Part shown: positions 1-64,000 of the stretch, one piece after another
How the letters are laid out: each line of letters starts with the position of its first letter
Position numbering within the stretch: the stretch's first letter is position 1
IMG/VR virus record: IMGVR_UViG_3300032092_000001
Strand: one strand, 5' to 3'
From: a virus
Lineage: Duplodnaviria; Caudoviricetes
Length of the DNA stretch: 64,000 nucleotides
Program-made: the position numbers and the translations under genes
Notes under the pieces: generated by a model
What the model was told of the DNA's origin: nothing
Seen by the model: the letters and a program-made list of their open reading frames with translations, nothing else
The model's database searches: none

Positions 1-396
1 GGTAATTTTTACCCAACAGGAAAATCAATGGCAAAATTCAGTATTATCTATGAATCAGTGAATGTTGGGGTCTCTTCAATACAAAGTAATTTCCACAATA
101 TACCTGTTAATCTTTTTAGTAAATCAATTAATCAGTTATTATTAAATGATGTAATTGAAATCCCTGATTTTAAGGATGATTCAATTTCAACATTCGGTTT
201 AAAATATGTTGCCGAGGAAAACGGATGTAAATCAGGTTATCTATTCGCAATTAAATCAATTGATGAGAGATTTATTGGTACTTTAGGTTTGGATTTTACA
301 AAACGTAAAACAAAATTAGACATGGAGTCAGTAAATCACCTACAAGTTCATGCGACTTCATTGGGTGGGGTGTTGATGAATCACTTATCTAAGTAA
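1..396 (+). CDS. GAF-like domain protein, 5' truncated at the window edge
   Basis: Frame is open from base 1 (GNFYPTGKS-MAK); GAF-like C-terminus SGYLFAIKSIDERFIGTLGLDF. Confidence 0.5.
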   Translation, partial: GNFYPTGKSMAKFSIIYESVNVGVSSIQSNFHNIPVNLFSKSINQLLLNDVIEIPDFKDDSISTFGLKYVAEENGCKSGYLFAIKSIDERFIGTLGLDFTKRKTKLDMESVNHLQVHATSLGGVLMNHLSK

Positions 397-582
397 TTAA
401 TTCATTAGTCCTGACATTTCGTTAACAATCACACCTTGTTTCATTTGTAATTGTCTAATACGACTATTTTGAGATTCATTCATCTCCAAACTTTCACCTT
501 TAATTGACGCTATTTGGTTAGATAATTTATCAAATTCTGATAAAAGATATTGGTATCTTTGAGCTTTTTGTTCGTAATTCAT
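397..582 (-). CDS. small coiled-coil hypothetical protein
   Basis: ORF abutting the GAF gene; ATAAATA (TATTTAT motif) at 609-615 upstream. Confidence 0.6.
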   Translation of the reverse strand: MNYEQKAQRYQYLLSEFDKLSNQIASIKGESLEMNESQNSRIRQLQMKQGVIVNEMSGLMN

Positions 583-617
583 TCTAAATTATAATCATTT
601 GTTTATATAAATAAACA

Positions 618-923
618 TTACTTTTCACATTCCGATGCGTGACTATATACCTCAAATGGAAATGGTATCATAGATTTTAAATATTCTTTAACATTATCTC
701 TAATATACCCTGAACGTAATGATGACCAATTATCATTCAATACCCATTCCTTGTTTAATAGGGTATACACATCAAAAATTGAATCTTCCTCGTCAATTCT
801 ATCTTCATTTAGAAACGCTCTAAAACCACAAATTCTATCATCAGATGAAAAATAACTATTAAGTTGTTCTTCCACCTTTCTGATGATTTTTTTACTTTGT
901 TCTTGTGTGATTTTATATTTCAT
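618..923 (-). CDS. hypothetical protein with MKYKITQEQ leader
   Basis: Paralog-like to 928..1230 (shared ICxF motif). Confidence 0.7.
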   Translation of the reverse strand: MKYKITQEQSKKIIRKVEEQLNSYFSSDDRICGFRAFLNEDRIDEEDSIFDVYTLLNKEWVLNDNWSSLRSGYIRDNVKEYLKSMIPFPFEVYSHASECEK

Positions 924-927
924 TAAA

Positions 928-1230
928 TTAACATTTGTCAGAATAAGGTAATATTGTCAAATAAATATCATACTTATCTTGTATAAAATTTATAGAATCT
1001 TTAATTAAAGATTTTAATTCTTCTTTACCCTCAAAACCTTTTTTACTCATTTTACTATTAACCCATTTCTTATCAATTCTAAGTTTAACAGTTGGGTTAA
1101 TGTCAAAATCTTCATCAGGAATTACCTCAAATTTACAAATCTCATATCTGTTATGAAATTCTTTATTTAAATCTGAGACAATACCGATAAGTATTTTATT
1201 TTTTTGAGATTCGGTGATTACAAGTTTCAT
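928..1230 (-). CDS. hypothetical protein with MKLVITESQ leader
   Basis: ITESQ leader; overlaps the stop of 1227..1343. Confidence 0.7.
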   Translation of the reverse strand: MKLVITESQKNKILIGIVSDLNKEFHNRYEICKFEVIPDEDFDINPTVKLRIDKKWVNSKMSKKGFEGKEELKSLIKDSINFIQDKYDIYLTILPYSDKC

Positions 1231-1343
1231 TTTAATTCCTTAATTTCTCTTAGTACTTTAACGTTATTTGAAATCCTTTTAAGATTTTTTGCGAAGTTAC
1301 GTCTATTACGTTTTGGTTTACCTGCTTTTTTTGCCTTTGCCAT
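1227..1343 (-). CDS. 38-aa basic microprotein (MAKAKKAGKPKRNRRNFAKNLKRI...)
   Basis: Hand-translated, absent from the ORF track; TATTTATA upstream, ATGA coupling downstream. Confidence 0.6.
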   Translation of the reverse strand: MAKAKKAGKPKRNRRNFAKNLKRISNNVKVLREIKELK

Positions 1344-1374
1344 GTGAATATTTTATTATAAATATCCATTAAAT

Positions 1375-1399
1375 AAAAAACCCCAATTAAGGGGTTTTT
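1375..1399 (-). terminator. intrinsic terminator
   Basis: A6-CCCC-AATTAA-GGGG-T5 hairpin. Confidence 0.75.
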
Positions 1400-1401
1400 A
1401 G

Positions 1402-1602
1402 TTAGTTAATACCTTCGTTGAATTTAGTTTCAATCTCTTCACGTTCTTCATCCGTTAAATCCTCGTCGGTTTCAATTTCTTCAATCCAAGTGTTATAACC
1501 ATCACTACGAGCAACGATTGAAAATTCTCTACCGTCTTCTGTTGTTCCATCATATTTTTTTAGACAGAACATCAACATTTCATTTTCAAAATCAATATTC
1601 AT
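1402..1602 (-). CDS. acidic hypothetical protein
   Basis: ORF in a tight minus-strand run. Confidence 0.65.
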   Translation of the reverse strand: MNIDFENEMLMFCLKKYDGTTEDGREFSIVARSDGYNTWIEEIETDEDLTDEEREEIETKFNEGIN

Positions 1603-1604
1603 AA

Positions 1605-1883
1605 TTAGTCAAATCTACATTCTTGTTCTTCACCTGTAATTTTTTCTCTAACTACATCAGACTCACTACATTCTTCTCTTAAACTTTCAAGATACTCGTC
1701 ATCGGTTGGCTTCATTTCATTCCAATTTTCTGAGATGTAATCTTGTATTTCTTCTTCGGTCATTCCATTAAGTTCGGGATAGTCCTCAACATTAATTTCA
1801 ACCGATTCTCTTACAACCATTGTGTTGTAATACTCTACCATTCTGACTGAAATGGTCTTTGGCGTTTCGTTTGTATTTTCCAT
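1605..1883 (-). CDS. acidic hypothetical protein
   Basis: ORF in a tight minus-strand run. Confidence 0.65.
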   Translation of the reverse strand: MENTNETPKTISVRMVEYYNTMVVRESVEINVEDYPELNGMTEEEIQDYISENWNEMKPTDDEYLESLREECSESDVVREKITGEEQECRFD

Positions 1884-1924
1884 AATAATATTTTTAATAA
1901 AAATACATTAGGGAAATTATATTG

Positions 1925-2404
1925 TCAAACGTCTTTTATTTTTTTGGGTGAATAATAATTCCAATCATATGATTCACTATCATGATTAATAGTATCAATT
2001 ACTTCTCCGTCATAAACTGAAGTAAATCCTTCATTTTCCTCAAATCTAAACTTTTCAGTTACGATACTCATATCGTATGAATAGACAATATTTTTATATA
2101 CTTCTGTTTGGATAACTCTCATCTCAATTCCAACGTTTTGAGAGTATTTCGCAAGAGTTGGTCTATTTAGAGGAGTTTTAAAATCGTCTCTAATATTTAA
2201 TTTAATCAACGAATACATGTAATCCACGTCAATTGTTTCAACATTAATCCCAAGAGCACTGATATTTGACACATAATTTTCGTAATATTCTGATGACTCA
2301 TCAAACGGATTTTCCCATTCATCACCATCAAAATCTTTTAATATGTTGTCAATGATTTTAATTAATATCTTATCATTAAATCTTTCTAACTTACTTTTTT
2401 CCAT
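1925..2404 (-). CDS. hypothetical protein
   Basis: 159-aa ORF. Confidence 0.7.
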   Translation of the reverse strand: MEKSKLERFNDKILIKIIDNILKDFDGDEWENPFDESSEYYENYVSNISALGINVETIDVDYMYSLIKLNIRDDFKTPLNRPTLAKYSQNVGIEMRVIQTEVYKNIVYSYDMSIVTEKFRFEENEGFTSVYDGEVIDTINHDSESYDWNYYSPKKIKDV

Positions 2405-2405
2405 A

Positions 2406-2912
2406 TTATATTTCGTATTTGTCAGGAATTATTCTTTCAACTTCTTCTCCTGTTGTATTAATCAATCGGTTCATATCTGACCAATTAATACCATTGATTG
2501 AAACAACGTGTGTCATCGTATCAGAATTAAATTTCCTATCATTAAAGTACGCCCAATCACCGGCATCATCAGGTTCTAAATAATGTAGATAATTGAATAG
2601 TATTGAAATATGAGACTCATCTTTAACTTCAGGTATTATGACATCAACATAAATGTCATACGTCCCTCCAAAGTAGTCGTCATCTTTTTCAATTTCAGTT
2701 ATTTGTATTGGGAGTTTGTATCTTTTTTCCGACTCGTCAATATAGAACTCAAGTTCTCCTCCTAACTTAGTATCGAGTAAATCTTTTAAATAAGGGTACT
2801 TTGAAACTCTTTTTAAAAACTCCCCAAGTCCCCCAAAATACTCCGCAATCTCTAATGGAGACATTCCCTTATCTAATTGAGAAATTATCTTCTGCGAAAA
2901 GTTATCTGACAT
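2406..2912 (-). CDS. hypothetical protein
   Basis: 168-aa ORF, divergent from 2925..3284. Confidence 0.7.
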   Translation of the reverse strand: MSDNFSQKIISQLDKGMSPLEIAEYFGGLGEFLKRVSKYPYLKDLLDTKLGGELEFYIDESEKRYKLPIQITEIEKDDDYFGGTYDIYVDVIIPEVKDESHISILFNYLHYLEPDDAGDWAYFNDRKFNSDTMTHVVSINGINWSDMNRLINTTGEEVERIIPDKYEI

Positions 2913-2924
2913 ATTTATAAATAT
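2911..2924. promoter_or_regulatory. palindromic bidirectional TATTTATA element
   Basis: Perfect palindrome ATATTTATAAATAT filling the gap between two divergent ATGs. Confidence 0.6.
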
Positions 2925-3284
2925 ATGGATAAAGATATATTAATCACTATTGAATTAATTAAAAAGTTTGTAAAATCTAACGGAGTATTTGAAGATTACT
3001 ACTATACCCCATATTCTGAAAACGAATTACCAATTGATGTTAGAATCCCATATAAAGTAACTAAGATTTCTTTACATAAAGAAAAAGAAGGTAAATTCAA
3101 ATACGAAGGTGTTGTCTATGTTAAACCATTGGAAGTTATTCAGGGTGTTGGAGGTCAATTTGAGACAGGATATTCTTTAGATGATATCCCTGAATACTTG
3201 TTAGACGATTTCACTGAAAATATTGTGAAAGATATTGATAACTTTCTAAGTCACGTATATTTAGAAGTTGATTTTACTTATTAA
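2925..3284 (+). CDS. hypothetical protein
   Basis: 119-aa ORF. Confidence 0.7.
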   Translation: MDKDILITIELIKKFVKSNGVFEDYYYTPYSENELPIDVRIPYKVTKISLHKEKEGKFKYEGVVYVKPLEVIQGVGGQFETGYSLDDIPEYLLDDFTENIVKDIDNFLSHVYLEVDFTY

Positions 3285-3598
3285 ATCTGAACAAATTTAA
3301 TAACCCTTATGTATGAATTAGGAAGCCAATCTTCGTCAACTCTTGCCGATATCTCCTCAATTAATTCACTATAGTATATTCCATCATCATTGACATAACA
3401 TATCACATCAATTTTAAATGGATTACCTTTTTTCTCAACGTTAATCACCTCCATTCTATCTAACCCCTCAACTTGAACAAGTTCAGACATCTCACCCATA
3501 CCCCAATCTTCTGATTCGGTTTTAATTGTGCGCAGAGTATTATCTACCGCAGTTTGGGCAAGTGTAATTAATTTAGATTGCGCAACTTTAAACTTCAT
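3281..3598 (-). CDS. hypothetical protein (start revised to MKFKVAQ)
   Basis: ATG at 3598 overlaps the end of 3588..3746. Confidence 0.6.
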   Translation of the reverse strand: MKFKVAQSKLITLAQTAVDNTLRTIKTESEDWGMGEMSELVQVEGLDRMEVINVEKKGNPFKIDVICYVNDDGIYYSELIEEISARVDEDWLPNSYIRVIKFVQI

Positions 3599-3746
3599 CG
3601 CTTTCACCAAGAAATGGTTTTGTATCACCCAACTTGGTATTAACCAATTTATTAAAGTTTTCAATTACGATTTTTTTTCCTCCTGTGTGTTGTTCACGGA
3701 TTCTGTTTTTTTCTTCTTCAGAAAGGTCGTTTAAAAGATGTTTCAT
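3588..3746 (-). CDS. 52-aa microprotein MKHLLNDLSEEEKNRIREQHTGG...
   Basis: Hand-translated; N-terminus resembles ISESEKQRILSQH of 49896..50555. Confidence 0.6.
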   Translation of the reverse strand: MKHLLNDLSEEEKNRIREQHTGGKKIVIENFNKLVNTKLGDTKPFLGESDEV

Positions 3747-3768
3747 TTTAGTATTTTATTTATGTTAT

Positions 3769-4524
3769 TTATCGTCCAAGTAATCTATTGATTATATTAT
3801 TTGTTTTTTTAGTTTCTGCAAATTTTATCCTTGGGATTTTTATATTATTCTCCTTTTCGTATTTGGCGATTAAATCCATAAGAATATTTTTTGGCGCGTA
3901 ATTGGTAAGTTTGTTCAGTAAGTGTTGATAATTATATGGTGTTTTATTTTCACGAGCGTCTGTTCTATAATCAGAGATAAATTTAAAAATTACTTTTTCC
4001 AGTTTAGGATTGTGTTCCTTATAATCAACTTCAATATTTTTATTTTGGACTAAATCAGGAACTTTTAAGGCCGCAATTCCCGTAATTGCCCCAACAATCA
4101 ATGGGATAATACTGGTATCATCGGGTTGATGACGTATATATGACGTGGTCATGTCAAGTAACCCGTATACACCTGAAGTTACCGAAATATTGATTAAATT
4201 TGATAAACTAAGTTTATCAAGTATGTTTTGAAGTCGTTCTCTTTCTTCTTCATTTGCAACTTTAAAATTACCTTTAGAATAAGATATGGTTTCATTAACC
4301 TCTTCACTAAACTGAGATTCAATTTCATCTTCAACAGTTTCTTCAAATCCCTCTTTACCTAACTTATTGTATAACTTACCAAGAAACAATAAGTCGTCAT
4401 TAGACAATGTTTGAATAATCTCCTGTTTAATTTCACTTGCAACTTTTTGTTCTTCGTTCTCACGAATAACACGTTTAACAATGTTTGTCAAATCCGACTC
4501 GGTTAATCTAATAACTTTACTCAT
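3769..4524 (-). CDS. LTESDL-leader protein with a hydrophobic helical hairpin
   Basis: Leader MSKVIRLTESDLTNIVKRVIRE; paralog of 5317..6033. Confidence 0.75.
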   Translation of the reverse strand: MSKVIRLTESDLTNIVKRVIRENEEQKVASEIKQEIIQTLSNDDLLFLGKLYNKLGKEGFEETVEDEIESQFSEEVNETISYSKGNFKVANEEERERLQNILDKLSLSNLINISVTSGVYGLLDMTTSYIRHQPDDTSIIPLIVGAITGIAALKVPDLVQNKNIEVDYKEHNPKLEKVIFKFISDYRTDARENKTPYNYQHLLNKLTNYAPKNILMDLIAKYEKENNIKIPRIKFAETKKTNNIINRLLGR

Positions 4525-4526
4525 AA

Positions 4527-5069
4527 TTATTTTTTACCTAAATCTCTCATCATTTTTGAGATGTTATATGGGTTGTCAAGAGATGATACTCTACCTCTAT
4601 TACTTTCATCACTATAACGAATTTTTGGAGCCCTCTCCGCAACCAAATTGGCAATTTTCTTGATAAATCCTTTAGAAAAAATCTTAATTGGATTTTTACC
4701 ATTTTTACCAGTGTGATTAATAATTATGAGTGGTCTTAACCCTGTATGCTTAAGAACAGATGCCGGATAATATATATCAATATCTAAAAACTCACCAAAA
4801 GGGCTAACTCTAATAACAAAATGTTTGTTGTCATCTGTATCAGGATTATTTGATATTGTTCTAAGTATTTCATAATCACCGCTCTTAACTTTCTCAAGTA
4901 TCCCATTGGCAAGGTATTCCATTGTTGATGATTCATTCTCAACACCAAACAATGAATGGAAAGAACCACTTAATTTATCTCCAAATGTGAACGCGCTATC
5001 TTCTTGGATTACTCGTTTAACGATATTAACTAAATCTGACTCGGTTAATCTGATTATTTTTTCACTCAT
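4527..5069 (-). CDS. LTESDL-leader protein
   Basis: Leader MSEKIIRLTESDLVNIVKRVIQE; TATTTATA at 5083-5090. Confidence 0.75.
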   Translation of the reverse strand: MSEKIIRLTESDLVNIVKRVIQEDSAFTFGDKLSGSFHSLFGVENESSTMEYLANGILEKVKSGDYEILRTISNNPDTDDNKHFVIRVSPFGEFLDIDIYYPASVLKHTGLRPLIIINHTGKNGKNPIKIFSKGFIKKIANLVAERAPKIRYSDESNRGRVSSLDNPYNISKMMRDLGKK

Positions 5070-5102
5070 AATAATGTTTTAATATAAATATATCAAAAAA
5101 CA

Positions 5103-5291
5103 CTATTTTTTGTATTCAATCCACTCAAGATAGAATCCAATACCGACAATTAAATTCATACCGATAGAAGATAATATTTCAACAACATCATCATAGACAT
5201 TAATACTAAGATGTATGTGTCCAACAACCCAAAATGGAATTGATAGATTGGACGAGACCCACAATAAAAAAAATTTGATAAATTTAACCAT
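5103..5291 (-). CDS. small two-helix membrane protein
   Basis: Hydrophobic 62-aa ORF. Confidence 0.55.
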   Translation of the reverse strand: MVKFIKFFLLWVSSNLSIPFWVVGHIHLSINVYDDVVEILSSIGMNLIVGIGFYLEWIEYKK

Positions 5292-5316
5292 TAGACCTTC
5301 TCATCGGAATAACATT

Positions 5317-6033
5317 TTATTTAGCTCTTACAAGTCTTTCTTTAGGAGGTCTTCTAAAATTGATATTATTTGTTTTTTCCCAATTCTCAACAAATTGTCT
5401 TACAACTTTTTCAGGGATTCCAATTTCCACCAAATGTTCAATAACATCACTTAATAGTGTGTTTGTTGGTTCAGGGAATTTCTTCAGTTCCTTATCCACC
5501 AATTTCGCCATTCTTGAGTCCTTTAATTTTTCTGGTAGTGGTTTAGATGCAATATTATGTGGGATTCTTGTTAACAAATTTGCCCCAACCATTGCGGCTG
5601 TTACTATTCCCATAACAATACCGGCATCAATGTTTTCTTGGGTTTGTTGTTGCGAATGTAAAAAACTATAGCTAGCTCCTCCAGTTATTAATGAGAATAA
5701 GGTAGACACAAGTCTCGTCATTATTTTTATAGACTCAATTTTATCTTCTTCAGATTCGGTATCAACTGTTATACCTCTTTTTGATAACCCTATTGATTCA
5801 TTAACATTTTCATCATCAATAACATTATCCACAATATCTTCAGTGAAGTTCTTAAACTCATCTTCACCAATAGAGTTGTATAATTTACCGAGTGTTAATA
5901 AATCTTCTTTTGAAATATTATTAAGAATTGTATTGGTAACCTCGTCAGCAATTTGTTGTTCCTCGTTCTCACGAATAACACGTCTGACAATTTTTTCTAA
6001 ATCTGATTCTGTTAATCTAATTACTTTACCCAT
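5317..6033 (-). CDS. LTESDL-leader protein with a hydrophobic helical hairpin
   Basis: Start revised to MGKVIRLTESDL; TATTTAT at 6039-6045. Confidence 0.75.
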   Translation of the reverse strand: MGKVIRLTESDLEKIVRRVIRENEEQQIADEVTNTILNNISKEDLLTLGKLYNSIGEDEFKNFTEDIVDNVIDDENVNESIGLSKRGITVDTESEEDKIESIKIMTRLVSTLFSLITGGASYSFLHSQQQTQENIDAGIVMGIVTAAMVGANLLTRIPHNIASKPLPEKLKDSRMAKLVDKELKKFPEPTNTLLSDVIEHLVEIGIPEKVVRQFVENWEKTNNINFRRPPKERLVRAK

Positions 6034-6062
6034 ATAAGATAAATACATTAGACAATTAAAAG

Positions 6063-6560
6063 TTACTCTTCCTCAAAATGTCTCTCAATGGTAACAGGTT
6101 CCACAAATGTTCCTTTAAGCTCAGACATCTCTTCTTTAAACTGTTCAATCATTTCAGTAGAATAGATTGGAGCAAATAATGGACGATGACTAAACGGAAC
6201 ATTATCTCGGTTTTCCCAATCCACCAATTCTTTTTCCCATCCAGGAATATGGGTTTCTATAAACCTATAATTTTTCCATTTCTCCAAATCTTCTTTGGTG
6301 GGGACAAATTTAACATCTCCATAGTTTTCAATATTCAAATCAGGATTGTTTGTATACACATCAACAATACCTTCGTCACCAAAATACTGGTAACATAGTT
6401 CCTGAACTGTATGGGGGTTTATATGATTTTCTTTCCAATTCCTACCATAAGAACGGACATCACAGATATAGAAATACCCATCCTCAAAAGAATTGATTCG
6501 GAAATTAACTTCATTCTTTAATTCAATAAGTTCGTCAAAAGTGTAGTTATCTAAATTCAT
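6063..6560 (-). CDS. hypothetical protein (start revised to MNLDNY)
   Basis: TATATTTG at 6565-6572, 4 nt before ATG. Confidence 0.75.
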   Translation of the reverse strand: MNLDNYTFDELIELKNEVNFRINSFEDGYFYICDVRSYGRNWKENHINPHTVQELCYQYFGDEGIVDVYTNNPDLNIENYGDVKFVPTKEDLEKWKNYRFIETHIPGWEKELVDWENRDNVPFSHRPLFAPIYSTEMIEQFKEEMSELKGTFVEPVTIERHFEEE

Positions 6561-6564
6561 AGAG

Positions 6565-6572
6565 CAAATATA
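6565..6572 (-). promoter_or_regulatory. Bacteroidota -7 promoter element TAnnTTTG (representative copy)
   Basis: Same element on the minus strand at 7647, 8540, 9217, 10206, 10388, 35437, 39263, 42717, 43614, 45920, 48775, 49837, 52885, 57132, 58070, 62377, 63453 and on the plus strand at 10282, 10578, 15362, 18114. Confidence 0.8.
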
Positions 6573-6576
6573 AAAC

Positions 6577-6609
6577 AAAAAACCCCATCAAACAAATGAA
6601 TGGGGTTTT
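6577..6609 (-). terminator. intrinsic terminator
   Basis: AACCCCAT...ATGGGGTT hairpin with A-tract. Confidence 0.7.
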
Positions 6610-6631
6610 AAATATTCTTGTAATTTTAAAT

Positions 6632-7279
6632 TTATGAATCAAGTTCGGTATATTTACGAAACTTATTTAAAAGTTCCTCATACGTCGATTCAATATCATA
6701 ACGATTTTCACAATCATTTTCTTCAGCCATATCAAGAAGTCCACCAAGTTCTGATTCTAAGTCATGGTACATATCTGAAGCACCTAAGATAGATTGTGTA
6801 TCAGGGGATGAACGTTTAAAATCTCTCATAAAATCTTTAAAAATATATTTCATTTGTGAAATAATTTCATCACAATCAGAACCCATGTCCATGTCAAATT
6901 CATCATCTTCAAATTCTTGTTCTTTTTGTATTTTTGTTTTTACTTTAAAAGGTCTTCCTGATTTCTCTCTGTAGGTATCAAATATTTTTCTACCTGTTTC
7001 ACCTTTACCGAACCATCTTGGTGTGTTTTCATCTTCATCAGGATATTTTTCTCTATAAGAGTCATAATCGTCAAATTCTTCTGTATCAAATTCTTCGGGG
7101 TCTGCAAGTCCATAAAGTTCTTCACTTTTTCTAACGTATCTGTCTTTATCATCAATCCATTCGTCACCTTTGAAATCTTTTTTTCTAGGATTTCCGAATG
7201 AACTATATTTTTGTTCTTCTATAACTTTTTTAACCAATCTTACCAAATCGGTTTCTGTTAATCTTACAACTTTTTTCAT
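6632..7279 (-). CDS. LTETDL-leader acidic protein
   Basis: Leader MKKVVRLTETDLVRLVKKVIEE; TATTTATA at 7296-7303. Confidence 0.75.
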   Translation of the reverse strand: MKKVVRLTETDLVRLVKKVIEEQKYSSFGNPRKKDFKGDEWIDDKDRYVRKSEELYGLADPEEFDTEEFDDYDSYREKYPDEDENTPRWFGKGETGRKIFDTYREKSGRPFKVKTKIQKEQEFEDDEFDMDMGSDCDEIISQMKYIFKDFMRDFKRSSPDTQSILGASDMYHDLESELGGLLDMAEENDCENRYDIESTYEELLNKFRKYTELDS

Positions 7280-7356
7280 AATTTTTTAATTTATATATAA
7301 ATATATCGTAAAATAAAAAAGGGGGTAGGGGGATTGGAACAACGGGAAAAAAATTT

Positions 7357-7638
7357 TTATAAAATATCAGAATACTTAACCTCAACTTTAATGATGTTTT
7401 CAATACCGAGAAATTTAATTGTATCGGTAACCAATTCTTTTATCTCATCCCACCTCTCCCAATATTCCATAAGGAATGTTTTAAAATCAATAATCAGGGT
7501 AATATAATAATTTATACCACTTTCCCCATATTTGTGATAACGAAACACATTCTTCTCTGACCTCACATGAATATCCCCAAACAATGGATATTTCTTTTCC
7601 ACAATATGACTAACGATTTTTTCAATGGGTTTTTGCAT
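7357..7638 (-). CDS. hypothetical protein (start revised to MQKPIEK)
   Basis: TATCTTTG at 7647-7654. Confidence 0.65.
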   Translation of the reverse strand: MQKPIEKIVSHIVEKKYPLFGDIHVRSEKNVFRYHKYGESGINYYITLIIDFKTFLMEYWERWDEIKELVTDTIKFLGIENIIKVEVKYSDIL

Positions 7639-7697
7639 ATGAAATACAAAGATACAAAAAAAAAGGGGTAGGGGATTGAGCAATAAAGAAAAAAATA

Positions 7698-8006
7698 TTA
7701 CCAAATATTACTAAACTCAAACCCATATGTTTTTTTAATGTAACGACCTATTGCATCAGTAAATTCTTTTGAGTCAATACTAAATAATTCCCACATATTA
7801 TTAAAATATCTTCCGTCAGTATAATAAGTGGAAGTATCAGATTCTGGATGACCGACCAACATCTCACCATTTTGATTAAATAAACCGAACCACGTTTCGC
7901 CGTATCCACCAATATATTTTTCACTCCACTTGGTATCTTTAAACACCTTATCAAAATAAGGTTTCATAATTTTGTCCAACTGTTCAGGTGTGATAACGTA
8001 TTTCAT
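7698..8006 (-). CDS. hypothetical protein with MKYVITPEQ leader
   Basis: Start revised; TATTTAT upstream. Confidence 0.65.
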   Translation of the reverse strand: MKYVITPEQLDKIMKPYFDKVFKDTKWSEKYIGGYGETWFGLFNQNGEMLVGHPESDTSTYYTDGRYFNNMWELFSIDSKEFTDAIGRYIKKTYGFEFSNIW

Positions 8007-8070
8007 ATAAGAATAAATATAATCAAAACAAAAAAGGGGGTAGGGGGATTGGCAACAACGGAAAAAAATT

Positions 8071-8535
8071 TTATAGATTCCCAACAAGTTCGTCCATTCC
8101 CTCAATAATGATTCCACATTCAGAATAAAACTCATAATTACATTTACCAGTATTTTTGGCTCTAATTGTAATTAATGAATGTTCTTCTTCAGACAAACAA
8201 ACGGTGGATGCATATTTTTTACATAACGAAACAAAATCAGTTAAACTCATTTCAGGATTATTACTTAACTCTTCCATGATAAATCCCATTGCAATCTTTC
8301 GTGGGACATAGTGGTCCTTAACAACTTTCACCCCATTAACCTTTGCTCCGTTTGAGGATAAACCTGTTTCCCAAAACTTGGTATTGGTTAAATCAAACAA
8401 TGGGTTTCGGTTTCTAGACAAGAACATATCATACAACTCATCATTGTCCTTAACTTCCAAATATCGTGGGATAAGACATACAAAATCTTTTAATGTCTCA
8501 TTACATTTAACCAATTGTTTATTTGTTAATTTCAT
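8071..8535 (-). CDS. hypothetical protein, possible His-Me finger nuclease-like fold
   Basis: DHYVP...LSEEEH pattern (weak); TATATTTG at 8540-8547. Confidence 0.45.
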   Translation of the reverse strand: MKLTNKQLVKCNETLKDFVCLIPRYLEVKDNDELYDMFLSRNRNPLFDLTNTKFWETGLSSNGAKVNGVKVVKDHYVPRKIAMGFIMEELSNNPEMSLTDFVSLCKKYASTVCLSEEEHSLITIRAKNTGKCNYEFYSECGIIIEGMDELVGNL

Positions 8536-8596
8536 ATTGCAAATATAATAAAAAAGGGGGTAGGGGGATTGGAAACAACGGAAAAAAATTTTAGAA

Positions 8597-8872
8597 TTAA
8601 TCTAATTTCAAAGTATGTTTAACAAATTCAACAAGAGGTTTTTCATATTTAAGGTATGAATCCCAATAATCTTGTTCAAACCCAAATTCATCTATATCAG
8701 AAAATTTTCCTTCCTTTATAAATTCTCTAACCGCATCATAAACCGAAGATTCAATATCCCCATTATATTCAATTAGCTCTGTAACATCTTCAATTAATTT
8801 ATTTAAGTCTTCAATAGAAAATCTTCTACGAATAAAGGACGCCAGTTGTGAGTGATTTATAACGTATTTCAT
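8597..8872 (-). CDS. hypothetical protein with MKYVINHSQ leader
   Basis: Start revised; FIRRRF..D.L motif resembles 12459..12737. Confidence 0.65.
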   Translation of the reverse strand: MKYVINHSQLASFIRRRFSIEDLNKLIEDVTELIEYNGDIESSVYDAVREFIKEGKFSDIDEFGFEQDYWDSYLKYEKPLVEFVKHTLKLD

Positions 8873-8949
8873 ATTACAATAAATATAAAAAATTCCCAAA
8901 AATTTTTTTCCACACATGACCCTTCATTTACAGATAGGGGGTCATGTTT

Positions 8950-9210
8950 TCAAAAACTAATATTACCATATATCCTTCTATATTCATCCAAATCCTTTTT
9001 CACATTGATAACATACTCCTTGAAGTTAATCTTCTCATCAAACCTAAACCTTTCATTCTCCTTATCTCTTTGAAGTAGATTAATAATGGAATCATCAATC
9101 TCAGATAATATCTCCCTATATATTCTTTCCCTATCAATACACTCCTTTAACTCTGATTTTAAACCAAAGATTTCACCCTCAAGTTCCTGTATTCTTTCCT
9201 TGTCTTCCAT
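8950..9210 (-). CDS. coiled-coil hypothetical protein (start revised to MEDKERI)
   Basis: TATCTTTG at 9217-9224. Confidence 0.65.
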   Translation of the reverse strand: MEDKERIQELEGEIFGLKSELKECIDRERIYREILSEIDDSIINLLQRDKENERFRFDEKINFKEYVINVKKDLDEYRRIYGNISF

Positions 9211-9365
9211 AATATACAAAGATAGTAAAATTCCCAAAATTTTCCAAAAATTTATTTTTACTTTTACCACGCTTTTATATATGAAGGGGTCGTGTTCCAT
9301 AAAAAAGAAACCCCCTGAATAAATCCAAGGGGTCAGTCCAACAATACTATCATTGGAGAGGAATA

Positions 9366-9656
9366 TTATATATAATTAACGTCGTGTGGACCCAAACCTT
9401 TACCCCATCCTTGTGGAGCAACAATGAAAATAATCTGTTTACCATCAGAGATTAATGAAACATTCCCCTTTGTATAATATTGGTAACCTGTATATTTTTC
9501 TATTAATTTATTCACCACATCTCTTTGTTTCCCTGTTAATTTATTAACATCACCCAAAACATATCCTTTCTTAATAAGAATATCATTTTGTTCCGAAATA
9601 ACCCTTTTAACTATTTTAACTAAATCCGATTCCGTTAATCTTACAACTTTTTTCAT
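9366..9656 (-). CDS. LTESDL-leader protein
   Basis: Leader present; TATTTATA at 9673-9680. Confidence 0.75.
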   Translation of the reverse strand: MKKVVRLTESDLVKIVKRVISEQNDILIKKGYVLGDVNKLTGKQRDVVNKLIEKYTGYQYYTKGNVSLISDGKQIIFIVAPQGWGKGLGPHDVNYI

Positions 9657-9772
9657 AATATATAATGTTTACTATAAATACAAAAAATTTCCAAAAATTT
9701 ATTTTTCATATATAGTAAACATTTTAAAACAAGGGGTCCCTTTTTTATAAATTTTTTTCCAGGATTTTTTAG

Positions 9773-9915
9773 AGGGGATTAACCCCCCTTTCTACCCCAA
9801 AAAACCCCTATAAAAGGGGGGATACGGGAGGGGGGACCCCCTATGTGGGGATATAAGGGGAGGGGTACCCATATATAGGGGGGAGTGTTAATAACTTTTC
9901 ATAACTCCTCCCCCC
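9773..9915. other. G/C-tract palindrome and G-quadruplex-like cluster, origin-like
   Basis: Seven G-runs in 9816-9883; nested inverted repeats. Confidence 0.5.
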
Positions 9916-9924
9916 ACGTGTTAA

Positions 9925-10200
9925 TTACTTTTTAGATAGTTCAAATAGTAGGAAGTCAATCTCATCCTTCTCCACATAACCTTTCACATCATCGTGGTCA
10001 GATAGTTTAATCCACTCACTTGAGTCGGTATACCATGCAGCCACTTCAAAGGTATCTATACCATCACCATATAATGTTGAACCACCGACAATAGATACAG
10101 TAATGTTGTTGGGGAGATTAAGTAATCCCTGAACACCACCCTTCACAACTCTGTGGGGTTTGAATTCTATATCCTTAAATGTTAGGGGTCTTACTTTCAT
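9925..10200 (-). CDS. hypothetical phage protein
   Basis: TATATTTG at 10206-10213; SIVGG..LYGDG..TFEVA motif. Confidence 0.7.
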   Translation of the reverse strand: MKVRPLTFKDIEFKPHRVVKGGVQGLLNLPNNITVSIVGGSTLYGDGIDTFEVAAWYTDSSEWIKLSDHDDVKGYVEKDEIDFLLFELSKK

Positions 10201-10611
10201 GGATACAAATATACAACAATATTATTCCCCCACCAAAAAAATACATACAAAAATAAATTTGTTTATATAGATTATTCTTCATATCTTTGTGATGGTGCTT
10301 TATATTTTCCCTTTGTCTTGGGGGACAACTTTATAGTATAAGGCAGGTTGGAGTATACTCGGTCCCGATGTTATCGTTACAATAGTACAAAGGTACGGTG
10401 AACTTTTTTAATATCCTATTTTTTTGTTTCATATTTTTGTTGTACCTTAGCTCTAACGTACTTCATAATGATGAGGGGATAAAGGGCTGCTGTCTGTAAG
10501 ATAGTTGGAGTGTGTACTCCACCCTGCTTAATTAAAAAATAAATAAGATTTTTCTTGTGTATAAGGAATCCCCGCCGTATATTTGTAAAACAATCAAACA
10601 CCACTACTACC

Positions 10612-11031
10612 ATGAAAATCACCCAAGATAAGAAGTCAACCAAGTTAGTTAAGAAGTTCTTACAGAAGACCAACTCCTTAATCATCAAAGATACATGGCA
10701 TGGTTTCGGTGATGTATCAATCCGTGTTGTATCAGTTGGGGAAACCGACAAATACAGTTGGAAGGACCAACAGTATGGTCGTGTGTTGAACATTGAGATA
10801 ACCATGAAGAAGACGGGTTACCACTTCAGTGAAAACAGAATCCCATCCAAGTATGCTTGGGGAGAAACTCAAATAGCTTTCTACAAAAAGAGAAAGTCCA
10901 ATGTTGAGTATAACTTCACCAAGACAATTCAGAAAACCAAAATCCCCGTGTTCTTCACAATGGCAGGAATTCCTACCCCAAGATATGGTGAGGACTTCAT
11001 GGGTAAAGTATCATTCAAATATATTGACTAA
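10612..11031 (+). CDS. basic hypothetical protein (start revised to MKITQDKK)
   Basis: TATATTTG at 10578-10585. Confidence 0.65.
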   Translation: MKITQDKKSTKLVKKFLQKTNSLIIKDTWHGFGDVSIRVVSVGETDKYSWKDQQYGRVLNIEITMKKTGYHFSENRIPSKYAWGETQIAFYKKRKSNVEYNFTKTIQKTKIPVFFTMAGIPTPRYGEDFMGKVSFKYID

Positions 11032-11032
11032 T

Positions 11033-11425
11033 ATGAAACTAAAAGATAAGTGCAACAAATACACAACCCCTGAGCTTAGAAAGATGGGGATTAAAGTTCT
11101 ATCTCTTGTTAGAAAGAAACTTGGTCATGGAAACAAACCTGTCCCCAAGTTTAAAATTAACAATGGGTTATCCCATTCATATGGTTGTTATGATTATGAC
11201 TATACCATTACAATCAACCCCTCAAATTGTGGTACCATGGAAATGTTCGTGAGAACAATCATTCATGAATATACTCACCACATACAGAAGGGGTTAAAAA
11301 GAAACTACACCTCATCCGTTAATCGTGATGGATATTATGATTCCCCCTTTGAAGTGGAAGCTAGAGGAAATGAAAAAAAGTATAAGAGTGTTATTTGGAA
11401 AGAATTTAAACAATCAGTGTCTTAA
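11033..11425 (+). CDS. zincin-like HExxH protein (start revised to MKLKDK)
   Basis: TIIHEYTHHIQ followed by PFEVEAR. Confidence 0.65.
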   Translation: MKLKDKCNKYTTPELRKMGIKVLSLVRKKLGHGNKPVPKFKINNGLSHSYGCYDYDYTITINPSNCGTMEMFVRTIIHEYTHHIQKGLKRNYTSSVNRDGYYDSPFEVEARGNEKKYKSVIWKEFKQSVS

Positions 11426-11663
11426 CATAAGTGGTGATTGTAACAAGTGGACTCTCTTCCCCCTTGAATAATTCTGAATAATCAGGGGATAATTTATAAC
11501 TCCTTAGTATATACTGACTACCTTGAAGAGGGGTTTTCATCTGTATAAACTCCATTGTCCCCACCTTCTTACCCTCATAGTATAGATGTACCACCTTAAA
11601 GTCCCTTAAAGTGTCAGTCATTATCCTTGTGTTTTTTAATACAATGTCCACTGTTGGTATCAT
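11406..11663 (-). CDS. hypothetical protein
   Basis: 85-aa ORF convergent with the HExxH gene. Confidence 0.5.
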   Translation of the reverse strand: MIPTVDIVLKNTRIMTDTLRDFKVVHLYYEGKKVGTMEFIQMKTPLQGSQYILRSYKLSPDYSELFKGEESPLVTITTYVKTLIV

Positions 11664-12458
11664 AAGGGGTAATTGTTAATAACTTTATTTGTTAAAAAAC
11701 TTGATTTTGTCAAAATGTCAGGGGAGCGTCAGATGGGGGATGGTCCCTTTCACCACTTTTAGACATATTAACTATAATAAATATCCCCCATATTGTCTAT
11801 AATATAGGTGTATTAAATTTACCACTTTTTCCCACTGACGTATATGTGAGAGGGGTTTTTGATTATATAAAAAGTGAAAAAAGTGGTCCTGTAGATAGCG
11901 TCAGAGGGGTTTTTTTTACTATATAGATATTCCAGATAAAAAAAGAGTATGTTAATAAATGAGCGTGGACAGACTTTAGTCGTTACAATCTTCAACGAAA
12001 AAAGGGATTTTATTGTGTCTTCAAGGGGGTTTTTCATATTACCCCTTTCAAATATAGACACATTATATGGACAATTATAGTGGTGGTAAAAAGTGGGACA
12101 TAATGAGTCATATAACGGATAAACCTGTAGGTTTATGTTCCCTATAAGTCACATTGTCCCTTACGTATTCCACCATTTATATATGGGGAATGAATAACAT
12201 CACCTATCATATACTCATTCATTTATACCTGTAGGTATAATACCTTTTAGTATATAGAATGATTATTCACATATGGAACTATAATGTCCCCTTATACTAT
12301 GTGTCTTTCATTAGGGGTTCTTATATATGGGGGAAATTAGGAAGTAAATAAACGAATGTACCCATTAGTGTAATGGACCGAAGGGGAATGGAACGACACG
12401 ATAGTGGAATGGGGGAGTGAGTTTATTTAGTTCGTAATTTCATTATATTTATTATCAT
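11664..12458. other. long non-coding region with paired 18-bp palindromes
   Basis: ATAAACCTGTAGGTTTAT at 12119-12136 and TTATACCTGTAGGTATAA at 12223-12240. Confidence 0.55.
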
Positions 12459-12737
12459 ATGAAATACATTATCACAGAATCACAGTTAGATACATTTTTA
12501 CTTAGGAGGTTTACAATGGATGAATTGGAATCACTTAGGGATGATTATAACTATATTATGGATGACGAAGATTTTGAAGACTCTGCCGATAGAGATGACT
12601 ACGCTTATGAACTACTTGAAAAGTTCATTGATAGACATAGAAGTGAGGAGTTTTTACAATATGATAATGACACTGAATTCTATGAAAACCGTGCCGATTA
12701 TATTAGGGCGTTACTTAAATTCTTACATTCTAATTAA
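12459..12737 (+). CDS. ITESQ-leader acidic protein
   Basis: MKYIITESQL; TATTTAT upstream. Confidence 0.7.
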   Translation: MKYIITESQLDTFLLRRFTMDELESLRDDYNYIMDDEDFEDSADRDDYAYELLEKFIDRHRSEEFLQYDNDTEFYENRADYIRALLKFLHSN

Positions 12738-12741
12738 TTAA

Positions 12742-12749
12742 TATTTATA
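12742..12749 (+). promoter_or_regulatory. phage TATTTATA promoter-like element (representative copy, probably late)
   Basis: Also at 13522, 16357, 16702 (+) and 5083, 7296, 9673, 19756, 50569, 51693, 59185, 61764 (-), 4-16 nt before ATG. Confidence 0.7.
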
Positions 12750-12753
12750 TATA

Positions 12754-13107
12754 ATGAAATACCTTATCACCGAATCACAAATTGATAGAGTAGTGTCCAT
12801 ATACTTGAATAATCAGGACTTTGTGATATATGACAACAAGAAGAAATTCAATAATTATATATATTTCTTAAACAGTGAGTCAGATAGGGAATCGCAGATT
12901 AGTGTTTATACTAACAACGCTTTTGGTGAAGTTAGGAATTGGGTGTTTGTAAATTCTGATTTGATTGAGGAATTATCTACCTTCTTCTCCATAGATAGAT
13001 TGGATTGTTTGAATATAATCAAAATGTGGGTTAATAATACTTTGGGTATTAGTGATAGTACGATTTGGGATGGTCCATATGATTACAGATTAATGGTTAA
13101 CGAATAA
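12754..13107 (+). CDS. ITESQ/DNQDF paralog family member
   Basis: MKYLITESQ..YLNNQDF...STFFS...WV. Confidence 0.8.
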   Translation: MKYLITESQIDRVVSIYLNNQDFVIYDNKKKFNNYIYFLNSESDRESQISVYTNNAFGEVRNWVFVNSDLIEELSTFFSIDRLDCLNIIKMWVNNTLGISDSTIWDGPYDYRLMVNE

Positions 13108-13517
13108 TGAAAGTAATAATCACTGAAAGTCAAGGTAAGAAAACTCTTAAACCATTATTGGCGAAATTTGGTATGCGTACTCTGTGTAAAATGACAGGTA
13201 AGTCAGTTAAAGATGTTATTAATGAAGCAGGTATTAAGGGAACTAAAGAAGATATTATCTTTCTAACAAAAACTATAATTGAGAATGACCTCTCATCCGT
13301 CTTAACATATTGTAATTATAATATCATACCCACTCAGTACTCTATGGATTTGGTTGTCTATATACCTAAGCCGGCTCCTGAAAATGTGGGAAGGTATATG
13401 TTTGACCAAGGTACAAGGAATGTGTATAGAGATGCTATCTCCGAGGCTTTATATAAATTAGGTGGCGGTTTAATTAAAGGTCATAATATTGAGGTTCATA
13501 ATACAGGTAACTGTTAA
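13107..13517 (+). CDS. ITESQ-leader protein
   Basis: MKVIITESQ; translationally coupled. Confidence 0.7.
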   Translation: MKVIITESQGKKTLKPLLAKFGMRTLCKMTGKSVKDVINEAGIKGTKEDIIFLTKTIIENDLSSVLTYCNYNIIPTQYSMDLVVYIPKPAPENVGRYMFDQGTRNVYRDAISEALYKLGGGLIKGHNIEVHNTGNC

Positions 13518-13533
13518 CTAATATTTATATATA

Positions 13534-13866
13534 GTGAAATATCTTATAACCGAATCACAGATAGACAAAGTAATCTTTAGGTACTTGGACAATCAGGACT
13601 TTATTCCAATAGAAAAGGGTGATAATATATACTTTGTAAATTCAGAAGGAGATGAATATGCTCAAATCAGATATGATAAAGATGATGGTTGGTGTTATAT
13701 ATCTTGGAAGTTAGTTAATGAAATTTATTCTTTCTTTTCTTTGGAAGAATATGATTCCGAACAAGTTATTGGTAGGTGGGTTGAGAATACCCTACAGATG
13801 AGGGTCACTGACACCGTGCCCATTTTTAATCCGGATAATCCTTCGTTGATAATACCCTCTAACTAA
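13534..13866 (+). CDS. ITESQ/DNQDF paralog family member
   Basis: GTG start; ends in a repeat-spacer-partial repeat unit. Confidence 0.8.
   Translation: MKYLITESQIDKVIFRYLDNQDFIPIEKGDNIYFVNSEGDEYAQIRYDKDDGWCYISWKLVNEIYSFFSLEEYDSEQVIGRWVENTLQMRVTDTVPIFNPDNPSLIIPSN
13780..13866 (+). repeat. CRISPR-geometry unit: 36-nt repeat, 29-nt spacer, partial repeat
   Basis: GTTGAGAATACCCTACAGATGAGGGTCACTGACACC at 13780-13815; GTTGATAATACCCTCTAACTAA from 13845. Confidence 0.7.
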
Positions 13867-14578
13867 TAGTAATAATCTTCCACTCCCCATTGTAATCTTC
13901 CACAAGACAAGTGGAGTTCTCACAAAAATCACCTGAATTCATATAGTCATTCTCTAACTTCGGATGATGAATATGTCCACACACCGCAACATCATATCCC
14001 TTCTGTTTCGTTAACCCTTTTGCGTTTTCCTCAAAATCAGATACAAAGTTAATTGCCCCTTTAACAGATTGCTTTATTGTGTTTGCCAGTGAATGATATG
14101 GTAAGTTAAACCACTTTCTTATTTTGTTGTATAGGGTATTAAACTTAATGACAATATCATATGACCATCCACCAATTACTGCTAACCATCTTGCTTCCAT
14201 TATAACGAAATCCAACACATCCCCGTGAAAACAAAAGTATGTTCTCCCATCTATTCCTTCGTGCACATATTTCCTCACAATCCTTATATTGTTTAACTTA
14301 AACGGAATGAAATCTTTTAGGAAGTCATCGTGGTTTCCCCTTATATAAATCACCTTTGTGTCCTTCTCTGACATCTTCATAAACTTCCTGAATATCTTGG
14401 TGCAATCCTTTGTCCATTTACCATTCCCCTTTAATGCCCAACCATCTATTATATCTCCGTTTAATATTAACTTATCCGCTTGGTTTTCCTCTATGAACTT
14501 TATTATCTTATCCGTTTGTGATTGTCTTGCACCCAAATGTAAATCACTCATTATGATTGTTCTGTATCTCATTTCCAA
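13859..14578 (-). CDS. UDP-2,3-diacylglucosamine hydrolase-like metallophosphoesterase
   Basis: SDLHLG, GDIID, RGNHD, FHGD, CGHIH motifs. Confidence 0.85.
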   Translation of the reverse strand: MEMRYRTIIMSDLHLGARQSQTDKIIKFIEENQADKLILNGDIIDGWALKGNGKWTKDCTKIFRKFMKMSEKDTKVIYIRGNHDDFLKDFIPFKLNNIRIVRKYVHEGIDGRTYFCFHGDVLDFVIMEARWLAVIGGWSYDIVIKFNTLYNKIRKWFNLPYHSLANTIKQSVKGAINFVSDFEENAKGLTKQKGYDVAVCGHIHHPKLENDYMNSGDFCENSTCLVEDYNGEWKIITIS

Positions 14579-15273
14579 TATGAATTATGGTTGGAAAAAT
14601 ATCCCTTGTTATTTCTGTTGAAGAATGACTGTATCATTAACTTTGTCATATACCATAATCCCTTATTCTCAAATCTTCTTGGTAATGTGAATATGGTTTT
14701 CCTATATACCTTGAACTTATTTGTCTTTATCTGCTTTGATAGTAAGTAATCCTCCGCAACCTTTGCTTCTTCATCAAATCCATTTAGTGAATTGAATGTA
14801 GATTTCCTTATTAACATAAATCCACCGAGACAGAATGGTGTAATATATCTTGTTATTCCCTGAATTAAATCAAATGTCCTAAATACATAATTGTATTTTC
14901 CATTTGTTGTTCTTACCTTTGTTGTCAGTAAATCCAACCTTTCTTTTGTCATCATATACATGCACTCTTGTAACAAGTTTGTGTCAAGTATCATCATGTC
15001 CGCATCCATAAACAATACAAACGGAGTTTCAGCTCGTTCTGCCCCGTTATTTCTTGCTTTGCTAGGTAATCCACCCTGAATGATGTCAAGATTGAAATAA
15101 TCCCTGTTTCTGTTCTCCAAATGGTATGTTGTTCCATCATCCGATGAGTCGGAAACAATAACCTTAACTCCGTCAATACCATTTTGGAAATTTAATAGTG
15201 TTATAGTTTGATTGATAGTTATCCCCTCGTTCTTACAAGGTATAACAATGGTTAATAACTTTGATAGTTCCAT
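14569..15273 (-). CDS. glycosyltransferase family 2
   Basis: IVIPCKNE, FMDAD, GGFMLIR..GFDE..AED motifs. Confidence 0.9.
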   Translation of the reverse strand: MELSKLLTIVIPCKNEGITINQTITLLNFQNGIDGVKVIVSDSSDDGTTYHLENRNRDYFNLDIIQGGLPSKARNNGAERAETPFVLFMDADMMILDTNLLQECMYMMTKERLDLLTTKVRTTNGKYNYVFRTFDLIQGITRYITPFCLGGFMLIRKSTFNSLNGFDEEAKVAEDYLLSKQIKTNKFKVYRKTIFTLPRRFENKGLWYMTKLMIQSFFNRNNKGYFSNHNSYWK

Positions 15274-15382
15274 TTATATAAGTATTGGAAGTAAAGACCA
15301 AACCATATTATCATATTCTTATGAAATTATTAACTCAATATGTATAGTTCAATTTTATACTTATCTTTGTATTTATTATCAT

Positions 15383-15700
15383 ATGAAGATTGAGAATAAA
15401 GTTAATGCAATTGTAAAACTAATTAATACATTATACTCACCTGACGAGATTAAAGTTAGAAAGAGTGAATATGATGATGAGATATTAATTGATGTTTACT
15501 TTTCTCATATTGATGATTCATATATAACCAACTCTGACTATTATGACCTTAAAAAATTAAAACAACAAAATTTTGAGGGTGAGATTAGAAGGACGATACA
15601 GGACTTCTTGAGTATTAAAACAAGCGGATTAAACCCACATACAGGTTTCTCCCCATACGAGGTTCACGGTATAACAATAGACGTAAGATTAACTAAATGA
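15383..15700 (+). CDS. hypothetical protein (start revised to MKIENKV)
   Basis: Tandem TATCTTTG (15362) and TATTTAT (15370) upstream. Confidence 0.65.
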   Translation: MKIENKVNAIVKLINTLYSPDEIKVRKSEYDDEILIDVYFSHIDDSYITNSDYYDLKKLKQQNFEGEIRRTIQDFLSIKTSGLNPHTGFSPYEVHGITIDVRLTK

Positions 15701-16026
15701 AATACCTTATAACAGAATCACAAATAGATAGAATAATCTTTAGGTATCTTGACAATCAGGACTTTATTCTTGTTGGTAATGGTCTCAGTTTATTTTTTAT
15801 TAATTCTGAGGGTGATGAATCAGCTCAAATTAGATATAATAAAGATGATGGTTGGTGTTATATAAACCACGATTTAATTAGGGAGATTACCTCCTTCTTT
15901 TCTATCAAATCATATGAAGCTGAAAAGATTATCAGTAAATGGGTTGAATATGTTTTGGAGATGGAAGTTACTAACATCGGTAAACCTGGATATGTGACCT
16001 CAAACACACTATACTATTCTATATGA
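15697..16026 (+). CDS. ITESQ/DNQDF paralog family member
   Basis: Aligns by eye with 13534..13866. Confidence 0.8.
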   Translation: MKYLITESQIDRIIFRYLDNQDFILVGNGLSLFFINSEGDESAQIRYNKDDGWCYINHDLIREITSFFSIKSYEAEKIISKWVEYVLEMEVTNIGKPGYVTSNTLYYSI

Positions 16027-16334
16027 AATACCTTATAACAGAATCACAATTTGACAAAGTAATATTTAGATACTTAGACAATCAAGATTTTATTCAGATA
16101 GAAAAAGGAAATAAAATATACTTTGTAAATTCAGAAGGGGATGAATATGCTCAAATCAGATATGATAAAGAATATGGTTGGTGTTATATACATTACAAGT
16201 TAGTTGATGAAATTTCTACCTTCTTTTCTTTGGTACGAGATGATTCTAAAGAAGTTATTGGTAGATGGGTTGAGAATACCATCCAGATGAGGGTCACTCA
16301 CACCATAATATGGGTATATATCCAGGTGGAATAG
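16023..16334 (+). CDS. ITESQ/DNQDF paralog family member
   Basis: Stop codon falls inside the spacer of the terminal unit. Confidence 0.8.
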   Translation: MKYLITESQFDKVIFRYLDNQDFIQIEKGNKIYFVNSEGDEYAQIRYDKEYGWCYIHYKLVDEISTFFSLVRDDSKEVIGRWVENTIQMRVTHTIIWVYIQVE

Positions 16335-16356
16335 GTTGAGAATACCCTCTAACTAA
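16269..16356 (+). repeat. CRISPR-geometry unit: 36-nt repeat, 30-nt spacer, partial repeat
   Basis: Repeat 16269-16304 is 33/36 identical to 13780-13815; GTTGAGAATACCCTCTAACTAA from 16335. Confidence 0.7.
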
Positions 16357-16368
16357 TATTTATATATA

Positions 16369-16701
16369 ATGAAATACCTTATAACAGAATCACAATTAGA
16401 TAAAGTAATCTTTAAATACTTAGATAATCAGGACTTCATTCAGATTGAGAAGGGTGATGGTGTATACTTTGTAAATTCAGAAGGTGATGAATATGCTCAG
16501 ATTAGATATTTTAAAAAGGATAACAAATGTGTCATATATACAGGATTAATTGATGAGGTATCTTCTTTCTTTTCTATGCAAGGTTATGATGCTAGAGAAA
16601 CTATAGGTAGATGGGTTGAGGAGACCTTAAAGGTAGATATTGATTATTGTTTGTGGGCATATAACATTAAATCTGAGTGGATGCAGATTCCGTCTAATTA
16701 A
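16369..16701 (+). CDS. ITESQ/DNQDF paralog family member
   Basis: Ends in IPSN like 13534..13866. Confidence 0.8.
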   Translation: MKYLITESQLDKVIFKYLDNQDFIQIEKGDGVYFVNSEGDEYAQIRYFKKDNKCVIYTGLIDEVSSFFSMQGYDARETIGRWVEETLKVDIDYCLWAYNIKSEWMQIPSN

Positions 16702-16714
16702 TATTTATAATAAC

Positions 16715-17071
16715 ATGAAAGTATTAGTCACCGAATCTAAATTAAAAACATTTATTAAGAACAAATTAAATATTGACTTCACAGGCCGTGTGGAGCTTGA
16801 CCCGAGCATATATAAAATACTGAATGATTTTGATTTCTATTTTACTTACGATGGTTTACGAAGAAGACAATTAGGTGATAACTATGGTCCGATGTATCTG
16901 ATAGAATTGGATGATAATCATAAGGTATTATATCAAATGAATTATAGTTCAAACCACCCATTGATTCTTGATAATAGAGGTGATGGATATGAAGAGTCCG
17001 ACTTTATGAATTTACTTGGTATCTCCGCTCTTGGGATAACATTAGAACAATTCCTTGACCTATACATATGA
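16715..17071 (+). CDS. leader protein (start revised to MKVLVTESKL)
   Basis: TATTTATA at 16702-16709. Confidence 0.7.
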   Translation: MKVLVTESKLKTFIKNKLNIDFTGRVELDPSIYKILNDFDFYFTYDGLRRRQLGDNYGPMYLIELDDNHKVLYQMNYSSNHPLILDNRGDGYEESDFMNLLGISALGITLEQFLDLYI

Positions 17072-17367
17072 AATACATTATAACAGAATCACGATTTGAT
17101 AAAGCAGTATTTAAGTATTTGGATAATCAGGACTTTATTAAGGTTAACAAAAAAGAAAACATATTCTTTCTTAATTCTTCAGATGATAAATTATCGGATG
17201 CTCAAATCGCATATGTTAAAACTGATGGTGAGTGTTACATAAAATATGAATTAATGGTAGAGATTTCTGATTTTTTTTCTATTGATGTATATGAGGTCAA
17301 TAAAATCATTGGTAGATGGTTTGAAGATACTCAACAAAGAAGAGTATCATCAATCCATTGGGTGTAA
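17068..17367 (+). CDS. ITESR/DNQDF paralog family member
   Basis: YLDNQDF...IGRWFEDT. Confidence 0.8.
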   Translation: MKYIITESRFDKAVFKYLDNQDFIKVNKKENIFFLNSSDDKLSDAQIAYVKTDGECYIKYELMVEISDFFSIDVYEVNKIIGRWFEDTQQRRVSSIHWV

Positions 17368-17379
17368 TATTTATTCTAT

Positions 17380-17751
17380 ATGAAATATATTATCACAGAA
17401 TCACAACATAAGTTAATCACCGAGCTTGAAAGAACTTGGAGAAATGTTGAGTATACTGAACAATATGAGAAACTTAAACATAAACTTGTTCCTTATTTTG
17501 AGAAGTTGGTTGACTCATATGATGAAAGTGAATTTAGAATTGGTTTATTTGATTCTGAAGGAAAACTAATGATGTTGTATATAAAACAAAGTGGTGAATT
17601 ATATTATAGTAGACACCTTGATAATATGTATGGTGACGCTTTTCCTCATCCCATTTGGCAAGTCCACGGCGATTTCATTCTATCAGATGTATTTAACATA
17701 TACTTCCCCGACTATGAAGTTAAATCAGTTAAAAGTGTAACATTCTCATGA
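17380..17751 (+). CDS. ITESQ-leader protein
   Basis: MKYIITESQH. Confidence 0.7.
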   Translation: MKYIITESQHKLITELERTWRNVEYTEQYEKLKHKLVPYFEKLVDSYDESEFRIGLFDSEGKLMMLYIKQSGELYYSRHLDNMYGDAFPHPIWQVHGDFILSDVFNIYFPDYEVKSVKSVTFS

Positions 17752-18089
17752 AATACCTAATCACCGAATCACAACGAGATAAAGCCGTATTCAAATACTT
17801 GGATAATCAAGATTTTGAAATATCTAAAATTGGTGCCAGTACATACTTTAAACACCCTGATGATGACGGGTTTGCTCAAATTAAATATGGTGGTAATCAC
17901 GCTAATAATGAATTGTGTTTTATCTATATAGATTTAATTAAAGAAATTTCTTCCTTCTTTTCTCTTAACGATTATCAATCTACCAGAGCTGTTGGACAAT
18001 GGGTTAAGAAAACCCTGAACTTGGAGGGTCAAATGTCCAACAAGATAATGCAACTCAAATCGTCATTAAAAATACCAACTGAATATTAA
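17748..18089 (+). CDS. ITESQ/DNQDF paralog family member
   Basis: YLDNQDF...VGQWVKKTL. Confidence 0.8.
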   Translation: MKYLITESQRDKAVFKYLDNQDFEISKIGASTYFKHPDDDGFAQIKYGGNHANNELCFIYIDLIKEISSFFSLNDYQSTRAVGQWVKKTLNLEGQMSNKIMQLKSSLKIPTEY

Positions 18090-18125
18090 TTTGTAGTTCC
18101 ACAATTTTTGTCGTATCTTTGGCTT

Positions 18126-18725
18126 ATGGTAACAGATAAGATAAAACAATACATATTCAAACGTCTATACAAAGAGTTAGGTAATGCGGAAATAATTCCA
18201 TACAATAATTCCATATGGTTTATTGATAGAAATGAAAGGTATTGGTATTTTGAACTTGAAAATAACGGAAATCTTTATTGGAGATATAATTATTTTACAA
18301 ATTTTTTCTCTTGGTTCTCTTTGGAACCTAATCAGTTTGAACCAATTATATCTGAATGGGTGGAAGAGGTATTAAATCATAAGGTATCCACAACAGGAAA
18401 CCAAGGCCATGATAGCGGATTCTGGGTGGAAGATGTATTAAATCATAAGGTATCTACAACCGTCCCCTACTTGACCATTGACAATGTCCAGGTGGAAAAG
18501 GTATTAAATCATAAGGTATCTACAACATGGTCAGGTCACTCAACCCAACCAAATATGGTGGAACAGGTCTTAAATCATAAGGTATCAACAACTATTCCTG
18601 TGAATTTGGGAATGGGTCAGCGGGTGAAATATGTCTTAAATCGTAAGGTAGAAACAACAAAAAGCTTTGGAGCTCCCAAGCACTTTCAGGTGGATAAGGT
18701 ATTAAATGAAAACCCCACTGAGTAG
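18126..18725 (+). CDS. protein with C-terminal 22-aa repeats (12 constant + 10 unique residues)
   Basis: Start revised: TATCTTTG at 18114-18121, ATG 4 nt later; VExVLNHKVSTT units. Confidence 0.75.
   Translation: MVTDKIKQYIFKRLYKELGNAEIIPYNNSIWFIDRNERYWYFELENNGNLYWRYNYFTNFFSWFSLEPNQFEPIISEWVEEVLNHKVSTTGNQGHDSGFWVEDVLNHKVSTTVPYLTIDNVQVEKVLNHKVSTTWSGHSTQPNMVEQVLNHKVSTTIPVNLGMGQRVKYVLNRKVETTKSFGAPKHFQVDKVLNENPTE
18359..18707 (+). repeat. in-frame CRISPR-like array: 36-nt repeat, five 30-nt unique spacers
   Basis: Repeats start at 18359, 18425, 18491, 18557, 18623, 18689 (exact 66-nt period); consensus GGTGGAAnAnGTATTAAATCATAAGGTATCnACAAC; no cas genes in the window, so not typed as CRISPR. Confidence 0.85.
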
Positions 18726-18742
18726 CGAATTCAATGGGGTTA
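18711..18742 (+). terminator. hairpin terminator
   Basis: AACCCCA...TGGGGTT at the end of the repeat gene. Confidence 0.55.
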
Positions 18743-18801
18743 ATGTAGCCTAAACTACAGCGGTCCTAAGCCCGTTTCTTTAATGTTTTTATAGGTCCAT
18801 A

Positions 18802-19215
18802 TTAATTACTCTTCCCTGTTCCTTTATGTATTAATCTTAAACAATCAGGTGATATGTTATCAAATGTAACTATATGGTGTTTGTAGTCACCACCCTCAAA
18901 ATGTCTATCTTTATACCAAGTAACACCCGCACATTCTGTATTAATTACCCATATATCATCGTCGTAAGTTGAATCAAACATTTGTTTCTTATCAAATGAA
19001 TCTGTCGCAAATATAGATGGTTTACATTCCACATCACCTCCCACATGTTGTTGGTAACAATCCCCCACATACGTTTGTAAACCTGTAAGTTCTATGTTCT
19101 CTCTCCATATAGGGTTTGATTTGTGAACTACAAATTTACCAGGTGTATATTCATCTCCTGATGGAGAATATATTTCTTCCCTTAATATTCTTCTTATTGT
19201 TTCTTGTAGGTTCAT
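18802..19215 (-). CDS. leader-bearing Tpt1/KptA-like (ADP-ribosyltransferase fold) protein
   Basis: VHKS..RENI..TGL, IFAT, DIWVINT, NISPDCL pattern; start revised to MNLQETIRRILREE. Confidence 0.5.
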   Translation of the reverse strand: MNLQETIRRILREEIYSPSGDEYTPGKFVVHKSNPIWRENIELTGLQTYVGDCYQQHVGGDVECKPSIFATDSFDKKQMFDSTYDDDIWVINTECAGVTWYKDRHFEGGDYKHHIVTFDNISPDCLRLIHKGTGKSN

Positions 19216-19216
19216 A

Positions 19217-19744
19217 TTACATACTTTTTTTAATCCTGTCTCCAACTTTTTGAAAGAACTCTAATAAATTTTCTTCAAGTTCTTCATTAAATTCTACATA
19301 GTCATCACCATCGTGTAAGTCAAATGAATGAACGTTATAGTCCTCATCAGTATACATTGTTACATAATATTCTTCACCATCAATAAAGAATTCACCAATA
19401 TGTTTATATTCAACTGGGTCTTCGTCCCACTCTTGGGTTTCGTTATAAATGAATTTTACATCATAATCATCAACAATATCATTAAATTCGTAACCTGAAT
19501 CAATACTCACAATATCTTCCAATTCGTTGTCAGTAATATCTTGTGATTTATTATGTAAATATTTTTTTTCGGCCTTGGTTAATGACTCCATTCCGAATTG
19601 ATTAATTTTATCTAAAATACGATTGGTTAATTCATCATTTTCATTGATGACCCCCATCATTGATTTTATTCTTGATATTTGTTCTTGTAGTTTCATATTA
19701 GTCTCCTCTTTAAGTATTCTTCTTATGTGTTCTTGTAGGTCCAT
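19217..19744 (-). CDS. acidic protein with two stacked leaders
   Basis: MDLQEHIRRILKEE followed by MKLQEQISRIKSMM; TATTTATA at 19756-19763. Confidence 0.7.
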   Translation of the reverse strand: MDLQEHIRRILKEETNMKLQEQISRIKSMMGVINENDELTNRILDKINQFGMESLTKAEKKYLHNKSQDITDNELEDIVSIDSGYEFNDIVDDYDVKFIYNETQEWDEDPVEYKHIGEFFIDGEEYYVTMYTDEDYNVHSFDLHDGDDYVEFNEELEENLLEFFQKVGDRIKKSM

Positions 19745-19745
19745 A

Positions 19746-20618
19746 TTATTCGGAATATAAATAAAAAAAGAATTTAAATGGGAAATAACTTGTGATAGTT
19801 GAACCAATTTCTTTAATAAAGTTTTGTTTTACCTTATTAAAATTTTTGGGGTTATCTATTGCGAATTGTCTATCATAAAATATATGAACGTTATAACCTC
19901 CAATCCTTTCATCATATTCAAACTCAACACGTTTAACTGCCGGTATTTCAAGTGTGTTAATTAAACGTGCAGCTTTCTTTTCAAAATATTCTCTTTTACT
20001 TTCAGTTTCTTCCCTTAATACTCTAACAATACTTTCTCTCATAGGACTGTAACCCATATTGTCATCTAACCTATCATCCATATCTTGTCGTAGTTTAGGT
20101 AAAAAATTATCCATTATAATTTCATATACACTTGGTAAATAAACTTTTTCATACCAACTAAGTAAATCATCCACATTACTAAAACCCTCAACTTCGTCAA
20201 GTTGTTCGTAGTAATCTCCACCTCCTTCAATCTCAGCAATAAGGGTATCATTAGAGGTATCAACCAACGAATACCAATCAGTTTCAACAGGAGTCCACGT
20301 CATACCATCCCAAAAAGGAGTCGCCATTACCCATACTGTTTCAACCATATTAGGTAAGAAGTGTTCCCCATAAAATTTACCTTCCCAATAAACAACACCA
20401 TCAGAACTTGTTGAAATCTTAAATTCTTTATATTCTGTCGGTAAATTTCCGTTATTAATATTTTCAATTATTATTTCATTAGCCAACCCAATATTAGATT
20501 CAATTCTCATCCCAACCATTTTCACAAGTTTGGTTAATGGAATACCCAAAGCTTCTTTGGTTTTCCAAAGACCTAACTCATCAATTAACTTTAATATTTT
20601 ATCTCTTCCTTTAGTCAT
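19746..20618 (-). CDS. two-module protein with an internal leader
   Basis: Internal MRESIVRVLREE. Confidence 0.75.
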   Translation of the reverse strand: MTKGRDKILKLIDELGLWKTKEALGIPLTKLVKMVGMRIESNIGLANEIIIENINNGNLPTEYKEFKISTSSDGVVYWEGKFYGEHFLPNMVETVWVMATPFWDGMTWTPVETDWYSLVDTSNDTLIAEIEGGGDYYEQLDEVEGFSNVDDLLSWYEKVYLPSVYEIIMDNFLPKLRQDMDDRLDDNMGYSPMRESIVRVLREETESKREYFEKKAARLINTLEIPAVKRVEFEYDERIGGYNVHIFYDRQFAIDNPKNFNKVKQNFIKEIGSTITSYFPFKFFFYLYSE

Positions 20619-21687
20619 TATTACTTAATCTTTTTATTTCAGCATTACGAAGTTTCTTTAAATACATATCTTCAATATACCCAGGTTCATTACCTTCATA
20701 TCTTAATAAATCATTTCTTTTAAACAAAGTTCCTTTCATAATAAACTCAATCATCTCATCTTGAGTAACTCCTTCAGGTATTTCAGTAACTGGTGGGACA
20801 CATACATCAACTCTGTCTGTAAATGATAATTCATCAATAGATATATCATCCCTACCCATTTCATTTATTACATTATCAAAAAAATTATCTTCAAACCATT
20901 CTTCAATTAAGTAAATAAGATAATTTTTTCTAATAGGTATATAGTTTAATATATCATTAACAAACTCTTTGGGTATAGATAAAAATGACTCCATGAATTT
21001 TCTTTCAGATGTTGGTCTTCGGTCATCAGTTTCTTCAAAAAACAATGCTAAATTCATCATTTTTTTACCATTTTTACAAAACTCAATATCGTGTCTTGTT
21101 TTATAACTTTCAGTGTGATACATATTCATATCTGAAAAAATCTTATTCAACCTATCTAATATAAGTTTTTCAGTTTTCTCATTTGGTTTCAAGAATTTCC
21201 TACTTACTTCTTCTTGTAATACTTGTCTAATATGTTCTTTCAAAAAATTATTCTCATTCATATCTTCTTTCTTTTTTGTTTCAACTGGTTTGACTTTGAA
21301 CCAACTAAATGATAAATATTTTGGGTATTTACCTCCGTGTATTGAATTGAATACCGATAATAGTATTTCTTTAAGTGTGTCAAGCCAACCGTCATTTATA
21401 CCAACCAAATCTCCAAAAGTGTATTCATCATAATCAGTTCCAAATTCAGGTACTGGTGAGTAATCATTGTATTTTCTCCATTGTTCACCTATCCAATCAG
21501 CATCAACATAAATGTCACCATCCATATACAAATAATTCATGTTGTCATTTAATCCAGCACGAAATATTTCAATACCTTCAAACCACCAAGGGAAATTTTG
21601 GGATAGTTTCTTATTCAATACTTTATTGAATATTTTTAATTGTGGTTCGGTTAAATTAAGTGACTCTTTCATTGTATAATTCTTCAA
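20611..21687 (-). CDS. two-module protein with an internal leader
   Basis: N-terminal LTEPQL and internal LKEHIRQVLQEE. Confidence 0.75.
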   Translation of the reverse strand: MKNYTMKESLNLTEPQLKIFNKVLNKKLSQNFPWWFEGIEIFRAGLNDNMNYLYMDGDIYVDADWIGEQWRKYNDYSPVPEFGTDYDEYTFGDLVGINDGWLDTLKEILLSVFNSIHGGKYPKYLSFSWFKVKPVETKKKEDMNENNFLKEHIRQVLQEEVSRKFLKPNEKTEKLILDRLNKIFSDMNMYHTESYKTRHDIEFCKNGKKMMNLALFFEETDDRRPTSERKFMESFLSIPKEFVNDILNYIPIRKNYLIYLIEEWFEDNFFDNVINEMGRDDISIDELSFTDRVDVCVPPVTEIPEGVTQDEMIEFIMKGTLFKRNDLLRYEGNEPGYIEDMYLKKLRNAEIKRLSNND

Positions 21688-22901
21688 TCTTCTTTATGTA
21701 TACCTTTATAATATACATCATATAATACTATTTCATATAAATTATTAAATATGTATTCAGGTAATTCCGAGTAGGCCAAGTTTATAAGTCCGAGATATTT
21801 TCTATCATTATCAAATCTTTCTCCTGTTATACCACCCTCACCAAAATACTGAATTTCGTAATTCCTATTCCCATTGTTAGTCTTAACGCTATACATTAAA
21901 GACAACATCTTATCACCACTAACATAATCACTTAACCATTGTGATACCACATGTTCGGCAGTATCATCTAAGAATTGGTATTTAACACCTTTAGGTAGTG
22001 CGTCTAAATCAAACTTCCTTCCTAATTGATATGGACTTAAATTAGACATATCTAAGAAATTAAATAGTCCTTGTTTTTCAATAAGTTTTAATGCCTTACT
22101 CTCACTTTCTTGAAGAGGTTTCTTTTTCTCTTCATACCACCATTTACTTTTGTTATACGACTCAAGTGTTTCAGTATTGAAACTAATTCCAGCTTTGAAT
22201 TCAGGAAAGAATTCACGAATAACAGACCTAACATTACTCAAAGTATTATGAAATCTATCTGACTCTTCACCTGAAAACGAACCTTTCATTAAAACGGTAA
22301 CATGACATTGTGTTCCATAATCAGTATTGTAGATATTAACCTCAACGTCGTGGAAATTATCAGTAAGAATACTTTTATCAAATCTTGCTTTAACAAATGA
22401 TGCGACTATTTTTTCTAATTTACTATTACTATCCATAGAGCGAATTGACTCATCATTACTTTCACTAATAGTCGTGTCTTTAGGAGTAATTGCAAAATAA
22501 ACGTTGAAGCCGGCTATTTTAGTATTCAATCCAAGTTTTGTCTCAAGTATATCTTCTAACCTGTGTTCAAATGTATAGATATCCGCAGTTTCAAATAATT
22601 CCTTTGGTAATTTGTGATAAACTTGTATACCATAATATATATAGAAATTATTAACCTCATCATAATCACTACGACTTTCCCTGAAATACTTATTTAGTTC
22701 AGGTTTTAACTTAATGATAACTCTACCTTCCAATGCATCACCAACTACCTCAATACCATTAACTCCGTAGACCGAATCTAAATAGGGATAATCTTTAATC
22801 AGTTTTTGAGCGTCTTTTACAATAACTTTTTCAAGTCCTGTAAAGTCACCAGTCTTCACCTCTCGTGATTCGGTCAAAACTTTCCTGATTAATTCTTTCA
22901 T
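21684..22901 (-). CDS. multi-module protein (start revised to MKELIRKVLTES)
   Basis: Modules separated by ISES and LQES. Confidence 0.75.
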   Translation of the reverse strand: MKELIRKVLTESREVKTGDFTGLEKVIVKDAQKLIKDYPYLDSVYGVNGIEVVGDALEGRVIIKLKPELNKYFRESRSDYDEVNNFYIYYGIQVYHKLPKELFETADIYTFEHRLEDILETKLGLNTKIAGFNVYFAITPKDTTISESNDESIRSMDSNSKLEKIVASFVKARFDKSILTDNFHDVEVNIYNTDYGTQCHVTVLMKGSFSGEESDRFHNTLSNVRSVIREFFPEFKAGISFNTETLESYNKSKWWYEEKKKPLQESESKALKLIEKQGLFNFLDMSNLSPYQLGRKFDLDALPKGVKYQFLDDTAEHVVSQWLSDYVSGDKMLSLMYSVKTNNGNRNYEIQYFGEGGITGERFDNDRKYLGLINLAYSELPEYIFNNLYEIVLYDVYYKGIHKED

Positions 22902-22987
22902 ACTTAATAAATATATCATTTTTCATTTGATTTGGAAGTTTAAATTGTATACATTTGTAATGTAAAATCTAAATAACAATATAAACT

Positions 22988-23236
22988 ATGGCAAAAAGTT
23001 CAGCAAAAGGTCGTTACGTCTGTAAGGTAGGTTTCTATGATGTCTATGCAAAAGACAATCTAAAACCAGCAAAAGAAAGTAAAAAGAAATGGATTATTGG
23101 TGAGGTTATCTCAACCGATTACATCATTTATCACTCCAAGAAATTGGTAGAAAAAGGACTCCACACAAAAGAACAAGCAGTTAATAAAGCTAAAGAGCTT
23201 TTGGGAGTTAAGTACCGAGACGTGTACGGCCTGTAA
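22988..23236 (+). CDS. basic hypothetical protein
   Basis: 82-aa ORF followed by a terminator. Confidence 0.7.
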   Translation: MAKSSAKGRYVCKVGFYDVYAKDNLKPAKESKKKWIIGEVISTDYIIYHSKKLVEKGLHTKEQAVNKAKELLGVKYRDVYGL

Positions 23237-23248
23237 GAATAACAAAAG

Positions 23249-23275
23249 AAAACCCTCATTTAAGAGGGTTTTTTT
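23249..23275. terminator. bidirectional terminator
   Basis: AAAACCCTC-ATTTAA-GAGGGTTTTTTT between convergent genes. Confidence 0.8.
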
Positions 23276-23642
23276 ATTTAAAGTAATAATTAAATATCTT
23301 ACAATCGGGACTTAAATTCATTAAGTCAGGAAACATAATATCCCCGATATCATTATTATCAATATGTGAGATATGTAATTCAGTGAAGTATTTCGCATAC
23401 TTCTCATATGTTTTCTTACCTCCAATACACCAATCCACATCTGTAATCTCTTTGTCTCTCTCATCAACAATTACCTCTCTATTATTTAGTTTTGGTAGGT
23501 TTGTTGACGTATTATAACCAACAAGTAATCTTTGGTTTAGTGTTTGTTTCACAAAATGTGACATATCTTGTTGGGATTTCCATAACAACTCATTGTTCAC
23601 TCCGATGTATCCCAAATTATTAACCGCAATAATTGATTTCAT
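23274..23642 (-). CDS. folA: dihydrofolate reductase (compact)
   Basis: IIAVN..GYIG..NELLW...D..HF, VG..T, IGG...Y motifs. Confidence 0.85.
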   Translation of the reverse strand: MKSIIAVNNLGYIGVNNELLWKSQQDMSHFVKQTLNQRLLVGYNTSTNLPKLNNREVIVDERDKEITDVDWCIGGKKTYEKYAKYFTELHISHIDNNDIGDIMFPDLMNLSPDCKIFNYYFK

Positions 23643-24664
23643 TATATTGTCTCCGCACTTTCTGAAAAGATTATTTCCCTAACCAAAGGACAATTCTGTT
23701 TAATATTGTTTTCAAAGAATATCTTGAAGAACTCTTTATCCACAAAACTTATCATCTGTTTTTTATACTGTAACTTAAAGTCTCCAACTTTTTCAAGAAC
23801 ATCAACTTTATTTACAACCAAATGAGTCACTCCATTAATGTTTGCAGCTTTAATTAAATCATCCAGGTTAGTCCAACCAATCTGTCTTGGTCTTCCTGTG
23901 GTTGACCCATATTCATTACCAACTTCTCTAATCATCTCAAATGTTCTACTTGGTTCCTCAAATTGCTTGGCTCCAACATACGTGTTATATGCTTTACATA
24001 CACCATAAACCTTTCTAATCTTTTGAGGTGGAACTCCATTAAGAACAGCACTTCCAATCGTACAATGTGATGATGTAACATATGGGTAATCCCCCCAATC
24101 AATATCAAGTTCAAACCCTTGAGCACCTTCAAACAAAATCTTTACATCATTTTTACCATGGAATTCCTCATAGATATCACAGACATATTGCTCAAGTAAT
24201 TCGGCGTTCTCAACTCTCACACCTTTACGATAATACTTATCACGATAAGCCGGTCCATTACCTGTTTTAGTCGTTCCAATCTCTTGGTCTTTGGAGTCCT
24301 CGGTTGTGTGTTCAGGTCGGATAATGTGAGCTCGTTTATCAATAAACAAATTACCCATAACTTCAATTCCATTTGCCTCAAGTTGTTGTATTTCATGGAA
24401 TAAACTAATCGGATTAACCACACAACCTGGTCCAATAATTGACTTAACACCGTTTACAATTCCCGATGGAATAAAATGTGTCACCATCTTTTTACCTTTC
24501 TTGTATATGGTGTGACCAGCATTACCACCACCATTATATCTCACAACATGTGTGTATTCATTTGGGATTTGACTTAAAGTATTACATACCTTACCTTTCC
24601 CTGTGTCCCCCGCTTGGAGGTCCACAATTACATCCGCATAATTAATCATACCCAATATTAACAA
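23642..24664 (-). CDS. purA: adenylosuccinate synthetase (short form)
   Basis: GDTGKGK, GGGNAGHT, EGAQG..LD, EYGSTTGRPR, NKVDVL. Confidence 0.95.
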   Translation of the reverse strand: MLILGMINYADVIVDLQAGDTGKGKVCNTLSQIPNEYTHVVRYNGGGNAGHTIYKKGKKMVTHFIPSGIVNGVKSIIGPGCVVNPISLFHEIQQLEANGIEVMGNLFIDKRAHIIRPEHTTEDSKDQEIGTTKTGNGPAYRDKYYRKGVRVENAELLEQYVCDIYEEFHGKNDVKILFEGAQGFELDIDWGDYPYVTSSHCTIGSAVLNGVPPQKIRKVYGVCKAYNTYVGAKQFEEPSRTFEMIREVGNEYGSTTGRPRQIGWTNLDDLIKAANINGVTHLVVNKVDVLEKVGDFKLQYKKQMISFVDKEFFKIFFENNIKQNCPLVREIIFSESAETI

Positions 24665-24699
24665 TAAATTAATTAACTTTAAAGTATATTTATCATATT

Positions 24700-25377
24700 A
24701 TGGCGGATAATAAATTAGTTCAAAAACTCTATAACACACTTATTAAAAACAACAAAGTTAATATTGGTGGGTTAACCTACAAATCAGAATATGATGAGTC
24801 AAAAAACTTAATTAATATATACATTTCAAATCCAAATAACTTATCATACAATCCACATGTAGTTATTGAATTTTTTAATGACGTAATATCTTTTTTTACT
24901 GAATTTATACCACCACAATCCACTTCAGGTCCTTCAAATTTTTACTACTTAAAACAATTTTTTAAATTCTACTTTGATGAGGTTAGCATAAATGAGGTGT
25001 ATTTAAATAGAGTTGATACAAGAATAATGATGAGTTTAGTTTCAGACATAACTAACATTAGGTATGGTGATTTTGATTCTGAGGTAATATCTGAATTTAT
25101 TGACTTAACATCTGAGGGTGATGGAAACAGAATACAAATTAAAATTCAGATAACTGACTCTCACTATGACGGTGAGCCGGCGGAAACTAACAAAAGATTA
25201 TTTGATATTTTGGATGTCTTATTCAATGAAAAATCATTCTCTGATTACCTTGATAACAAATACGACGCAGCAATGGACTATATTTGGGCTAATACTTTAC
25301 TAACTAATAAAGAATATATGTATCTTGATTTAGATGTAATGTTTTACGACCCTAGCGGAAAAAGAATAAGGTATTAA
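24700..25377 (+). CDS. hypothetical protein
   Basis: 225-aa ORF with TATTTAT upstream. Confidence 0.7.
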   Translation: MADNKLVQKLYNTLIKNNKVNIGGLTYKSEYDESKNLINIYISNPNNLSYNPHVVIEFFNDVISFFTEFIPPQSTSGPSNFYYLKQFFKFYFDEVSINEVYLNRVDTRIMMSLVSDITNIRYGDFDSEVISEFIDLTSEGDGNRIQIKIQITDSHYDGEPAETNKRLFDILDVLFNEKSFSDYLDNKYDAAMDYIWANTLLTNKEYMYLDLDVMFYDPSGKRIRY

Positions 25378-25679
25378 ATTAATAATAATAAGTTCTTATT
25401 CTTAGGACGGTAATCAACATAAACTTTCATAAAATGAAGTTTCTTAGTTGAGAACACTTCGGTTAATGATTTAATTTCTTCGTATAACTCATCAATTATC
25501 TCGTATCTATAAAGATATACCTGAATTGGGAACTCCTTCATTGGGAATATTAATTTGAAGTAATCGTCATTCATGAATTCTAACGATACACAACTAACAG
25601 GTAAATTATGTTTATCAACCACATAATCTTTAATGTATTTTAAAAAGGCAATATCCTGTTTCTTTAACTCATTAATCAT
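25374..25679 (-). CDS. hypothetical protein
   Basis: 101-aa ORF. Confidence 0.6.
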   Translation of the reverse strand: MINELKKQDIAFLKYIKDYVVDKHNLPVSCVSLEFMNDDYFKLIFPMKEFPIQVYLYRYEIIDELYEEIKSLTEVFSTKKLHFMKVYVDYRPKNKNLLLLI

Positions 25680-25682
25680 TTG

Positions 25683-26114
25683 TTATTTTTCTTCCAACGA
25701 AAGAAGTCCTTTACCAAATTTATTTAGTCTATCATAATATCTTTCTTTAACATGTTGGTGAATTGGTATCGCCTTACCATCCCCGTCTATTCTAACAAAT
25801 GTTATAAATGTTTGTGTTACCGCATCTTGTTTACCAGTGTGGACGTTGTGTTTACGAACTTCAATATATAATTTAATTGACGTTGTTCCGAACTTCTCAA
25901 CTCTACCGTAGATTTTAAGTAAACTTCCAACTTTAACAGGACTCTTAAATAACAACTCGTCAATCTTGATTGTAACCATTCTTGGAGTGTCACATATCTG
26001 AGCGGCATATGAAGCAGCTGAATCATCAATCAATGACATTAAAGTCCCTCCAAAGATGTTTCCATGAACACCCTCGTCAGATTTTTTCATGATTGTTGTT
26101 GTTATAAGTTCCAT
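25683..26114 (-). CDS. acyl-CoA thioesterase (HotDog fold)
   Basis: HGNIFGGTLMSLIDDSAA, VEKFGTTS. Confidence 0.85.
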   Translation of the reverse strand: MELITTTIMKKSDEGVHGNIFGGTLMSLIDDSAASYAAQICDTPRMVTIKIDELLFKSPVKVGSLLKIYGRVEKFGTTSIKLYIEVRKHNVHTGKQDAVTQTFITFVRIDGDGKAIPIHQHVKERYYDRLNKFGKGLLSLEEK

Positions 26115-27133
26115 TACACCGTAGTCATTTTAAAATTAGTTTCCACCATGTTTACAGTACTAGATATTACTGACATGATTAAGTATGGATTACCATTTGA
26201 TGCTGGTCTTCTATCTTCAATATAACCTTTCCACCCTGAGTTAGCCGTAGTTTGTGGGACTCTGATTGATGCCCCTCTATCTGACACACCAAAACTAAAC
26301 TTATCAATTGATTGTGTCTCGTGTTGACCTGTTAATCTCATTTTATTGTCAGAACCATAGTTCTCAATATGTTTTGAATGGTTTTGCTCCATAGCAAAGA
26401 ACAACATATCAAAGTATGGTTTTCCTCCAACCTCTCTCATATATTTTGTTGAGAAATTTGTGTGTAACCCTGAACCGTTCCAATCACCTTGAAGCGGTTT
26501 TGGATGGTATTCAATTCTAACCTCATATGTCTCAGCAATTCTTTCTAAAAGATATCTACATAAAATCAATTGGTCGCAAGCATCCAATGTTCCTTTACCC
26601 ATTACTTGGAACTCCCATTGCCCAAGAGCAACTTCAGCATTAATACCAGTAACATTAAGTCCCGCAGCCAAACAAACATCCAAATGGTGTTCAACGATGT
26701 TACGACCTGAAACATTCTCAAATCCAATTCCACAATAATACTCACCTTGTCCCTTCATCAAACCTTTTTTATGTCCGAGAGGTAATTCACCATTGTAAAT
26801 AAAATACTCTTGCTCAAATCCAACCCACATATCTGAATCATCTTTAATCAATGAACGATGGTTTGTTGGGTGAGGTGTTGAATCGGGATTTAGAACTTCA
26901 CATAGGACCAAATAACCATTCTTCCTTTGTGGGTCTTTAATCATCTTAACAGGTTTCAAAAGACAATCAGAAAACTTCCCTTCAGCTTGCTTTGTTGATG
27001 ACCCATCAAAATTCCAAATTGGTAATGAATCAATTGTTAGTTCAGTTTCCGTGTTTAATACTTTGGTCTTACTTCGTAAATTCGGCTCGCTACCATATCC
27101 GTCAAGCCAAATGTATTCTAATTTGTGTATCAT
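26114..27133 (-). CDS. glnII: glutamine synthetase type II
   Basis: EYIWLDG, WNFDGSST, GFEQEY, NAEV..GQWEF, WNGSGLH, RLTG.HET, YIEDRRPASN. Confidence 0.95.
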   Translation of the reverse strand: MIHKLEYIWLDGYGSEPNLRSKTKVLNTETELTIDSLPIWNFDGSSTKQAEGKFSDCLLKPVKMIKDPQRKNGYLVLCEVLNPDSTPHPTNHRSLIKDDSDMWVGFEQEYFIYNGELPLGHKKGLMKGQGEYYCGIGFENVSGRNIVEHHLDVCLAAGLNVTGINAEVALGQWEFQVMGKGTLDACDQLILCRYLLERIAETYEVRIEYHPKPLQGDWNGSGLHTNFSTKYMREVGGKPYFDMLFFAMEQNHSKHIENYGSDNKMRLTGQHETQSIDKFSFGVSDRGASIRVPQTTANSGWKGYIEDRRPASNGNPYLIMSVISSTVNMVETNFKMTTV

Positions 27134-27136
27134 AGT

Positions 27137-27310
27137 TTAATCAATTTCATAGTTATCAACATCCAACTCGTGGTATGCCTTTTGAATGCAATCAACCCAT
27201 TCTAATTTTAAATTAGTCTGAATTTCTTTAGCCTTATCAAGAACATCATGTCCGATACCTCGTTTATGAGCTTCCCATAATAATTCTTCAACCAGTTCTT
27301 CGTTGTTCAT
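27137..27310 (-). CDS. 57-aa hypothetical protein
   Basis: Hand-translated MNNEELVEELLWEAHKRG...; fills the gap between neighbours. Confidence 0.55.
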   Translation of the reverse strand: MNNEELVEELLWEAHKRGIGHDVLDKAKEIQTNLKLEWVDCIQKAYHELDVDNYEID

Positions 27311-27312
27311 AA

Positions 27313-27633
27313 TCAATCGTTATAAAAGTCAAAGTCAGATTTATAGTTTTTCTTTTTTTTATGTTTCGGTGTTTCAGTTTCATAACGATATTCGGTAGCA
27401 ATGTTAAACGCTATCCAGTAACGAACCCATAATAAATCAACACCAAAACTATATGTGGTGGATTTAAATTTCTTTCCGTCTTTTTCCTTACTTTTAAAAA
27501 TACTACTCAAATGACGTGAGGTGAAGAACCCCAAATTACGGTAGCTGTTCGCTTGCATGGACTCGTCCGTCCATACAGATTTAACATAAGAGTTTACCTC
27601 GTGATTACCAATATCAAAACCAAAAATTTTCAT
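27313..27633 (-). CDS. hypothetical protein (start revised to MKIFGF)
   Basis: ORF. Confidence 0.6.
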   Translation of the reverse strand: MKIFGFDIGNHEVNSYVKSVWTDESMQANSYRNLGFFTSRHLSSIFKSKEKDGKKFKSTTYSFGVDLLWVRYWIAFNIATEYRYETETPKHKKKKNYKSDFDFYND

Positions 27634-27660
27634 AGTTAAATGATAACACAAGTAGTGACT

Positions 27661-28545
27661 TTATTCAATGATTGTTGAAAGTTTTTTTAAATATTTCCCG
27701 TATGAATTCTTTGAGTATTTCTCGGCGTGTTTCTCTAACTGACTAACGTCAATCCACTCATTATTATACGCTATTTCTTCAATACAACCGACCATAAGAC
27801 CTTGTCTCTCTTGAATGGTCTCAACATATTGTCCTGCTTGGTTTAATGACTCAAATGTTCCCGTATCAAGCCAAGCTACACCTCTTGGTAACTTATATAC
27901 ACTCAACAACTCCCAATCTAAATAATGTTGAATAACATCTGTGATTTCAAGTTCACCTCTCTCGGATGGTTTAACATTATGTACAACTTTAACTACTGAA
28001 TTGTCAAAGAAATATAAACCTGGAACTGCATAGTTTGATTTTGGTTTCTTTGGTTTCTCCTGAATACCTGTGACATTCCCTTTCTTATCAAAAGACAACA
28101 CACCATATCTTTCAGGGTCATTAACCTGATAACCAAATATTAATGCACCAACAACTATTTCTTTACTCAATTTCTTAATCCGTTCTTTTACCTTATCGGT
28201 ATCAATACCATAGAATATATTGTCACCAAGAATTAAACAAACCGAATCATCACCAATGAATTTCTCACCGATTATAAATGCTTCAGCAAGTCCATTTGGT
28301 TTCTCCTGAATCTCATAACTTAAACTAATCCCCCACTGACTTCCATCACCCAATAGATTTTGGAACAATGGTTTATCTTGTGGCGTGGATATAATAAGAA
28401 TATCATTTATCTCCATTGACATCAATGTTGCTAATGGATAATAAATCATCGGTTTATCATACACAGGTAACAATTGTTTGGTTACCGATAATGTAAGTGG
28501 ATGTAATCTTGTCCCTGAACCTCCTGCAAGTATTATTCCTTTCAT
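27661..28545 (-). CDS. rmlA: glucose-1-phosphate thymidylyltransferase
   Basis: [51 protein letters not shown]. Confidence 0.97.
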
Positions 28546-28784
28546 TCTTCCGTGACTGTAATCTTTATTCTCTTACCGTTTAAATAGATAGGAGTGATTG
28601 TTGTTCTTTCATCCATTGAAATTGTTTTACCACCAATCTCAACTTTATACAATGACATACTCTCGTTCTCTTGTCTTGACCAGTAATCAAGTCCTCGGGC
28701 AATTTCGTTTGTTACCCATTTTACTTCCCAATTATTGTTTTCCATATTCAATTTTTTTCCATTTATTATCAGAGTCCAACTCAA
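28542..28784 (-). CDS. hypothetical protein
   Basis: ATGA-coupled to rmlA; start uncertain. Confidence 0.55.
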
Positions 28785-29211
28785 ATTCTCCGATGAACTC
28801 TTGTTTCCACTGCGTTGGTTTTATTAATGATAAGAAAGTTTCCCCATTATTTCTACGATACAAGTAATATTTTTCACCAATGATGGGTTGGAAATTATAA
28901 TTTGCAGAATAAACCATCTGATTCCATTCAAATTCCTCAACCAATTTGTTATACTGTTCTTTTATTTCCTCATACTTCTTGTTGAAGTAATGGTTTGTCT
29001 TCAGTATCTTCTCGTTCTTCCAAGTTGATATGTTATCAGGAATAATCACAGGAGCCCCGACATTGGTTGCGTATGGAAGAAGGTGAGCATAATACCCACG
29101 CTCTTCACTCCAAACAACATTGTCAGGATATCTCTTTTTTTTTGGTGTGTCGTATGCCATCACGCTTGGTAAATCAGAATACTGACACCATAAATCATCA
29201 TTTTGTTCCAT
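28732..29211 (-). CDS. DUF2452-like protein
   Basis: LPYATNVGAP...F..KYEEIKEQY...YSANYNFQPIIGEKYYLY. Confidence 0.75.
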   Translation of the reverse strand: MEQNDDLWCQYSDLPSVMAYDTPKKKRYPDNVVWSEERGYYAHLLPYATNVGAPVIIPDNISTWKNEKILKTNHYFNKKYEEIKEQYNKLVEEFEWNQMVYSANYNFQPIIGEKYYLYRRNNGETFLSLIKPTQWKQEFIGEFELDSDNKWKKIEYGKQ

Positions 29212-30101
29212 TATAGAATACTTAAATATCTTTCACCTCTATCACATAAAAATGTAACAACAATACCCTCAGGTTTAGTTTCTTCAACATATCTCTCAGC
29301 AGCTAATATATTTGCACCTGCGGATATACCAACAAAAATACCCATCTCTTTGGATAATTGTCTTGCTCTTTCTTTCGCGTCCTCAGTTTTTATTCTAATA
29401 ATGTTATCAACAAATTTTAAATCAACCAAGAATTTACTACCGTCACCAATTCCTTGAATTCCGTGAATCCCTGGTTGTCCTCCGCTCATCACAGGTGATT
29501 CATCAGGCTCAACCGCAATAACTTCCATAGTTGGAAAGTCCTTCTTTAAAGTTAATCCCGCACCCATCAATGTCCCTCCTGTTCCAGTTCCTGTAATAAA
29601 CCCTGAAACCGATTCATCCATCACTCTAACTTGATTAATGATTTCCTTTGCGGTTGTTTCAATATGTGATTGAATGTTTAACTGACTATCAAACTGATTG
29701 CAGTTAAACCATCCGTTATTTTCTGATAGTTCGTTTCGTAATCTGATTGCCCCGTCAAAATCACCAGCGTCAACCTCAATAAGTTCAGCCCCGAACAAAC
29801 GTAACATTTGTTTTCTTTCCTCACTCATATTGGATGGCATAACAATCTTGCAATTATAACCTCTTTCAGATGCCAACCAAGCAAATGATATTCCCATATT
29901 ACCTGATGTTGCCTCAATAATGGTATCACCTTTTTTAAGTAATCCATTCATTTCAGCATCATTGATAATGTAAGAAGCGGGTCTGTCTTTAATTGAACCT
30001 GTCGGATTTAGTAATTCGGCTTTCGCGTAAATCTTGTCAGTAATTTTAATAAGTGGTGTGTTTCCTATATAATCTGATAATTTCATATTAGTGTGTTCCA
30101 T
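29211..30101 (-). CDS. cysK: cysteine synthase (PLP-dependent)
   Basis: IGNTPL, KAELLNPTGSIKDR, EATSGNMG, GTGTGGT, HGIQGIG, CDRGERYLS. Confidence 0.95.
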   Translation of the reverse strand: MEHTNMKLSDYIGNTPLIKITDKIYAKAELLNPTGSIKDRPASYIINDAEMNGLLKKGDTIIEATSGNMGISFAWLASERGYNCKIVMPSNMSEERKQMLRLFGAELIEVDAGDFDGAIRLRNELSENNGWFNCNQFDSQLNIQSHIETTAKEIINQVRVMDESVSGFITGTGTGGTLMGAGLTLKKDFPTMEVIAVEPDESPVMSGGQPGIHGIQGIGDGSKFLVDLKFVDNIIRIKTEDAKERARQLSKEMGIFVGISAGANILAAERYVEETKPEGIVVTFLCDRGERYLSIL

Positions 30102-30324
30102 TTGTTAATGATATTCCGTGTTTTAAACCTGTAATAAAATCATTTAATTCTTCATCAGTTGATAGATATTGTCCAAGAGCAATTCCTATTTCATTACCAA
30201 CATCAGATATGTCTCCATTAGGGTAATTAATATTCTCCAATTGAGTTTTGATACGATTTAAAATGTGTTTAAAGTCATCCATATTATCCCATATAATAAT
30301 TGTAAGGTTTATAAACATAAACAT
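30088..30324 (-). CDS. hypothetical protein
   Basis: ORF; start uncertain. Confidence 0.55.
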   Translation of the reverse strand: MFMFINLTIIIWDNMDDFKHILNRIKTQLENINYPNGDISDVGNEIGIALGQYLSTDEELNDFITGLKHGISLTNGTH

Positions 30325-30571
30325 TTCCGTATACTCTACATTCTCCGTGACCTGTATAAGTTTTCAACAGGTATAATTCAGCATCTTCATAAGAGTTGTG
30401 GACTATACCTCTATATTTAGGACCTTCATTACATCCGATTTCTCTCCATCCAAACCATTTCTTTTGTTCCACAATCCAATAACCTTTTCTGTCTTCGTTT
30501 CCTGAATTCTCAATGATTTCTACTATTCTAAATTTTGTCATAATTAATCTTTTATTACTACTCTTAAACAA
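30284..30571 (-). CDS. hypothetical protein
   Basis: ORF; start probably MTKFRIV. Confidence 0.55.
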   Translation of the reverse strand: MFKSSNKRLIMTKFRIVEIIENSGNEDRKGYWIVEQKKWFGWREIGCNEGPKYRGIVHNSYEDAELYLLKTYTGHGECRVYGNVYVYKPYNYYMG

Positions 30572-30702
30572 TTCTTCTTAATATACTCAACATCATAACA
30601 AGGAGCACCTTCTGGATAAATGCATAAATGTTTCATTTTTGTATCATATAACACATCTGATGTGTCAATATGAGTTACAGGTTCTAAAGTTGCGGTCATA
30701 GG

Positions 30703-31770
30703 TTAATTACTTAATGGTGCTTTAATTGATGGGTGTGATTGGTAGTTCTCCAAAATAACATCATTAATAGATGAACAATGGATACCACCTCTAACACTAA
30801 CCTTTGGTAAGTCGTATGGTTCTCTACCAATCTGTTCTTTTGCTTGTTCAATATGATTTAGGTAAATGTGAGTATCACCCAAGTTACCAATCAACTCATC
30901 AGGAACCATATTTACTTCATCAGCAATCATAGTCAATAACAATCCATAACTTGCAATGTTGAATGGTAAACCTAAGAATGTATCTACTGAACGTTGATTC
31001 CACATTAAAGAGATTGCTCTGGTTGGAATATTTTTATCATCTAAATAATCTAGTGTGTTAATCATTCCAAGTCCATTACCATCGTATGGTTTATCTGAAT
31101 AAAGAGCCCATCTTTCGTCAAAACTTAAAACTCTCGTATACATTTGAAATCCATAGTGACAAGGTGGAAGTACCATTTGGTCTAATTCACCTGGATTCCA
31201 AGCATTAACCATCATTCGTCTTGAGTCTGGATTTGTTTTAAGGTCACGGATTAGGTTTGCAATTTGGTCTATACCGTTCCAACTTGTCTTTGCACCTACT
31301 ATGTCTCCTTTACCGTTATCTACATACTTAAATACGTTCTTATACGAACCCCAACCCCTCCATTGCTTACCATAAATCGGACCTAATTCGCCCCACTTAT
31401 AAGCAAACTCATCATCTGTTTTGATTTTGTTTATGAATTCTTCTTGTGTTAATGTCTCAACTTGGGTTGATACTCCAGCAATAACCGAATACCTCTTATA
31501 AGCATCACCATCCCAAATATGACAATTGTTATCAACAAGGTATTTGATATTGGTATCACCTTTTAAAAACCATAGTAATTCAGTTACCATAGTTTTCCAA
31601 GCCATCTTCTTGGTTGTAAGAAGTGGAAAACCATCTTTCATATTATGACGAATGGCATAACCAAAAATTGATTTGGTTCCTGTACCAGTTCGGTCTTTCT
31701 TCTCCACCCCAAAATCTAAAATGGTTTGGAGTAATGTTTGATATTGTTTATCTAACTTATTCATTTTCAT
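30703..31770 (-). CDS. thyA: thymidylate synthase
   Basis: DRTGTGT, ELLWFLKG, LGPIYGKQWR, LPPCH, QRSVDTFLGLPFN, HIYLNH. Confidence 0.97.
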   Translation of the reverse strand: MKMNKLDKQYQTLLQTILDFGVEKKDRTGTGTKSIFGYAIRHNMKDGFPLLTTKKMAWKTMVTELLWFLKGDTNIKYLVDNNCHIWDGDAYKRYSVIAGVSTQVETLTQEEFINKIKTDDEFAYKWGELGPIYGKQWRGWGSYKNVFKYVDNGKGDIVGAKTSWNGIDQIANLIRDLKTNPDSRRMMVNAWNPGELDQMVLPPCHYGFQMYTRVLSFDERWALYSDKPYDGNGLGMINTLDYLDDKNIPTRAISLMWNQRSVDTFLGLPFNIASYGLLLTMIADEVNMVPDELIGNLGDTHIYLNHIEQAKEQIGREPYDLPKVSVRGGIHCSSINDVILENYQSHPSIKAPLSN

Positions 31771-31865
31771 TATTTAATATTTCTTGTCCTCTTTTACTTA
31801 CAATACGATGAGCGTCGTTATCAAAGAAACTCCACACCATTTGAAATGGATGTAGTATCGCAATT

Positions 31866-32117
31866 TTAAATGATGTCTTCCAATCCATCAATTTCATCTC
31901 TCAATCCGTTAATCTTTGAATGAACATACTCTTCAATCTCGTGAGATATCTCCAAATACTTTCTCCTCAATTCGTGGAACTTCTCATCCTCAACTTCTTT
32001 GAATGATGAATAGTTTTTGAAACAATAATGGAAACCCTCATTCTCCATTCTATAACGAACCATTTCAAACTTTTCAAGTTCTTCGTGTAGTTTATCAATT
32101 TTTTCCATATACTTCAT
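31866..32117 (-). CDS. hypothetical protein
   Basis: 83-aa ORF. Confidence 0.6.
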   Translation of the reverse strand: MKYMEKIDKLHEELEKFEMVRYRMENEGFHYCFKNYSSFKEVEDEKFHELRRKYLEISHEIEEYVHSKINGLRDEIDGLEDII

Positions 32118-32950
32118 CTAAAATATTCATCGTAAAAAATATCTACCATTTCATCCATTTCTTTTATTTTATTATCAAAATGAGTAATAATTTTATCAGA
32201 AAACACATCTAATTTTGATTCTAAATTTTTAATTTCTTCAACTTTCTTATAATATTGATTAATTATTTTGTCAATTTTTTTGTCTTTAAATCCTGCAAAG
32301 TTGTTTTCTTCAGATAATATAATTTTGAAATTACCATTTTTGATTTTTTCTTTATAGTATCCATAAATTTCTTTTCTATCTCTATAATCAGAAAGTTCTC
32401 TTTCTAATTGTTTGGATTCAACTCTGAATATTATTTCTCTCCCTGAATTTAATAGGCTTTCAATAATATCTTCTAAAAGTTCTGTTGTATTTAATCTACG
32501 AGATGATGAAAAAACAAAATGAATATTAAAGTTTTCATCTTCTTTGTTTTTTTCTAACCAAAAAATAAATTTAAAATTACTTTTACCGTATGTTTTAATG
32601 AAAAAATTATTAATTTCATTTATAATATTTAAATTATCTTCTTTTGATATTTTAGTTTCTAAACTTCCTCTGAAATCATAATAAATAGCTTTAATATAAG
32701 ACCTATATTTTTTCTCATCTGTTATATCGTTTGGTTTTTTTCTCTCAAAGAAAAAATGTTTAAGAATTTTCCCATTAATAACCATTTCAGTTTGTTCTTG
32801 TTTGTCCTGATTTAGGGATTCTATTTTTTTTAATTTTGTGAGGGAAGAAAACTCTTCCATGCTTAAAATTCTCTTTAAATCTTTGTTAAAAGATTTTTCA
32901 CTAATACCTGTAATGTCAAGTATTTCTTTTTTTGTTAAGTATTTTTCCAT
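32114..32950 (-). CDS. very AT-rich protein with an N-terminal HTH-like segment
   Basis: YLTKKEILDITGISEKSF; composition unlike its neighbours. Confidence 0.6.
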   Translation of the reverse strand: MEKYLTKKEILDITGISEKSFNKDLKRILSMEEFSSLTKLKKIESLNQDKQEQTEMVINGKILKHFFFERKKPNDITDEKKYRSYIKAIYYDFRGSLETKISKEDNLNIINEINNFFIKTYGKSNFKFIFWLEKNKEDENFNIHFVFSSSRRLNTTELLEDIIESLLNSGREIIFRVESKQLERELSDYRDRKEIYGYYKEKIKNGNFKIILSEENNFAGFKDKKIDKIINQYYKKVEEIKNLESKLDVFSDKIITHFDNKIKEMDEMVDIFYDEYFR

Positions 32951-33462
32951 ATTTTATCTATTATTTGTTCGTAAGCTTCATCGTATTGTTTTCGTTGTTC
33001 TTCGGTCAATGACTCATATAAATTCAACATAAACCACTCGTCCATCTTATACGCAATCTTCAAATCTTTTAGGTAAGATTCACAATAACTCCCATCAGGA
33101 CTCATTTTACACATTGTCGCATTACAACAACCATCTTCACCACATCCCGAACATACAGGACAATATACAGAATCAACATCTCCATACTTCTCCCTGAACT
33201 CTTCATTGTGTTCCAGTTCGTGTTTAAACCATTCAAAACTTGGGATGTCTTCGTGACCTATGAAATTATCTGTGTATCTCTGATACAAGTTCCATTCAAT
33301 CGGGGGGTTGTTTAATTTTTCAAATATGGGTCCCATATCATCGGCCCATTTTTGTTTCCACTCCTCAAATGTAAGAGTAGATGATGGATTCTTTTCTAAA
33401 AAATTCCAATATTGTGTCTCTAATGTTGCCATATCATTCAAAAACTTGTATTTTAGTTTCAA
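32935..33462 (-). CDS. hypothetical protein with a Cys cluster
   Basis: YCPVCSGCGEDGCC..MC...YC. Confidence 0.65.
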   Translation of the reverse strand: MKLKYKFLNDMATLETQYWNFLEKNPSSTLTFEEWKQKWADDMGPIFEKLNNPPIEWNLYQRYTDNFIGHEDIPSFEWFKHELEHNEEFREKYGDVDSVYCPVCSGCGEDGCCNATMCKMSPDGSYCESYLKDLKIAYKMDEWFMLNLYESLTEEQRKQYDEAYEQIIDKIWKNT

Positions 33463-33796
33463 TTTCTTTTAGTTCCGTCCAATTACCCAAATAAGTAACC
33501 GCTCTTACCTTACGATTGTCAATCCAAATATATTCCTGACCATCTTTGATTCTTGGTTTATCCATAACCAACCCGTGATATTTAAATCCATTATCACCCA
33601 ACCAAGTTTCAGTAACATCCCTATCTTTACTCTCACGTGCGGTAAAAAATGTTATAACATTTCCTTCATCATACCACTTATTAATTATCCGTAATGCATC
33701 TGGATAACACTTTGCCGTTGGGTATAAATGTGACTCCTCATTTTTTATGTCATCACATATTGTCCCGTCAATATCAATTAAAAAAACTCTATTCAT
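33434..33796 (-). CDS. HAD-superfamily phosphatase-like protein
   Basis: FLIDIDGT, FFTAR, MDKPR, WIDN. Confidence 0.8.
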   Translation of the reverse strand: MNRVFLIDIDGTICDDIKNEESHLYPTAKCYPDALRIINKWYDEGNVITFFTARESKDRDVTETWLGDNGFKYHGLVMDKPRIKDGQEYIWIDNRKVRAVTYLGNWTELKEIETKIQVFE

Positions 33797-34020
33797 CTTA
33801 TAATATTAATCTCTGATTCAGTTTCAATTATCACACGTGCCCCACAGGACAACAATGTCTTTTCATTACCACCATACACAACACGACTAGGTCCCAAGAT
33901 TTCAACCTCGGAACAATAGGTGTTCTTTCTACCTTCTTTAATGGTAATGACAGGGTCTAACGTGTTGTTCTTTTTGTTAGCCCTTATTTTGTGTTGATTT
34001 ACGTGGATATACTTCTTCAC
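33793..34020 (-). CDS. small hypothetical phage protein
   Basis: IHVNQHKIRAN...LSCGARV. Confidence 0.7.
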   Translation of the reverse strand: MKKYIHVNQHKIRANKKNNTLDPVITIKEGRKNTYCSEVEILGPSRVVYGGNEKTLLSCGARVIIETESEINIIR

Positions 34021-34040
34021 TCCACAAAGATAATGCGGAA

Positions 34041-34481
34041 TTAGTGAAGAATCAAATATAATAGACCTAAATTAATAGCAACTGAACCAATTGCAATACC
34101 TCTCCATTTTTTCTTTTTGTCAGATTGTTTCTCTAACTTGTCTTTGGTTTTGGCATGTTCAATTACCTCGTTGTTATACTTTTCTCGTATTCTATTCGCC
34201 TCACTTTCCATATCAGTGAATAACTTATTCATATCAGCATTAGCCTTCTGTTCAGCCTTCAACTGATTATCACAATTATCTTTATAGATGTACAACTGCT
34301 CAATCTCTTTCTTCTGAGCCTTTTCAGTTTTGATAATTGTTAATAACAATAACTCTTGTGATTTACTGAAGAACACTCCTGTGTCACCTTCATATACTAT
34401 TCTATGGGGCTTCAAAACTTGACCAAACGCTGTCACGTTGAGCAAGATTAAGCTTACCAAGATTACTAATTTCTTTAGCAT
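34041..34481 (-). CDS. signal peptide + coiled coil + C-terminal TM protein (spanin-like)
   Basis: MLKKLVILVSLILLNVTAFGQ; C-terminal GIAIGSVAINLGLLYLILH. Confidence 0.5.
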   Translation of the reverse strand: MLKKLVILVSLILLNVTAFGQVLKPHRIVYEGDTGVFFSKSQELLLLTIIKTEKAQKKEIEQLYIYKDNCDNQLKAEQKANADMNKLFTDMESEANRIREKYNNEVIEHAKTKDKLEKQSDKKKKWRGIAIGSVAINLGLLYLILH

Positions 34482-34728
34482 TTTCTTCCTTGATGTATTT
34501 GATTTTAGTGATTACCTCACCTTGTTTATTATCGTATGCAATTCTTAAATCGGTCATTTGTTTGTTTAAACTATCAACCTGTGAACGAAGAGCATTTATT
34601 TTTGTCCCATCTTCCAATGTTACAGTAATTGGTTCACGATTTAATAAGATACCTACATAGATACCCATAGAAATAACAATAACACCTAATAGAATTTGAG
34701 ACCAGTATTTACTTAAAATATCTTTCAT
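34402..34728 (-). CDS. N-terminal TM + coiled-coil protein (i-spanin-like)
   Basis: Overlaps the next gene by 80 nt; TATTTAT upstream. Confidence 0.5.
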   Translation of the reverse strand: MKDILSKYWSQILLGVIVISMGIYVGILLNREPITVTLEDGTKINALRSQVDSLNKQMTDLRIAYDNKQGEVITKIKYIKEENAKEISNLGKLNLAQRDSVWSSFEAP

Positions 34729-34740
34729 ACTGATAAATAC

Positions 34741-34950
34741 TCACATCTTACTAATTGAGACGTAAGTATTTTTCCACCAACCAAAAATTTCATCTTTGAA
34801 TTCTTTCTCAGGTTTGAAGTCACCCATGTTAATTAAGACATCATCATGAAAAGATTCATTTGGGAATCTCATCTTCACTCTCGTCTTCTCTGACACATTG
34901 TTCAGCAAGTTTTTTTCCATATTCAACATTCCTTGTAAACGGATTATCAT
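34741..34950 (-). CDS. hypothetical protein
   Basis: ORF; real start likely downstream. Confidence 0.45.
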   Translation of the reverse strand: MIIRLQGMLNMEKNLLNNVSEKTRVKMRFPNESFHDDVLINMGDFKPEKEFKDEIFGWWKNTYVSISKM

Positions 34951-35083
34951 AACATAAGTCTTCGTTGTCCTTATAAACTGCCCACCACCATTTCTGTGGA
35001 CCCATCTGTTCTACACGAAGAATGTAATTCTTATATAAAGCAATGAAATCATTCTTATCTTGTTCTTTCCACTCCATTTCCAT
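34856..35083 (-). CDS. hypothetical protein
   Basis: ORF. Confidence 0.55.
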   Translation of the reverse strand: MEMEWKEQDKNDFIALYKNYILRVEQMGPQKWWWAVYKDNEDLCYDNPFTRNVEYGKKLAEQCVREDESEDEIPK

Positions 35084-35432
35084 ACTTGTCAGTTATCTCG
35101 TCGTTATTGTCTATGTAGAAGGCTATATCACCAATCTTTGGTTTCTTATTAGTATAATACATCACACCATTCTCAGCAACAACTTGCCATTTTGGTGTAT
35201 TCTTTTCATCTGATTTCTCAACACTTTGAACTCTAATCGGCCAAGGTTTACCTTGTATTTGTTCAACAACTAAACTATCAAACTCGGTTGGTTCCTCAAT
35301 GTTTTTTTGGATTTTAAGTTCCTGTTTTGGAGTTATTGGTTTAATCTTGGGTTCACTTGAAATTATTAGTACTGACGTTAATATTAATAAAGTCACTCCA
35401 ACAATAAAAAATGTCTTATCTGTTTTATCCAT
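35055..35432 (-). CDS. membrane-anchored hypothetical protein
   Basis: N-terminal TM; TATATTTG at 35437-35444. Confidence 0.7.
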   Translation of the reverse strand: MDKTDKTFFIVGVTLLILTSVLIISSEPKIKPITPKQELKIQKNIEEPTEFDSLVVEQIQGKPWPIRVQSVEKSDEKNTPKWQVVAENGVMYYTNKKPKIGDIAFYIDNNDEITDKYGNGVERTR

Positions 35433-35447
35433 AATACAAATATATAA

Positions 35448-35477
35448 TAAAAAACCCAGTTTTTCAACTGGGTTCTT
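35448..35477 (-). terminator. terminator closing the kinase operon
   Basis: AACCCAG...CTGGGTT hairpin. Confidence 0.7.
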
Positions 35478-35484
35478 AATTTAT

Positions 35485-35991
35485 TTAGAAGTTCTCATCT
35501 TCTTTATTTGTTTCATCATCTGTCAATGGTTCCTCGTATGGTAACAGCTCTTCATATGGTAGTGGTTCCTCAACAACAGGTTCAGGTGCCGGTTCTTGTC
35601 TTACGATAATAATTGGTTCTTGTGGAGGTCTTGGAGTTGTTGGGTATTCCGCAACATTAGATAAACTATTTCCATCTTCCTCGTCAACCTTTTGGATTAA
35701 CATCTTATCTCTATCTTCAGAGTTGAACCAATAGTCAACAACTTTATTAAGGTTACCAACGAAAGCTCCGAATAAAATTAATAACATTTCTTTCCAGTTC
35801 TCAGCAATTTCAATTTGGAACATAACCGCCATATTGATACCAAAAATTATAAAGAAAAACAAGAACAATACAATCCCTGTAATCTTCCATCTATTAGACT
35901 GCATTTGTTGCAACATATAATAGAAACGATTTTTATCTTCCACCTTCACATAAGGGGTTTCACCAAATAACATTCTTTTTAATCTACTCAT
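35485..35991 (-). CDS. two-TM holin-like protein with a Pro/Glu-rich tail
   Basis: LLILFGAFVGNLNKVVDYWFNS resembles 3TM-holin motifs. Confidence 0.5.
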   Translation of the reverse strand: MSRLKRMLFGETPYVKVEDKNRFYYMLQQMQSNRWKITGIVLFLFFFIIFGINMAVMFQIEIAENWKEMLLILFGAFVGNLNKVVDYWFNSEDRDKMLIQKVDEEDGNSLSNVAEYPTTPRPPQEPIIIVRQEPAPEPVVEEPLPYEELLPYEEPLTDDETNKEDENF

Positions 35992-36008
35992 TTTTTTATT
36001 TTTTATTT

Positions 36009-36695
36009 TTATTTATCATCTTTGTTAGGTGTTGCACCATATTTCACCCCAAGTATTGTTCCCACGATACTGAAACTATTTGTTAACAGAATACCGAACA
36101 TATTACTCCAAGTGGAGCCGATAATATCTGTATCCATTCCTATTGTCATAGAATAAACATATATTCCAGTAGTTATGGTTCCAACACCAATGATTACATA
36201 AAGAGCAACTCTAACAATATTATTAATTAACTCAAACTGAGTTTTCTTCTGTATCACATCTAAATTGTTTTCAGCTTCGTTTTTAGCATTTTCCGCAGTT
36301 ATTCTAGCTTGTTCTGATTTAACCATTTCCTGTTGGAGCTCATCTGTCAATCTTAAATTCTCCTGTTTCCATTCATTTAGTTCTCTGTTTTGAACTTCAA
36401 CTGTTAGTTTTGACTCCTCAACATTTTTTAATGTCTCTTGGAGTTCTTCCATCATTCTTTGGTTTTCATCGTTGAGTGTGGTTAAATCTTTGTTTTGAAC
36501 CTGAACTTGTTTGGTTATTTCTAAACGTTTCCGTCTTGATGATATATCTTTTTCAATACAAGTTTTAAGATACTCTTTAAACTCTTCGTCATTTTGAGCA
36601 TCTATTAATTTAGTAATGTTACCTTCAAGACCAATGTTCTTGGTCTTCAAAGTTTCAATTAATATCTTCTTTGTATCTTTATCTAAAACAATCAT
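36009..36695 (-). CDS. coiled-coil protein with two C-terminal TMs
   Basis: Long heptad region then two hydrophobic helices; coupled to the receiver gene. Confidence 0.7.
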   Translation of the reverse strand: MIVLDKDTKKILIETLKTKNIGLEGNITKLIDAQNDEEFKEYLKTCIEKDISSRRKRLEITKQVQVQNKDLTTLNDENQRMMEELQETLKNVEESKLTVEVQNRELNEWKQENLRLTDELQQEMVKSEQARITAENAKNEAENNLDVIQKKTQFELINNIVRVALYVIIGVGTITTGIYVYSMTIGMDTDIIGSTWSNMFGILLTNSFSIVGTILGVKYGATPNKDDK

Positions 36696-37123
36696 TTATA
36701 AACTTTGAATGGCGCGGTTCTGTTTTTATATCCTTCGTAATCTTTTCTAAACTCTTCTAATCTTGGTTCAATATCATCTGACTTAATAATCCAAAACTGA
36801 GCACCTGCTTGAATGGCTTTAGCTTGTTCTTCAGGTTCGTTGCTTGAAGATATAATACCAATAACCACATGGTTACCATATTCAAAATTAACCTTACGGA
36901 TAAGTTCAATACCATCAAATGATGAACCGATAATGTTTAAATCAACAAACACACACTCAGGTTTTCCGTCTGAATTTTTTTGCCAATCAGCAAATAATTT
37001 AGCCGCCTCGTCAGAACTATTTAAACTCTTTAATGACAATGTAATGTCTAACAAGGAGCAACTGTCCTCAAAAACCAAGTGGAACAAATCCTCATCATCC
37101 ACTAACAAAATTGAATCAATCAT
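36692..37123 (-). CDS. stand-alone response regulator receiver (CheY-like)
   Basis: ILLVDDED, VFVDLNI..DGIEL, IISSS, AGAQFWIIKS. Confidence 0.9.
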   Translation of the reverse strand: MIDSILLVDDEDLFHLVFEDSCSLLDITLSLKSLNSSDEAAKLFADWQKNSDGKPECVFVDLNIIGSSFDGIELIRKVNFEYGNHVVIGIISSSNEPEEQAKAIQAGAQFWIIKSDDIEPRLEEFRKDYEGYKNRTAPFKVYK

Positions 37124-37132
37124 GTTTTTTCT

Positions 37133-38722
37133 TTATTTTATTTTTATTTTCATTTTAGTACCAATCTCATTTTTCTCACAAGTAATTTGAAACCCGTGTT
37201 CTTCCAAAATTGCAACACAAATATTTAACCCTAACCCTGTACCAGATTCTTTCTGACCTTCCTTTCTTGTATAAGGTTTACATAGGTGATTAAAATCTTC
37301 TTGAGTAATACCTCTACCATTATCTTGTACGATAATTGAATTATCTTCAGAATATATTTTAACAAACTTTGTTTCAGAGTCGTTATACTTTAAACCATTT
37401 CTAATTAAGTTATCTACCGCAGTACAGAACAATGCCTCGTTAACTTCAATCGTCGGTAGGTTATCATCTAACATTACTTGACTGATATAAGCAGTAGCGG
37501 ACAAATAGTCCTTGAGTATGTCCTTGATGTTACATTCAGCTTTATTCAATACAACATCTTTCTTAACAAGATTGGTGAACTCATAAACACCTTTATAAAC
37601 TTTTTGTGAATGTTTAAGTCCCTCCTTAATCATTTTAAGTGGACCTTCAATTTTAAGATTTGTAATGTCTTCACTTGTTATTCTTCGTTCTAAAGAACTT
37701 AACCCTCTTGGTATATATGTGTTAATACCAGAGTGCATGTCGTGTCTTAATATTTTAGCAGCATGTTCTAAATATGTATTTTTCTTCTCAATCTCTTTCT
37801 TTTGTTCGTAAGATTGAGTGATGTCTGTCGCAATTTTCATAATACGATAAATCTTATCGTCAGTACCAATAATAGGATTGTAAGTTGCTTGTAAATAAAC
37901 TAAAGAACCATCTTTTTTAACTCTAGTGATTTCACCTGTAAATAATATACCTTCTCTTAATTTTTCCCAAAAAAGAATATACTCATCACTTTTTGAATGT
38001 TTTTCATCTATAAAAATTCTATGGTGTTTTCCGGCAAGTTCATCCTGTTCAGAATATCCCATAGTTTCTAAAAATAAATTATTAGCGAAAATGATGTTAC
38101 CATCTAAATCAAACTCAATAACTGCATTAGATTTGTTTATAGCGTTCATTCTGTTACGAATTTCAACTTCCTTTTTCTTAAGCTCAGTAATGTCTTGTCT
38201 GATAGACGAGAAACCATCTAATTTCCCATCAGTACCGAATCTTGCCCTGATGTATGTGTCAACATAATATAAACTACCGTCTTTAGCTTTATTAGTCACA
38301 ACATCATTCCATATCTCACCCTTCATAACCGTTTCATACATCTTCCCCCAATACCCATCAGGTTGTGTCCCCGAATTAACTATTGAGTGGTCTTTACCAA
38401 TTACTTCTTCAAGTTTCCACCCTGACACTTTTTCAAACTTATCATTAACATAAGTTATTTTACCTTTTCTATCAGTAACCGATATAATTGCCGCCCTATC
38501 AATGAACTTATCCGTATCATTAAGTTTTTTACTTTGAACATTATTAATTTCACGAACTATTAAAATAAAAAGTGGTATGAATAATATAAAACAAGCATAC
38601 TCAACACCTCTTGTAAATCTTGTCGACTCCTGTATCTCTAATAAAACTGATGTTTTAATGAAAAAGAAAACAGACATTATTATGATTGATAGAAGTAAAT
38701 AGATTTTTGTACTTTTTGTCAT
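37133..38722 (-). CDS. membrane PAS-PAS sensor histidine kinase
   Basis: Two N-terminal TMs; two PAS/PAC domains; H-box ILRHDMHS; N-box NLIRNGLKYN; DNGRGI; GTGLGL. Confidence 0.92.
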   Translation of the reverse strand: MTKSTKIYLLLSIIIMSVFFFIKTSVLLEIQESTRFTRGVEYACFILFIPLFILIVREINNVQSKKLNDTDKFIDRAAIISVTDRKGKITYVNDKFEKVSGWKLEEVIGKDHSIVNSGTQPDGYWGKMYETVMKGEIWNDVVTNKAKDGSLYYVDTYIRARFGTDGKLDGFSSIRQDITELKKKEVEIRNRMNAINKSNAVIEFDLDGNIIFANNLFLETMGYSEQDELAGKHHRIFIDEKHSKSDEYILFWEKLREGILFTGEITRVKKDGSLVYLQATYNPIIGTDDKIYRIMKIATDITQSYEQKKEIEKKNTYLEHAAKILRHDMHSGINTYIPRGLSSLERRITSEDITNLKIEGPLKMIKEGLKHSQKVYKGVYEFTNLVKKDVVLNKAECNIKDILKDYLSATAYISQVMLDDNLPTIEVNEALFCTAVDNLIRNGLKYNDSETKFVKIYSEDNSIIVQDNGRGITQEDFNHLCKPYTRKEGQKESGTGLGLNICVAILEEHGFQITCEKNEIGTKMKIKIK

Positions 38723-38746
38723 ATTTCATAAATACCTGAAACAAAC

Positions 38747-38773
38747 AAAAAACCCCTCTAATTTGAGGGGTTT
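38747..38773 (-). terminator. intrinsic terminator
   Basis: AAACCCTC...GAGGGGTTT. Confidence 0.7.
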
Positions 38774-38777
38774 AACA

Positions 38778-39104
38778 TTAATACAAATCTTCAGAAAAAA
38801 GTCCGATTCTCGGATTATATAGTTTGTCGTATTCTACTTGACCAGCGTCAATTGCCAACCTCATTGATTCAAACCTGTCGTAGAATTTACCTTTATTTGA
38901 AAGGAATCCCTGTTCGTAATCTCCAACGGAATCAGGTCCCTTAACAACACTTCGTAACTGACCAAGTGTTTTCATTATGTCAATACAATGTCCGTGTCTG
39001 TGTCCACAAACAACCACTCCCTTATCAAGGTTCTTTGGTAGGAATGTTTGTGTCGGCAACTCTTTATACCATATCGCCGCACAGATGATATACTCGTTAG
39101 TCAT
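38778..39104 (-). CDS. hypothetical phage protein
   Basis: ICAAIWY, VVCGHRHGHC, QGFL..KGKFYDR. Confidence 0.7.
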   Translation of the reverse strand: MTNEYIICAAIWYKELPTQTFLPKNLDKGVVVCGHRHGHCIDIMKTLGQLRSVVKGPDSVGDYEQGFLSNKGKFYDRFESMRLAIDAGQVEYDKLYNPRIGLFSEDLY

Positions 39105-39319
39105 TCTTATCCCAAGATTGGTTCTTATGTTTACGCTTACGAGTATAGTCCTTCTTACTCTTTTGAACCATTGGACGAGTTACCATCCATATCTCTTGCA
39201 TTGTCACTTCAATTGTTTTCATTGTTCTATGTTTTAAAGATTGTGTTGTCATTTTGGTTCTACAAATATAGGGTGAAATATTTACTCCACCAAACTAAAT
39301 CATAAATATTTATTTAACA

Positions 39320-39901
39320 ATGGAAGTGTTAATTAGACAAATATTGAGAGAATTCGTTGATAACAAAGTTGAGTTTAAAGTTGTCGGTAATGTTAGTGAT
39401 TTATTAAACGAACAAATCAACCCTGTTGAGTTTAACATAAGTAAGGAAATTATTTCCCGCAGATTAAGAAGAATTAATCCATTTGTCGGAAACTTCACAG
39501 ATAGAAGAACCGGTCAAGATAAGTCAGTTGAGTTTGTTATCACTCCAAAACCTCACTATGTCAATAGAACTTTTAGATTGTCGGACCCCGAATACAAAGA
39601 GACAGGTAAACACTACGACCCAAAATTATCAAACCCAGGACCATTAGAAGGAATTGATTTAATATATAATAACCGAGACAAAATTGCTGAACAGATTCTA
39701 ATAGGAAGAATTAAAGACAGTGACATCGTTGAGGTATCATCTGCCGATGGTTCAAACTACCATATGATTGTTAAGTTTGACAAACAATATGGTAAAAATC
39801 CAAGATACGAACTTACATTGGTCACCCAAATTAAGGGAGCTCAGTTCTACGGTAAAAAGTCACAATCCAAATTAAAGTTATATCCAAACCCTAAAAATTA
39901 A
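39320..39901 (+). CDS. IRQILRE-leader protein
   Basis: MEVLIRQILREF; TATTTAT at 39307-39313. Confidence 0.7.
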   Translation: MEVLIRQILREFVDNKVEFKVVGNVSDLLNEQINPVEFNISKEIISRRLRRINPFVGNFTDRRTGQDKSVEFVITPKPHYVNRTFRLSDPEYKETGKHYDPKLSNPGPLEGIDLIYNNRDKIAEQILIGRIKDSDIVEVSSADGSNYHMIVKFDKQYGKNPRYELTLVTQIKGAQFYGKKSQSKLKLYPNPKN

Positions 39902-39927
39902 AAACCCCCACATTTCTGTGAGGGCTT
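39899..39927. terminator. hairpin terminator
   Basis: Imperfect hairpin after the convergent stop. Confidence 0.5.
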
Positions 39928-40091
39928 CAGTTTTTCGTTCTGATACGGTTGGTAGGGTTGGACCAACTTACCCACTCGGGCACCACCTTTTGAGTGTATT
40001 AAGGACCTGACTCATTCGTTCAAGTGCTGTCATTTTCATCCGAGATTCACAATACAAATATACTGCGTTTTTTATAAATACCAAAACTTTT

Positions 40092-40478
40092 TTAAAGTTT
40101 TATTTCAAAACGGTTTTTCATTATTTCCAACTTGTCGGCAGGAACTCCATGAACATTCTCACCTTCGTGACGATTCTCAACAACGATTGAGAATACCTTG
40201 TACCCATATGTCTTTGCCATATCGTAATACGATTTCATTTCCCACTCCTGTGTGAATGTGTTTGACACTGCAATCTTCTCGTGTTGATTGAACATATGGT
40301 CCTCAACCATTTCCTGGCACCAAGCGTGAGCATCTTTGATTCTTGTGAAGTCAAAGTTGTACACACCTTGTGAGTTAACAAAGAACATATCAGCCTCAAA
40401 TACAGGACAGTTAAGTGTTTGTGCGAAAGTAGTTTTCCCACTTCCTGGTAATCCTCTTACGATATAAAGTGTTTTCAT
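40092..40478 (-). CDS. P-loop kinase (AAA_33 / polynucleotide kinase-like)
   Basis: IVRGLPGSGKTT, VSNTFTQEWE, NVHGVP. Confidence 0.85.
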   Translation of the reverse strand: MKTLYIVRGLPGSGKTTFAQTLNCPVFEADMFFVNSQGVYNFDFTRIKDAHAWCQEMVEDHMFNQHEKIAVSNTFTQEWEMKSYYDMAKTYGYKVFSIVVENRHEGENVHGVPADKLEIMKNRFEIKL

Positions 40479-40494
40479 AATGGAAATATACGAA

Positions 40495-40896
40495 TTAATA
40501 ATGTAAATCCAAATAAAGATTATCGTCGTCTTTATATTTCAAACAACAGAACGCAGGATGGTATTGGTCTTTTAAATCATCAGTTAATTCCTGAATATGT
40601 TTTGAAGGGTCTTCCATATCATACTTTGGATGTTCTCCGTTTTTTCTTCTACGGATTTCCTCTTCCATTCGGACGTTATAAGTTTTAACATTATGATAGT
40701 GTTCACCTTCCTTCAAAACAACTCCCCAACCATTCTTCTCATAATAAACATCTTCAACCCTTTGAGTTAGAACAAGTGCGTCATCAGGTAGTTCGGGATG
40801 TTCCTCCAAAAACTTTTTTAGTTTACCAATGGTAAGGTAGTATTCGTATTTACCCTTTAAATCTTTAATGACGTTTATTTTTTTATTAGTATCCAT
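40495..40896 (-). CDS. hypothetical protein
   Basis: 133-aa ORF. Confidence 0.65.
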   Translation of the reverse strand: MDTNKKINVIKDLKGKYEYYLTIGKLKKFLEEHPELPDDALVLTQRVEDVYYEKNGWGVVLKEGEHYHNVKTYNVRMEEEIRRRKNGEHPKYDMEDPSKHIQELTDDLKDQYHPAFCCLKYKDDDNLYLDLHY

Positions 40897-41032
40897 AGTC
40901 CAAAATCAAAACATAAAAAGTTAATTCCAAAGTTGTATCGTGTTCCGTAACTCTTGGTTAAGAATATCGTTGGAATGATTGCTATTTGTTTAAAATCTTC
41001 AGTCCAAGTTAAGTCAAAGAATGGTATTACTT

Positions 41033-41233
41033 TCATAGTATTTTTGCGTATTTAATTATCTCATATGTCTCAGTATAACCCATTCCATTATTGTCTTCTT
41101 CAACAATATCAAAGTCAACTTTATTACCACTATTCATTTCATCCAATTCACTTTTTGGGTGTACTGGTATGATTTCATTGTTTTTAGTTTCAACGAACCA
41201 ACCCTTTGTTGTTTTATATAGTTTACCTGTCAT
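41033..41233 (-). CDS. hypothetical protein
   Basis: 66-aa ORF. Confidence 0.55.
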   Translation of the reverse strand: MTGKLYKTTKGWFVETKNNEIIPVHPKSELDEMNSGNKVDFDIVEEDNNGMGYTETYEIIKYAKIL

Positions 41234-42027
41234 TATGATAGATATTTTGACATATTAATCGCCGCAGTTCTTGCGTCTGACCAATTTTTAATCATATGTT
41301 TTCCTCGTTTGTTGAATGGTATTACTGATTTGATTCCATCATTATAAATGTGTTTTCTATCAAAATCGTCACCTTTCTTATATGACTTGGTGTATTTTTT
41401 CCACCATTTTTTAAACTCCTTTTCATTGTAATCTTTAACGACAGGGTTATACTCCTCATCAAAAATTCTATCACCTATTTTGAATAGACCTCCACCACGA
41501 TGAGTGTAACCATAATAACCTTCAATATTATCATTCTCAATCTGTTCAATCACAAAGGGGTCAAAATCATCTTTAACAGTATTAGCGTTAGTTATAAAAA
41601 TATTTGGTTCATAAGTTTTTAACTTGATTGCAACTCCGTTAGGGTATTCCTTACAAACATAAAGATTGTTAGTATAATACCACCAAGCCCTATCAATACT
41701 ACCAATATATTTACCGTCTTTGGTTAAGAAAGATTCCTCCAAAACAAATTCATCATTGTCACCCCACTTGTGAATTCCAATAATACCACCAGTGTATTTC
41801 TTAATCAGTTCAATCTTCTTGGGGTCAATATTTGAGTGACCTGTCATAACCTGATTTGGTATGAACCTAGTCACCAATTTGGTGAACCCTAAATTAAGGT
41901 GAACTTTATTTAATTTACCGTCCATACTACTTGAATAGTGCGGATGTTTCTCAAACTTCAATATCATCTTACCGAGATATGGAGTTCTGTTTTTAATCAG
42001 TTTTTCAATCATATTATTTATCAGCAT
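41233..42027 (-). CDS. hypothetical protein
   Basis: YYGYTHRGG..FKIGD..FDE motif. Confidence 0.7.
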   Translation of the reverse strand: MLINNMIEKLIKNRTPYLGKMILKFEKHPHYSSSMDGKLNKVHLNLGFTKLVTRFIPNQVMTGHSNIDPKKIELIKKYTGGIIGIHKWGDNDEFVLEESFLTKDGKYIGSIDRAWWYYTNNLYVCKEYPNGVAIKLKTYEPNIFITNANTVKDDFDPFVIEQIENDNIEGYYGYTHRGGGLFKIGDRIFDEEYNPVVKDYNEKEFKKWWKKYTKSYKKGDDFDRKHIYNDGIKSVIPFNKRGKHMIKNWSDARTAAINMSKYLS

Positions 42028-42712
42028 TTAACAATCTTTCAAGATGGTGGTCGTTTGACATATCCGATAACATCTCTCTTTTATTCATTATTGGGACAAT
42101 CTCCCTTAACAAATTATAAGGACGAAACTCAGGGTGTCCATCAAATCCAACATCCATTTTCTTTCCTTTACCAAACTTTCTTTCGTTTGGTAAGTGAACG
42201 TGTCCGTGAAGGTGAATAATTCCTTTGTTCAATCCATCCCAACTTTGGATTGGGTAGTGCATACATACGAACTCGTGACGCATTGCTTCGTTTTTCTTCA
42301 CAGGTTCCATCACAACAATTCGTAGATATTCTGAAACCGAACTGAATATTGATTTAATATTCTCCCTGTTTCTTTCAATGTGATGGTCGTGGTTCCCAAG
42401 TACCAAGTGAACGTTCTTACATACAATTCTATCTCTGAATTGTTGGATGAACTCAAACCCACCAAATGACCAGTCACCAAGACAAATTAATACATCGTCT
42501 TGTCCGACATTCCAGTTAATCCCATTTAGGATTGACTCGTTCATTCTTTCAAGTGTTGGGAAGTCCCGAGTTTGGTCCTCAGGAACTTCCCCGTCCAATG
42601 TTCTCCAATTAGTTGTCCCCCTACAAATATTCTTATGATTGTAGTGTGGGTCAGAACATATCCAAATGTTTGGGAATACTCCCTTTATATCTTTTTCAAT
42701 TCTTAAAATCAT
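42014..42712 (-). CDS. calcineurin-like metallophosphoesterase
   Basis: SDPHYNH, LGDW, LGNHD, MHYP, HLHGHVH. Confidence 0.85.
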   Translation of the reverse strand: MILRIEKDIKGVFPNIWICSDPHYNHKNICRGTTNWRTLDGEVPEDQTRDFPTLERMNESILNGINWNVGQDDVLICLGDWSFGGFEFIQQFRDRIVCKNVHLVLGNHDHHIERNRENIKSIFSSVSEYLRIVVMEPVKKNEAMRHEFVCMHYPIQSWDGLNKGIIHLHGHVHLPNERKFGKGKKMDVGFDGHPEFRPYNLLREIVPIMNKREMLSDMSNDHHLERLLNADK

Positions 42713-42734
42713 ACCGCAAATATACTAATAATTT

Positions 42735-43373
42735 TTAATCCCACCAACCTCTAATATCGGTCCCATCAAGTTTTTCATAAAAATCTTCACCTGACTCTCT
42801 GATTGAGTCGTAGTCAGGTCCTTTAATAATATAACAAAGTTCTTCCCAATATTCTTTCTGAATTTCGTGAGCTCTCTTTATAATTTTACCGTTATGTTCT
42901 TTTTCCTCAGGAGTATCTTTATCTACGAGTTCATATAGAGTATGTTCTTTATCATCAGAAAGATTAATAGTTTCTTCATCAGTAACTTCCTTAAACTCCC
43001 ACTCGTGGTGAATCATTTCAATACCTAATTCTTTCTCAGCAACATCAATAAAAGAATCGTGAACACAAACATCAATCAGGTATGAAAGTCGTTTCATCTT
43101 TTCAACTTTCTTCATACGACTCTCACTAATTTCGTGTCCGTATCTCTCCATTTTGTAAACCATATCATCAACCGCAGTTTTCACCCAAGGTAAGATAGAA
43201 CCATCTCCATTATACCATGTGTGGTTCCACAAGTTTTTGCGGAACAACCAAAGATTACGGAAAAAGTTTGGTAGGTCATATCTGAATAAGTCATAGGTTT
43301 TCCAATACCATCTTTGTCGGTTTACCATTCTTTTGAAACTATCAAAAAACGTATCTGCGAATTTTGTCTTCAT
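42735..43373 (-). CDS. hypothetical phage protein
   Basis: 212-aa ORF ending in GWWD. Confidence 0.7.
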   Translation of the reverse strand: MKTKFADTFFDSFKRMVNRQRWYWKTYDLFRYDLPNFFRNLWLFRKNLWNHTWYNGDGSILPWVKTAVDDMVYKMERYGHEISESRMKKVEKMKRLSYLIDVCVHDSFIDVAEKELGIEMIHHEWEFKEVTDEETINLSDDKEHTLYELVDKDTPEEKEHNGKIIKRAHEIQKEYWEELCYIIKGPDYDSIRESGEDFYEKLDGTDIRGWWD

Positions 43374-43609
43374 CGTATTAATTCATCCATATCAAGATTA
43401 TTCTCTTCCATTAGTTCTCGTAACTTGTTGAAAACATCATCAACTCCTTTATAGTATTCATCACCATAATCAGAACCCATAGTTATTCTTTTACGGGCGT
43501 TACTTGTCATTTCAGACAGGACAATTGCCATATCAGTCGCCTTAACACAACGCAAGTGAGCCATTCTGTCATCAAAGTCATCTAAATCAAATTCTAATTT
43601 TGCTTTCAT
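43370..43609 (-). CDS. hypothetical protein (start revised to MKAKLEF)
   Basis: TATATTTG at 43614-43621. Confidence 0.7.
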   Translation of the reverse strand: MKAKLEFDLDDFDDRMAHLRCVKATDMAIVLSEMTSNARKRITMGSDYGDEYYKGVDDVFNKLRELMEENNLDMDELIR

Positions 43610-43629
43610 TGTGCAAATATACAAGAAAA

Positions 43630-43893
43630 TTATTCTTCCTCCAAATCTTCCTCAGGATTAAATTGCTCAAAGTGAGTATTCTCATCCATTGCTTTCCACC
43701 CACCTTCACCTTCAAGTGATGTAAAGGCAAGTGTGACAACACAACTTCTAATACCTTCAAGTTCTTTTTCAATATCGTAAATTTCCAAATCAACGATATT
43801 ATCTCCATCAATTCGGCGATTTAATTTAGAAACCAAAGAGTTATAACTTCTTAACAAATGGTTTCTTAGTCCGTCCATACTTACTTCCATCAC
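43630..43893 (-). CDS. hypothetical protein
   Basis: ORF in operon. Confidence 0.6.
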   Translation of the reverse strand: MMEVSMDGLRNHLLRSYNSLVSKLNRRIDGDNIVDLEIYDIEKELEGIRSCVVTLAFTSLEGEGGWKAMDENTHFEQFNPEEDLEEE

Positions 43894-44177
43894 TTATTTA
43901 TTTTATAGATTTCATAATATACTGTATCACCAACTGAATAGTTCTTCAGAGTTTTGAATGTTGTTGTATCATCAATGGTAACATCGTAATACAAATTCAT
44001 TTCCTCTTGAACACTTCTTGGTATGTGTCGTTTAACACTAGTTACCACGTGTTTTTCTCTACCAACATAGGTTGCACCTTTACCACTATCTTTTAGTATG
44101 ATTGCAATTATACACATCACAAACAATACTACTGAGGTTCCGATGACAAAATTTGCCCAAAAATTCTTTTCGTTCAT
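43890..44177 (-). CDS. membrane-anchored small protein
   Basis: N-terminal TM. Confidence 0.6.
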   Translation of the reverse strand: MNEKNFWANFVIGTSVVLFVMCIIAIILKDSGKGATYVGREKHVVTSVKRHIPRSVQEEMNLYYDVTIDDTTTFKTLKNYSVGDTVYYEIYKINK

Positions 44178-44857
44178 AGGTTTAAGAAATGTTTTAATTT
44201 ATTAATATTCATAGTCACATTTTTTGGAACATGTATTGGTGAATTAATAGGGTTAACTTCTTTTGTCTTCATCGCCAACTCATAAATTGTTTTAATTTCA
44301 GTTCCAACATTATAAATTCCCACCCCATTACCTTCAATTAGTCTAACAACCAAATCAGATATTACCGAAGTATAATCAGCATTTGTCAATACATCAACCC
44401 AAGCATCATCATATGGAAATGGATATGGTTTATGAGATAAACGACAGATAAGATAATTTTTACCAAATAAAACTATATGTTCGTCTGCAAATAGTTTTGA
44501 TAAACTATACCAGTTTCTATCAGGAACTGTAATACTATCTTCCGAAGCGTTTTCATATGAACCAGCGTATACATAATCAGTTGATATGTGGACTAACTTC
44601 TTACCCATCTCATTACAAAAATTGACAAGATGTGTTACAAACTTATAATTGTCCCTCATCATCACCTCTTTGTCATTTGAATAGGTATTGGTATTTGCAA
44701 TACAATTTACAATAACATCATAAGGGTGTAACATCCACATCCACTCATCAAAATTATCAGTAGTAATTCCGTCCTTTTTCCTTGATATGAAATCCCAACC
44801 TGTTTGGTTAATAATTTCCTTACCTAAACTACCATCACCAATTACTAAAACACTCAT
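44174..44857 (-). CDS. RmlD-like NAD(P)-dependent sugar reductase/epimerase
   Basis: VIGDGSLG, HISTDYVY, WYSLSK. Confidence 0.8.
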   Translation of the reverse strand: MSVLVIGDGSLGKEIINQTGWDFISRKKDGITTDNFDEWMWMLHPYDVIVNCIANTNTYSNDKEVMMRDNYKFVTHLVNFCNEMGKKLVHISTDYVYAGSYENASEDSITVPDRNWYSLSKLFADEHIVLFGKNYLICRLSHKPYPFPYDDAWVDVLTNADYTSVISDLVVRLIEGNGVGIYNVGTEIKTIYELAMKTKEVNPINSPIHVPKNVTMNINKLKHFLNL

Positions 44858-45915
44858 AACTTTTTATATTCGGGTTTTAAATAATTCCATATTACTTTAT
44901 CAGTGTTCTTTCCATCCCACATCAAAAAACATAATGCCTTTATCTTTGGGTGGGTCTTACATTCTTCCAAATGTAATGCAAACTCCTTCTTTGATGGTTC
45001 AGGGTTTCTATCCCCATACTTACCATAACGGAAGTATGAATATATCTTGTAAGCATAATCCCCATAACGATAGTGATTATATCTTAAATCGGCAACGTAC
45101 ATCTTTATCTTTTTGTAGAACTCGTCAGGAACATCTTTCAATAATTCCAATACATCTTTACCTTCACTCAACATTTCCCACACCGCAGTGGTAGATACAT
45201 TGGTCATTATCTTATGTAGACGAAGATACTCCTCACCCTTAACTTTCATTCTATCCCCATTAGAGAAACGAACAACAAAACCTTCTTCATCGTGATTTAT
45301 CATCCCCTTCAATTCGGAATAATCCCGAATTCCATCGTATTTTTTGACAACTTTGAACCCAAGATTATTGATTAAGTTCTTCAATCTAACATCGTTACCC
45401 TCACCATACAAATCAACCTCATATCCAGTTTCAGTATTTATCATTCCGAGTAATACCAAATCTTCGTATGGATATTTCACAACGATACGGTTATCGTCAT
45501 ATATTATTTCAAATAGGTAAGTGTAGCCCTTATGTAGTTTTTGATAGTCATACTTCTGTAACATCTCAAATCCTTTAACCGCTTGGTCAGAAGTGAAAGA
45601 ACCACGAGTCGCCATTACCCACTCACCTTCATAGTTGAATAGTATTCCCAAAGAACCATCCATCTTATCGTAAACGTCAAAGTCAGGAGTTGCGGTGTGT
45701 TTTTTCTCAGATTCGTTAAAAAATTTACGAAATGGTCTAGCGACAACTGACCCATTTACATCAGTAACTAATCCACGAGTTTGTAGGGTAACATCATCCC
45801 ACTTACCTTCGTATTGAACGGTTTCGGTATAGTTCCACATAGTCAAAGGAAGAGTTGGGTGTACTTGTTTGTACACCAACCCTTTCTCAAAATATCTATT
45901 TAGAACTTCATTCAT
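44854..45915 (-). CDS. T4 Rnl1-like RNA ligase
   Basis: RGLV...RPFRKFFN, KMDGSLG, TYLFEII, EGFVV, RMKVK; TATCTTTG at 45920-45927. Confidence 0.88.
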   Translation of the reverse strand: MNEVLNRYFEKGLVYKQVHPTLPLTMWNYTETVQYEGKWDDVTLQTRGLVTDVNGSVVARPFRKFFNESEKKHTATPDFDVYDKMDGSLGILFNYEGEWVMATRGSFTSDQAVKGFEMLQKYDYQKLHKGYTYLFEIIYDDNRIVVKYPYEDLVLLGMINTETGYEVDLYGEGNDVRLKNLINNLGFKVVKKYDGIRDYSELKGMINHDEEGFVVRFSNGDRMKVKGEEYLRLHKIMTNVSTTAVWEMLSEGKDVLELLKDVPDEFYKKIKMYVADLRYNHYRYGDYAYKIYSYFRYGKYGDRNPEPSKKEFALHLEECKTHPKIKALCFLMWDGKNTDKVIWNYLKPEYKKL

Positions 45916-45933
45916 TTGACAAAGATACAAAAA

Positions 45934-46536
45934 TTAATTTAAACTTTCAGGTAAAAATAACAAAGTTGGATTTTTCTTTTGTAGGTCCAATTCAGGAAAG
46001 TGTTTTTTAAATTCCATCACATCAAATCTTTCAGTGATAAGATGATAACCATTTTTGGTTGGGATTTCACTTATGATTTTATCCTTTCCAAAAGGAGCAC
46101 AACTATCAATTGCAAGTTTAACCTTTAATAACTCTTTGTTGTCCTTACTATCAACATCAACAATCCACCTCTTCTCATAAGTTTTTATCTGACCAACAAC
46201 TGAGTCAAATAAACCTTTCTGATTAGTCTGCCCGTTACGAATTCTTTCAGCCAAAGACATCATCATTTCCAAAGAGACATCCTTATGGTTTTGTTTCTGA
46301 ACATGGATATATGCACGAGCTTTAAACATTTCACACAATTGTTTAATCTCATCATATCGTTTTTCCAAATACTCAACACTATCAACACAATAAGTTTTGA
46401 TGGTACGAACTGACTGGTGATTGTCCCTCTCACCTTCAGGTTGGTCTTTCTTACGTTTGAAAACATAGAGCATATAGAAGTCACCCTCGTTCTCAAAGTT
46501 CAATAATGGTTTTATTAATTCAATGTTGTCAATCAT
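45934..46536 (-). CDS. hypothetical protein with AEP (primase-polymerase)-like motifs
   Basis: WIVDVD and PTKNGYHL; start revised to MIDNIEL. Confidence 0.5.
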   Translation of the reverse strand: MIDNIELIKPLLNFENEGDFYMLYVFKRKKDQPEGERDNHQSVRTIKTYCVDSVEYLEKRYDEIKQLCEMFKARAYIHVQKQNHKDVSLEMMMSLAERIRNGQTNQKGLFDSVVGQIKTYEKRWIVDVDSKDNKELLKVKLAIDSCAPFGKDKIISEIPTKNGYHLITERFDVMEFKKHFPELDLQKKNPTLLFLPESLN

Positions 46537-46666
46537 TTTGCAAATATTGCAAAATTTCTTCAAGAATTTCAACTTGTCCCTTAAAATAATCTTTTTGGGA
46601 AGTATTATCTCTTAACCTTTCAGCTTGTTGTTTTTTTTCTGTAATATATTTTTTTAAATCTTCCAT
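46529..46666 (-). CDS. 45-aa hypothetical protein
   Basis: Hand-translated MEDLKKYITEKK...; overlaps the next start. Confidence 0.5.
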   Translation of the reverse strand: MEDLKKYITEKKQQAERLRDNTSQKDYFKGQVEILEEILQYLQND

Positions 46667-46759
46667 ATTATTTTTCTTTATTATAAAAAGGTTTAGTTAT
46701 TAAAAAGGATATGAACATTCCTGTCCATATCCCCGATAGTAAACATCCGAGTGCCAACA

Positions 46760-47029
46760 TTATTCTTGTTCGATTATGATGTTACCACTCACTTCAATCA
46801 ACTTTCCATTCTCACGATTTGTAAAATAATATCCATCAGATTTTTCTTCACTAATCACTTTACCTGTTGAATGGTAGGTAATAATTGTGTCAGGTCCAAG
46901 AACCTTAACCGTAAAGGTATCTCCATATCCACCCATCTTACTCATCGTCGCATCGGTACAAGATACCATTGTCGCCATAATTGTTAGTAATGCAAATAAC
47001 ATCACCACATAAAAATTTGATTTTCTCAT
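46760..47029 (-). CDS. putative lipoprotein
   Basis: Lipobox-like MVSC after a hydrophobic stretch. Confidence 0.65.
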   Translation of the reverse strand: MRKSNFYVVMLFALLTIMATMVSCTDATMSKMGGYGDTFTVKVLGPDTIITYHSTGKVISEEKSDGYYFTNRENGKLIEVSGNIIIEQE

Positions 47030-47709
47030 ATTATATCTATTTGTTTATTTTCTAAATTAATTGTAATGTCAAAAGGTTTTTGGTTGTGAGAATAACGCTC
47101 ATCCAACACTGATGAGTTGAAAAAGTGTGTTCCGTTCTTCTCAACATAACCATAACCTGAATGAATATGTCCACAGTTGTGAATCAAAGGATGTAATGTT
47201 TCCAATCGTTTTGCAAGCATCTCACATCCAAGATTAAAATCACGACGATTAACCACAGTATCCAAGATACCCCAAGCCGGTCCGTGTGTCAATAAGATAT
47301 CCGTGTCATCAGGAATGTCTTTCCACTTTTGTTCAATCTCCCATCCGTTTCGTGGTAAGTTGAATGCCCAATTGTAGAACTCAGGTTGCCAAGGACTACC
47401 ATAGATTTTCAATCCCTCAAACTCAACGAAGTCATCAATCAAACAACGAACACCTTTGTCGTGGAACTCATTAATCATCTTCCAAGCGTCGAATGGTTTG
47501 TCCTCAATATATCTGTCGTGGTTACCAGGAGTAAACACCTTCATCTTGTATGGTAACTCACTAAACCAAGTTAAGAAGTCATACAAATCTTCCCAATCAT
47601 AACCTGAATTCATAATGTCACCACTATGTAAAATCAAGTCGCCACCATTCACAAGGACATTTCTTTCCCTTGTGTGAGTATCTGACATCAATGTTACTTT
47701 AATCTTCAT
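47026..47709 (-). CDS. metallophosphoesterase (MPPED-like)
   Basis: SDTH, HSGD, PGNHD, LLTHGP, GCEML, CGHIH; start revised to MKIKVT. Confidence 0.85.
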   Translation of the reverse strand: MKIKVTLMSDTHTRERNVLVNGGDLILHSGDIMNSGYDWEDLYDFLTWFSELPYKMKVFTPGNHDRYIEDKPFDAWKMINEFHDKGVRCLIDDFVEFEGLKIYGSPWQPEFYNWAFNLPRNGWEIEQKWKDIPDDTDILLTHGPAWGILDTVVNRRDFNLGCEMLAKRLETLHPLIHNCGHIHSGYGYVEKNGTHFFNSSVLDERYSHNQKPFDITINLENKQIDII

Positions 47710-47879
47710 AATCGTCTGGCATTTGCGTGATGACATTTTTTTTCCACCACTTTGCAAATTTACTACTTTCAAACTTACCGGCCAAATATTCTCCAAGAAT
47801 TATTACTCCAATACAGAATAACACTAGTAAAGTACAAGTACCGAAAAACGCTAAAATGAAAAATAACATAATTTTTTAT

Positions 47880-48095
47880 TTAAATTGTGTAATACACTTT
47901 TGTAGTTCTTGGAAGTCCTGGGTAGTAACTATCAATTCTACGATGGATATTCTCGTCCTGTTCGTCAATGTCTTCAGGTATAGGTCCAATCCCGAAATCT
48001 AAAATGTCAAAGTGTTGGTCAATCTTTTTAATAATATCAAGACGTTGGTCTATGGTAAGATTAACATTTAACTCAATTCTACTTGTAACCGTCAT
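47880..48095 (-). CDS. hypothetical protein
   Basis: ORF. Confidence 0.55.
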   Translation of the reverse strand: MTVTSRIELNVNLTIDQRLDIIKKIDQHFDILDFGIGPIPEDIDEQDENIHRRIDSYYPGLPRTTKVYYTI

Positions 48096-48541
48096 ACTGT
48101 ATGTGGTATTGTGTGTCTAACACAGGTTTGTGGTTTTGCTTCGTTCATCAAAAAGTTGTTGATGTAACCCATCATATTGGCAGACCCAATAGGGTTAGCG
48201 GAATGAACCAAAACAATTGGGAACATTATTGGCTCCTTCTTCTTATCAAAATAATTCATCTCCAATCTTTCAGGGTATTGTAAGTAGAACTCATCAACCA
48301 AGAACTTAGCCGCATCATACCCAGTCTTCTCTGAAATGTTATTATAGTCCAATTTGAAGTTAGGAGATACATTCGTGTGGTACTCATTCATAGCACTGTC
48401 TCCCAAGTCGTGGTCCAATGAAATAATTGAGACATTCTTAATCCCAATCTTTTGTACCAAATTCACAAACTCGTGGTAGTTTCTCACAACCATCCAGTCT
48501 TTGTCCTTCGGTGTACGAACATCATCTAGATAAATCTTCAT
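48092..48541 (-). CDS. cyclic-phosphate-processing receiver-like protein
   Basis: IYLDDVRTP, ISLDHDLG, TGYD, VHSANP. Confidence 0.75.
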   Translation of the reverse strand: MKIYLDDVRTPKDKDWMVVRNYHEFVNLVQKIGIKNVSIISLDHDLGDSAMNEYHTNVSPNFKLDYNNISEKTGYDAAKFLVDEFYLQYPERLEMNYFDKKKEPIMFPIVLVHSANPIGSANMMGYINNFLMNEAKPQTCVRHTIPHTV

Positions 48542-48542
48542 C

Positions 48543-48758
48543 TTATTCTCCTTTTATTTTTTCCCAACCATCTTCAATTCTTTTTGAACCAATAGTGTTA
48601 AACCAAATCTCAAATGCAAAAAAGAATAACCACCAATTGTAATCAACTAATTCAGTTATTTTATAGTATCCGAAAGCGGAGACCAATAACATTATAATAA
48701 AATAGATTGGTAGTAACGAATAAAACACCAACCAAAACCAATTAAAAAATTTCTTCAT
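48543..48758 (-). CDS. small membrane protein
   Basis: Two hydrophobic helices. Confidence 0.6.
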   Translation of the reverse strand: MKKFFNWFWLVFYSLLPIYFIIMLLVSAFGYYKITELVDYNWWLFFFAFEIWFNTIGSKRIEDGWEKIKGE

Positions 48759-48784
48759 ATATTATATTTTTTTACAAAGATACG

Positions 48785-49171
48785 TTAAACTTCCTCGCGT
48801 TCCAAATAATTTATCATCATACTCGCCATTGAGTAATTCGTAGCAATTGGTGTGTCAGTCACATTACATATTCTTAACACCATCTGAACATCCACCTCGT
48901 GTGGATGAGATGATAATGGGTCAATAAAGAAAATTACATAGTCAATCTCCTTATCAACAATCTTAGCAGCAATTTGTGCATCACCGCCCATAGGTCCTGA
49001 TTGTAATCTATTAACCTTAACACCGGCAAACTCAATGTGTTTACCTGTAGTTCCCGTCGCATAAATGTTAGCTCTACGTTTGAAGAACTCTAATCTCTTC
49101 ATGATAAAGGCAACCATATCCGCCTTCTTGTTGTCGTGAGCGATAACCGCAATATTAAATTTATTATTCAT
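48785..49171 (-). CDS. mgsA: methylglyoxal synthase
   Basis: IAVIAHDNKK, ATGTTG, SGPMGGDAQI, FFIDPL..HPHEVDV, PIATN. Confidence 0.95.
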   Translation of the reverse strand: MNNKFNIAVIAHDNKKADMVAFIMKRLEFFKRRANIYATGTTGKHIEFAGVKVNRLQSGPMGGDAQIAAKIVDKEIDYVIFFIDPLSSHPHEVDVQMVLRICNVTDTPIATNYSMASMMINYLEREEV

Positions 49172-49205
49172 AGTCTAAAAAAAGTCACAAGGGTTCATTA
49201 TTATT

Positions 49206-49592
49206 TTATCCCTTTAAAAGGTCTTTATTTTTTTTGATATCAAAATAGGTATCAATTAATTTATCAATTCGTTTGTCAGTATATGAATTGGACTCTCTAA
49301 CTGAATCCGTCATTTTAGTATCCATACCTCTCCAAATATCCGTAATTTGTCTTTCCAATCTGTCGTTATGTTCTCTAAACTCAGAATGAATATTTTGTCT
49401 TTCAGTATCAATTCTTCTTGATGTGTAATCCATCTCAGTTGAGATGGTTCTCAACAGTCCTTGGATATCTTCTTGTAAATTTTTAATTTGTGTTTGTTGT
49501 TTATTAATCGTAAGCAAACCCCAAGTAATCACCCCAATAAGAATTAGAGCAAAAACCGAGAGCATACCTAAAACAAAATAAGTTGTTTCCAT
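49206..49592 (-). CDS. N-terminal TM + coiled-coil protein
   Basis: Hydrophobic N-terminus; DSRIDK-like C-terminus. Confidence 0.7.
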   Translation of the reverse strand: METTYFVLGMLSVFALILIGVITWGLLTINKQQTQIKNLQEDIQGLLRTISTEMDYTSRRIDTERQNIHSEFREHNDRLERQITDIWRGMDTKMTDSVRESNSYTDKRIDKLIDTYFDIKKNKDLLKG

Positions 49593-49652
49593 AATATTTT
49601 CTCCTTTATTTCAAAGAACCCTTGTAACCTGATAAAGGATAATAAATAAAAA

Positions 49653-49832
49653 TTACACAATCAACCATAGGATTAAATCAATCATACCAACAGTAAAAAA
49701 TGCAAGGATAAAATCCGCGAATAATCCAATTAATTCTGTTCTTAAATCAACAAACACAACTTTGGATTTGAGATAACTCCAAAATCTAACAAAGAATGTT
49801 ACAAATAAACATTGTATTATAAAATTTACCAT
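49653..49832 (-). CDS. small membrane protein (start revised to MVNFIIQ)
   Basis: TATATTTG at 49837-49844. Confidence 0.6.
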   Translation of the reverse strand: MVNFIIQCLFVTFFVRFWSYLKSKVVFVDLRTELIGLFADFILAFFTVGMIDLILWLIV

Positions 49833-49847
49833 GATACAAATATAAAC

Positions 49848-49876
49848 AAAAAACCCCACCTAATAAGATGGGGTTT
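49848..49876 (-). terminator. intrinsic terminator
   Basis: AAACCCCA...TGGGGTTT. Confidence 0.75.
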
Positions 49877-49895
49877 AACTTTTAAATTATTTAAT

Positions 49896-50555
49896 TTAAA
49901 ATTTCACTCGTTGTCCACATTCATCGTTAGCACCACAAAAATCACAACATCCGGCACTTCCACGACAACATGTTTTACCCCTTCTAAAACATGCTATACA
50001 TCCAGTTGGTGAACTTTCACTAACTTCTTCATCCATTTCAATCTCATAGATGGTTTCATCAATTTCTTCCACGTCCATTTCAATTTCATAGATAATTTCA
50101 TCAGATTCAAATATTGGCGAACCGCCTGGAATCTTTTTACCAGTTCTTGGGTCCATACACCCTTGTGAGGTACAAGTGCCGACCGGACAACATTTATTAT
50201 TTGACGAACAGTAAGTCATTCCACCCAAACATCCGGGTACTTTAGATGGTGTTGAGGTAGGTTTTGTTAGAGCTTCGTCCATGTCTTCAGTTTCTTTCAA
50301 AGCAGTTGTAGTTTCACATTTACCATTATTACATTTTTGTGGAAATTTGCAATCTTTGCTAGTATTACAACCCGCAGCTTCTTTTATAGCACTATCGGAC
50401 TTGCTTTCATTTATCAAAACATTGTTTATCAATTTAGACATTTCTCTTTCAGATAAAGATTGTCTTTTTAGTTCAGACTCCTCTTTAATTACATTTTTGT
50501 GTTGTGAGAGTATCCTTTGTTTTTCAGATTCAGATATAACTATTCTTTTTTTCAT
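49896..50555 (-). CDS. leader protein with three Cys-rich modules
   Basis: 4-, 6- and 8-Cys modules separated by Glu-rich linkers. Confidence 0.75.
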   Translation of the reverse strand: MKKRIVISESEKQRILSQHKNVIKEESELKRQSLSEREMSKLINNVLINESKSDSAIKEAAGCNTSKDCKFPQKCNNGKCETTTALKETEDMDEALTKPTSTPSKVPGCLGGMTYCSSNNKCCPVGTCTSQGCMDPRTGKKIPGGSPIFESDEIIYEIEMDVEEIDETIYEIEMDEEVSESSPTGCIACFRRGKTCCRGSAGCCDFCGANDECGQRVKF

Positions 50556-50655
50556 CTTATTTTTTAAATATAAATACCTTGTAAATTAAAAAAATGTTTT
50601 TTTTAAAAAAATTTTGTTGGTAGATTATTATTCGTATATTTGAAAAAAAAAACAT

Positions 50656-51066
50656 ATGAAAAAAACAATAACTTTAATTTTAGTATTATTATCAACTATT
50701 AGTTTTTCACAGAACTTAGAATTAGTACTAGTTAAACGGTATGTGGGTGATTCATTAAACAATCCAGATAATATTTCATTATCTGAAATTAAAAAGTTGA
50801 ATTTTTACGATTGTCCGTGTCATAACGAATTTAAAATTAATTCGGATAAGATTATGTGTTCCTCAATTTGTAATAATAATAAATTTAATTATACTTTAAA
50901 TTTTATTAATGACGGAAATCAGTATACTTGTTTTAATAATCAAAATGATTATATGGTGACTTATAAGTTAATTGAGGATAATAATCAAATTTATTTGATA
51001 GATTATCATCCATTTGATTCTTATAATTCCTATACTATTTGGTTATGTAAAAAAAAGGGTGAATAA
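50656..51066 (+). CDS. AT-rich secreted-type protein
   Basis: Signal peptide MKKTITLILVLLSTISFSQ; opposite strand within the Cys-rich array. Confidence 0.65.
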   Translation: MKKTITLILVLLSTISFSQNLELVLVKRYVGDSLNNPDNISLSEIKKLNFYDCPCHNEFKINSDKIMCSSICNNNKFNYTLNFINDGNQYTCFNNQNDYMVTYKLIEDNNQIYLIDYHPFDSYNSYTIWLCKKKGE

Positions 51067-51076
51067 TCACCCTTTT

Positions 51077-51679
51077 CTATTTTTCCCATTTTTGAGCATT
51101 TCTACAATCACAATAACAAGGTTGTTTTGGTGGACAAGTAACCACACCTGCAATACGGTCTGAACCACAATTACATGAATCACCAGGTCTTCCATATGCC
51201 TCGTCTAACTCATCTAATTCATCATTCATTTCTGAAATAATTTTAGTATATAATTTTTTTAATGAGTTTTCTTTCACCGTGGTACTAGTAGTTGATGTAC
51301 TAATAGGTTTTGGAGTGGTTGACGTAGTAGTCGTTGTTGTTGGAGCGGGTTTTGGTAATTTTTGTTCTCTTCCAGGTACTTGCATTCCAAAACTCCATGA
51401 CGTACACCCACAACCTGAAGCTTGATTAACATCCGCTAAACTCCACCCTGTGTATACACCAGCATTTGTGGGACATCCAGGAATACTACCTCCGTTACAT
51501 GCCCAACATAATTTTTGAGTTCCGTTAAAAGATTGTCCACAGTTATTTAACTGATTACCAGATGCGGGACCTGATAGAGCTTCTTTAACTAATTTATTTT
51601 TGGAACTATTTTGTTCTTTAATGACTCTCTTAATGATATTCATCAAATCAGATTCTTTCAGTTTAACTATTTTTTTCAT
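51077..51679 (-). CDS. LKESDL-leader protein with two Cys-rich modules
   Basis: Thr-rich linker between modules. Confidence 0.75.
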   Translation of the reverse strand: MKKIVKLKESDLMNIIKRVIKEQNSSKNKLVKEALSGPASGNQLNNCGQSFNGTQKLCWACNGGSIPGCPTNAGVYTGWSLADVNQASGCGCTSWSFGMQVPGREQKLPKPAPTTTTTTSTTPKPISTSTTSTTVKENSLKKLYTKIISEMNDELDELDEAYGRPGDSCNCGSDRIAGVVTCPPKQPCYCDCRNAQKWEK

Positions 51680-51724
51680 ATTATTTTTTACATATAAATA
51701 TCTTAATTATTAAAAAATTATTAT

Positions 51725-51997
51725 TTAATAAGGATTTACAGGATTATGTGGGTATATTACCTCACAAGTCGTGTTGTGTTGACAATAAGTCCCCTGTACA
51801 CACTGGTACCCTTGAGGACAACATTGAGGCCCACAAGGTACCTCCTTTGTTGCACATCCGTTATGTTTAACCGGTTCAGTCTTAGTTCCTTTAACAATTA
51901 AATTTTTAGTAGGACATGATTGTCGGGTAGATTCATTAATAACTCGTTTAATGATACCAACTAAATCAGATTCTCTTAATGTTATAATTTTTTTCAT
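51725..51997 (-). CDS. LRESDL-leader Cys-rich peptide
   Basis: Start revised to MKKIITLRES; CGPQCCPQGYQC. Confidence 0.75.
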   Translation of the reverse strand: MKKIITLRESDLVGIIKRVINESTRQSCPTKNLIVKGTKTEPVKHNGCATKEVPCGPQCCPQGYQCVQGTYCQHNTTCEVIYPHNPVNPY

Positions 51998-52005
51998 ATA
52001 TTTAA

Positions 52006-52242
52006 TTATCTCCCATAACAAACACAAGTCCTTGCATGTTGAGCACTAGCATACCATCCATTTGCATTATTACAGACAGTCTCGCCAGTCTCAGGTAAAG
52101 TAGTTGTCGCAGGTTGTTTACATCTTTTTCTAGTTGCAGTATTTGTATTTCCAACCGAGACATTACTTTTAGTTTGTTCTTTAACAACTTTATTTATTAA
52201 TTTAACCAAATCAGACTCAGTTAATTTTACAATTTTTTTCAT
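52006..52242 (-). CDS. LTESDL-leader Cys-rich peptide
   Basis: CNNANGW...CVCYGR. Confidence 0.75.
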   Translation of the reverse strand: MKKIVKLTESDLVKLINKVVKEQTKSNVSVGNTNTATRKRCKQPATTTLPETGETVCNNANGWYASAQHARTCVCYGR

Positions 52243-52254
52243 ACAATATATTTT

Positions 52255-52530
52255 TTATTTACCTCCTCTTCCACCTTTAAAACACTTACATGTTAGAACT
52301 CCATTAGCCGCAGTCGCCGCAGAGTCAGTACCCCACCCATTCGCAGAATTACAATTATAAGTTGGTTCTCCACTTGAGCTATTATAACTCACAGTATAAT
52401 AAGGGTCCTTACATAATCCTCCAGCTAATTTTTGTGGAGTTGCAGATGGTTTAACTGATTCTATCTCATTTATAACTCTTTTAATCATATTAGTTAGTTG
52501 TGATTCAGTTAATTTTACAATTTTTTTCAT
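52255..52530 (-). CDS. LTESQL-leader Cys-rich peptide
   Basis: KLAGG-LCKDP...CNSANGW...CKCFKGG. Confidence 0.75.
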   Translation of the reverse strand: MKKIVKLTESQLTNMIKRVINEIESVKPSATPQKLAGGLCKDPYYTVSYNSSSGEPTYNCNSANGWGTDSAATAANGVLTCKCFKGGRGGK

Positions 52531-52562
52531 ATTAATATTTTTATAATAAATATTATAAGAAT

Positions 52563-52585
52563 AAAAAAACCCACTTTCGTGGGTT
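52563..52585 (-). terminator. intrinsic terminator
   Basis: AACCCAC-TTTC-GTGGGTT. Confidence 0.8.
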
Positions 52586-52593
52586 ATATTTTA

Positions 52594-52860
52594 TTATTTA
52601 ATAAACTTCATGACAGGTGAATCATAATAGATTGTGTCACCAACATACAAAGTATCAAAGGCCGCTCTGTCAACAGTATATTCTTTAACAACATTTTCAT
52701 GCTCAATTGAAACAAAACACGTACATGGTTCAGTTGGAGGTGTAACCGGTACGGTACAGAATATAACTTCATGTGTAACTACACCATAAATTTTAGGTTT
52801 ATCCTTAATAACAAATGACATCAAGGACAATGTAAGTAACGTTAAAATAATCTGTTTCAT
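52594..52860 (-). CDS. signal-peptide-bearing small protein
   Basis: MKQIILTLLTLSLMSF; TATCTTTG at 52885-52892. Confidence 0.65.
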   Translation of the reverse strand: MKQIILTLLTLSLMSFVIKDKPKIYGVVTHEVIFCTVPVTPPTEPCTCFVSIEHENVVKEYTVDRAAFDTLYVGDTIYYDSPVMKFIK

Positions 52861-52934
52861 AGTTTTGTGTTTTTAATATTTACACAAAGATAAATGAAAA
52901 ATTCACTTAACCAAAATAAAATTAAATATTTTAA

Positions 52935-53213
52935 TTATCTAGTTTTTCCACCTTTAGAACAAGCACAAACCAGTGGTACGGGAGGATTGCTACAAGCATT
53001 ACCAACAACTGCGCTACCTTGAGCAGCTGTCCATCCATTTGACCCATTGCACTGAAAAGTACATCCATTTCCAGTGTACACTATCATAGGGTCTTTACAT
53101 GTTCCGCCAGCTAATTTAGTAACTAATGACGATACAGATGGTTTTGACTCTTTAATTACTTTCTTGATGATATTCATCAAATCTGATTCTGTTAATTTTA
53201 CAACTTTTTTCAT
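52935..53213 (-). CDS. LTESDL-leader Cys-rich peptide
   Basis: KLAGG-TCKDP...CNGSNGW...CACSKGG. Confidence 0.75.
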   Translation of the reverse strand: MKKVVKLTESDLMNIIKKVIKESKPSVSSLVTKLAGGTCKDPMIVYTGNGCTFQCNGSNGWTAAQGSAVVGNACSNPPVPLVCACSKGGKTR

Positions 53214-53248
53214 ATAATAATCTTTAATTAATAAATACCATCTAAAAT

Positions 53249-53275
53249 AAAAAACCCCACATTACTGTGAGGTTT
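53249..53275 (-). terminator. terminator after dnaK
   Basis: AAACCCCAC...GTGAGGTTT. Confidence 0.65.
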
Positions 53276-53293
53276 GTATAACAAATTTATATT

Positions 53294-55156
53294 TTATCCT
53301 TTTACTTCTTCAAAATCAACATCAGACACATTTACTTCTTCAGTTTGATTTTCAGGAGATTGTTGTGAATATAATTTTTCAGATATCTTTTGAAACACAA
53401 CATTAACGTTATCCATCTTGGTTTTAATGTCATCCACATTTTTTGTAGAATGGGCCGACTTTAATTCGTCAATTGCAGTGGTAACTTCAGTTTTTTCTTC
53501 CTCAGACAATTTATCTTCCATATCTTTCACTGTCTTTTCAACTTGGAAGATTAGACCGTCCGCCTGATTGATAACCTCAGCATCTTCTTTCGCCTTCTTA
53601 TCAACATCAGCATTTGCTTCAGCTTCTTGTTTCATTCTTTCAATTTCTTCTTTTGAAAGTCCTGATGATGCCTCAATACGAATGTTCTGTTGTTTGTTGG
53701 TCCCTTTGTCCAATGCTGATACATTAATAATACCATTGGCATCAATATCAAATGTCACCTCAACTTGTGGAACACCTCTCATCGCCGGTGGAATACCATC
53801 CAAGTGGAAACGACCAATTGTTCTATTGTCTTTTGACATTGCTCTTTCACCTTGTAATACGTGGATTTCAACTGATGGTTGGTTATCAACTGCGGTTGAG
53901 AATACCTGTGACTTCTTGGTTGGAATTGTTGTGTTAGCTTCAATCAACTTTGTGAACACACCACCCATTGTTTCAATACCAAGTGATAGTGGAGTAACAT
54001 CCAACAACAATACATCTTTCACATCACCTGCTAATACTCCCGCTTGGATTGCCGCGCCTAATGCAACTACCTCATCAGGGTTAACACCTTTTGATGGGTC
54101 CTTACCGAAGAACTTCTTAACCGCTTCCTGAATTGCAGGAATACGTGTTGTACCTCCAACCAAGATTATTTCATCAATGTCAGATGTTTTAAGTCCCGCA
54201 CTTTTAAGAGCCGACTCACAAGGTTTAATAGTTCTTTGAACCAAACTATCAACAAGTTGTTCAAACTTCGCCTTAGTCAAATTACGAACCAAGTGTTTTG
54301 GGACACCATCAACTGGCATAATGTATGGAAGGTTAATCTCTGTTGAAGGTGAAGATGATAATTCAATCTTCGCTTTCTCAGCCCCTTCACGTAGACGTTG
54401 TAATGCCATTGGGTCTTTGGTCAAGTCCAATCCATTCTCGTCCTTAAATTCTTTAACCAACCAATCAACGATAACATTGTCAAAGTCATCACCTCCAAGG
54501 TGTGTGTCACCATCAGTAGATAATACTTCAAATACACCATCACCCAATTCCAAAATAGATACGTCGTGAGTTCCACCACCACAGTCAAACACAACAATCT
54601 TCATATCTTTAGATTGTTTATCCAAACCATATGCAAGAGCTGCCGCAGTTGGTTCATTAACAATTCTCATTACCTTCAATCCCGCAATCTCACCGGCCTC
54701 TTTTGTTGCCTGACGTTGAGCGTCGTTGAAGTATGCCGGTACCGTAATAACTGCTTCGGTAACTTCAGAACCCAGATAGTCTTCAGCAGTTTGTTTCATC
54801 TTTTGTAAAACCATTGCCGAAACTTCTTGTGGAGAATACTCCTTACCGTCAATCTCAACACGTGGAGTTCCTTTACTATTTACCACTTTGTAGGGAACTC
54901 TATTTACTTCACTTTTACTTTCATCAAATCCAGTTCCCATAAAACGTTTAATAGATGAAATTGTTTTTTCAGGGTTGGTCACCGCCTGACGTTTTGCCGG
55001 GTCACCAATCTTTCTCTCACCACCATTGATAAATGCAACAATTGAAGGGGTGGTTCTCTTTCCTTCACTGTTTGTAATCACAACTGGTTCGTTACCTTCC
55101 ATTACGGCAACACACGAATTAGTTGTTCCAAGGTCAATTCCTATAATTTTTCCCAT
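53294..55156 (-). CDS. dnaK: Hsp70 chaperone DnaK
   Basis: [50 protein letters not shown]. Confidence 0.98.
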
Positions 55157-55230
55157 AGTTTAATTTAATTTTGTTTAATAATATTGATTATTTTTTATGG
55201 AGTCAAGTCCGACCCCCATTATTAAACAAT

Positions 55231-55265
55231 GTGCCAAAACAAAAAACCTGACATTTTGTCAGGTT
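55231..55265 (-). promoter_or_regulatory. AACCTGACA-N3-TGTCAGGTT palindrome plus TGGCAC upstream of dnaK
   Basis: 9-bp arms at 55245-55253 and 55257-55265; TGGCAC at 55236-55231; may also act as a terminator. Confidence 0.5.
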
Positions 55266-55269
55266 CATA

Positions 55270-55668
55270 TTAACTAATTGTCTTAATTTTTACACCATAA
55301 GGTAATTCATGTCCGTAATTGTGTTCAAACCATTTCAGAAAAGGTTCACGCCAGTGGTTACCAAACATTCCATCCAACTGATTTTTAATATCAGGTTCGT
55401 CAATACTCAATATTGGTGATTCTTTTTTTCTAATCATACCAAATTGATTATCCATCCAATAATTCTCCAAATAAATTGTGAATTGTCTATCATAATCATC
55501 ATTGTAAAATCCAATAGAGTCAATGTGACTTATTTTTTCAGGGAAGTTAACTTCTTCCATATCATCAAAATAACCCACCGACATGTTTGATGGTAATAAA
55601 TTGTCAATATACTTGTAGATTTTATCAGATATGGTTTGTTTCTGACTTTCAGTTATTACGTATTTCAT
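55270..55668 (-). CDS. ITESQ-leader protein
   Basis: MKYVITESQKQ. Confidence 0.7.
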   Translation of the reverse strand: MKYVITESQKQTISDKIYKYIDNLLPSNMSVGYFDDMEEVNFPEKISHIDSIGFYNDDYDRQFTIYLENYWMDNQFGMIRKKESPILSIDEPDIKNQLDGMFGNHWREPFLKWFEHNYGHELPYGVKIKTIS

Positions 55669-56771
55669 AATAATGCGTATAATCTAGTTAAACTTCTAAA
55701 CAACTCGTCACCCCTTCTATCAAATACTTTCTCCCAATGTTTAAAGAATAACTTAGGGTTATCTAATAGTTTCTGACTCATGCCACGGAAAGGGTTACTG
55801 GTCATTCCATTATCTCTAGCATGCTCAACAATTCGTTTCAAAATTTCATTCCAACTCTCAAGAGCAAATTGGGTATGTTGTTGAGCCATTGGTTTTCTAA
55901 AGATGTCCTCCAAACTTTGCATACGACTCAAATCATTAATTAACTTATCAGCCGAGAATGATTTTAACATTTTAACATCTCTGTAAGTATCAGTATCTTT
56001 AATAGAATCAATGAAGTCATTATAGTTCTCAATTTTTTTACTTTTAAGAACTTTTAATGATTGAGGAATTCTAGCCTGATGCTCAAACCTTAAAGACAAA
56101 TAAAGAATATGTAAAAAATAATTGAACTCCTTATTGAAGTCCTTTTTAAGAGCCCCCGCCAAAGTGTTTAAAGTATGTTCCTTACCAAAACCAACTTGAC
56201 CTGACTTTGTATATCTCTTAAATAACTGATAAGAATGGAATACCTCGTGAGCAATTACTGAATCTAAATTTGGGCTTAGTGTATCAAGGTCATCCCAATT
56301 TGAATCCCCCATAGTAATGTCAAATTCAAAGTCACCACTACTATAAGTTTTACCTAAACCTTTCTTATCTTCAAGTCCCATCTTTTCAGAGTTAAAGACA
56401 TGAGTAGCATTAATGGTAGGTTTTTTTATATTGTTAATATCTAACGCTTCGTCAGGGTAAATGTTAAAACTTATTGTAACTTTATTCTTATACATAGGAA
56501 ACTTATCCCACAACTCCTTATTGAAGAGTGGAGAGTTCTTAACATACTTCCAAGATTTTTCTTTACCTACGTTTATATTACCTGACCTATACTCGGTATC
56601 ACCGTATCCCTTAACGTCAGCTTCACCAACTTTAAGTTTTTTACCACTATCTTTAAATGCCTGAATCTCATCTTTAACCAAGTTGGTTAAGATGTCAACC
56701 ATCATTTCAATATCATCAGGAACACCGGCAGCTTCCTTAATAATCTGTTTTATTCTTGTTTGAGTTATCAC
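55665..56771 (-). CDS. leader-bearing HExxH zincin-like protein
   Basis: RIKQIIKEA leader; VIAHEVFHSYQ...FEHQARI. Confidence 0.65.
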   Translation of the reverse strand: MITQTRIKQIIKEAAGVPDDIEMMVDILTNLVKDEIQAFKDSGKKLKVGEADVKGYGDTEYRSGNINVGKEKSWKYVKNSPLFNKELWDKFPMYKNKVTISFNIYPDEALDINNIKKPTINATHVFNSEKMGLEDKKGLGKTYSSGDFEFDITMGDSNWDDLDTLSPNLDSVIAHEVFHSYQLFKRYTKSGQVGFGKEHTLNTLAGALKKDFNKEFNYFLHILYLSLRFEHQARIPQSLKVLKSKKIENYNDFIDSIKDTDTYRDVKMLKSFSADKLINDLSRMQSLEDIFRKPMAQQHTQFALESWNEILKRIVEHARDNGMTSNPFRGMSQKLLDNPKLFFKHWEKVFDRRGDELFRSLTRLYALL

Positions 56772-56913
56772 CAGTTTTAACTTTTAAGATTTTATCCAAC
56801 TCCCATTTCATTGGAACATCTGTCTTAGTCATTAACTCATTAAGTTCTTTGTCTGTAAGGTTTTCTAATGGATTTTTCATAATACAAATGTATAAATAAA
56901 TATTAACAAAAAC

Positions 56914-56945
56914 AAAAAACCCCTTAATAAAATACTAAGGGGTCT
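56914..56945 (-). terminator. terminator after tRNA pair
   Basis: ACCCCTTA...TAAGGGGT. Confidence 0.7.
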
Positions 56946-56950
56946 TGTTG

Positions 56951-57034
56951 TAGTCGGAGCGGGAATCGAACCCGCACGGACGTTAGTCCACAGCATTTTA
57001 AGTGCTGCGTGTCTACCTATTCCACCATCCAACC
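56951..57034 (-). tRNA. tRNA-Leu(TAA)
   Basis: Cloverleaf; anticodon stem CAGCA/TGCTG with loop CT-TAA-AA; long variable arm; GGTTCGATTCC. Confidence 0.92.
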
Positions 57035-57040
57035 ATTCTG

Positions 57041-57114
57041 TGCGCCCTACAGGAATCGAACCTGTCACCCACTGATTATGAGTCAGTTGCTCTAACCGAA
57101 TGAGCTAAGGGCGC
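57041..57114 (-). tRNA. tRNA with CAT anticodon (Ile2-like or elongator Met)
   Basis: GCGCCCT/AGGGCGC acceptor; ACTGA-CTCATAA-TCAGT. Confidence 0.9.
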
Positions 57115-57168
57115 TCATCTCAAATCCTTTACAAATATACAATGGTTTTTTTAGATAATCAAGCTTTA

Positions 57169-57729
57169 TTATCGTGGTTGTGTAAAAGCTTGAGAATAAG
57201 CACCCAAATCAATATCGGGTGATAAGAGTTCTTTGAGTTCTTTTATAAAATCTTGGGTGTAACTCCACTGCTCAGTTTTAAAGTTTCTGAAAATAATTTT
57301 AATCTCGGGATTTCTATCTTTTTCAAATTCAGCAGTGACATTTGGGTAGTTGGTTTCTTTGATTTTTTCTTCAATCTTATCACCAATACTATCAAAATAA
57401 TCGTAATTAACAAAAGTATTAAATGCTCTGAGCTTTTTATATTTGGACTCCAATCCAGAAATATCCATGAAATCTTGTATTTGGAACTCCATATTTTTAT
57501 CCCAATCGTATGTGAAAAGTTGTAGACCTGTCATACCTTTTGGTTTTGTAAAATATTTTGCATAACCGGCGTCATAGTTTGGTGAGTTAATATCAACCTT
57601 TGATAAATCAATATTAAATTTAATATAATCACCATAGGAATCTTCAACATATTCAAGTTTGAAGTCCTTTGGTAACTTTCCACTTGCAAAAAGATAAGAT
57701 GACAATATTTTAAGTAGTTTCTCCGTCAT
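57169..57729 (-). CDS. hypothetical protein
   Basis: 186-aa ORF. Confidence 0.7.
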   Translation of the reverse strand: MTEKLLKILSSYLFASGKLPKDFKLEYVEDSYGDYIKFNIDLSKVDINSPNYDAGYAKYFTKPKGMTGLQLFTYDWDKNMEFQIQDFMDISGLESKYKKLRAFNTFVNYDYFDSIGDKIEEKIKETNYPNVTAEFEKDRNPEIKIIFRNFKTEQWSYTQDFIKELKELLSPDIDLGAYSQAFTQPR

Positions 57730-57731
57730 TA

Positions 57732-58058
57732 TTAACCGTATATAGTTTCATCATCTTTATTTATAACTTTTATAAAAACTTGTTGGATGGTCGCAGTATC
57801 CCTATTGATATTCAAAAATTTAAGTAGATAATTTAAATGAACATCGTATAAATAATGTGGGTCAAATCCCTTGTCATACATGTTATTACTAGTTATTGTT
57901 GGGTCATTTAACTTAACAGTTATAAAAAATTGGTAGAAAGGAAATTCCTCATCTCCATCCCATCTAACATCAGCATCAATATTGTCAATCATCGGATATA
58001 TGTTTTTAATATAATCCGAGTTAAATAACTTGTTTGCGAGTTTTGATGTTAATATCAT
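57732..58058 (-). CDS. hypothetical protein (start revised to MILTSKL)
   Basis: Promoter elements at 58063-58077. Confidence 0.65.
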   Translation of the reverse strand: MILTSKLANKLFNSDYIKNIYPMIDNIDADVRWDGDEEFPFYQFFITVKLNDPTITSNNMYDKGFDPHYLYDVHLNYLLKFLNINRDTATIQQVFIKVINKDDETIYG

Positions 58059-58080
58059 AATAATAAATACAAAGATAAAT

Positions 58081-58108
58081 AAAAAACCCCATCCAAGGAC
58101 AGGGTTTA
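58081..58108 (-). terminator. intrinsic terminator
   Basis: AAACCC...GGGTTT. Confidence 0.6.
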
Positions 58109-58126
58109 TTAATTTTTGTTTTAAGA

Positions 58127-58480
58127 TTACTTGGTATAAGTTCTCAAACAATGTGCTGTCCAAGCCGCGACTCCAAGGAAGATTGGCATTAATATTCCAT
58201 CCCCTCCGAACATTGCAATGTGAACCGCAACTGCTCCTGACATAACAGAAGACAAAACCAACGCGCCATAGACTGATGTTCTTGGGATACAAAGAGCAAT
58301 GACTCCTGCAACTTCCATAACCCCAACAAGTGCCATATATGGTAACATGTTCATTGCGGTAAAGTTTGCGGTCATAGCTTCAGAGCCGGTGATTTTTGAC
58401 AATCCACCCATTCCGAGCATAAAGGTAACGATTGCGGTTAACAACCATCCCAAGTTTTTAAGTGTTAAATAATTTTTCAT
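58127..58480 (-). CDS. DoxX-like membrane protein
   Basis: Four hydrophobic helices; GVMEVAGVIAL.IPRT..YGALVL...GAVAVH. Confidence 0.8.
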   Translation of the reverse strand: MKNYLTLKNLGWLLTAIVTFMLGMGGLSKITGSEAMTANFTAMNMLPYMALVGVMEVAGVIALCIPRTSVYGALVLSSVMSGAVAVHIAMFGGDGILMPIFLGVAAWTAHCLRTYTK

Positions 58481-58525
58481 AATCCAAGTATAAGATATTA
58501 ACTTTGGATTGTCAATAAATATGGT

Positions 58526-58876
58526 TTAGAAAGACTTGGTCCATCTCAACATATACTTACCATTAACTTTGTCAAATGGCTCAAAACTAACTCTGAAATT
58601 ACCTATATTACCATAGACCGGATAGATTGGGAATTCCCATCCATCAGATTTAATATGAAATGCATTAACACCAACAGGAGATTTCTTCAAAATTGATATA
58701 AAATCATCTGTCTTAACTTCAGTTCCAGCTTTAAATGGGAATCCCTTTGGGTTATTGTCAGGTATTTTAATGGTTTTAGGGACAATTTGTCCTTTGTCAG
58801 TTATCTGTTCTTCAATAACTCTTTTAACAATTTTAACTAAATCCGACTCTGTAAGTTTAATTACTTTTTTTATCAT
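58526..58876 (-). CDS. LTESDL-leader protein
   Basis: MIKKVIKLTESDLVKIVKRVIEE. Confidence 0.75.
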   Translation of the reverse strand: MIKKVIKLTESDLVKIVKRVIEEQITDKGQIVPKTIKIPDNNPKGFPFKAGTEVKTDDFISILKKSPVGVNAFHIKSDGWEFPIYPVYGNIGNFRVSFEPFDKVNGKYMLRWTKSF

Positions 58877-59181
58877 TTTTTAAGTGTTAAATATGTACCA
58901 TTAATTGACCAAGTTCCTTTATCTGGAACTCCCATCATATTTTTAAGTTGTATCTTTATTGATTTTTTGTTTTTATCGTAGTCAGGGTGGAAAAATACGA
59001 TACCACTCCCACCTCCAATTTTTAATACAAAATTACCTTTTGTTAAATCCTTAACACCTAATAGATTTTTAATTTTACTTGTTATTGCACCATCATTTAT
59101 TTTTTTTTCCAATGATTCATTAATAACCCCTTTAATAATATTAACCAAATCAGATTCTGTAAGTTTAATAATTTTTCCCAT
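58873..59181 (-). CDS. LTESDL-leader protein
   Basis: Start revised to MGKIIKLTES; TATTTATA at 59185-59192. Confidence 0.75.
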   Translation of the reverse strand: MGKIIKLTESDLVNIIKGVINESLEKKINDGAITSKIKNLLGVKDLTKGNFVLKIGGGSGIVFFHPDYDKNKKSIKIQLKNMMGVPDKGTWSINGTYLTLKK

Positions 59182-59203
59182 ACATATAAATATGTTTATA
59201 AAT

Positions 59204-59229
59204 AAAAAACCCCTCACATTGGAGGGGTT
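59204..59229 (-). terminator. intrinsic terminator
   Basis: AACCCCTC-ACATTG-GAGGGGTT. Confidence 0.8.
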
Positions 59230-60220
59230 AATGAAACCTTGTTGATATTTTATTTAGAATTTTGTTCCGCAGGTTGGACAAAATTTATGTGTATCTTTTT
59301 TTCGTCTGATTCCACAATTTGTACAATACAATACATTCACTTCCTTTGCAGTAAATGGTTTTTCTGACAATGGTAAGATTCTCCATGTTGAATAGTTTGA
59401 TGGGAATGAATTAAAATCCATGTTAACTGTTTCAAACTCTTGTTTTGAATCTGAACCTTTCTCAATTCTACCTGTTTCTTTGAACCTGTCAGTTTGTAAT
59501 GACTTTTTTAGGTTTGGAGATGTGTTATTATTAACACTACTGATAGGTGCAGAATAGTTTGTATAAAAAGCATTTGAGTCGCCAGCAAAAGTATTACTAT
59601 TGTTTGATACCATATTAACGTTTGTGTTATAGTACTTAGCATTCTCACCCCAAGTTATTTTATTATTACCACCTGTAGTTGTAGTGTTTATATCACCATA
59701 CCAATTATCATTGGTCCAAGTACTATTAGTACCGGCCAACGTTATAGTTGGGTTATTTAAATAAACATTCTCGTCATAGAATTCAACGACAACCTCACCA
59801 TTGTTTTTGATTGCCTCTTGAACTTCCTTTGATGATGAGTTAACCTCATACACCTCAAATTTGAACTTCCTTGCTTCGTTCAAATATCTTTCCAAGAATA
59901 CTCTCTGACCAGGTCGGACAATAATTCCACCACCTGATAGGTAATTCCCATTGATTTTTATTTTTGCTAAAACTGAATTTGATTTTGGGTTGAAGATTTC
60001 TACCTCAAATTCTTCCCCATCTTTAAGATAAACGCTTGAGCCGTTTTGTTTTAATCTTTGTTTCCTTGTCGTAATATGAGCCGACGGAAACTTCTTGAGT
60101 TCTGTGTAATACATTTTTTCCTTATTTTATTTTTTATGTTATTGAACCCCACTTCGTTGGTATTTCTCCAACTCAACTGTCTCATCGGACAGGTGGACCT
60201 CATCAACAAGGTTTCATTAA
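59228..60220. repeat. perfect 19-bp inverted repeat bracketing one gene
   Basis: TTAATGAAACCTTGTTGAT at 59228-59246; its reverse complement at 60202-60220. Confidence 0.8.
59254..60114 (-). CDS. hypothetical protein with a C-terminal zinc ribbon
   Basis: CTNCG...KFCPTCGTK; Asn/Thr-rich linker. Confidence 0.8.
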   Translation of the reverse strand: MYYTELKKFPSAHITTRKQRLKQNGSSVYLKDGEEFEVEIFNPKSNSVLAKIKINGNYLSGGGIIVRPGQRVFLERYLNEARKFKFEVYEVNSSSKEVQEAIKNNGEVVVEFYDENVYLNNPTITLAGTNSTWTNDNWYGDINTTTTGGNNKITWGENAKYYNTNVNMVSNNSNTFAGDSNAFYTNYSAPISSVNNNTSPNLKKSLQTDRFKETGRIEKGSDSKQEFETVNMDFNSFPSNYSTWRILPLSEKPFTAKEVNVLYCTNCGIRRKKDTHKFCPTCGTKF

Positions 60221-60252
60221 TAACTATAAGGTAATTTGTTTTTTTGTGAAGG

Positions 60253-60573
60253 TTATTTATAATAATATACAACTATGTCCGATTGAACATCAACCATAGT
60301 ATACTCAGCCCCAAGTTTATTCTCAACCCAGTGAGCGATTGCCGAAATAGAATCATTATTATCCAACGAGAAAAAACTAGAAATTTCTTTCATCAAATCT
60401 CTACTAATGGTAATCCAACCTCTAATTGGGTTATATTTAATCTGAGCATATAAATCTTCCTTTGAATTAACGAAAAACGTATACTCACCATAGTTCTTCT
60501 GAATGAAGTCCTGATTGTCAAGGTATTTAAATATTACCTTTTCTAGTTGTGATTCTGTTATAAGATATTTCAT
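60253..60573 (-). CDS. ITESQ/DNQDF paralog family member (dispersed copy)
   Basis: MKYLITESQLEKVIFKYLDNQDF...SSFFSL...WVEN. Confidence 0.8.
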   Translation of the reverse strand: MKYLITESQLEKVIFKYLDNQDFIQKNYGEYTFFVNSKEDLYAQIKYNPIRGWITISRDLMKEISSFFSLDNNDSISAIAHWVENKLGAEYTMVDVQSDIVVYYYK

Positions 60574-61088
60574 TACAACTCAATTCCAGTGTTATAAATT
60601 GTATCCCACTCATTCTCATTACAATAATCCAAGAAGTCCTTTGGTGACATTCTATATGAATCATCAAGTCCATAAACCCAAGAAACAAACTCAGAACAAT
60701 ACATCTTATCTTGTTCGTGATTCGATGGTTTCTTATGCCACTTTCCAGTCAACAATTCAATAGGTTGTTTAATAATTAAACCCTCAAAGTCATAAGCAGT
60801 TAAACCAACCTTACTCATTGCTTTAGTTGCAATCTTCTTCTCAGCAATAACTCTTGGTCTTCTCATAACCACAAAATTGTAGTTATATTCCTTAGCCCAT
60901 TCACCGAATGGTTTCACATTAACACCATTGTCCTGAGCATCAATGATATATGGTTCACCCCATATCCAAATGAATAATGCTGTGTGGTTAATCTGAGATT
61001 TTGTAGCCCATCTAATAATTCTACTCAATAAACTCTTCCCACGACAATGTAGGACATCACCTGTTTTAAATTCTTCAATATTCATCAT
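60573..61088 (-). CDS. permuted papain-like amidase (YiiX/YaeF-like NlpC/P60)
   Basis: GDVL...IRWAT.S.INHTAL and MYCSEFV. Confidence 0.8.
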   Translation of the reverse strand: MMNIEEFKTGDVLHCRGKSLLSRIIRWATKSQINHTALFIWIWGEPYIIDAQDNGVNVKPFGEWAKEYNYNFVVMRRPRVIAEKKIATKAMSKVGLTAYDFEGLIIKQPIELLTGKWHKKPSNHEQDKMYCSEFVSWVYGLDDSYRMSPKDFLDYCNENEWDTIYNTGIEL

Positions 61089-61110
61089 GTATATAAATAT
61101 GTTAAATAAT

Positions 61111-61138
61111 AAAAAACCCCACCTTATGAGTGGGGCTT
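61111..61138 (-). terminator. intrinsic terminator
   Basis: CCCCAC-CTTATGA-GTGGGG. Confidence 0.75.
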
Positions 61139-61154
61139 AATGAAGTCTTGTTAT

Positions 61155-61751
61155 TTATTTTATATCAGTTGTTTCAATTAATGTATATGTAAAACGATTT
61201 CCGTGAATATCTCTTGCCTTACGACAAATCTTCATAAACTCTTCAAAGTCCGCAGCCTTCTTAAACACCTGACATCCTTCAGACCAATTCTCAACATATG
61301 TTGAATCAGCTCCCGCCTTGTGAATATTAATACCATAAACACCTTCAGTGATTTTCTTCTCATCATAAATCATATCCTTGTTAGCGTCACGATAAACTTT
61401 AACAGGTTTGTCCTGTCCTAAAGCTTCGTACTTACCCTGATGTAATCTGATGATATGTGAACCACGATATTGTCCCTCAACCAAACGAGCAACACCATCT
61501 TTGTTGTGGTATTCCATCACACCCTTCTTACCTGGGTCAGTCGTTGCCGGCCAAACGTGACACTTCCATTCCCCATTCTCTTTGTAAGAAATTGTTATAT
61601 AATCATCAAAAGCGTTTGTAACCTTTTGTCCAGTTTCTGCGTTTCTGATTCCAACGATATTAACATCGTAACCTTTATTCTTATCATCGTTGAACCAAAC
61701 ATAACCTTTAGATTCTACAGATTTTTTAATTTGTTCTAATGTGTAACTCAT
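61155..61751 (-). CDS. putative cell-wall enzyme with an L,D-transpeptidase-like His/Cys motif (endolysin candidate)
   Basis: YGINIHKAG...WSEGCQV; TATTTATA at 61764-61771; start revised to MSYTLEQ. Confidence 0.6.
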   Translation of the reverse strand: MSYTLEQIKKSVESKGYVWFNDDKNKGYDVNIVGIRNAETGQKVTNAFDDYITISYKENGEWKCHVWPATTDPGKKGVMEYHNKDGVARLVEGQYRGSHIIRLHQGKYEALGQDKPVKVYRDANKDMIYDEKKITEGVYGINIHKAGADSTYVENWSEGCQVFKKAADFEEFMKICRKARDIHGNRFTYTLIETTDIK

Positions 61752-61781
61752 AATTTTTTTTATTATAAATATCATTTAAAT

Positions 61782-61812
61782 AAAAAACCCCACTCTTTTG
61801 GAATGAGGTTTA
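61782..61812 (-). terminator. terminator of the tRNA transcript
   Basis: AAACCCCA...TGAGGTTT. Confidence 0.6.
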
Positions 61813-61814
61813 AC

Positions 61815-62090
61815 AAACTCGGGCCCAGCGAGCCAATATTTCAGGAAGGGCCCTTTTTAAAGTTGGTTATTTAGTTTCAAAACACTGCGTGGAAGCATCA
61901 TCCACATCCGACCCAAACATTTTATTACCCCACCGGAGTTTGGTGGTCTTTATTATTGTTATGAGGTTTTCGTAATTGGGTTAGCTAAACCCTACTTATT
62001 CCCTCCTCACCGCAACAGTCGTTAAGCGCGCACTCGTACTGTGTTTTGGTGTCGTAATAACAGGAGCTTTAAATCCTATATCCGTCGTGT
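61815..62090 (-). ncRNA. candidate structured RNA downstream of tRNA-Tyr
   Basis: GC-richer non-coding stretch; GGGCCC...GGGCCC and CCACC/GGTGG stems; no family recognised. Confidence 0.3.
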
Positions 62091-62095
62091 TTTTG

Positions 62096-62177
62096 TGGGA
62101 GTAGGAGGACTCGAACCTCCGAAACCAATAGGTGAAAGATTTACAGTCTTTTGCAATTGCCACTATGCGATACTCCC
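62096..62177 (-). tRNA. tRNA-Tyr(GTA)
   Basis: AAAGA-CTGTAAA-TCTTT; long variable arm. Confidence 0.92.
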
Positions 62178-62178
62178 C

Positions 62179-62253
62179 TGGTAGTCGGTAGGGGATTCGA
62201 ACCCCTATGACAAGAATGAAAATCTTGTATCCTAACCCTTAGATGAACCGACC
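62179..62253 (-). tRNA. tRNA-Glu(TTC), CCA encoded
   Basis: CAAGA-TTTTCAT-TCTTG; ends ACCA. Confidence 0.92.
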
Positions 62254-62257
62254 ATAG

Positions 62258-62331
62258 TTGCGGGGACAGGATTCGAACCTGCGACCTTTAGGTTATGAGC
62301 CTAACGAGCTGACCATCTGCTCTACCCCACG
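62258..62331 (-). tRNA. tRNA-Met(CAT), initiator-like
   Basis: C1:A72 mismatch; TTAGG-CTCATAA-CCTAA. Confidence 0.88.
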
Positions 62332-62419
62332 ATTTAATATTTCAATTTAACATTCAGTCGTTCCTGAATTGTTTTACAAAGGTAAGTAATAAATACTTTC
62401 GTGTCAAGAAAAATCTTAT

Positions 62420-62767
62420 TTATTTGACTAAAATCTGAACCATCAAAATTGAGAACGCCAAGATTAAACAAATAATGGTTTTTAGTGTTAGTGGTTCTTT
62501 AAAAATCACATAACTAAAATAGGTAAAAACAATTGCCCCAATTGAAAACCCTATCAATCTTGACGGCCACATCTGACCGTTAAAGGCTATCACCATATTC
62601 TTAACTGAATACATAAATAACATTGATATCGGAATCCCCATCAATACAATCAACCAATAGTTATTTTTAAACCATTCGTATTTTAATTGTCCTTGAAGTT
62701 GAAAGAATGTTAGGGTTTGTGCTAACATACCAAATATGATACCTATTAGTAGTTTTTCCCTATCCAT
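62420..62767 (-). CDS. four-TM small membrane protein (SMR/DMT-like)
   Basis: Four hydrophobic helices. Confidence 0.65.
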   Translation of the reverse strand: MDREKLLIGIIFGMLAQTLTFFQLQGQLKYEWFKNNYWLIVLMGIPISMLFMYSVKNMVIAFNGQMWPSRLIGFSIGAIVFTYFSYVIFKEPLTLKTIICLILAFSILMVQILVK

Positions 62768-62775
62768 TATATCTG

Positions 62776-62949
62776 TTATTTTTTTACAATTCTAGGACAT
62801 CTACTATAGTCCCCCATACCGTCATAGTCGGCACATTCTTGGTAAGCACTTGGTGATGGTAAATCACTGTAATGACACCAATCGTTATCATCGGCAAGAT
62901 TGATGTTTTCTTTCTTACCAATACGAGTAAACAAGTTTTTCCAATTCAT
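62776..62949 (-). CDS. 57-aa microprotein with a WCHYSDLPS motif
   Basis: Hand-translated, absent from the ORF track. Confidence 0.6.
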   Translation of the reverse strand: MNWKNLFTRIGKKENINLADDNDWCHYSDLPSPSAYQECADYDGMGDYSRCPRIVKK

Positions 62950-62965
62950 AATTTTAATATTTTAT

Positions 62966-63448
62966 TTATTTAACTTCCCAAGAATACAAAATAACTCGTT
63001 TTTTCATTTTAGAATCTTCTGTGTTTCCAACAACAACTCCATCAATGATTGAGAAGGCGTGTCCACGAACAACAACAAGATATCTACCCTTTGGAAATTT
63101 CTTAATGAAAGTTCCTGTGGTCATGCTTCGTTTAACAATCTCACCTTTAACCTTAACATCATATTTCATATGTCCGTGTTGGTCACCCAAATTGGTGAAT
63201 GACTTACCATTAATCAAACTTCCTTTTCTAACCATACCACGCATACCTCCAACAAAGTTTCTTGTTCCCTCACGATTTCCACGAAACCATTTTTTTGCAA
63301 CGAACTTGTGAGCCTCGTCGTAATGCATTTCAAATGAAGATGCAATAGCTCTAACGACACAATCATTACTTTCACTTTGTGCGATTTTAGAATCACTGTA
63401 TCCAATAATCGCATCTTTTGTAGGTATGTATTTTATTTCGTTATTCAT
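62966..63448 (-). CDS. hypothetical phage protein (start revised to MNNEIK)
   Basis: NDCVVRAIA...YDEAH...VRGHAFSIIDG; TATCTTTG at 63453-63460. Confidence 0.75.
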   Translation of the reverse strand: MNNEIKYIPTKDAIIGYSDSKIAQSESNDCVVRAIASSFEMHYDEAHKFVAKKWFRGNREGTRNFVGGMRGMVRKGSLINGKSFTNLGDQHGHMKYDVKVKGEIVKRSMTTGTFIKKFPKGRYLVVVRGHAFSIIDGVVVGNTEDSKMKKRVILYSWEVK

Positions 63449-63492
63449 ACCACAAAGATAAGACAAAATACTTTACCCCACAAATTTTTTTG

Positions 63493-63610
63493 CAGTCAGG
63501 ACAGGATTCGAACCTGTAAGTAATGGAAGTTCCTCAACCTCTCCCTAAGTTCAGTGTCTTTGTGCCCTGCCCTTTGTTTTATACTTTGGCTACCATTCCG
63601 CCACCTGACT
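63493..63610 (-). ncRNA. tRNA-like element 1 (72-nt non-tRNA middle)
   Basis: Acceptor AGTCAGG/CCTGACT, D-like GGCGGAATGGT, T-arm ACAGG-TTCGAAT-CCTGT; no anticodon arm. Confidence 0.7.
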
Positions 63611-63615
63611 ATGTT

Positions 63616-63792
63616 TTATTCTGGTAGTTTATCCCAATCACCTGATGCAAGGTACCAAGTAAAATATCCAACGGATTCTTTCCAAGTTGTATCATCATTT
63701 GCAAATAACCAAATGTATGTTGCTAAAACCATTGGGATTGGAAATAACGGAAACCCTATCATAATTCTAAGAATTCTTTTCATAATTTTCAT
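63616..63792 (-). CDS. small membrane protein between the tRNA-like elements
   Basis: Start revised to MKIMKRIL. Confidence 0.6.
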   Translation of the reverse strand: MKIMKRILRIMIGFPLFPIPMVLATYIWLFANDDTTWKESVGYFTWYLASGDWDKLPE

Positions 63793-63797
63793 TTTAG

Positions 63798-63884
63798 CAG
63801 TCAGGACAGGATTCGAACCTGTAACACAGAGGGTAGTCCGAAAAGAACATACCATGCATTTAACGACCATTCCGCCACCTGACT
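63798..63884 (-). ncRNA. tRNA-like element 2 (41-nt non-tRNA middle)
   Basis: 28-bp and 24-bp end blocks identical to element 1. Confidence 0.7.
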
Positions 63885-64000
63885 ATGTTACCAGTCTTTC
63901 CTGGTCGTCACCTTGCTCCGCAGGTATGAACCCGCATTGCCCTTGGTTGGGTCTATTTGGAAAAGTCACGGTCGGCTCTGTTTCCAAATCATTTTTGTGG

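Follow-up and report, generated by a model that had tools for sequence, protein, structure and literature searches.

Introduction

The timing of phage lysis is classically set by holin accumulation together with a few antiholin refinements. Phages also carry sensors which reportedly inform a life-cycle decision, such as VqmA of phage VP882, the arbitrium pair AimR/AimP and the agr genes of phiCDHM1. Phage-borne sensing has been reviewed in an overview (PMC7790227). A two-component system that is tied to holin/antiholin-like membrane proteins and to murein-hydrolase activity has been described as LytSR with LrgAB/CidAB in staphylococci and Bacillus, where it is thought to respond to the membrane energetic state (PMC5717393, PMC2996381). 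A signal-dependent delay of lysis that is encoded by the phage itself and acts on membrane proteins of the lysis cassette is found in the lysis inhibition of T4 (holin T, antiholins RI and RIII) and of N4 (bioRxiv 10.1101/2025.11.12.688109).

In our study we analyzed a stretch of 64,000 nucleotides, referred to as the window, from a freshwater phage of ~285 kb. The sequencing runs listed are DNA only and are labelled as lake, freshwater or similar metagenomes. The phage appears to own a sensor kinase, an output-less receiver and a coupled membrane protein, which we call CC. For this kinase-receiver-CC module no published description was found. As judged from the sequence, the phage probably times lysis by the state of its host through these three genes.

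Results

Operon layout and transcription signals

The operon is located on the minus strand, bracketed by two terminators, and comprises the genes of the kinase, the receiver, CC and a further membrane protein, TM2, in this order (Table 1). The intergenic gaps are 9, -4 and 17 nt, and the four contiguous genes of a preliminary description were thus borne out. In the window the start of CC overlaps the stop of the receiver gene (ATGA). Likewise, in relatives the receiver stop mostly overlaps the CC start or lies within a few nucleotides of it, including a GTGA overlap at 66% GC. Terminator-like sites were more frequent in the region than expected from shuffles (9 observed versus 1.6 expected). 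The gene following the operon is a transcription unit of its own. Megablast of the region against GenBank phages was without match, and a gene at the start of the window (28-396) that had been called GAF-like showed no match in Pfam.

Table 1. Features in and around the operon in the window
Feature	Position	Strand	Remarks
Sensor histidine kinase	37133..38722	-	529 aa; Pfam and PDB matches, NifL model, boxes and TM helices
Stand-alone receiver	36692..37123	-	143 aa; Pfam Response_reg only; phospho-acceptor D61
CC (coiled coil and TM hairpin)	36009..36695	-	228 aa; alignment, AF2, kinase fusions, co-fold
TM2 (2-TM protein)	35485..35991	-	168 aa; TM layout, metagenomic homologues
Promoter-like motif A, TATTTAT	38728..38734	-	12 nt 5' of the kinase ATG
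Terminator-like hairpin, end of upstream transcript	38750..38773	-	9-bp stem, 5 GC pairs, T-run
Terminator-like hairpin closing the operon, after TM2	35450..35477	-	12-bp stem
T4_Y16D-family gene	38778-39104		Upstream transcript, ended by the 38750..38773 hairpin
Next gene	35055..35432	-	125 aa, N-terminal TM; host-type TAnnTTTG promoter element
Overlapping spanin-like pair	34041..34728 (34402-34728 and 34041-34481)	-	Own TATTTAT at -11
Candidate endolysin of the window phage	61155..61775	-	Homologue of the wall-hydrolase gene abutting the kinase in many relatives

Both the TATTTAT motif before the operon and the terminator behind it were confirmed, but the motif had been termed a late-type promoter and this label did not hold. 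In the complete relative G001 (304 kb, rated 100% complete) the motif peaks sharply at -11 to -13 and at -20 to -23 before gene starts and precedes terminase, baseplate and tail genes but also the operons of the DnaB helicase and the DNA polymerase. TATTTAT serves the phage as a general promoter of the non-host type and marks transcription that is not of the host-type early class, not late transcription. The T4 late promoter element is TATAAATA, of which the phage motif TATTTAT(A) is the reverse complement; a T4-type late promoter would have TATAAATA 5' of late genes only, which is not the case for the phage motif. A division of motif A into middle and late subclasses was rejected as well, since the motifs of replication and of structural genes did not clearly differ in sequence.

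A kinase with a flavin-type PAS domain

Pfam recognized two PAS domains and HATPase_c (E 2e-16) in the kinase, and two TM helices (residues 3-31 and 36-63) enclose a tiny outside loop. PAS1 (about 79-182, FAD-type) and PAS2 (about 200-303) are followed by a DHp domain with H327 and by the CA domain, and residues 308-521 align to HK853 in the PDB comparison. The DHp domain is divergent, since the Pfam HisKA model itself was without match in the kinase. The elements of a HisKA-type kinase are all there, i.e. the DHp histidine and, in the HATPase_c domain, the N (438-447), G1 (467), F (477) and G2 (near 496) boxes, in accordance with the earlier assignment as a TM-PAS-PAS histidine kinase with a full set of catalytic boxes. 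Searching GenBank phages with the kinase by tblastn yielded partial PAS matches only.

The best PDB matches of PAS1 were MmoS (3ewk, E 7e-30), Aer (8dik, E 7e-17) and NifL (2gj3, E 1e-11), to whose FAD-binding PAS domains it aligned over its whole length. In addition, the NifL model matched residues 74-196 of the kinase with an E of 3e-31. By its sequence PAS1 is a member of the flavin-type PAS clade of MmoS, NifL and Aer; these three proteins bind FAD, and the phage domain is predicted to bind a flavin as well. Sensing of the redox or energy state of the host, as suggested in the preliminary description, is plausible given this closeness to the FAD-PAS domains. Among relatives the sensors vary, with GAF domains, loss of one PAS domain, loss of the TM anchor or the addition of a second, periplasmic kinase. 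Sensor modules are thus swapped or added, and the family has no one fixed input.

A stand-alone receiver without output domain

The receiver matched Response_reg (33.8 bits at a cut-off of 30.2) and no further Pfam domain. The acidic pair, the phospho-acceptor aspartate, the Ser/Thr and the Lys of a receiver are all present, and among 36 unique sequences, whose mean column identity is 92%, no change occurs at D9, D10, D61, S92-94 or K114. The dN/dS was 0.02-0.06. A receiver-only regulator with its phospho-Asp had therefore been recognized correctly. Searching four related phage records as a whole revealed one receiver each and one kinase each, except for G004 with two kinases; the complete G001 is one of those with only one of each. 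The open frames of these receivers comprise 148-162 aa, which is too short for an added output domain, and being the only receiver per record leaves no other one to carry a DNA-binding domain. The proposed lack of a DNA-binding output stands for these four relatives, where no output domain is attached to the one receiver. Taken together, the phage-borne two-component system that had been postulated appears complete and intact and under strong purifying selection.

CC and its N-terminal domain

The third gene had been described as a coiled-coil 2-TM protein, and CC indeed consists of a long helix and a TM hairpin. In the alignment it comprises an N-terminal domain of 70 aa (CC-N), a variable coiled coil and a near-invariant C-terminal TM hairpin. 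AF2 modelled CC with a pLDDT of 82 and CC-N with 93.6. No significant match of CC-N was found in Pfam, PHROG or NCBIfam, and its best PDB fold match (Z 6.2) was among generic helical matches. A fold search with full-length CC in the PDB, up to E 0.001, was without match. Moreover, tblastn of CC against GenBank phages was without match, the Atlas returned unnamed viral clusters only, and the hairpin alone gave no usable named match there. More than 5,000 homologues of CC were found and the family is abundant in freshwater metagenomes. It is absent among 50,697 deposited phage genomes and has thus escaped study.

A profile search with CC-N in 1.84 billion representatives resulted in 194 clusters. 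In almost all of the 150 clusters listed, of these 194, a few residues at most precede the domain. It precedes HisKA/HATPase_c in place of the TM hairpin in at least five full-length clusters; P0336, P0273 and P0304 were left out owing to unrelated C-terminal parts, probably from read-through or chimeric gene calls. L097, the best-covered locus of the MAG set with CC-N, carries a CC-N::kinase fusion instead of CC, again directly 3' of the receiver. CC-N therewith appears to behave as a modular input domain, and a new one. Two other roles for CC were rejected. As an Hpt-like phosphorelay protein it would need an invariant histidine, which is absent in 38 sequences, and as a spanin it is misplaced since the N-terminal coiled coil without signal peptide is cytoplasmic.

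Co-folding of the receiver with residues 1-158 of CC scored 0.46 compared to 0.00 for the best control, with 100% contact agreement between runs and a partner pLDDT of at least 86. Of 80 solved complexes 58 reached the mark applied, as did 2 of 110 mismatched pairs, which are rough counts obtained with own alignments; at 0.60 or below only 7 of the 80 solved complexes reached it, but both of the passing mismatches did. Co-folding, proposed as a check in the preliminary description, thus gave a weakly positive result for CC, and the modelled complex lends the putative receiver-CC contact weak support.

Conservation along the module bears on whether CC is the partner of the receiver at all. The receiver may act on host targets as a phosphate sink or as a decoy for host kinases or regulators, CC being merely an anchor or scaffold of the kinase-receiver pair. 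An almost invariant receiver next to a CC varying from 50 to 97% is expected if the receiver must fit partners beyond CC, and the types of both proteins do not co-vary, as the receivers of L025 and L053 share 97% identity with that of the window while their CC proteins share 64-69%. However, conservation over the whole range of these phages (32-66% GC) would then be required of the host partner as well, and CC-N is joined to a signalling output, either a kinase core or the hairpin, as for an input domain and not an anchor. Besides the N-domain, the hairpin is near-invariant, too. Action on host targets is therefore improbable in our view, and the output of the two-component system is probably CC.

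TM2 is a lineage-restricted accessory

TM2 combines a basic N-terminus with two hydrophobic helices and an acidic, Pro/Glu-rich C-tail. The preliminary description had called this last gene holin-like on account of a VVDYWF motif; as a holin, TM2 would be tuned by the receiver, possibly along with CC, to set the lysis time. The motif was not backed by any holin match, as neither a Pfam family (E up to 0.1) nor a holin of NCBIfam matched TM2. Its PHROG match (phrog_38564, E 2e-4) is weak and without assigned function, the best named Atlas match, DUF6450 at 0.77, is within noise, and all 2479 metagenomic homologues lack annotation. TM2 thus belongs to no described holin family. The basic N-terminus and a two-helix layout with both ends inside do resemble class II holins, but the second helix is weakly hydrophobic and the C-tail, with a net charge of -17, differs from the basic tails that holins usually have. 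TM2 shares its transcript with the two-component system and is under purifying selection (dN/dS 0.06-0.15). In L028 its gene stands right between those of CC and a GH19 endolysin, while three genes intervene in the other TM2-bearing loci. Nevertheless, TM2 was found in only about 20 of 75 related loci, and the trio of kinase, receiver and CC persists elsewhere without it. Other lineages carry Phage_holin_4_1 or a small 2-TM gene beside their endolysins instead. We therefore consider it quite unlikely that TM2 is the holin tuned by the receiver. It is a co-transcribed, lineage-restricted membrane accessory for which a holin role is conjectural, and CC is the better-supported effector of the two.

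Synteny with lysis genes in relatives

For comparison we used 80 viral or MAG loci, 75 from IMG/VR and 5 from MAG-binned contigs, which are mutually related so that counts do not represent independent events. Wherever one of the 75 IMG/VR loci was of sufficient length to reveal it, the order kinase-receiver-CC was kept, as it was in four of the five MAG-binned contigs (39-66% GC); both receiver and CC were held by 68 of the 75. A wall hydrolase or a Pfam holin was encoded in the fetched flanks of 58 of the 75 loci and within 150 nt in 45. Hence, the relatives strongly support the link to lysis for which a synteny survey had been suggested. The neighbours are non-orthologous and include PG_binding+GH19, GH24 lysozyme, a PG_binding-linked hydrolase, Amidase_2, GH108, peptidase M15 and Phage_holin_4_1. 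At least six lysin types occur next to the trio, which itself is unchanged, and they do so on both sides of it and on both strands. In 21 loci, including the complete genome G001, a gap of about 10-16 nt separates CC from GH19, which comes next on the same strand and is therefore co-transcribed. In six loci a Pfam holin gene ends immediately 5' of the kinase start, and near the lysins of L025 and L012 no membrane proteins other than CC and the kinase are encoded.

The hydrolase panel, which did not include the M15 peptidase, found no lysin in the flanks of 17 of the 75 loci. At least one of these, L053, has an M15 peptidase identified via annotated phage homologues; a PDB sequence search gave nothing useful. 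Nor did the panel detect a lysin next to the five distant MAG-binned loci. Likewise, the operon and flanks of the window and of L073 contain no endolysin. The nearest candidate in the window lies 22 kb from the operon, shows 63-71% identity in tblastn and matches the endolysin phrog_33083 (E 3e-12), while searching PDB sequences with this 206-aa hydrolase candidate gave nothing useful.

A spanin-like pair had been noted 0.8 kb away. An overlapping gene pair does exist 757 nt from the operon, encoding 108 aa with an N-terminal TM (9-31) and 146 aa with a signal peptide and a C-terminal TM, and the genes overlap by 80 nt. The signal peptide of the second protein is without cysteine and thus without lipobox. 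In close relatives the GH19 endolysin gene immediately precedes this pair, and in L001, L005 and L059 the pair follows GH19 directly or within about 280 nt.

The module might also control a state of the membrane or of physiology that has nothing to do with lysis timing and be found near lysis genes only by way of one inherited accessory region. Examples of such a state are a host that is kept energised, superinfection exclusion and envelope remodelling. This agrees with the lack of adjacent lysins in L032-36, L073, the window and the distant MAG loci, with dnaK or topoisomerase genes that adjoin the module in some relatives and with the extreme conservation of the hairpin across hosts of 32-66% GC, which suggests a conserved host target. 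However, lysins of so many non-orthologous types swapped beside an unchanged trio are hard to explain by one inherited arrangement, and both the GH19 genes co-transcribed directly after CC and the holin genes ending right before the kinase speak against it. Such a role outside lysis is unlikely, although it deserves more weight than the holin role of TM2.

Discussion

We propose a phage-owned His-Asp phosphorelay whose output is contact with a membrane protein and not transcription, and by which the trio times lysis. For this proposal we see about an even chance. The membrane-anchored kinase would read a cytoplasmic signal via PAS1, most likely the redox or respiratory state of the host as PAS1 is of the flavin-binding redox type, and would phosphorylate D61 of the stand-alone receiver. 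The receiver may then dock on the 70-residue N-domain of the translationally coupled CC, and the signal would travel along the single long helix of CC to the near-invariant TM hairpin as the effector. As the trio is situated in the lysis cassette of this phage group, the hairpin most likely advances or delays membrane permeabilisation, either as a regulated holin or as an antiholin-like timing element. TM2 would add to this as a co-transcribed, lineage-specific membrane accessory.

Some observations speak against lysis timing by CC. Co-location with lysis genes may reflect inherited module order and not shared function. The CC hairpin is conserved far more than holins usually are, which suits a conserved partner more than a hole that assembles by itself. 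Where a lineage has a Pfam holin or a small 2-TM gene next to its lysin, CC is not needed as the holin.

Tentatively, and with somewhat more doubt than confidence, CC can be seen as the first representative of a hitherto undescribed class of lysis effectors that are gated by phosphorylation, in which CC-N binds the receiver and swappable sensors are integrated. It is possible, though we would not yet favour it, that cytoplasmic flavin-PAS and GAF sensors and a second kinase with a periplasmic domain feed into CC, and that lysis timing is computed instead of following a simple holin clock. With a complete phosphorelay in the lysis cassette, control would be of another kind, relying on exchangeable sensors, one near-invariant receiver and a membrane effector. 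If true, a large phage could choose the moment of burst from the redox, ligand or envelope state of its host. CC-N would be a putative new, compact receiver-partner domain that is directly testable by binding or structural work.

Compared to LytSR, which is cellular, the phage trio is viral. LytR acts via a LytTR DNA-binding domain, whereas the phage receiver has neither this nor any other output domain. LytS is a multi-TM sensor of the LytS type, but the phage kinase combines a 2-TM anchor with cytoplasmic PAS-PAS. Furthermore, CC and TM2 are unrelated to LrgA and CidA. Lysis inhibition in T4 and N4 shares with the proposed role of the trio that the delay is phage-encoded, depends on a signal and acts on membrane proteins of the lysis cassette. 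However, it works without phosphorylation and without a kinase, the signal in T4 is read in the periplasm by direct binding, and there is no sequence relation to the phage trio. The phage receiver itself resembles CheY-FliM, DivK, Spo0F and CpdR, which are receiver-only, have a full phospho-acceptor pocket and exert their output by protein binding. In contrast to these, its proposed partner CC-N is of no described family and the system is viral and located in a lysis cassette. VqmA, AimR and the phage agr sets are one-component receptors or a partial agr system that act on transcription and on the choice between lysis and lysogeny, whereas the phage trio has a complete kinase-receiver pair and a proposed output at the membrane.

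Operon structure and sensor kinase

Four minus-strand ORFs, encoding a histidine kinase, a receiver, a coiled-coil protein with a transmembrane (TM) hairpin (CC) and a second small membrane protein (TM2), are separated by 9, -4 and 17 nt. Together with an upstream TATTTAT element and two bracketing hairpins, they largely bear out the four-gene operon of the preliminary description. Terminator-like sites in the operon region numbered 9, compared to 1.6 expected from shuffles. The gene 3' of the operon carries its own promoter-like element and is therefore a separate unit.

Features of the window and of loci of its relatives
Feature	Position	Strand	Remark
Kinase	37133-38722	-	529 aa ORF
Receiver	36692-37123	-	143 aa ORF
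CC	36009-36695	-	228 aa ORF
TM2	35485-35991	-	168 aa ORF
Terminator-like hairpin closing gene upstream of operon	38773-38750	-	
TATTTAT	38734-38728	-	12 nt 5' of kinase ATG
Terminator-like hairpin closing operon	35477-35450	-	
Gene 3' of operon	35055-35432	-	own TAnnTTTG element
Site lacking GH19 gene	34728-34741		flanking genes 12 nt apart
Nearest endolysin candidate	61155-61775	-	phrog_33083
Homologue of 4-TM protein	62420-62767	-	
tRNA cluster	62095-62331		
dnaK	53294-55156	-	15 kb from operon
340-aa protein	23642-24664	-	phrog_1211, E 5e-72
Glutamine synthetase-like	26114-27133	-	
NTP_transferase	27661-28545	-	
PALP	29211-30101	-	
Tad6	41233-42027	-	
PG_binding+GH19 gene	L001:4976-5809		also in L059
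N-domain::kinase fusion	L097:5432-6481	+	
Secreted 200-aa protein and second kinase	L002:7587-9511	+	and equivalents
GIY-YIG-like 240-aa gene	L004:9530-10252	+	
GIY-YIG-like 240-aa gene	L061:3518-4240	+	
dnaK of relatives	L003:4039-5928		
dnaK of relatives	L008:4174-6024		
dnaK of relatives	L012:9552-11411		

For the kinase, the 529-aa version appears preferable to the 514-aa start called in public records, since relatives conserve its first 15 residues, and without them the first TM helix would be incomplete. The helices (3-31 and 36-63) are joined by a four-residue loop; therefore, the kinase has no periplasmic sensor. Pfam assigned two PAS domains and HATPase_c. The kinase has H327 and every nucleotide-binding box, and it aligns to HK853. 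PAS1 is nearest to the FAD-binding PAS of MmoS (3ewk, E 7e-30), Aer and NifL. For the receiver, Response_reg was the sole family match. All 36 unique sequences keep the acidic pair, D61, the Ser/Thr position and K114, with a mean column identity of 92%. Its dN/dS is 0.02-0.06.

Promoter classes

Two promoter-like motif classes, TAnnTTTG and TATTTAT(A), were found in the window and in a complete relative of 304,365 bp (G001). TAnnTTTG precedes small, early-looking genes and often lies 4-5 nt from the ATG, which implies putative leaderless transcripts. In the complete relative, TATTTAT is sharply placed, lying at -11 to -13 or -20 to -23 from the start of about 110 genes. These include structural genes (terminase, baseplate operon, neighbours of the tail sheath gene), many large unannotated genes and also replication genes, namely a DnaB-like helicase and the DNA-polymerase operon. 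Thus, TATTTAT marks the phage's non-host promoter class. The late-type promoter proposed earlier is wrong or unproven, as the element also serves replication genes: it argues against host-type early expression, and late expression does not follow from it. Late expression may be better argued from the endolysin that is co-transcribed with the kinase-receiver-CC trio in many relatives. As a separate observation, the T4 late element TATAAATA reads TATTTATA on the opposite strand.

Lysis genes around the trio

Scanning IMG/VR with the kinase as query yielded 75 relative loci, on contigs of up to 304 kb. Wherever the contig was long enough the order kinase-receiver-CC was kept, with identities to the window of 86-97% (receiver), 74-91% (kinase) and 50-97% (CC). 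Scored against a panel of enzymes found at the loci themselves, a hydrolase or holin lay in the fetched flanks of 58/75 loci and within 150 nt in 45/75; as the loci are related, these are not independent events. Restricting the count to loci flanked by 2 kb or more on each side leaves 48, for which the respective numbers are 38 and 28.

The neighbours are not one inherited gene. PG_binding_1+GH19 follows CC directly on the same strand in 21 loci, including the complete genome, with gaps of about 10-16 nt, and elsewhere stands divergently before the kinase. In six loci a run of a small 2-TM protein, a GH24 lysozyme, a PG_binding-linked hydrolase and Phage_holin_4_1 ends immediately before the kinase start. 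Other neighbours are PG_binding_1+Amidase_2, GH108, a 200-aa hydrolase matching a PHROG endolysin family, and a peptidase M15 whose neighbour is the small 2-TM gene also present in the GH24 run. In the classes represented by L025 and L012, kinase and CC are the only membrane proteins near the lysins. What counts is that the trio stays unchanged while the lysins around it have repeatedly been swapped, in type as well as in side and strand. With relatives placing it among wall-degrading genes, the trio is probably linked to lysis.

A probable bearing of the phage two-component system on lysis, as first suggested, stands in outline through the synteny of the relatives; the window itself is lysin-free at the operon. 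Colinear with L073, it shares with that locus a clean absence of the PG_binding+GH19 endolysin gene found in the close relatives L001 and L059. In the latter two this gene separates a 69-aa gene from the spanin-like pair. A tRNA cluster separates the nearest endolysin candidate from a homologue of a 4-TM protein encoded after CC in other lineages; the candidate and this homologue may be the actual lysin and membrane-partner pair of this phage. By eye, the candidate hydrolase has a His...Ser-x-Gly-Cys pattern recalling YkuD-type enzymes.

Variation of the module

The sensor end of the kinase is modular, with five architectures among relatives: TM-PAS-PAS, TM-GAF-PAS-PAS, GAF-PAS-PAS without TM, TM-PAS, and PAS-PAS without TM. 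In many relatives, a gene for a secreted 200-aa coiled-coil protein stands between those of kinase and receiver. It is accompanied by a second kinase, which shares the DHp/CA core and has a signal peptide, a coiled-coil domain outside the membrane and one TM helix. No Pfam family was found for the outside parts of either protein, which could possibly provide a periplasmic input to the same receiver. Besides, some loci hold a 240-aa gene between second kinase and receiver, recognised by eye as a putative GIY-YIG-like homing endonuclease.

A single receiver and a single kinase are encoded by the complete relative (rated 100% complete). The same holds for three partial genomes (203-254 kb), apart from a second kinase in one of them. 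Moreover, a receiver-profile scan of species genomes gave hits on five contigs (GC 39-66%) that had been binned into MAGs from five phyla. In 4/5 the receiver is followed by a CC-type gene, and the remaining contig (L098) breaks off within the receiver. At the highest GC, 66%, receiver stop and CC start overlap as GTGA.

CC as the probable signal output

The probably post-translational output proposed earlier is right in outline: the receiver carries no output domain and the complete relative has no second receiver. The CC gene is translationally coupled to the receiver gene family-wide. In the AF2 model of CC (pLDDT 82), a small N-terminal cap precedes a single helix (37-185) that continues straight into the first TM, with helix 190-220 as the second. 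Conservation is bipartite, comprising the N-domain (1-68) and a near-invariant hairpin, linked by a variable, partly deletable coiled coil.

Searched against 1.84 billion representatives, the N-domain profile matched 194 clusters. Of these, 150 were listed, and nearly all have the domain beginning within the first few residues. In five full-length clusters (P0276, P0281, P0283, P0329, P0335), N-domain and coiled coil stand ahead of HisKA/HATPase_c, replacing the membrane hairpin. Since it precedes either a hairpin or a kinase core, the N-domain is a portable input module for different signalling outputs. The L097 fusion (39% identity to CC over 125 residues, E 3e-19) lies directly 3' of the receiver gene; this position suggests a second kinase regulated by the receiver.

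Alone, the N-domain folds confidently (pLDDT 93.6) and had no convincing structural relative in a fold search. Weak support came from co-folding CC(1-158) and the receiver (score 0.46; best control 0.00), with 100% contact agreement between runs and partner pLDDT of at least 86. The mark was passed by 58/80 solved complexes and 2/110 mismatched pairs, and at scores of up to 0.60 by only 7 of the 80 together with both passing mismatches; these counts hold only roughly, as our co-fold used its own alignments.

TM2 is a real gene, given its dN/dS of 0.06-0.15. Its N-terminus is basic (+5) and is followed by two hydrophobic helices, the second weak, and an acidic Pro/Glu-rich tail (-17). The preliminary description had placed the effector in a holin-like TM2; this is wrong or unproven, as TM2 matched no holin family in Pfam or NCBIfam, bears the acidic tail and occurs in only about 20 of the 75 loci. 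Its relatives are unannotated. Where it is missing, the small membrane gene that adjoins the lysins is a Pfam holin, a 72-80-aa 2-TM gene or an 83-aa 1-TM gene. Within its own lineage TM2 may act as holin or antiholin; nothing singles it out.

The phage and its host

The window, which encodes DnaK, an Rnl1-type RNA ligase, thymidylate synthase and six tRNAs, is part of a large phage. A 284,559-bp JGI contig with an identical CC copy is probably its genome. DnaK has its best matches in uncultured phages of 480-735 kb and in Lak phages; several relatives have dnaK immediately 5' of the kinase or a short way past CC. The metagenomes containing this DNA are from lakes and freshwater. TAnnTTTG is the Bacteroidota sigma-A -7 element, and its presence before many small genes of the window points to a putative Bacteroidota host.

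The 340-aa protein matching phrog_1211 ('2-aminooxy adenylosuccinate synthetase') may be a PurZ-like enzyme, the phage perhaps swapping adenine for 2-aminoadenine, or alternatively an ordinary PurA. Precomputed Pfam labels of an identical public contig mark four genes (glutamine synthetase-like, NTP_transferase, PALP, Tad6) as possible metabolic and anti-defence functions.

Comparison with known systems

Neither a full-text literature search nor a comparative review of jumbo phages (PMC7824862) gave any account of a lysis cassette containing a phage two-component system. In function, LytSR with its targets lrgAB/cidAB comes nearest; that system, however, is cellular and acts via a DNA-binding regulator. 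Among phages, lysis inhibition in T4 and N4 comes closest but operates without phosphorylation. For the receiver's mode of action, the nearest analogues are CheY, DivK and Spo0F.

Follow-up and report, generated by a model that had tools for sequence, protein, structure and literature searches.

A conserved N-terminal tag on cysteine-rich and unrelated proteins of uncultured T4-like phages

Cysteine-rich gene array beside dnaK

The array of cysteine-rich genes occupies the minus strand at 49896-53213 of the window, the 64-kb stretch of DNA that was analysed. The source phage is a large, uncultured, freshwater, lytic, T4-like phage. The array is composed of six genes encoding nine Cys-rich modules, and all six ORFs are as described in the first-pass annotation. 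Together with the other tagged ORFs of the window, the features are:

3769-4524, 4527-5069, 5317-6033, 6632-7279 and 9366-9656, minus: five tagged Cys-poor ORFs, ordinary cargo
About 49850-49876: terminator of the polyprotein gene
49896-50555, minus: 219-aa polyprotein, three modules with 4+6+8 Cys
50570-50576: TATTTAT of the polyprotein gene
50656-51066, plus: inverted 136-aa gene, signal-peptide-like hydrophobic N-terminus (MKKTITLILVLLSTISFSQ), 21.9% GC
About 51049-51076: terminator of the 200-aa gene
51077-51679, minus: 200-aa tagged two-module protein, 6+6 Cys
51694-51700: TATTTAT of the 200-aa gene
51725-51997, minus: 90-aa tagged protein (counted from the MKK start), 8 Cys
52006-52242, minus: 78-aa tagged protein, 4 Cys, CNNANGW...CVC
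52255-52530, minus: 91-aa tagged protein, 4 Cys, paralog of the 92-aa gene
52546-52552: TATTTAT of the 91-aa gene
About 52563-52585: terminator hairpin after the 88-aa gene
52594-52860, minus: 88-aa untagged protein within the array, hydrophobic N-terminal signal/TM segment
52935-53213, minus: 92-aa tagged protein, 6 Cys, tag at residues 1-22 (MKKVVKLTESDLMNIIKKVIKE)
53231-53237, minus: TATTTAT, candidate late-promoter element, 24 nt upstream of the ATG of the 92-aa gene
About 53249-53274: terminator hairpin of DnaK, before the 53231-53237 motif
53294-55156: dnaK, encoding DnaK, adjoining the array
56950-57114: tRNA-Leu/Met, between the array and tagged ORFs 58526-59181
58526-58876 and 58873-59181, minus: two tagged ORFs without Cys, beyond the tRNAs

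The 92-aa protein is composed of the tag, a flexible spacer, and a 6-Cys β-rich domain with the motif CNGSNGW...CAC. Its AF2 model contains a helix (residues 9-23), a disordered segment (25-36), and a β domain (40-88), with a pLDDT of about 80. The 91-aa protein carries the motifs KLAGGLCKDP, CNSANGW, and CKC. The core of the 90-aa protein has the spacing C-x6-C-x3-CC-x5-C-x5-C-x5-C (PCGPQCCPQG). In the 200-aa protein, a 6-Cys module is followed by a Pro/Thr-rich linker, an acidic LDELDE stretch, and a second 6-Cys module. All four small proteins have basic predicted mature parts, with charges from +3 to +5 (+5 in the 92-aa protein).

All six cysteines of the 92-aa protein are kept in eight metagenomic homologs with 60-97% identity, and module patterns are also retained in 20 homologs of the polyprotein; lack of such conservation had been named in advance as refuting the array. 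The dN/dS ratios of the array against the close syntenic relative L001 are 0.08-0.20 (0.08 for the 92-aa gene, 0.20 for the 78-aa gene and its L001 ortholog). The array genes are therefore real. The 88-aa gene is conserved in L001 as well (dN/dS 0.19). Like the inverted, AT-rich, secreted-type gene recognised at first pass, it has an N-terminus resembling a signal peptide; the inverted gene is missing from L001 and is likely a recent insert outside the tag system.

The array proteins contain 4.4-8.9% Cys, compared with 1.2% in window ORFs of at least 120 aa. The modules are 17-30 residues long and have 4, 6, or 8 cysteines, with an even count in each of the nine. Their spacings include C-x6-C-x5-CC-x4-C-x4-C and C-x5-C-x5-C-x4-C, and CxxC pairs are absent. 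The knottin-type C-C-CC-C-C six-Cys spacing (about 25-35 residues) is present in the 49896 gene as CLGGMTYCSSNNKCCPVGTCTSQGC, and related CGGGCC-type modules occur in the 51725 gene and homologs, so that the earlier description of small knottin-like modules was apt. The motifs C-N-x-x-N-G-W...C-x-C, in three genes, and KLAGGxCKDP, in two, were likewise found where they had been reported. The array's own proteins match no Pfam, NCBIfam, or PHROG family. Homolog modules score at or near the Pfam thresholds of Dickkopf_N, EB, and Dumpy_DPY, which are extracellular disulfide families of secreted eukaryotic proteins; the array modules resemble these and knottins in Cys counts and spacing, but the array proteins lack a signal peptide. 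AF2 predicts polyprotein module 2 as a small β module (pLDDT 87-90). Fold searches with such small domains returned nothing useful. For the 6-Cys modules, three disulfides are a better match than Zn(Cys)4.

Cassettes of the array differ between close relatives. The 91-aa cassette is missing from L001, with the breakpoint falling inside the 29 nt that encode tag sequence, and in place of the 90-aa gene L001 has two peptides, of 75 and 70 aa, that are likewise of CGGGCC type.

A 22-residue tag on unrelated cargo

The tag has the consensus MKKvVKLTESDLxxIvKRVIxE and is present on 13 ORFs in the 64-kb window. It had been noted as a leader common to the array. This holds for five of the six genes; the 49896 gene starts with a second tag type, and the tag is shared by seven Cys-poor ORFs of the window. 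Modules are exchanged between these tag types: the module set of the 200-aa protein stands behind the other type in other phages (P0202, P0205, P0207, P0208).

Diverse cargo carries the tag in 22 IMG/VR contigs. In a set of 1.84 billion representatives, 7,561 metagenomic protein clusters match it at E<=1e-3, and nearly all of the best 150 of these have it at residue 1. Among 90 diverse tagged proteins, E9 and E22 are invariant and I20 is nearly so, which gives the motifs L-T-E and (I/V)-x-E. Mean column identity outside the tag is 6%, the cargo is unrelated, and only 8 of the 90 proteins have any Pfam hit. The tag is predicted to form an amphipathic helix. Its distribution marks the tag as a general address rather than a peptide-specific leader. 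Neither Pfam, PHROGs, nor the literature searched contains it, and it thus appears undescribed. No cultured tag-bearing member was found; the tag is missing from the closest cultured T4-like Flavobacterium phage and is therefore not general to such phages.

Short proteins whose leader is conserved while their Cys-rich cores vary, arranged in a multi-copy array, are also typical of class II bacteriocins and Bacteroidota GG-type RiPP precursors, and two array members contain KLAGG. The first-pass annotation had raised a RiPP-like or double-glycine reading. On such a reading, modifying enzymes would recognise the leader, as would a double-glycine peptidase/exporter, and the cell would export the Cys-rich cores as bioactive peptides. 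We find it hardly credible. The GG is not conserved, since orthologs have KVGG, KFTSG, or KHVGP in place of KLAGG, and four of the six genes have no KLAGG. The same leader is borne by Cys-free proteins of 96-490 aa and by thousands of unrelated ones, and the context is that of a lytic T4-like phage. As had been noted, no modifying enzyme is nearby: radical SAM, YcaO, and lanthipeptide enzymes, C39 peptidase, ABC exporter, and thiol oxidase are all absent within about 6 kb. The only Pfam/NCBIfam matches of neighbours at 44174-61775 are DnaK, methylglyoxal synthase, cREC_REC, Metallophos, RNA ligase, epimerase, and C92 amidase.

Polyprotein linkers and head genes

The 219-aa polyprotein is headed by a double tag, ISESEKQRILSQHKNVIKEE + LSEREMSKLINNVLINE, in which the second tag type (ISESEKQRILSQH..VIKEE) is followed by a tag-like segment. 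LKE/MDE linkers separate its three Cys modules, the last of which has the 8-Cys pattern C-C-CC-CC-C-C; both this pattern and the Glu-rich (L/I/V)xE linkers had been read correctly from the sequence. The 20 homologs contain 3-7 shuffled modules. In this family, [LIVM]xE, a short motif with a background of 2% per position, occurs in 33 of 34 distinct inter-module linkers (about 39% expected) and in 20 of 21 short linkers (24% expected). The linkers are consistent with polyprotein cleavage. Full tags also stand internally, between modules, in P0030 and P0049. The polyprotein furthermore carries a scaffold-like acidic block, DEIIYEIEMDVEEIDETIYEIEMDEE; the acidic IIYEIE block of the polyproteins resembles EEIVYEISFDD of the relatives' scaffold.

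The N-terminus might instead be a retained structural module, such as an oligomerising helix or half of an RHH-like fold, of intracellular proteins with metal-binding Cys modules. By inspection, the tag combines a strand with a helix and bears a faint likeness to the N-terminal half of RHH proteins, and zinc binding by the Cys clusters is possible in a reducing cytoplasm. This is nevertheless quite unlikely: the cargo diverges at once past E22, with a disordered spacer, and tags repeated inside polyproteins make poor sense for a retained fold. The lack of CxxC pairs, the many 6-Cys modules, and the scores of homolog modules on extracellular disulfide families also argue against this reading.

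Head genes are encoded by tag-bearing phages. Peptidase_S77, the gp21-type protease, is present in four of five larger tag-bearing IMG/VR contigs, and the Gp23 capsid protein in three of the four searched. Their head genes are ordered portal, core, protease, acidic scaffold, capsid protein. On the window's own side, head genes were not found in about 19 kb upstream, whereas they are seen in tag-bearing relatives. Further T4-like genes are RNA_lig_T4_1 in the window and T4_Y16D in L001. The relatives' capsid protein contains (H/F/Y)LINE↓A, which aligns with the T4 maturation site SFLTE↓A, and its I-N-E is the same as that ending many tags (RVINE). A ATATTTAT motif is positioned 11-30 nt upstream of array genes and other tagged genes, and the same motif precedes protease and scaffold genes in the related contigs L026-L029.

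The tag could also address a tail or baseplate site, a phage compartment or membrane, or the phage DnaK as its client, with cleavage being optional. An amphipathic helix could suit many partners, dnaK adjoins the array with synteny kept in L001, and the head location of the tagged proteins is one that we infer. However, most tagged genes are far from dnaK; the invariant E9 and E22, together with the [LIVM]xE linkers and the tags lying inside polyproteins, suggest an endoprotease specific for Glu; and the tag end matches the predicted maturation site of the capsid protein. Another destination is therefore rather unlikely.

Proposed loading into the phage head and comparison with known systems

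The explanation that we favour, with moderate confidence, is that the tag is a capsid-targeting propeptide like those of T4 internal proteins (IPs), and that its cargo includes knottin-like mini-proteins. Most likely, proteins enter the head by means of the tag, which is removed afterwards. The six Cys-rich genes would be one hypervariable cassette locus of cargo of the head-assembly system, and their products are probably packaged and injected rather than acting as antibiotic-like peptides. Among the functions suggested in the first-pass annotation, that of disulfide-stabilised virion peptides fits best.

We infer docking, cleavage, packaging, and ejection, together with the disulfides and the host target, as follows. 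Tagged genes would be transcribed together with head genes from TATTTAT-type promoters, and every tagged protein would dock to the prohead's scaffolding core through the amphipathic tag helix. The gp21-type prohead protease would cut after Glu in (L/I/V/M)-x-E, at LTE9, (I/V)xE22, the LKE/MKE linkers, and the acidic IYEIE block of polyproteins. The cuts would release small, mostly basic, disulfide-type mini-proteins of about 25-70 aa, which would remain with the DNA and be ejected into the next host. Their likeliest job there would be to bind and block host defence or other host targets, like T4 IPI*; a fallback function would be that of a DNA counterion.

In T4, gp21 cleaves after L/I-x-E, and the internal proteins are loaded through an N-terminal capsid targeting sequence (CTS) of 10 residues (PMC9026906; PMC3012670). 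T4 IPI, IPII, IPIII, and Alt are likewise small unrelated late proteins with a short N-terminal propeptide ending in hydrophobic-x-Glu. Tag-bearing relatives share with T4 the gp21-type (Peptidase_S77) protease and an acidic scaffold. The array resembles T-even IP loci in its hypervariable cassettes and in the basic predicted mature parts of its products, and its genes are near a tRNA cluster, as are ipI, ipII, and ipIII. Unlike the T4 CTS, the tag has 22 residues instead of 10, is far more conserved, and contains two Glu sites. T4 has four such proteins, against at least 13 tagged genes in the 64-kb window and thousands of tagged clusters. The checked T4 IP N-termini read MKTYQEFIAE↓A, and T4 IPs have no Cys, unlike the array cargo with its Cys-rich mini-domains and multi-module polyproteins, for which packaging and cleavage are proposed here. 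The tag resembles the T4 CTS (MKTYQEFIAE) only in the MK at its start and the x-E at its end. Our claim is thus that the tag works like the CTS, not that it belongs to the same family by descent.

Release of the Cys-rich proteins at lysis, or their display outside the virion as toxins, adhesins, or decoration, would give the tag a role in exterior assembly. Disulfide-rich mini-domains are usually extracellular, the modules resemble eukaryotic extracellular repeats, and the phage lives in oxic fresh water. An exterior location is still very unlikely, as there is no signal peptide, many non-Cys proteins bear the same tag, the polyprotein contains the scaffold-like acidic block, and in T4, the precedent for N-terminal propeptides with a final x-E, such propeptides serve loading into the interior (PMC9026906).

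Several observations sit less easily with capsid loading. The tag is twice as long as the T4 CTS and dissimilar to it, [LIVM]xE is a short motif, the head genes come from tag-bearing relatives, and the tag is missing from the cultured Flavobacterium phage mentioned above. Disulfide-rich domains are unexpected in the reducing cytoplasm, with no thiol oxidase seen nearby. Polyprotein peptides of 2-3 kDa might leak from the prohead, like T4 scaffold fragments.

Phages that deliver other sets of proteins from the head offer further comparisons. Phage P1 packages the Dar anti-restriction proteins in its head and delivers them with the DNA against host defence; their loading uses N-terminal regions of the cargo. 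The Dar system differs in that a few large proteins are loaded hierarchically, with no known shared short tag or gp21-type processing code. The giant phages phiKZ, 201phi2-1, and SPN3US resemble the tag-bearing phages in having many head-loaded proteins with propeptides trimmed after Glu by a gp21 relative. To our knowledge, the propeptides of the phiKZ group share no conserved sequence tag. The giant phages also differ in the small residue at P3 of the cleavage motif and in a head gene order that is not T4-like. Their ejection and inner-body proteins are matured by gp175/gp245 at S/A/G-x-E, with redundant propeptide sites (PMC9026906).

We speculate, as a possible but doubtful extension, that a very large clade of uncultured T4-like phages loads dozens of proteins per genome by one near-invariant 22-residue label. 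The prohead protease would dice combinatorially shuffled polyproteins into disulfide-stabilised knottin-like mini-proteins, injected as a fast-evolving library of host-defence inhibitors. If true, this would yield the first "phage knottins", along with a catalogue of injected effectors that is legible from sequence.

Should the tag prove to be a capsid address, the proteins that thousands of uncultured phages inject could be recognised directly from sequence, as it is carried by about 7,500 protein clusters. Since almost all tagged cargo is without known function, these clusters would constitute a ready list of candidate anti-defence or host-takeover effectors. The Cys-rich polyproteins would supply very small, stable protein scaffolds from a new natural source, and would exemplify a viral protease producing a peptide library. 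The T4 CTS already serves to package foreign proteins into phage heads, and the short conserved tag could help in the same task.

Cysteine-rich proteins of the array

The array is composed of six genes encoding nine cysteine-rich modules, all on the minus strand, as the first-pass annotation had proposed. Every module contains an even number of cysteines, and cysteine makes up 4.4-8.9% of the residues in the array proteins, compared with 1.2% in the long ORFs of the window.

Cysteine-rich genes of the array (ORFs with cysteine counts)
52935-53213, minus strand: 92-residue protein, 6 cysteines
52255-52530, minus strand: 91-residue protein, 4 cysteines
52006-52242, minus strand: 78-residue protein, 4 cysteines
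51725-51997, minus strand: 90-residue protein, 8 cysteines
51077-51679, minus strand: 200-residue protein, 6+6 cysteines
49896-50555, minus strand: 219-residue protein (polyprotein), 4+6+8 cysteines

The motifs described from the sequence were recovered: three genes contain CNxxNGW...CxC and two contain KLAGGxCKDP, the linkers are Glu-rich (L/I/V)xE stretches, and the polyprotein ends in the pattern C-C-CC-CC-C-C. The 22-residue N-terminal tag (MKKvVKLTESDLxxIvKRVIxE) had been described as a leader common to all six genes, which holds except for the polyprotein; the latter starts with another tag, ISESEKQRILSQH...VIKEE, followed by the tag-like LSEREMSKLINNVLINE. The cysteine patterns are conserved: eight metagenomic homologs of the 92-residue protein (60-97% identity) each retain all six cysteines. 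The first-pass annotation, which a lack of such conservation would have refuted, withstands this check. Three genes could be aligned with the close relative contig L001, with dN/dS values of 0.08, 0.19, and 0.20; the array genes are under purifying selection. A second signal-peptide-like N-terminus inside the array belongs to the gene at 52594-52860.

Searches of Pfam, NCBIfam, and PHROGs returned no significant family for the six array proteins or the other tagged proteins. A Foldseek search of the PDB with the model of the 92-residue protein returned nothing at E<=0.001, a wide VIA-align search with the polyprotein model gave coiled coils that correspond to nothing but its long tag helix (Z ~5), and the ESM Atlas gave no usable match for the 90-residue protein. 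In the AF2 models the tag is helical, the linkers are disordered, and the β modules are small; the domain of the 92-residue protein has a pLDDT of ~80, and the second module of the polyprotein reaches 87-90. Zn(Cys)4 modules were considered and dropped, since six-cysteine modules exist and CxxC pairs are missing; disulfides are the favored interpretation for such modules.

The first-pass annotation had also suggested RiPP-like peptides, with KLAGG resembling a double-glycine cleavage site. This reading fails, because the GG is not retained in orthologs, the tag is present on large unrelated proteins, and there is no maturation enzyme or exporter among the neighbors. The genes neighboring the array from 44 to 62 kb encode DnaK, methylglyoxal synthase, cREC_REC, phosphoesterase, RNA ligase, epimerase, and C92 amidase. 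They include no thiol oxidase, radical SAM enzyme, or C39 peptidase/exporter.

The polyprotein belongs to a family with 20 homologs, all of which share the double tag and an acidic block, DEIIYEIEMDVEEIDETIYEIEMDEE, that resembles EEIVYEISFDD of the scaffold protein. Family members carry three to seven shuffled modules of 4, 6, or 8 cysteines each. The modules vary and the linkers, for example TTSLKEM, SKEMKEG, and TAMKEAS, are conserved. The tripeptide [LIVM]xE is present in 33 of 34 distinct linkers (~39% expected from the proteome of the window) and in 20 of 21 short linkers (24% expected). The module set of the 51077-51679 gene is found behind the other tag type (ISESEK) in some homologs, and therefore the two tag types look interchangeable. 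Dickkopf_N, EB, Dumpy_DPY, and DUF7107 are disulfide mini-domains; modules of homologs score at or near threshold against them, and the window's own array proteins have no such score.

An N-terminal tag on diverse cargo

The tag is not confined to cysteine-rich genes. A tag profile identifies 13 ORFs in the window, seven of which encode ordinary cysteine-poor cargo of 96-251 residues.

Tagged cysteine-poor ORFs of the window (tag profile)
3769-4524: tagged cysteine-poor ORF
4527-5069: tagged cysteine-poor ORF
5317-6033: tagged cysteine-poor ORF
6632-7279: tagged cysteine-poor ORF
9366-9656: tagged cysteine-poor ORF
58526-58876: tagged cysteine-poor ORF
58873-59181: tagged cysteine-poor ORF

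Searching IMG/VR with the tag alone retrieved 22 viral contigs, with cargo of ~50 to 490 residues. Against 1.84 billion representative proteins, the tag profile matched 7,561 clusters at E<=1e-3, of which 260 also pass E<=1e-10, and the match begins at residue 1 in nearly all of the best 150 clusters. All tagged matches examined are metagenomic proteins without names. In an alignment of 90 tagged proteins, E9 and E22 are the sole invariant residues, and M1, K3, L7, T8, D11, L12, and I20 are nearly invariant. Identity outside the tag is 6%, and eight of the 90 proteins have any Pfam match. In many tagged proteins the tag recurs internally, once or twice; in the metagenomic proteins P0030 (335 residues, 26 cysteines) and P0049 (411 residues, 32 cysteines), tags alternate with cysteine-rich modules. 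Judged by these comparisons, the tag is a general address. Matches of DUF5854 and PMBR to the tag are weak, below threshold, and do not recur in the 90 proteins, and literature searches for the motif LTESDL and for DUF5854 found nothing. A reading in which the tag forms one half of a ribbon-helix-helix was dropped, as there is no second helix and the cargo diverges immediately.

The motif ATATTTAT precedes the start codons of four array transcription units and of most other tagged genes of the window by 11-30 nt. In four of four related contigs, it also precedes the protease and scaffold genes, at a distance of 20-32 nt. The units are bounded by hairpin-plus-T-run terminators. We infer that ATATTTAT is a late promoter. 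Other N-terminal tag dialects follow the same motif, among them at 12459-17751 (plus strand) and 7698-8872 (minus strand). The dialect MKY(L/I)ITESQ(L/I)D is present on a paralog family of the window, MDLQEHIRRILKEE at 19217-19744, MKELIRKVLTESRE at 21684-22901, and MEVLIRQILREF at 39320-39901. L042, which comes from the window's genome or one nearly identical to it, encodes a 572-residue fusion of polyphosphate kinase 2 and phage lysozyme (14692-16410), ~4-6 kb before the window start. Its N-terminus, MKKLISE...QLNE, and the PEVNE|QK junction between the domains look like those of a further tagged cargo.

Parallels to T4 head assembly

Internal proteins of phage T4 are loaded by a 10-residue N-terminal capsid targeting sequence that is later removed, and the prohead protease gp21 cleaves after the Glu of L/I-x-E (PMC9026906; PMC3012670). 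The internal proteins of T-even phages are a diverse set with the targeting sequence as the sole common part (PMC9026906; PMC3012670). The N-termini of the T4 internal proteins that we inspected read MKTYQEFIAE|A.

Of the five larger contigs with the tag, which are relatives of the window, four encode Peptidase_S77, the family of T4 gp21. Gp23 is encoded in three of the four searched. Among the matches listed, a homolog search with the protease returned only closer relatives of the query. Related contig G003 has the head genes in the T4 order: portal, core proteins, protease, scaffold (525 residues and very acidic), and capsid protein. A 247-residue ORF between its portal and protease genes (L038:1197-1940) has an amphipathic start ending in a hydrophobic-x-Glu site (...KIEKVLLES), resembling the cargo tags.

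When T4 gp23 is aligned with the capsid proteins of the relatives, SFLTE|A, the maturation cleavage site of gp23, falls on (H/F/Y)LINE|A(T/S). Many tags end in the same I-N-E as this predicted site (RVINE|Q), and L-T-E is also present within the tag at residues 7-9. The N-terminus of the relatives' protease contains GILIEYDAGY, which recalls the LIE near the N-terminus of T4 gp21 (PMC9026906). A complex prediction for the tag, scaffold, and protease of G003 scored 0.00 and carries no weight either way.

The best-supported reading is a system like that of the T4 internal proteins, with a putative targeting propeptide and, as cargo here, knottin-like mini-proteins. The propeptide would be new, longer than that of T4, and very widely used. 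At this locus, the prohead protease would release the mini-proteins from their precursors. Docking, cleavage, packaging, ejection, disulfides, targets, and a copy of the protease gene in the window's own genome are all putative.

Cassette exchange and genomic setting

The flanks of the array are collinear between the window and L001, and the array itself differs. The 91-residue gene is absent from L001, and the breakpoint falls in its tag-coding DNA, within the initial 29 nt. Two other cysteine-rich peptides replace the 90-residue gene, the 200-residue gene, and the inverted gene (50656-51066, plus strand), and the L001 polyprotein has a different module set. Copies of tag-coding DNA are on average 71% identical and could serve as recombination sites. 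L001 encodes further tagged peptides with six cysteines each at 4813-5106 and 10991-11452, where the window has cysteine-free or different cargo; by this comparison, cysteine-rich cargo is recurrent and mobile between tag sites. Tagged genes of the window flank tRNA-Leu/Met, as ipII/ipIII and ipI of T4 flank a tRNA cluster. By coordinate arithmetic only, a 284,559-bp JGI contig of the window's genome ends inside the array, at window ~52,47x, near the tag-coding start of the 91-residue gene. Either the assembly may have broken here, at the repeated tag sequence, or the genome may terminate at this point.

The window is AT-rich (~32% GC), with short, tightly packed ORFs, and encodes six tRNAs, dnaK, T4-type RNA ligase, thymidylate synthase, and several metabolic genes. 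L001, a 186-kb contig with ~89% nucleotide identity in the flanks and identical gene order, encodes T4_Y16D, RNA_lig_T4_1, and genes with Por_Secre_tail. Based on this gene content and shared order, the window is part of a large uncultured T4-like phage, the host of which is probably from Bacteroidota. Proteins of the locus are found on contigs of ~285 kb, and several studies have metagenome runs from lakes and fresh water that contain the locus; none of the datasets listed for the locus or for gene 49896-50555 is RNA. When IMG/VR was searched for an exact 44-nt match, the locus did not turn up. No head genes were found in the ~19 kb reached upstream. None of the cultured phages searched proved to carry the tag: tblastn with a tagged protein and with a 36-residue tag peptide, a short query near the detection limit, gave no match, and neither did a tag-profile search of Flavobacterium phage immuto, in which positive controls worked. 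In a DNA search of the phage collection, dnaK was the only match to the window.

A full-length phage DnaK/Hsp70 gene (53294-55156, minus strand) lies directly upstream of the array, with synteny kept in L001; huge metagenomic phages also carry dnaK genes of this kind. Accessory genes unusual for a phage, all on the minus strand, encode methylglyoxal synthase (48785-49171; NCBIfam 5.8e-46), a cREC_REC receiver domain (48092-48541), and a PAS-PAS histidine-kinase-like protein (37133-38722). A metabolic block on the same strand (23642-31770) encodes adenylosuccinate synthetase-like and glutamine synthetase-like proteins, a nucleotidyl (sugar-1-P) transferase, a PALP enzyme, and a 355-residue thymidylate synthase, the match of which spans the 266-position profile and leaves ~90 extra residues.

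Follow-up and report, generated by a model that had tools for sequence, protein, structure and literature searches.

In the hbs mRNA of B. subtilis, a 14-bp pairing of the 5' untranslated region (UTR) with the 3' UTR modulates how RNase Y cuts the leader (Braun, Durand and Condon 2017, PMC5737220). Fold-back pairing between the 5' and 3' ends of a full-length transcript is also described for type I toxin mRNAs, such as hok/Sok (PMC9841398) and AapA1 (PMC6733600), where the helices keep the message translationally inert until its 3' end is trimmed. Fremin et al. 2023 reported 8,495 unnamed candidate structured RNA motifs from IMG/VR, applied a cis-regulatory filter that retains motifs ≤25 nt from a start codon, and mention the leader of the T4 gene 32 mRNA (PMC10690425).

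Here, we describe a cassette in a 64-kb stretch of phage DNA (hereafter the window), in which the 5' UTR of a single gene is predicted to pair with a 3'-UTR segment upstream of the terminator. By analogy, hbs is the closest known case, and any effect of the phage helix on nucleases is putative. In both, a long-range helix of approximately 14 bp joins a structured 5' UTR to the 3' UTR, and the hbs mRNA is monocistronic and well translated, with a strong Shine-Dalgarno (SD) sequence, which is a further point of likeness to the phage cassette. The phage helix differs in that it apparently starts at the extreme 5' end of the mRNA and immediately precedes the terminator. It also adjoins a three-way junction that hardly varies, and the helix itself is maintained, with covariation, throughout a large family of phage genes. 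The toxin mRNAs resemble the cassette in that the 5' end pairs with the 3' end and closes the message, and in that this pairing is conserved within a gene family. However, they carry tiny toxin ORFs together with an antisense RNA, whereas the phage ORFs comprise 255–349 codons, no antisense partner was seen, and the closed form is predicted to have an accessible ribosome-binding site (RBS). Assignment as a type I toxin mRNA was rejected, as the 286-aa ORF encodes an Ig-like domain and a zinc ribbon, and the RBS is 61–82% unpaired in predicted folds.

The leader of T4 gene 32 has an upstream pseudoknot followed by an unstructured A/U-rich stretch that runs to the RBS of a zinc-binding protein, and this element is the operator for autogenous translational repression. 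The phage cassette likewise combines a structured element far upstream with an unstructured stretch that ends at the RBS of a phage gene for a zinc-binding protein, but the T4 element is a pseudoknot rather than a three-way junction, the ORF product has no homology to gp32, and we know of no 5'–3' closing helix in the gene 32 mRNA. No description of the element was found in the literature, and the junction is perhaps one of the 8,495 unnamed motifs of Fremin et al. (PMC10690425), who used the same source collection (IMG/VR) and approach, although P1 of the window leader ends 27 nt upstream of the start codon and the long-range 3' partner falls outside their method. We regard the element as a cis-acting mRNA structure with 5'/3'-UTR pairing, known in kind, for whose junction RNA we found no earlier description.

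Layout of the gene cassette

The original prediction, made by reading the window, was of a perfect 19-bp inverted repeat enclosing one gene, and this repeat was confirmed at positions 59228–59246 and 60202–60220. Allowing ≤3 mismatches, the repeat arm has just two copies in the 64 kb (chance expectation, 0.09), and the pair is the top-ranked inverted repeat within a 3-kb span across the whole window. The next-best inverted repeats checked in the window were located inside ORFs, and the gene-bracketing architecture looks special to ORF 60114..59254 within this stretch.

The bracketed gene lies on the minus strand, which carries most genes in the region; hence, the arm at 60220–60202 is the 5' arm in the mRNA sense. 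The arms had been placed at the presumed 5' end of the transcript and past the stop codon ahead of the terminator, which agrees with the predicted ends of the minus-strand mRNA. A consensus scan identified a promoter-like site (60223–60250, minus strand) comprising a −35 element TTCACA (60250–60245), a 16-nt spacer and a −10 element TATAGT (60228–60223), and the spacing from the −10 element, together with the consensus promoter, suggests a transcript start near G 60215. The 5' arm, UUAAUGAAACCUUGUUGAU (60202–60220, minus strand), contains the invariant core ACCUUGU (60212–60206) and a conserved paired part at approximately 60215–60203. It runs into the three-way-junction leader (60142–60203, minus strand), which is followed by an A-rich unstructured spacer (60115–60141, minus strand) with a conserved SD-like UAAGGAAA, whose AAGG (60123–60120) lies 5 nt before the AUG. 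Within the spacer, AUAAGGAAA is nearly invariant among aligned homologous leaders. The ORF (60114..59254, minus strand, 286 aa) extends from the AUG at 60114 to a stop codon at 59256–59254, and the 3' arm, AUCAACAAGGUUUCAUUAA (59228–59246, minus strand; invariant core ACAAGGU, 59242–59236), starts 8 nt past the stop codon. Directly 3' of this arm is an intrinsic terminator (59198–59229, minus strand), consisting of a CCCCUC...GAGGGG hairpin (59229–59208) and a U-tract.

Promoter, arms, leader, ORF and terminator were always found together among the compared loci. The full 19 bp are restricted to the window phage and its close relatives, with the conserved RNA helix spanning approximately 11–15 bp, and the outermost 4–5 bp (the outer UUAAU) are probably located upstream of the transcript start.

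Conservation of a predicted helix joining the mRNA ends

The proposal that the mRNA ends could pair was supported by homologous loci, in which the arms are kept with compensatory changes. Conservation of the arms and junction, which had been put forward as a check, was found at >80 distinct loci, again with compensatory changes and at protein identities down to 35–47%. Wherever a homologous locus was examined together with its two flanking regions, a 5' arm (core ACCUUGU) adjoined the predicted transcript start, and a matching 3' arm (ACAAGGU) was located 13–20 nt past the stop codon and 5–17 nt ahead of the terminator.

To assess arm pairing, we used 53 distinct 5'-arm/3'-arm combinations, in all of which ACCUUGUN and NACAAGGU pair as the 8-bp core; 91% of helix cells were paired overall, compared with 27–46% in slid-partner controls. 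The position following the core (k=6) alternates between G-C (32 arm pairs) and U-A (19), k=−2 alternates between A-U (22) and G-C (19), and another outer position occurs as G-C, U-A or A-U. Mismatch cells in the helix comprised 70 G-U versus 22 A-C, and because G-U cells outnumber A-C cells, the pattern indicates pairing of sense-strand RNA rather than a DNA site. The number of independent compensatory events in this long-range helix is small (about four positions), because the sequences form few clades, and the invariant core, which lacks covariation, could be conserved owing to sequence-specific recognition and not pairing. The heptamer ACAAGGU is presumably also present near the 3' end of 16S rRNA (the 1492R primer site); this resemblance was dropped, as a 7-mer match to a 1.5-kb RNA would arise by chance roughly one time in five (rough estimate).

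Placement of the 3' arm follows the stop codon. CAAGG occurs 13–20 nt after the stop in 53/53 arm pairs, across ORFs of 255–349 codons, and the terminator stem of the homologous loci begins 5–17 nt past it; the distance between arms ranges from 871 to 1163 nt, and the stop-to-arm spacing is kept regardless. Three homologs of 341 aa (L004, L005 and L077) have an extension of approximately 60 aa past the zinc ribbon, and their 3' arm is relocated with the new stop, at the usual short distance from it. On the 5' side, a TAnnnT hexamer is situated 8–14 nt upstream of CCTTG in 68 of 77 distinct loci, and 48 of those 68 also have a TTTACA-like −35 element at 16–18-nt spacing. A hairpin plus T-run after the 3' arm was recovered under a strict test in at least 54 of the 77 loci. 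The TTTACA-N16-18-TATANT promoter class showed no enrichment in the window.

Folding predictions agree with the comparative data. Full-length MFE folds contained the end-to-end helix in 53/53 transcripts, with a helix pair probability of 0.86–1.00 in 13 diverse transcripts, whereas in folds of the 5' region only, the 5' arm had no consistent local partner. In silico, the end-to-end helix was thus shown to be thermodynamically dominant. The RBS was predicted to be unpaired with a probability of 0.61–0.82 in the full-length closed folds, versus a mean of 0.41–0.47 for the mRNA.

A look-alike of the arm had also been reported after the terminator at 61137. The match exists (61137–61152, 0 mismatches to AACAAGNNTTCATTAA), but in the orientation of the genes (minus strand) it precedes the terminator rather than following it. 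This orphan 3'-arm-like segment, AACAAGACUUCAUUAA, and its terminator (61114–61152, minus strand) come after the upstream gene 61775..61155. GG in the orphan core is mutated to AC, no 5' partner for the orphan arm was found in the window, and the orphan terminator resembles the ORF terminator (GCCCCAC...GUGGGG) of relative L001, in which the ORF is immediately followed by a homolog of gene 61775..61155. The orphan is probably a decayed copy left by module shuffling.

A three-way-junction RNA in the leader

All three helices named in the original prediction are present (all coordinates on the minus strand). CCAC/GUGG is contained in P1 (60203–60193 with 60152–60142), which includes a 1x1 internal loop; CUGUC/GACAG constitutes P2 (60192–60188 with 60181–60177), which has a variable loop; and GUUGG/CCAAC constitutes P3 (60172–60168 with 60160–60156), which is capped by the conserved loop AGAAAUA. 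The helices are joined by J2/3, UUGA (60176–60173), and J3/1, GAA (60155–60153). RNAfold predicts the same helices from the single sequence, with a z-score of −1.8 that is only marginally better than shuffles.

The suggestion that the leader is a cis-regulatory three-way junction gained support from covariation among homologs, for which we aligned 66 distinct leaders from homologous loci (alignment A1). In total, 97.1% of 1320 cells were paired and 12/20 pairs showed compensatory change; none of the shuffles of A1 attained the observed score or percentage paired, and slid controls reached 30–43% paired. RNAalifold returned the same three helices when no structure was supplied. The inner part of P1 exists in many fully complementary variants, among them UCCAC/GUGGG, CUUCA/UGAAG, CGUUA/UAACG, UUCUC/GAGAA and UCCAU/AUGGA, and P2 has three covarying pairs below its variable loop. 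P3 (GUUGG...CCAAC), J2/3 (UUGA) and J3/1 ((G/A)A(A/U)) are almost invariant, with the P3 loop occurring in two forms, AGAAAUA and AAUUGAUA. G-U pairs are abundant (for example, 49 at the first P2 pair), which shows the sense strand to be the folded strand. A search of all column pairs in the leader and 3' UTR for pseudoknot or P3-loop contacts recovered nothing beyond clade artefacts and the helices already described.

A covariance model built from A1 (R1) scored the window leader at 109.9 bits, as the sole copy in the window, and also found a leader (81.6 bits) before a 40%-identical homolog on a contig from a metagenome-assembled genome (MAG). The junction had also been proposed for comparison with known RNA families. 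Searching the whole window against Rfam 15 at gathering thresholds returned only six tRNAs, and with E-values up to 10 nothing overlapped 60142–60220, the weak matches all being located on terminators; the leader therefore has no family match in Rfam 15. On comparative grounds, the leader is a real structured RNA.

Distribution of the leader and the associated protein family

Scanning IMG/VR with an exact pattern of the P3 region yielded 117 matches, in which every full leader preceded a homolog of the ORF, and the remaining matches were chance occurrences inside unrelated sequence. A scan of JGI metagenome contigs recovered 33 true leaders, 31 of which had a recognizable homolog, with contig ends cutting off the other two. 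These in silico scans show the predicted leader to be found exclusively in front of this ORF family.

The protein family comprises 1321 homologs. An identical protein is recorded on a 285,295-bp contig, and homologs occur on IMG/VR contigs as long as 334 kb. The ORF product has an Ig-like beta-sandwich, a long N/S/T-rich low-complexity (disordered) insert and a C-terminal CxxC...CxxC zinc ribbon. No Pfam family was matched at the curated cut-off (a weak match to a zinc ribbon came closest, with 19 bits versus 25), and searches of PHROGs and PDB sequences with the ORF product gave nothing useful. The AlphaFold model was mediocre (pLDDT 54.7); Foldseek returned nothing at E ≤0.001 for this model, and VIA-align matched generic Ig-like folds only (Z ~7). 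ESM Atlas places the ORF product in virus-only hypothetical clusters, and by the Atlas summary, the family is virus-only.

Genomic context and putative host

The window carries six tRNA genes and PHROG-type phage genes. Of the 110 crude gene calls made in the window, just 6 have an SD-like motif, and because such motifs are otherwise rare in the phage, the conserved AAGG before the ORF is unusual. A homolog of ribosomal protein bS21 was encoded in 4/4 large relatives searched (L165–L168; the records of L036, L016, L008 and L019), all of which carry the cassette. In a 288,673-bp record with terminal repeats, bS21 is located approximately 3.2 kb upstream of the cassette. Freshwater "bS21 phages" that probably infect Bacteroidetes have been described (PMC9723584), and Bacteroidetes phage systems that ignore SD sequences encode bS21 (PMC9723584, PMC7797042). 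By analogy, the phage matches the freshwater bS21 phages, and we infer that its host is probably a member of the Bacteroidota. A scan of genome contigs returned a single MAG contig, and the host is hence assigned indirectly.

Neighbouring genes are reshuffled among close relatives. Upstream of the cassette, 60573–61088 encodes a permuted papain-like amidase (Peptidase_C92, E = 4e-10), and 61155–61775 encodes a phrog_3000 protein with a weaker match to an endolysin-annotated PHROG; the latter gene shares 66–70% DNA identity with Bacteroides phages DAC16-23 and crAss-like phages. On the other side, the adjacent small genes 58876..58526 and 59181..58873 share an 82%-identical stretch (58808–58868 and 59116–59176), which encodes the N-terminal tag KLTESDLV.I.K.VI.

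The motif ATATTTATA is enriched in the window, with 13 copies versus 4.0 expected, at sites that include 59185–59193, 61092–61100 and 61764–61772, plus ten others. At neighbouring genes, it immediately follows the preceding terminator, only a few nucleotides upstream of the start codon, and is a candidate phage promoter that would yield near-leaderless mRNAs. The neighbouring genes have this motif before the AUG and no SD, whereas the cassette gene has an SD-like motif instead.

Possible function of the closed transcript

On balance, we consider the cassette to be an RNA-level device of one self-contained phage gene. In the proposed mechanism, a sigma-70/T4-early-like promoter would start transcription at, or a few nucleotides from, the 5' arm, such that the first ~12–15 nt of the mRNA (core ACCUUGU) could pair with the 3'-UTR segment (core ACAAGGU), and the message of approximately 0.9–1.2 kb would close into a loop once the 3' UTR had been transcribed. 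The closing helix would abut, and probably stack on, P1 of the ~62-nt three-way junction, while the A-rich unpaired spacer and UAAGGAAA would keep the start site open and the closed form translatable. The paired 5' end, together with the helix and terminator at the 3' end, may shield the message from end-attacking and leader-directed nucleases. End protection alone fails to explain the near-invariance of P3, J2/3 and J3/1, and because P3 and the junction strands are near-invariant, a partner for the junction is called for. The invariant junction may thus be a docking site for a putative trans-acting regulator that sets translation or decay; this would most plausibly be a protein, which is our guess because of the analogy with the T4 gene 32 operator, although a small ligand or a ribosomal component is possible. 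With slightly more confidence than doubt, we therefore favour a nuclease-shielded, translatable closed-loop mRNA whose junction serves as a regulator docking site, for which we infer the transcript start, the stabilization, and the existence and identity of the binding partner.

A joint alternative seems fairly unlikely to us. Here, the 5' arm would toggle between weak local partners and the 3' arm, and the junction would bind a ribosomal or phage factor; complete transcripts alone would be licensed, and terminating ribosomes would be returned near the start site. This would be set in an SD-ignoring host system, probably of Bacteroidota, with phage-encoded bS21.

We find it decidedly unlikely that the arms form a completeness-sensing, anti-SD switch. 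In such a scheme, the 5' arm would cover the start region until the 3' arm, a better-matched SD mimic (ACAAGG), captured it, and only full-length transcripts would be translated. CCUUGU of the 5' arm is complementary to the SD-like AUAAGG and to UACAA just 3' of P1, and CCUUGU(U/G) can form 6–7 bp with (A/U)AUAAGG. In MFE folds of the 5' region only, computed for 63 leaders, the arm's partner is the SD region in 15 cases and the UACAA segment in 24, a distribution that offers no dominant local alternative. The conservation of AAGG against the rarity of SD-like motifs (6/110 genes) would fit such a switch, as would the bS21 homologs in all four large relatives searched, which parallel the SD-ignoring systems (PMC9723584, PMC7797042). 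However, one subgroup reads ACAAAGG and so does not preserve the AU that precedes AAGG, leaving only 4 bp, both partners are invariant and their covariation is therefore unscorable, and the pairing would need to enclose the stable junction.

The junction may instead be a small-molecule riboswitch aptamer, with the end-to-end helix or P1 as its expression platform, which we judge quite improbable. Stems that covary, junction strands that hardly vary and a single invariant hairpin loop make up a layout and conservation typical of ligand-binding RNAs, and the junction is compact, with P1 and P2 directly adjacent and a P1 internal loop that might dock the P3 loop. Nonetheless, no Rfam riboswitch was matched at E-values up to 10, and neither a terminator nor an SD-sequestering alternative is linked to P1, with the RBS accessible in every predicted fold. 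Nor does the downstream gene, which has no metabolic or transport role that would point to one, suggest a ligand.

In rRNA precursors and in T7 early mRNAs, flanking stems are processed. In our estimation, a processing stem of the RNase III type, which would mature a monocistronic mRNA from read-through transcripts, is a still weaker candidate for the phage helix. Read-through is plausible given the dense packing of neighbouring genes on the same strand, and the 11–19-bp helix adjoins the 10-bp P1, which if stacked would give approximately two turns of imperfect duplex. Excision would be unneeded, however, as the unit has its own promoter immediately upstream of the 5' arm and a terminator that adjoins the 3' arm. 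Moreover, the duplex is 19 bp here but 11–14 bp in most homologs, reaching two turns only if stacked on P1, and cleavage within the helix would destroy the conserved architecture.

A self-cleaving ribozyme of the hammerhead type has very little to recommend it: the three-way-junction topology, the CGAUGAG of the window P2 loop and the CGAA after P3 are suggestive, but CGAUGAG lies in a variable loop that is not conserved in homologs, no ribozyme family was matched in Rfam at E-values up to 10, and the assignment was rejected because J2/3 is UUGA rather than CUGANGA and there is no J1/2 strand. We regard a DNA-level element, either an invertible segment or a transposon or MITE with terminal inverted repeats, as just as improbable; the original prediction had raised an invertible or mobile unit, for which a perfect 19-bp inverted repeat flanking a single gene and the varying gene order near the cassette among close relatives would speak, but this was not supported, as 77/77 distinct loci with both flanks share a single orientation relative to the promoter and terminator, two elements that accompany the repeat in every case although located beyond it, no recombinase or transposase domain was found in the ORF or its neighbours, no target-site duplication or direct repeats flank the arms in the window, the G-U-biased mismatches indicate RNA pairing, and neighbouring genes without such repeats are also shuffled. 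Both a Hin/Gin/fimS-type invertible segment (one orientation at 77/77 loci, no recombinase domain found in the ORF or its neighbours) and an insertion sequence or MITE (no flanking direct repeats, ORF not a transposase) were accordingly rejected.

Significance of the proposed closed-loop cassette

The cassette, which we favour as encoding a closed-loop mRNA, represents a case in which compensatory changes preserve the predicted pairing of the mRNA ends throughout a gene family of environmental phages (1321 homologs) and in which this pairing is coupled to a junction RNA, the latter being a well-supported new family for RNA databases. It would provide a clean natural system for the effect of end-to-end closure on bacterial mRNA decay and translation, and may be informative especially for hosts and phages that mostly lack Shine-Dalgarno sequences and carry their own bS21.
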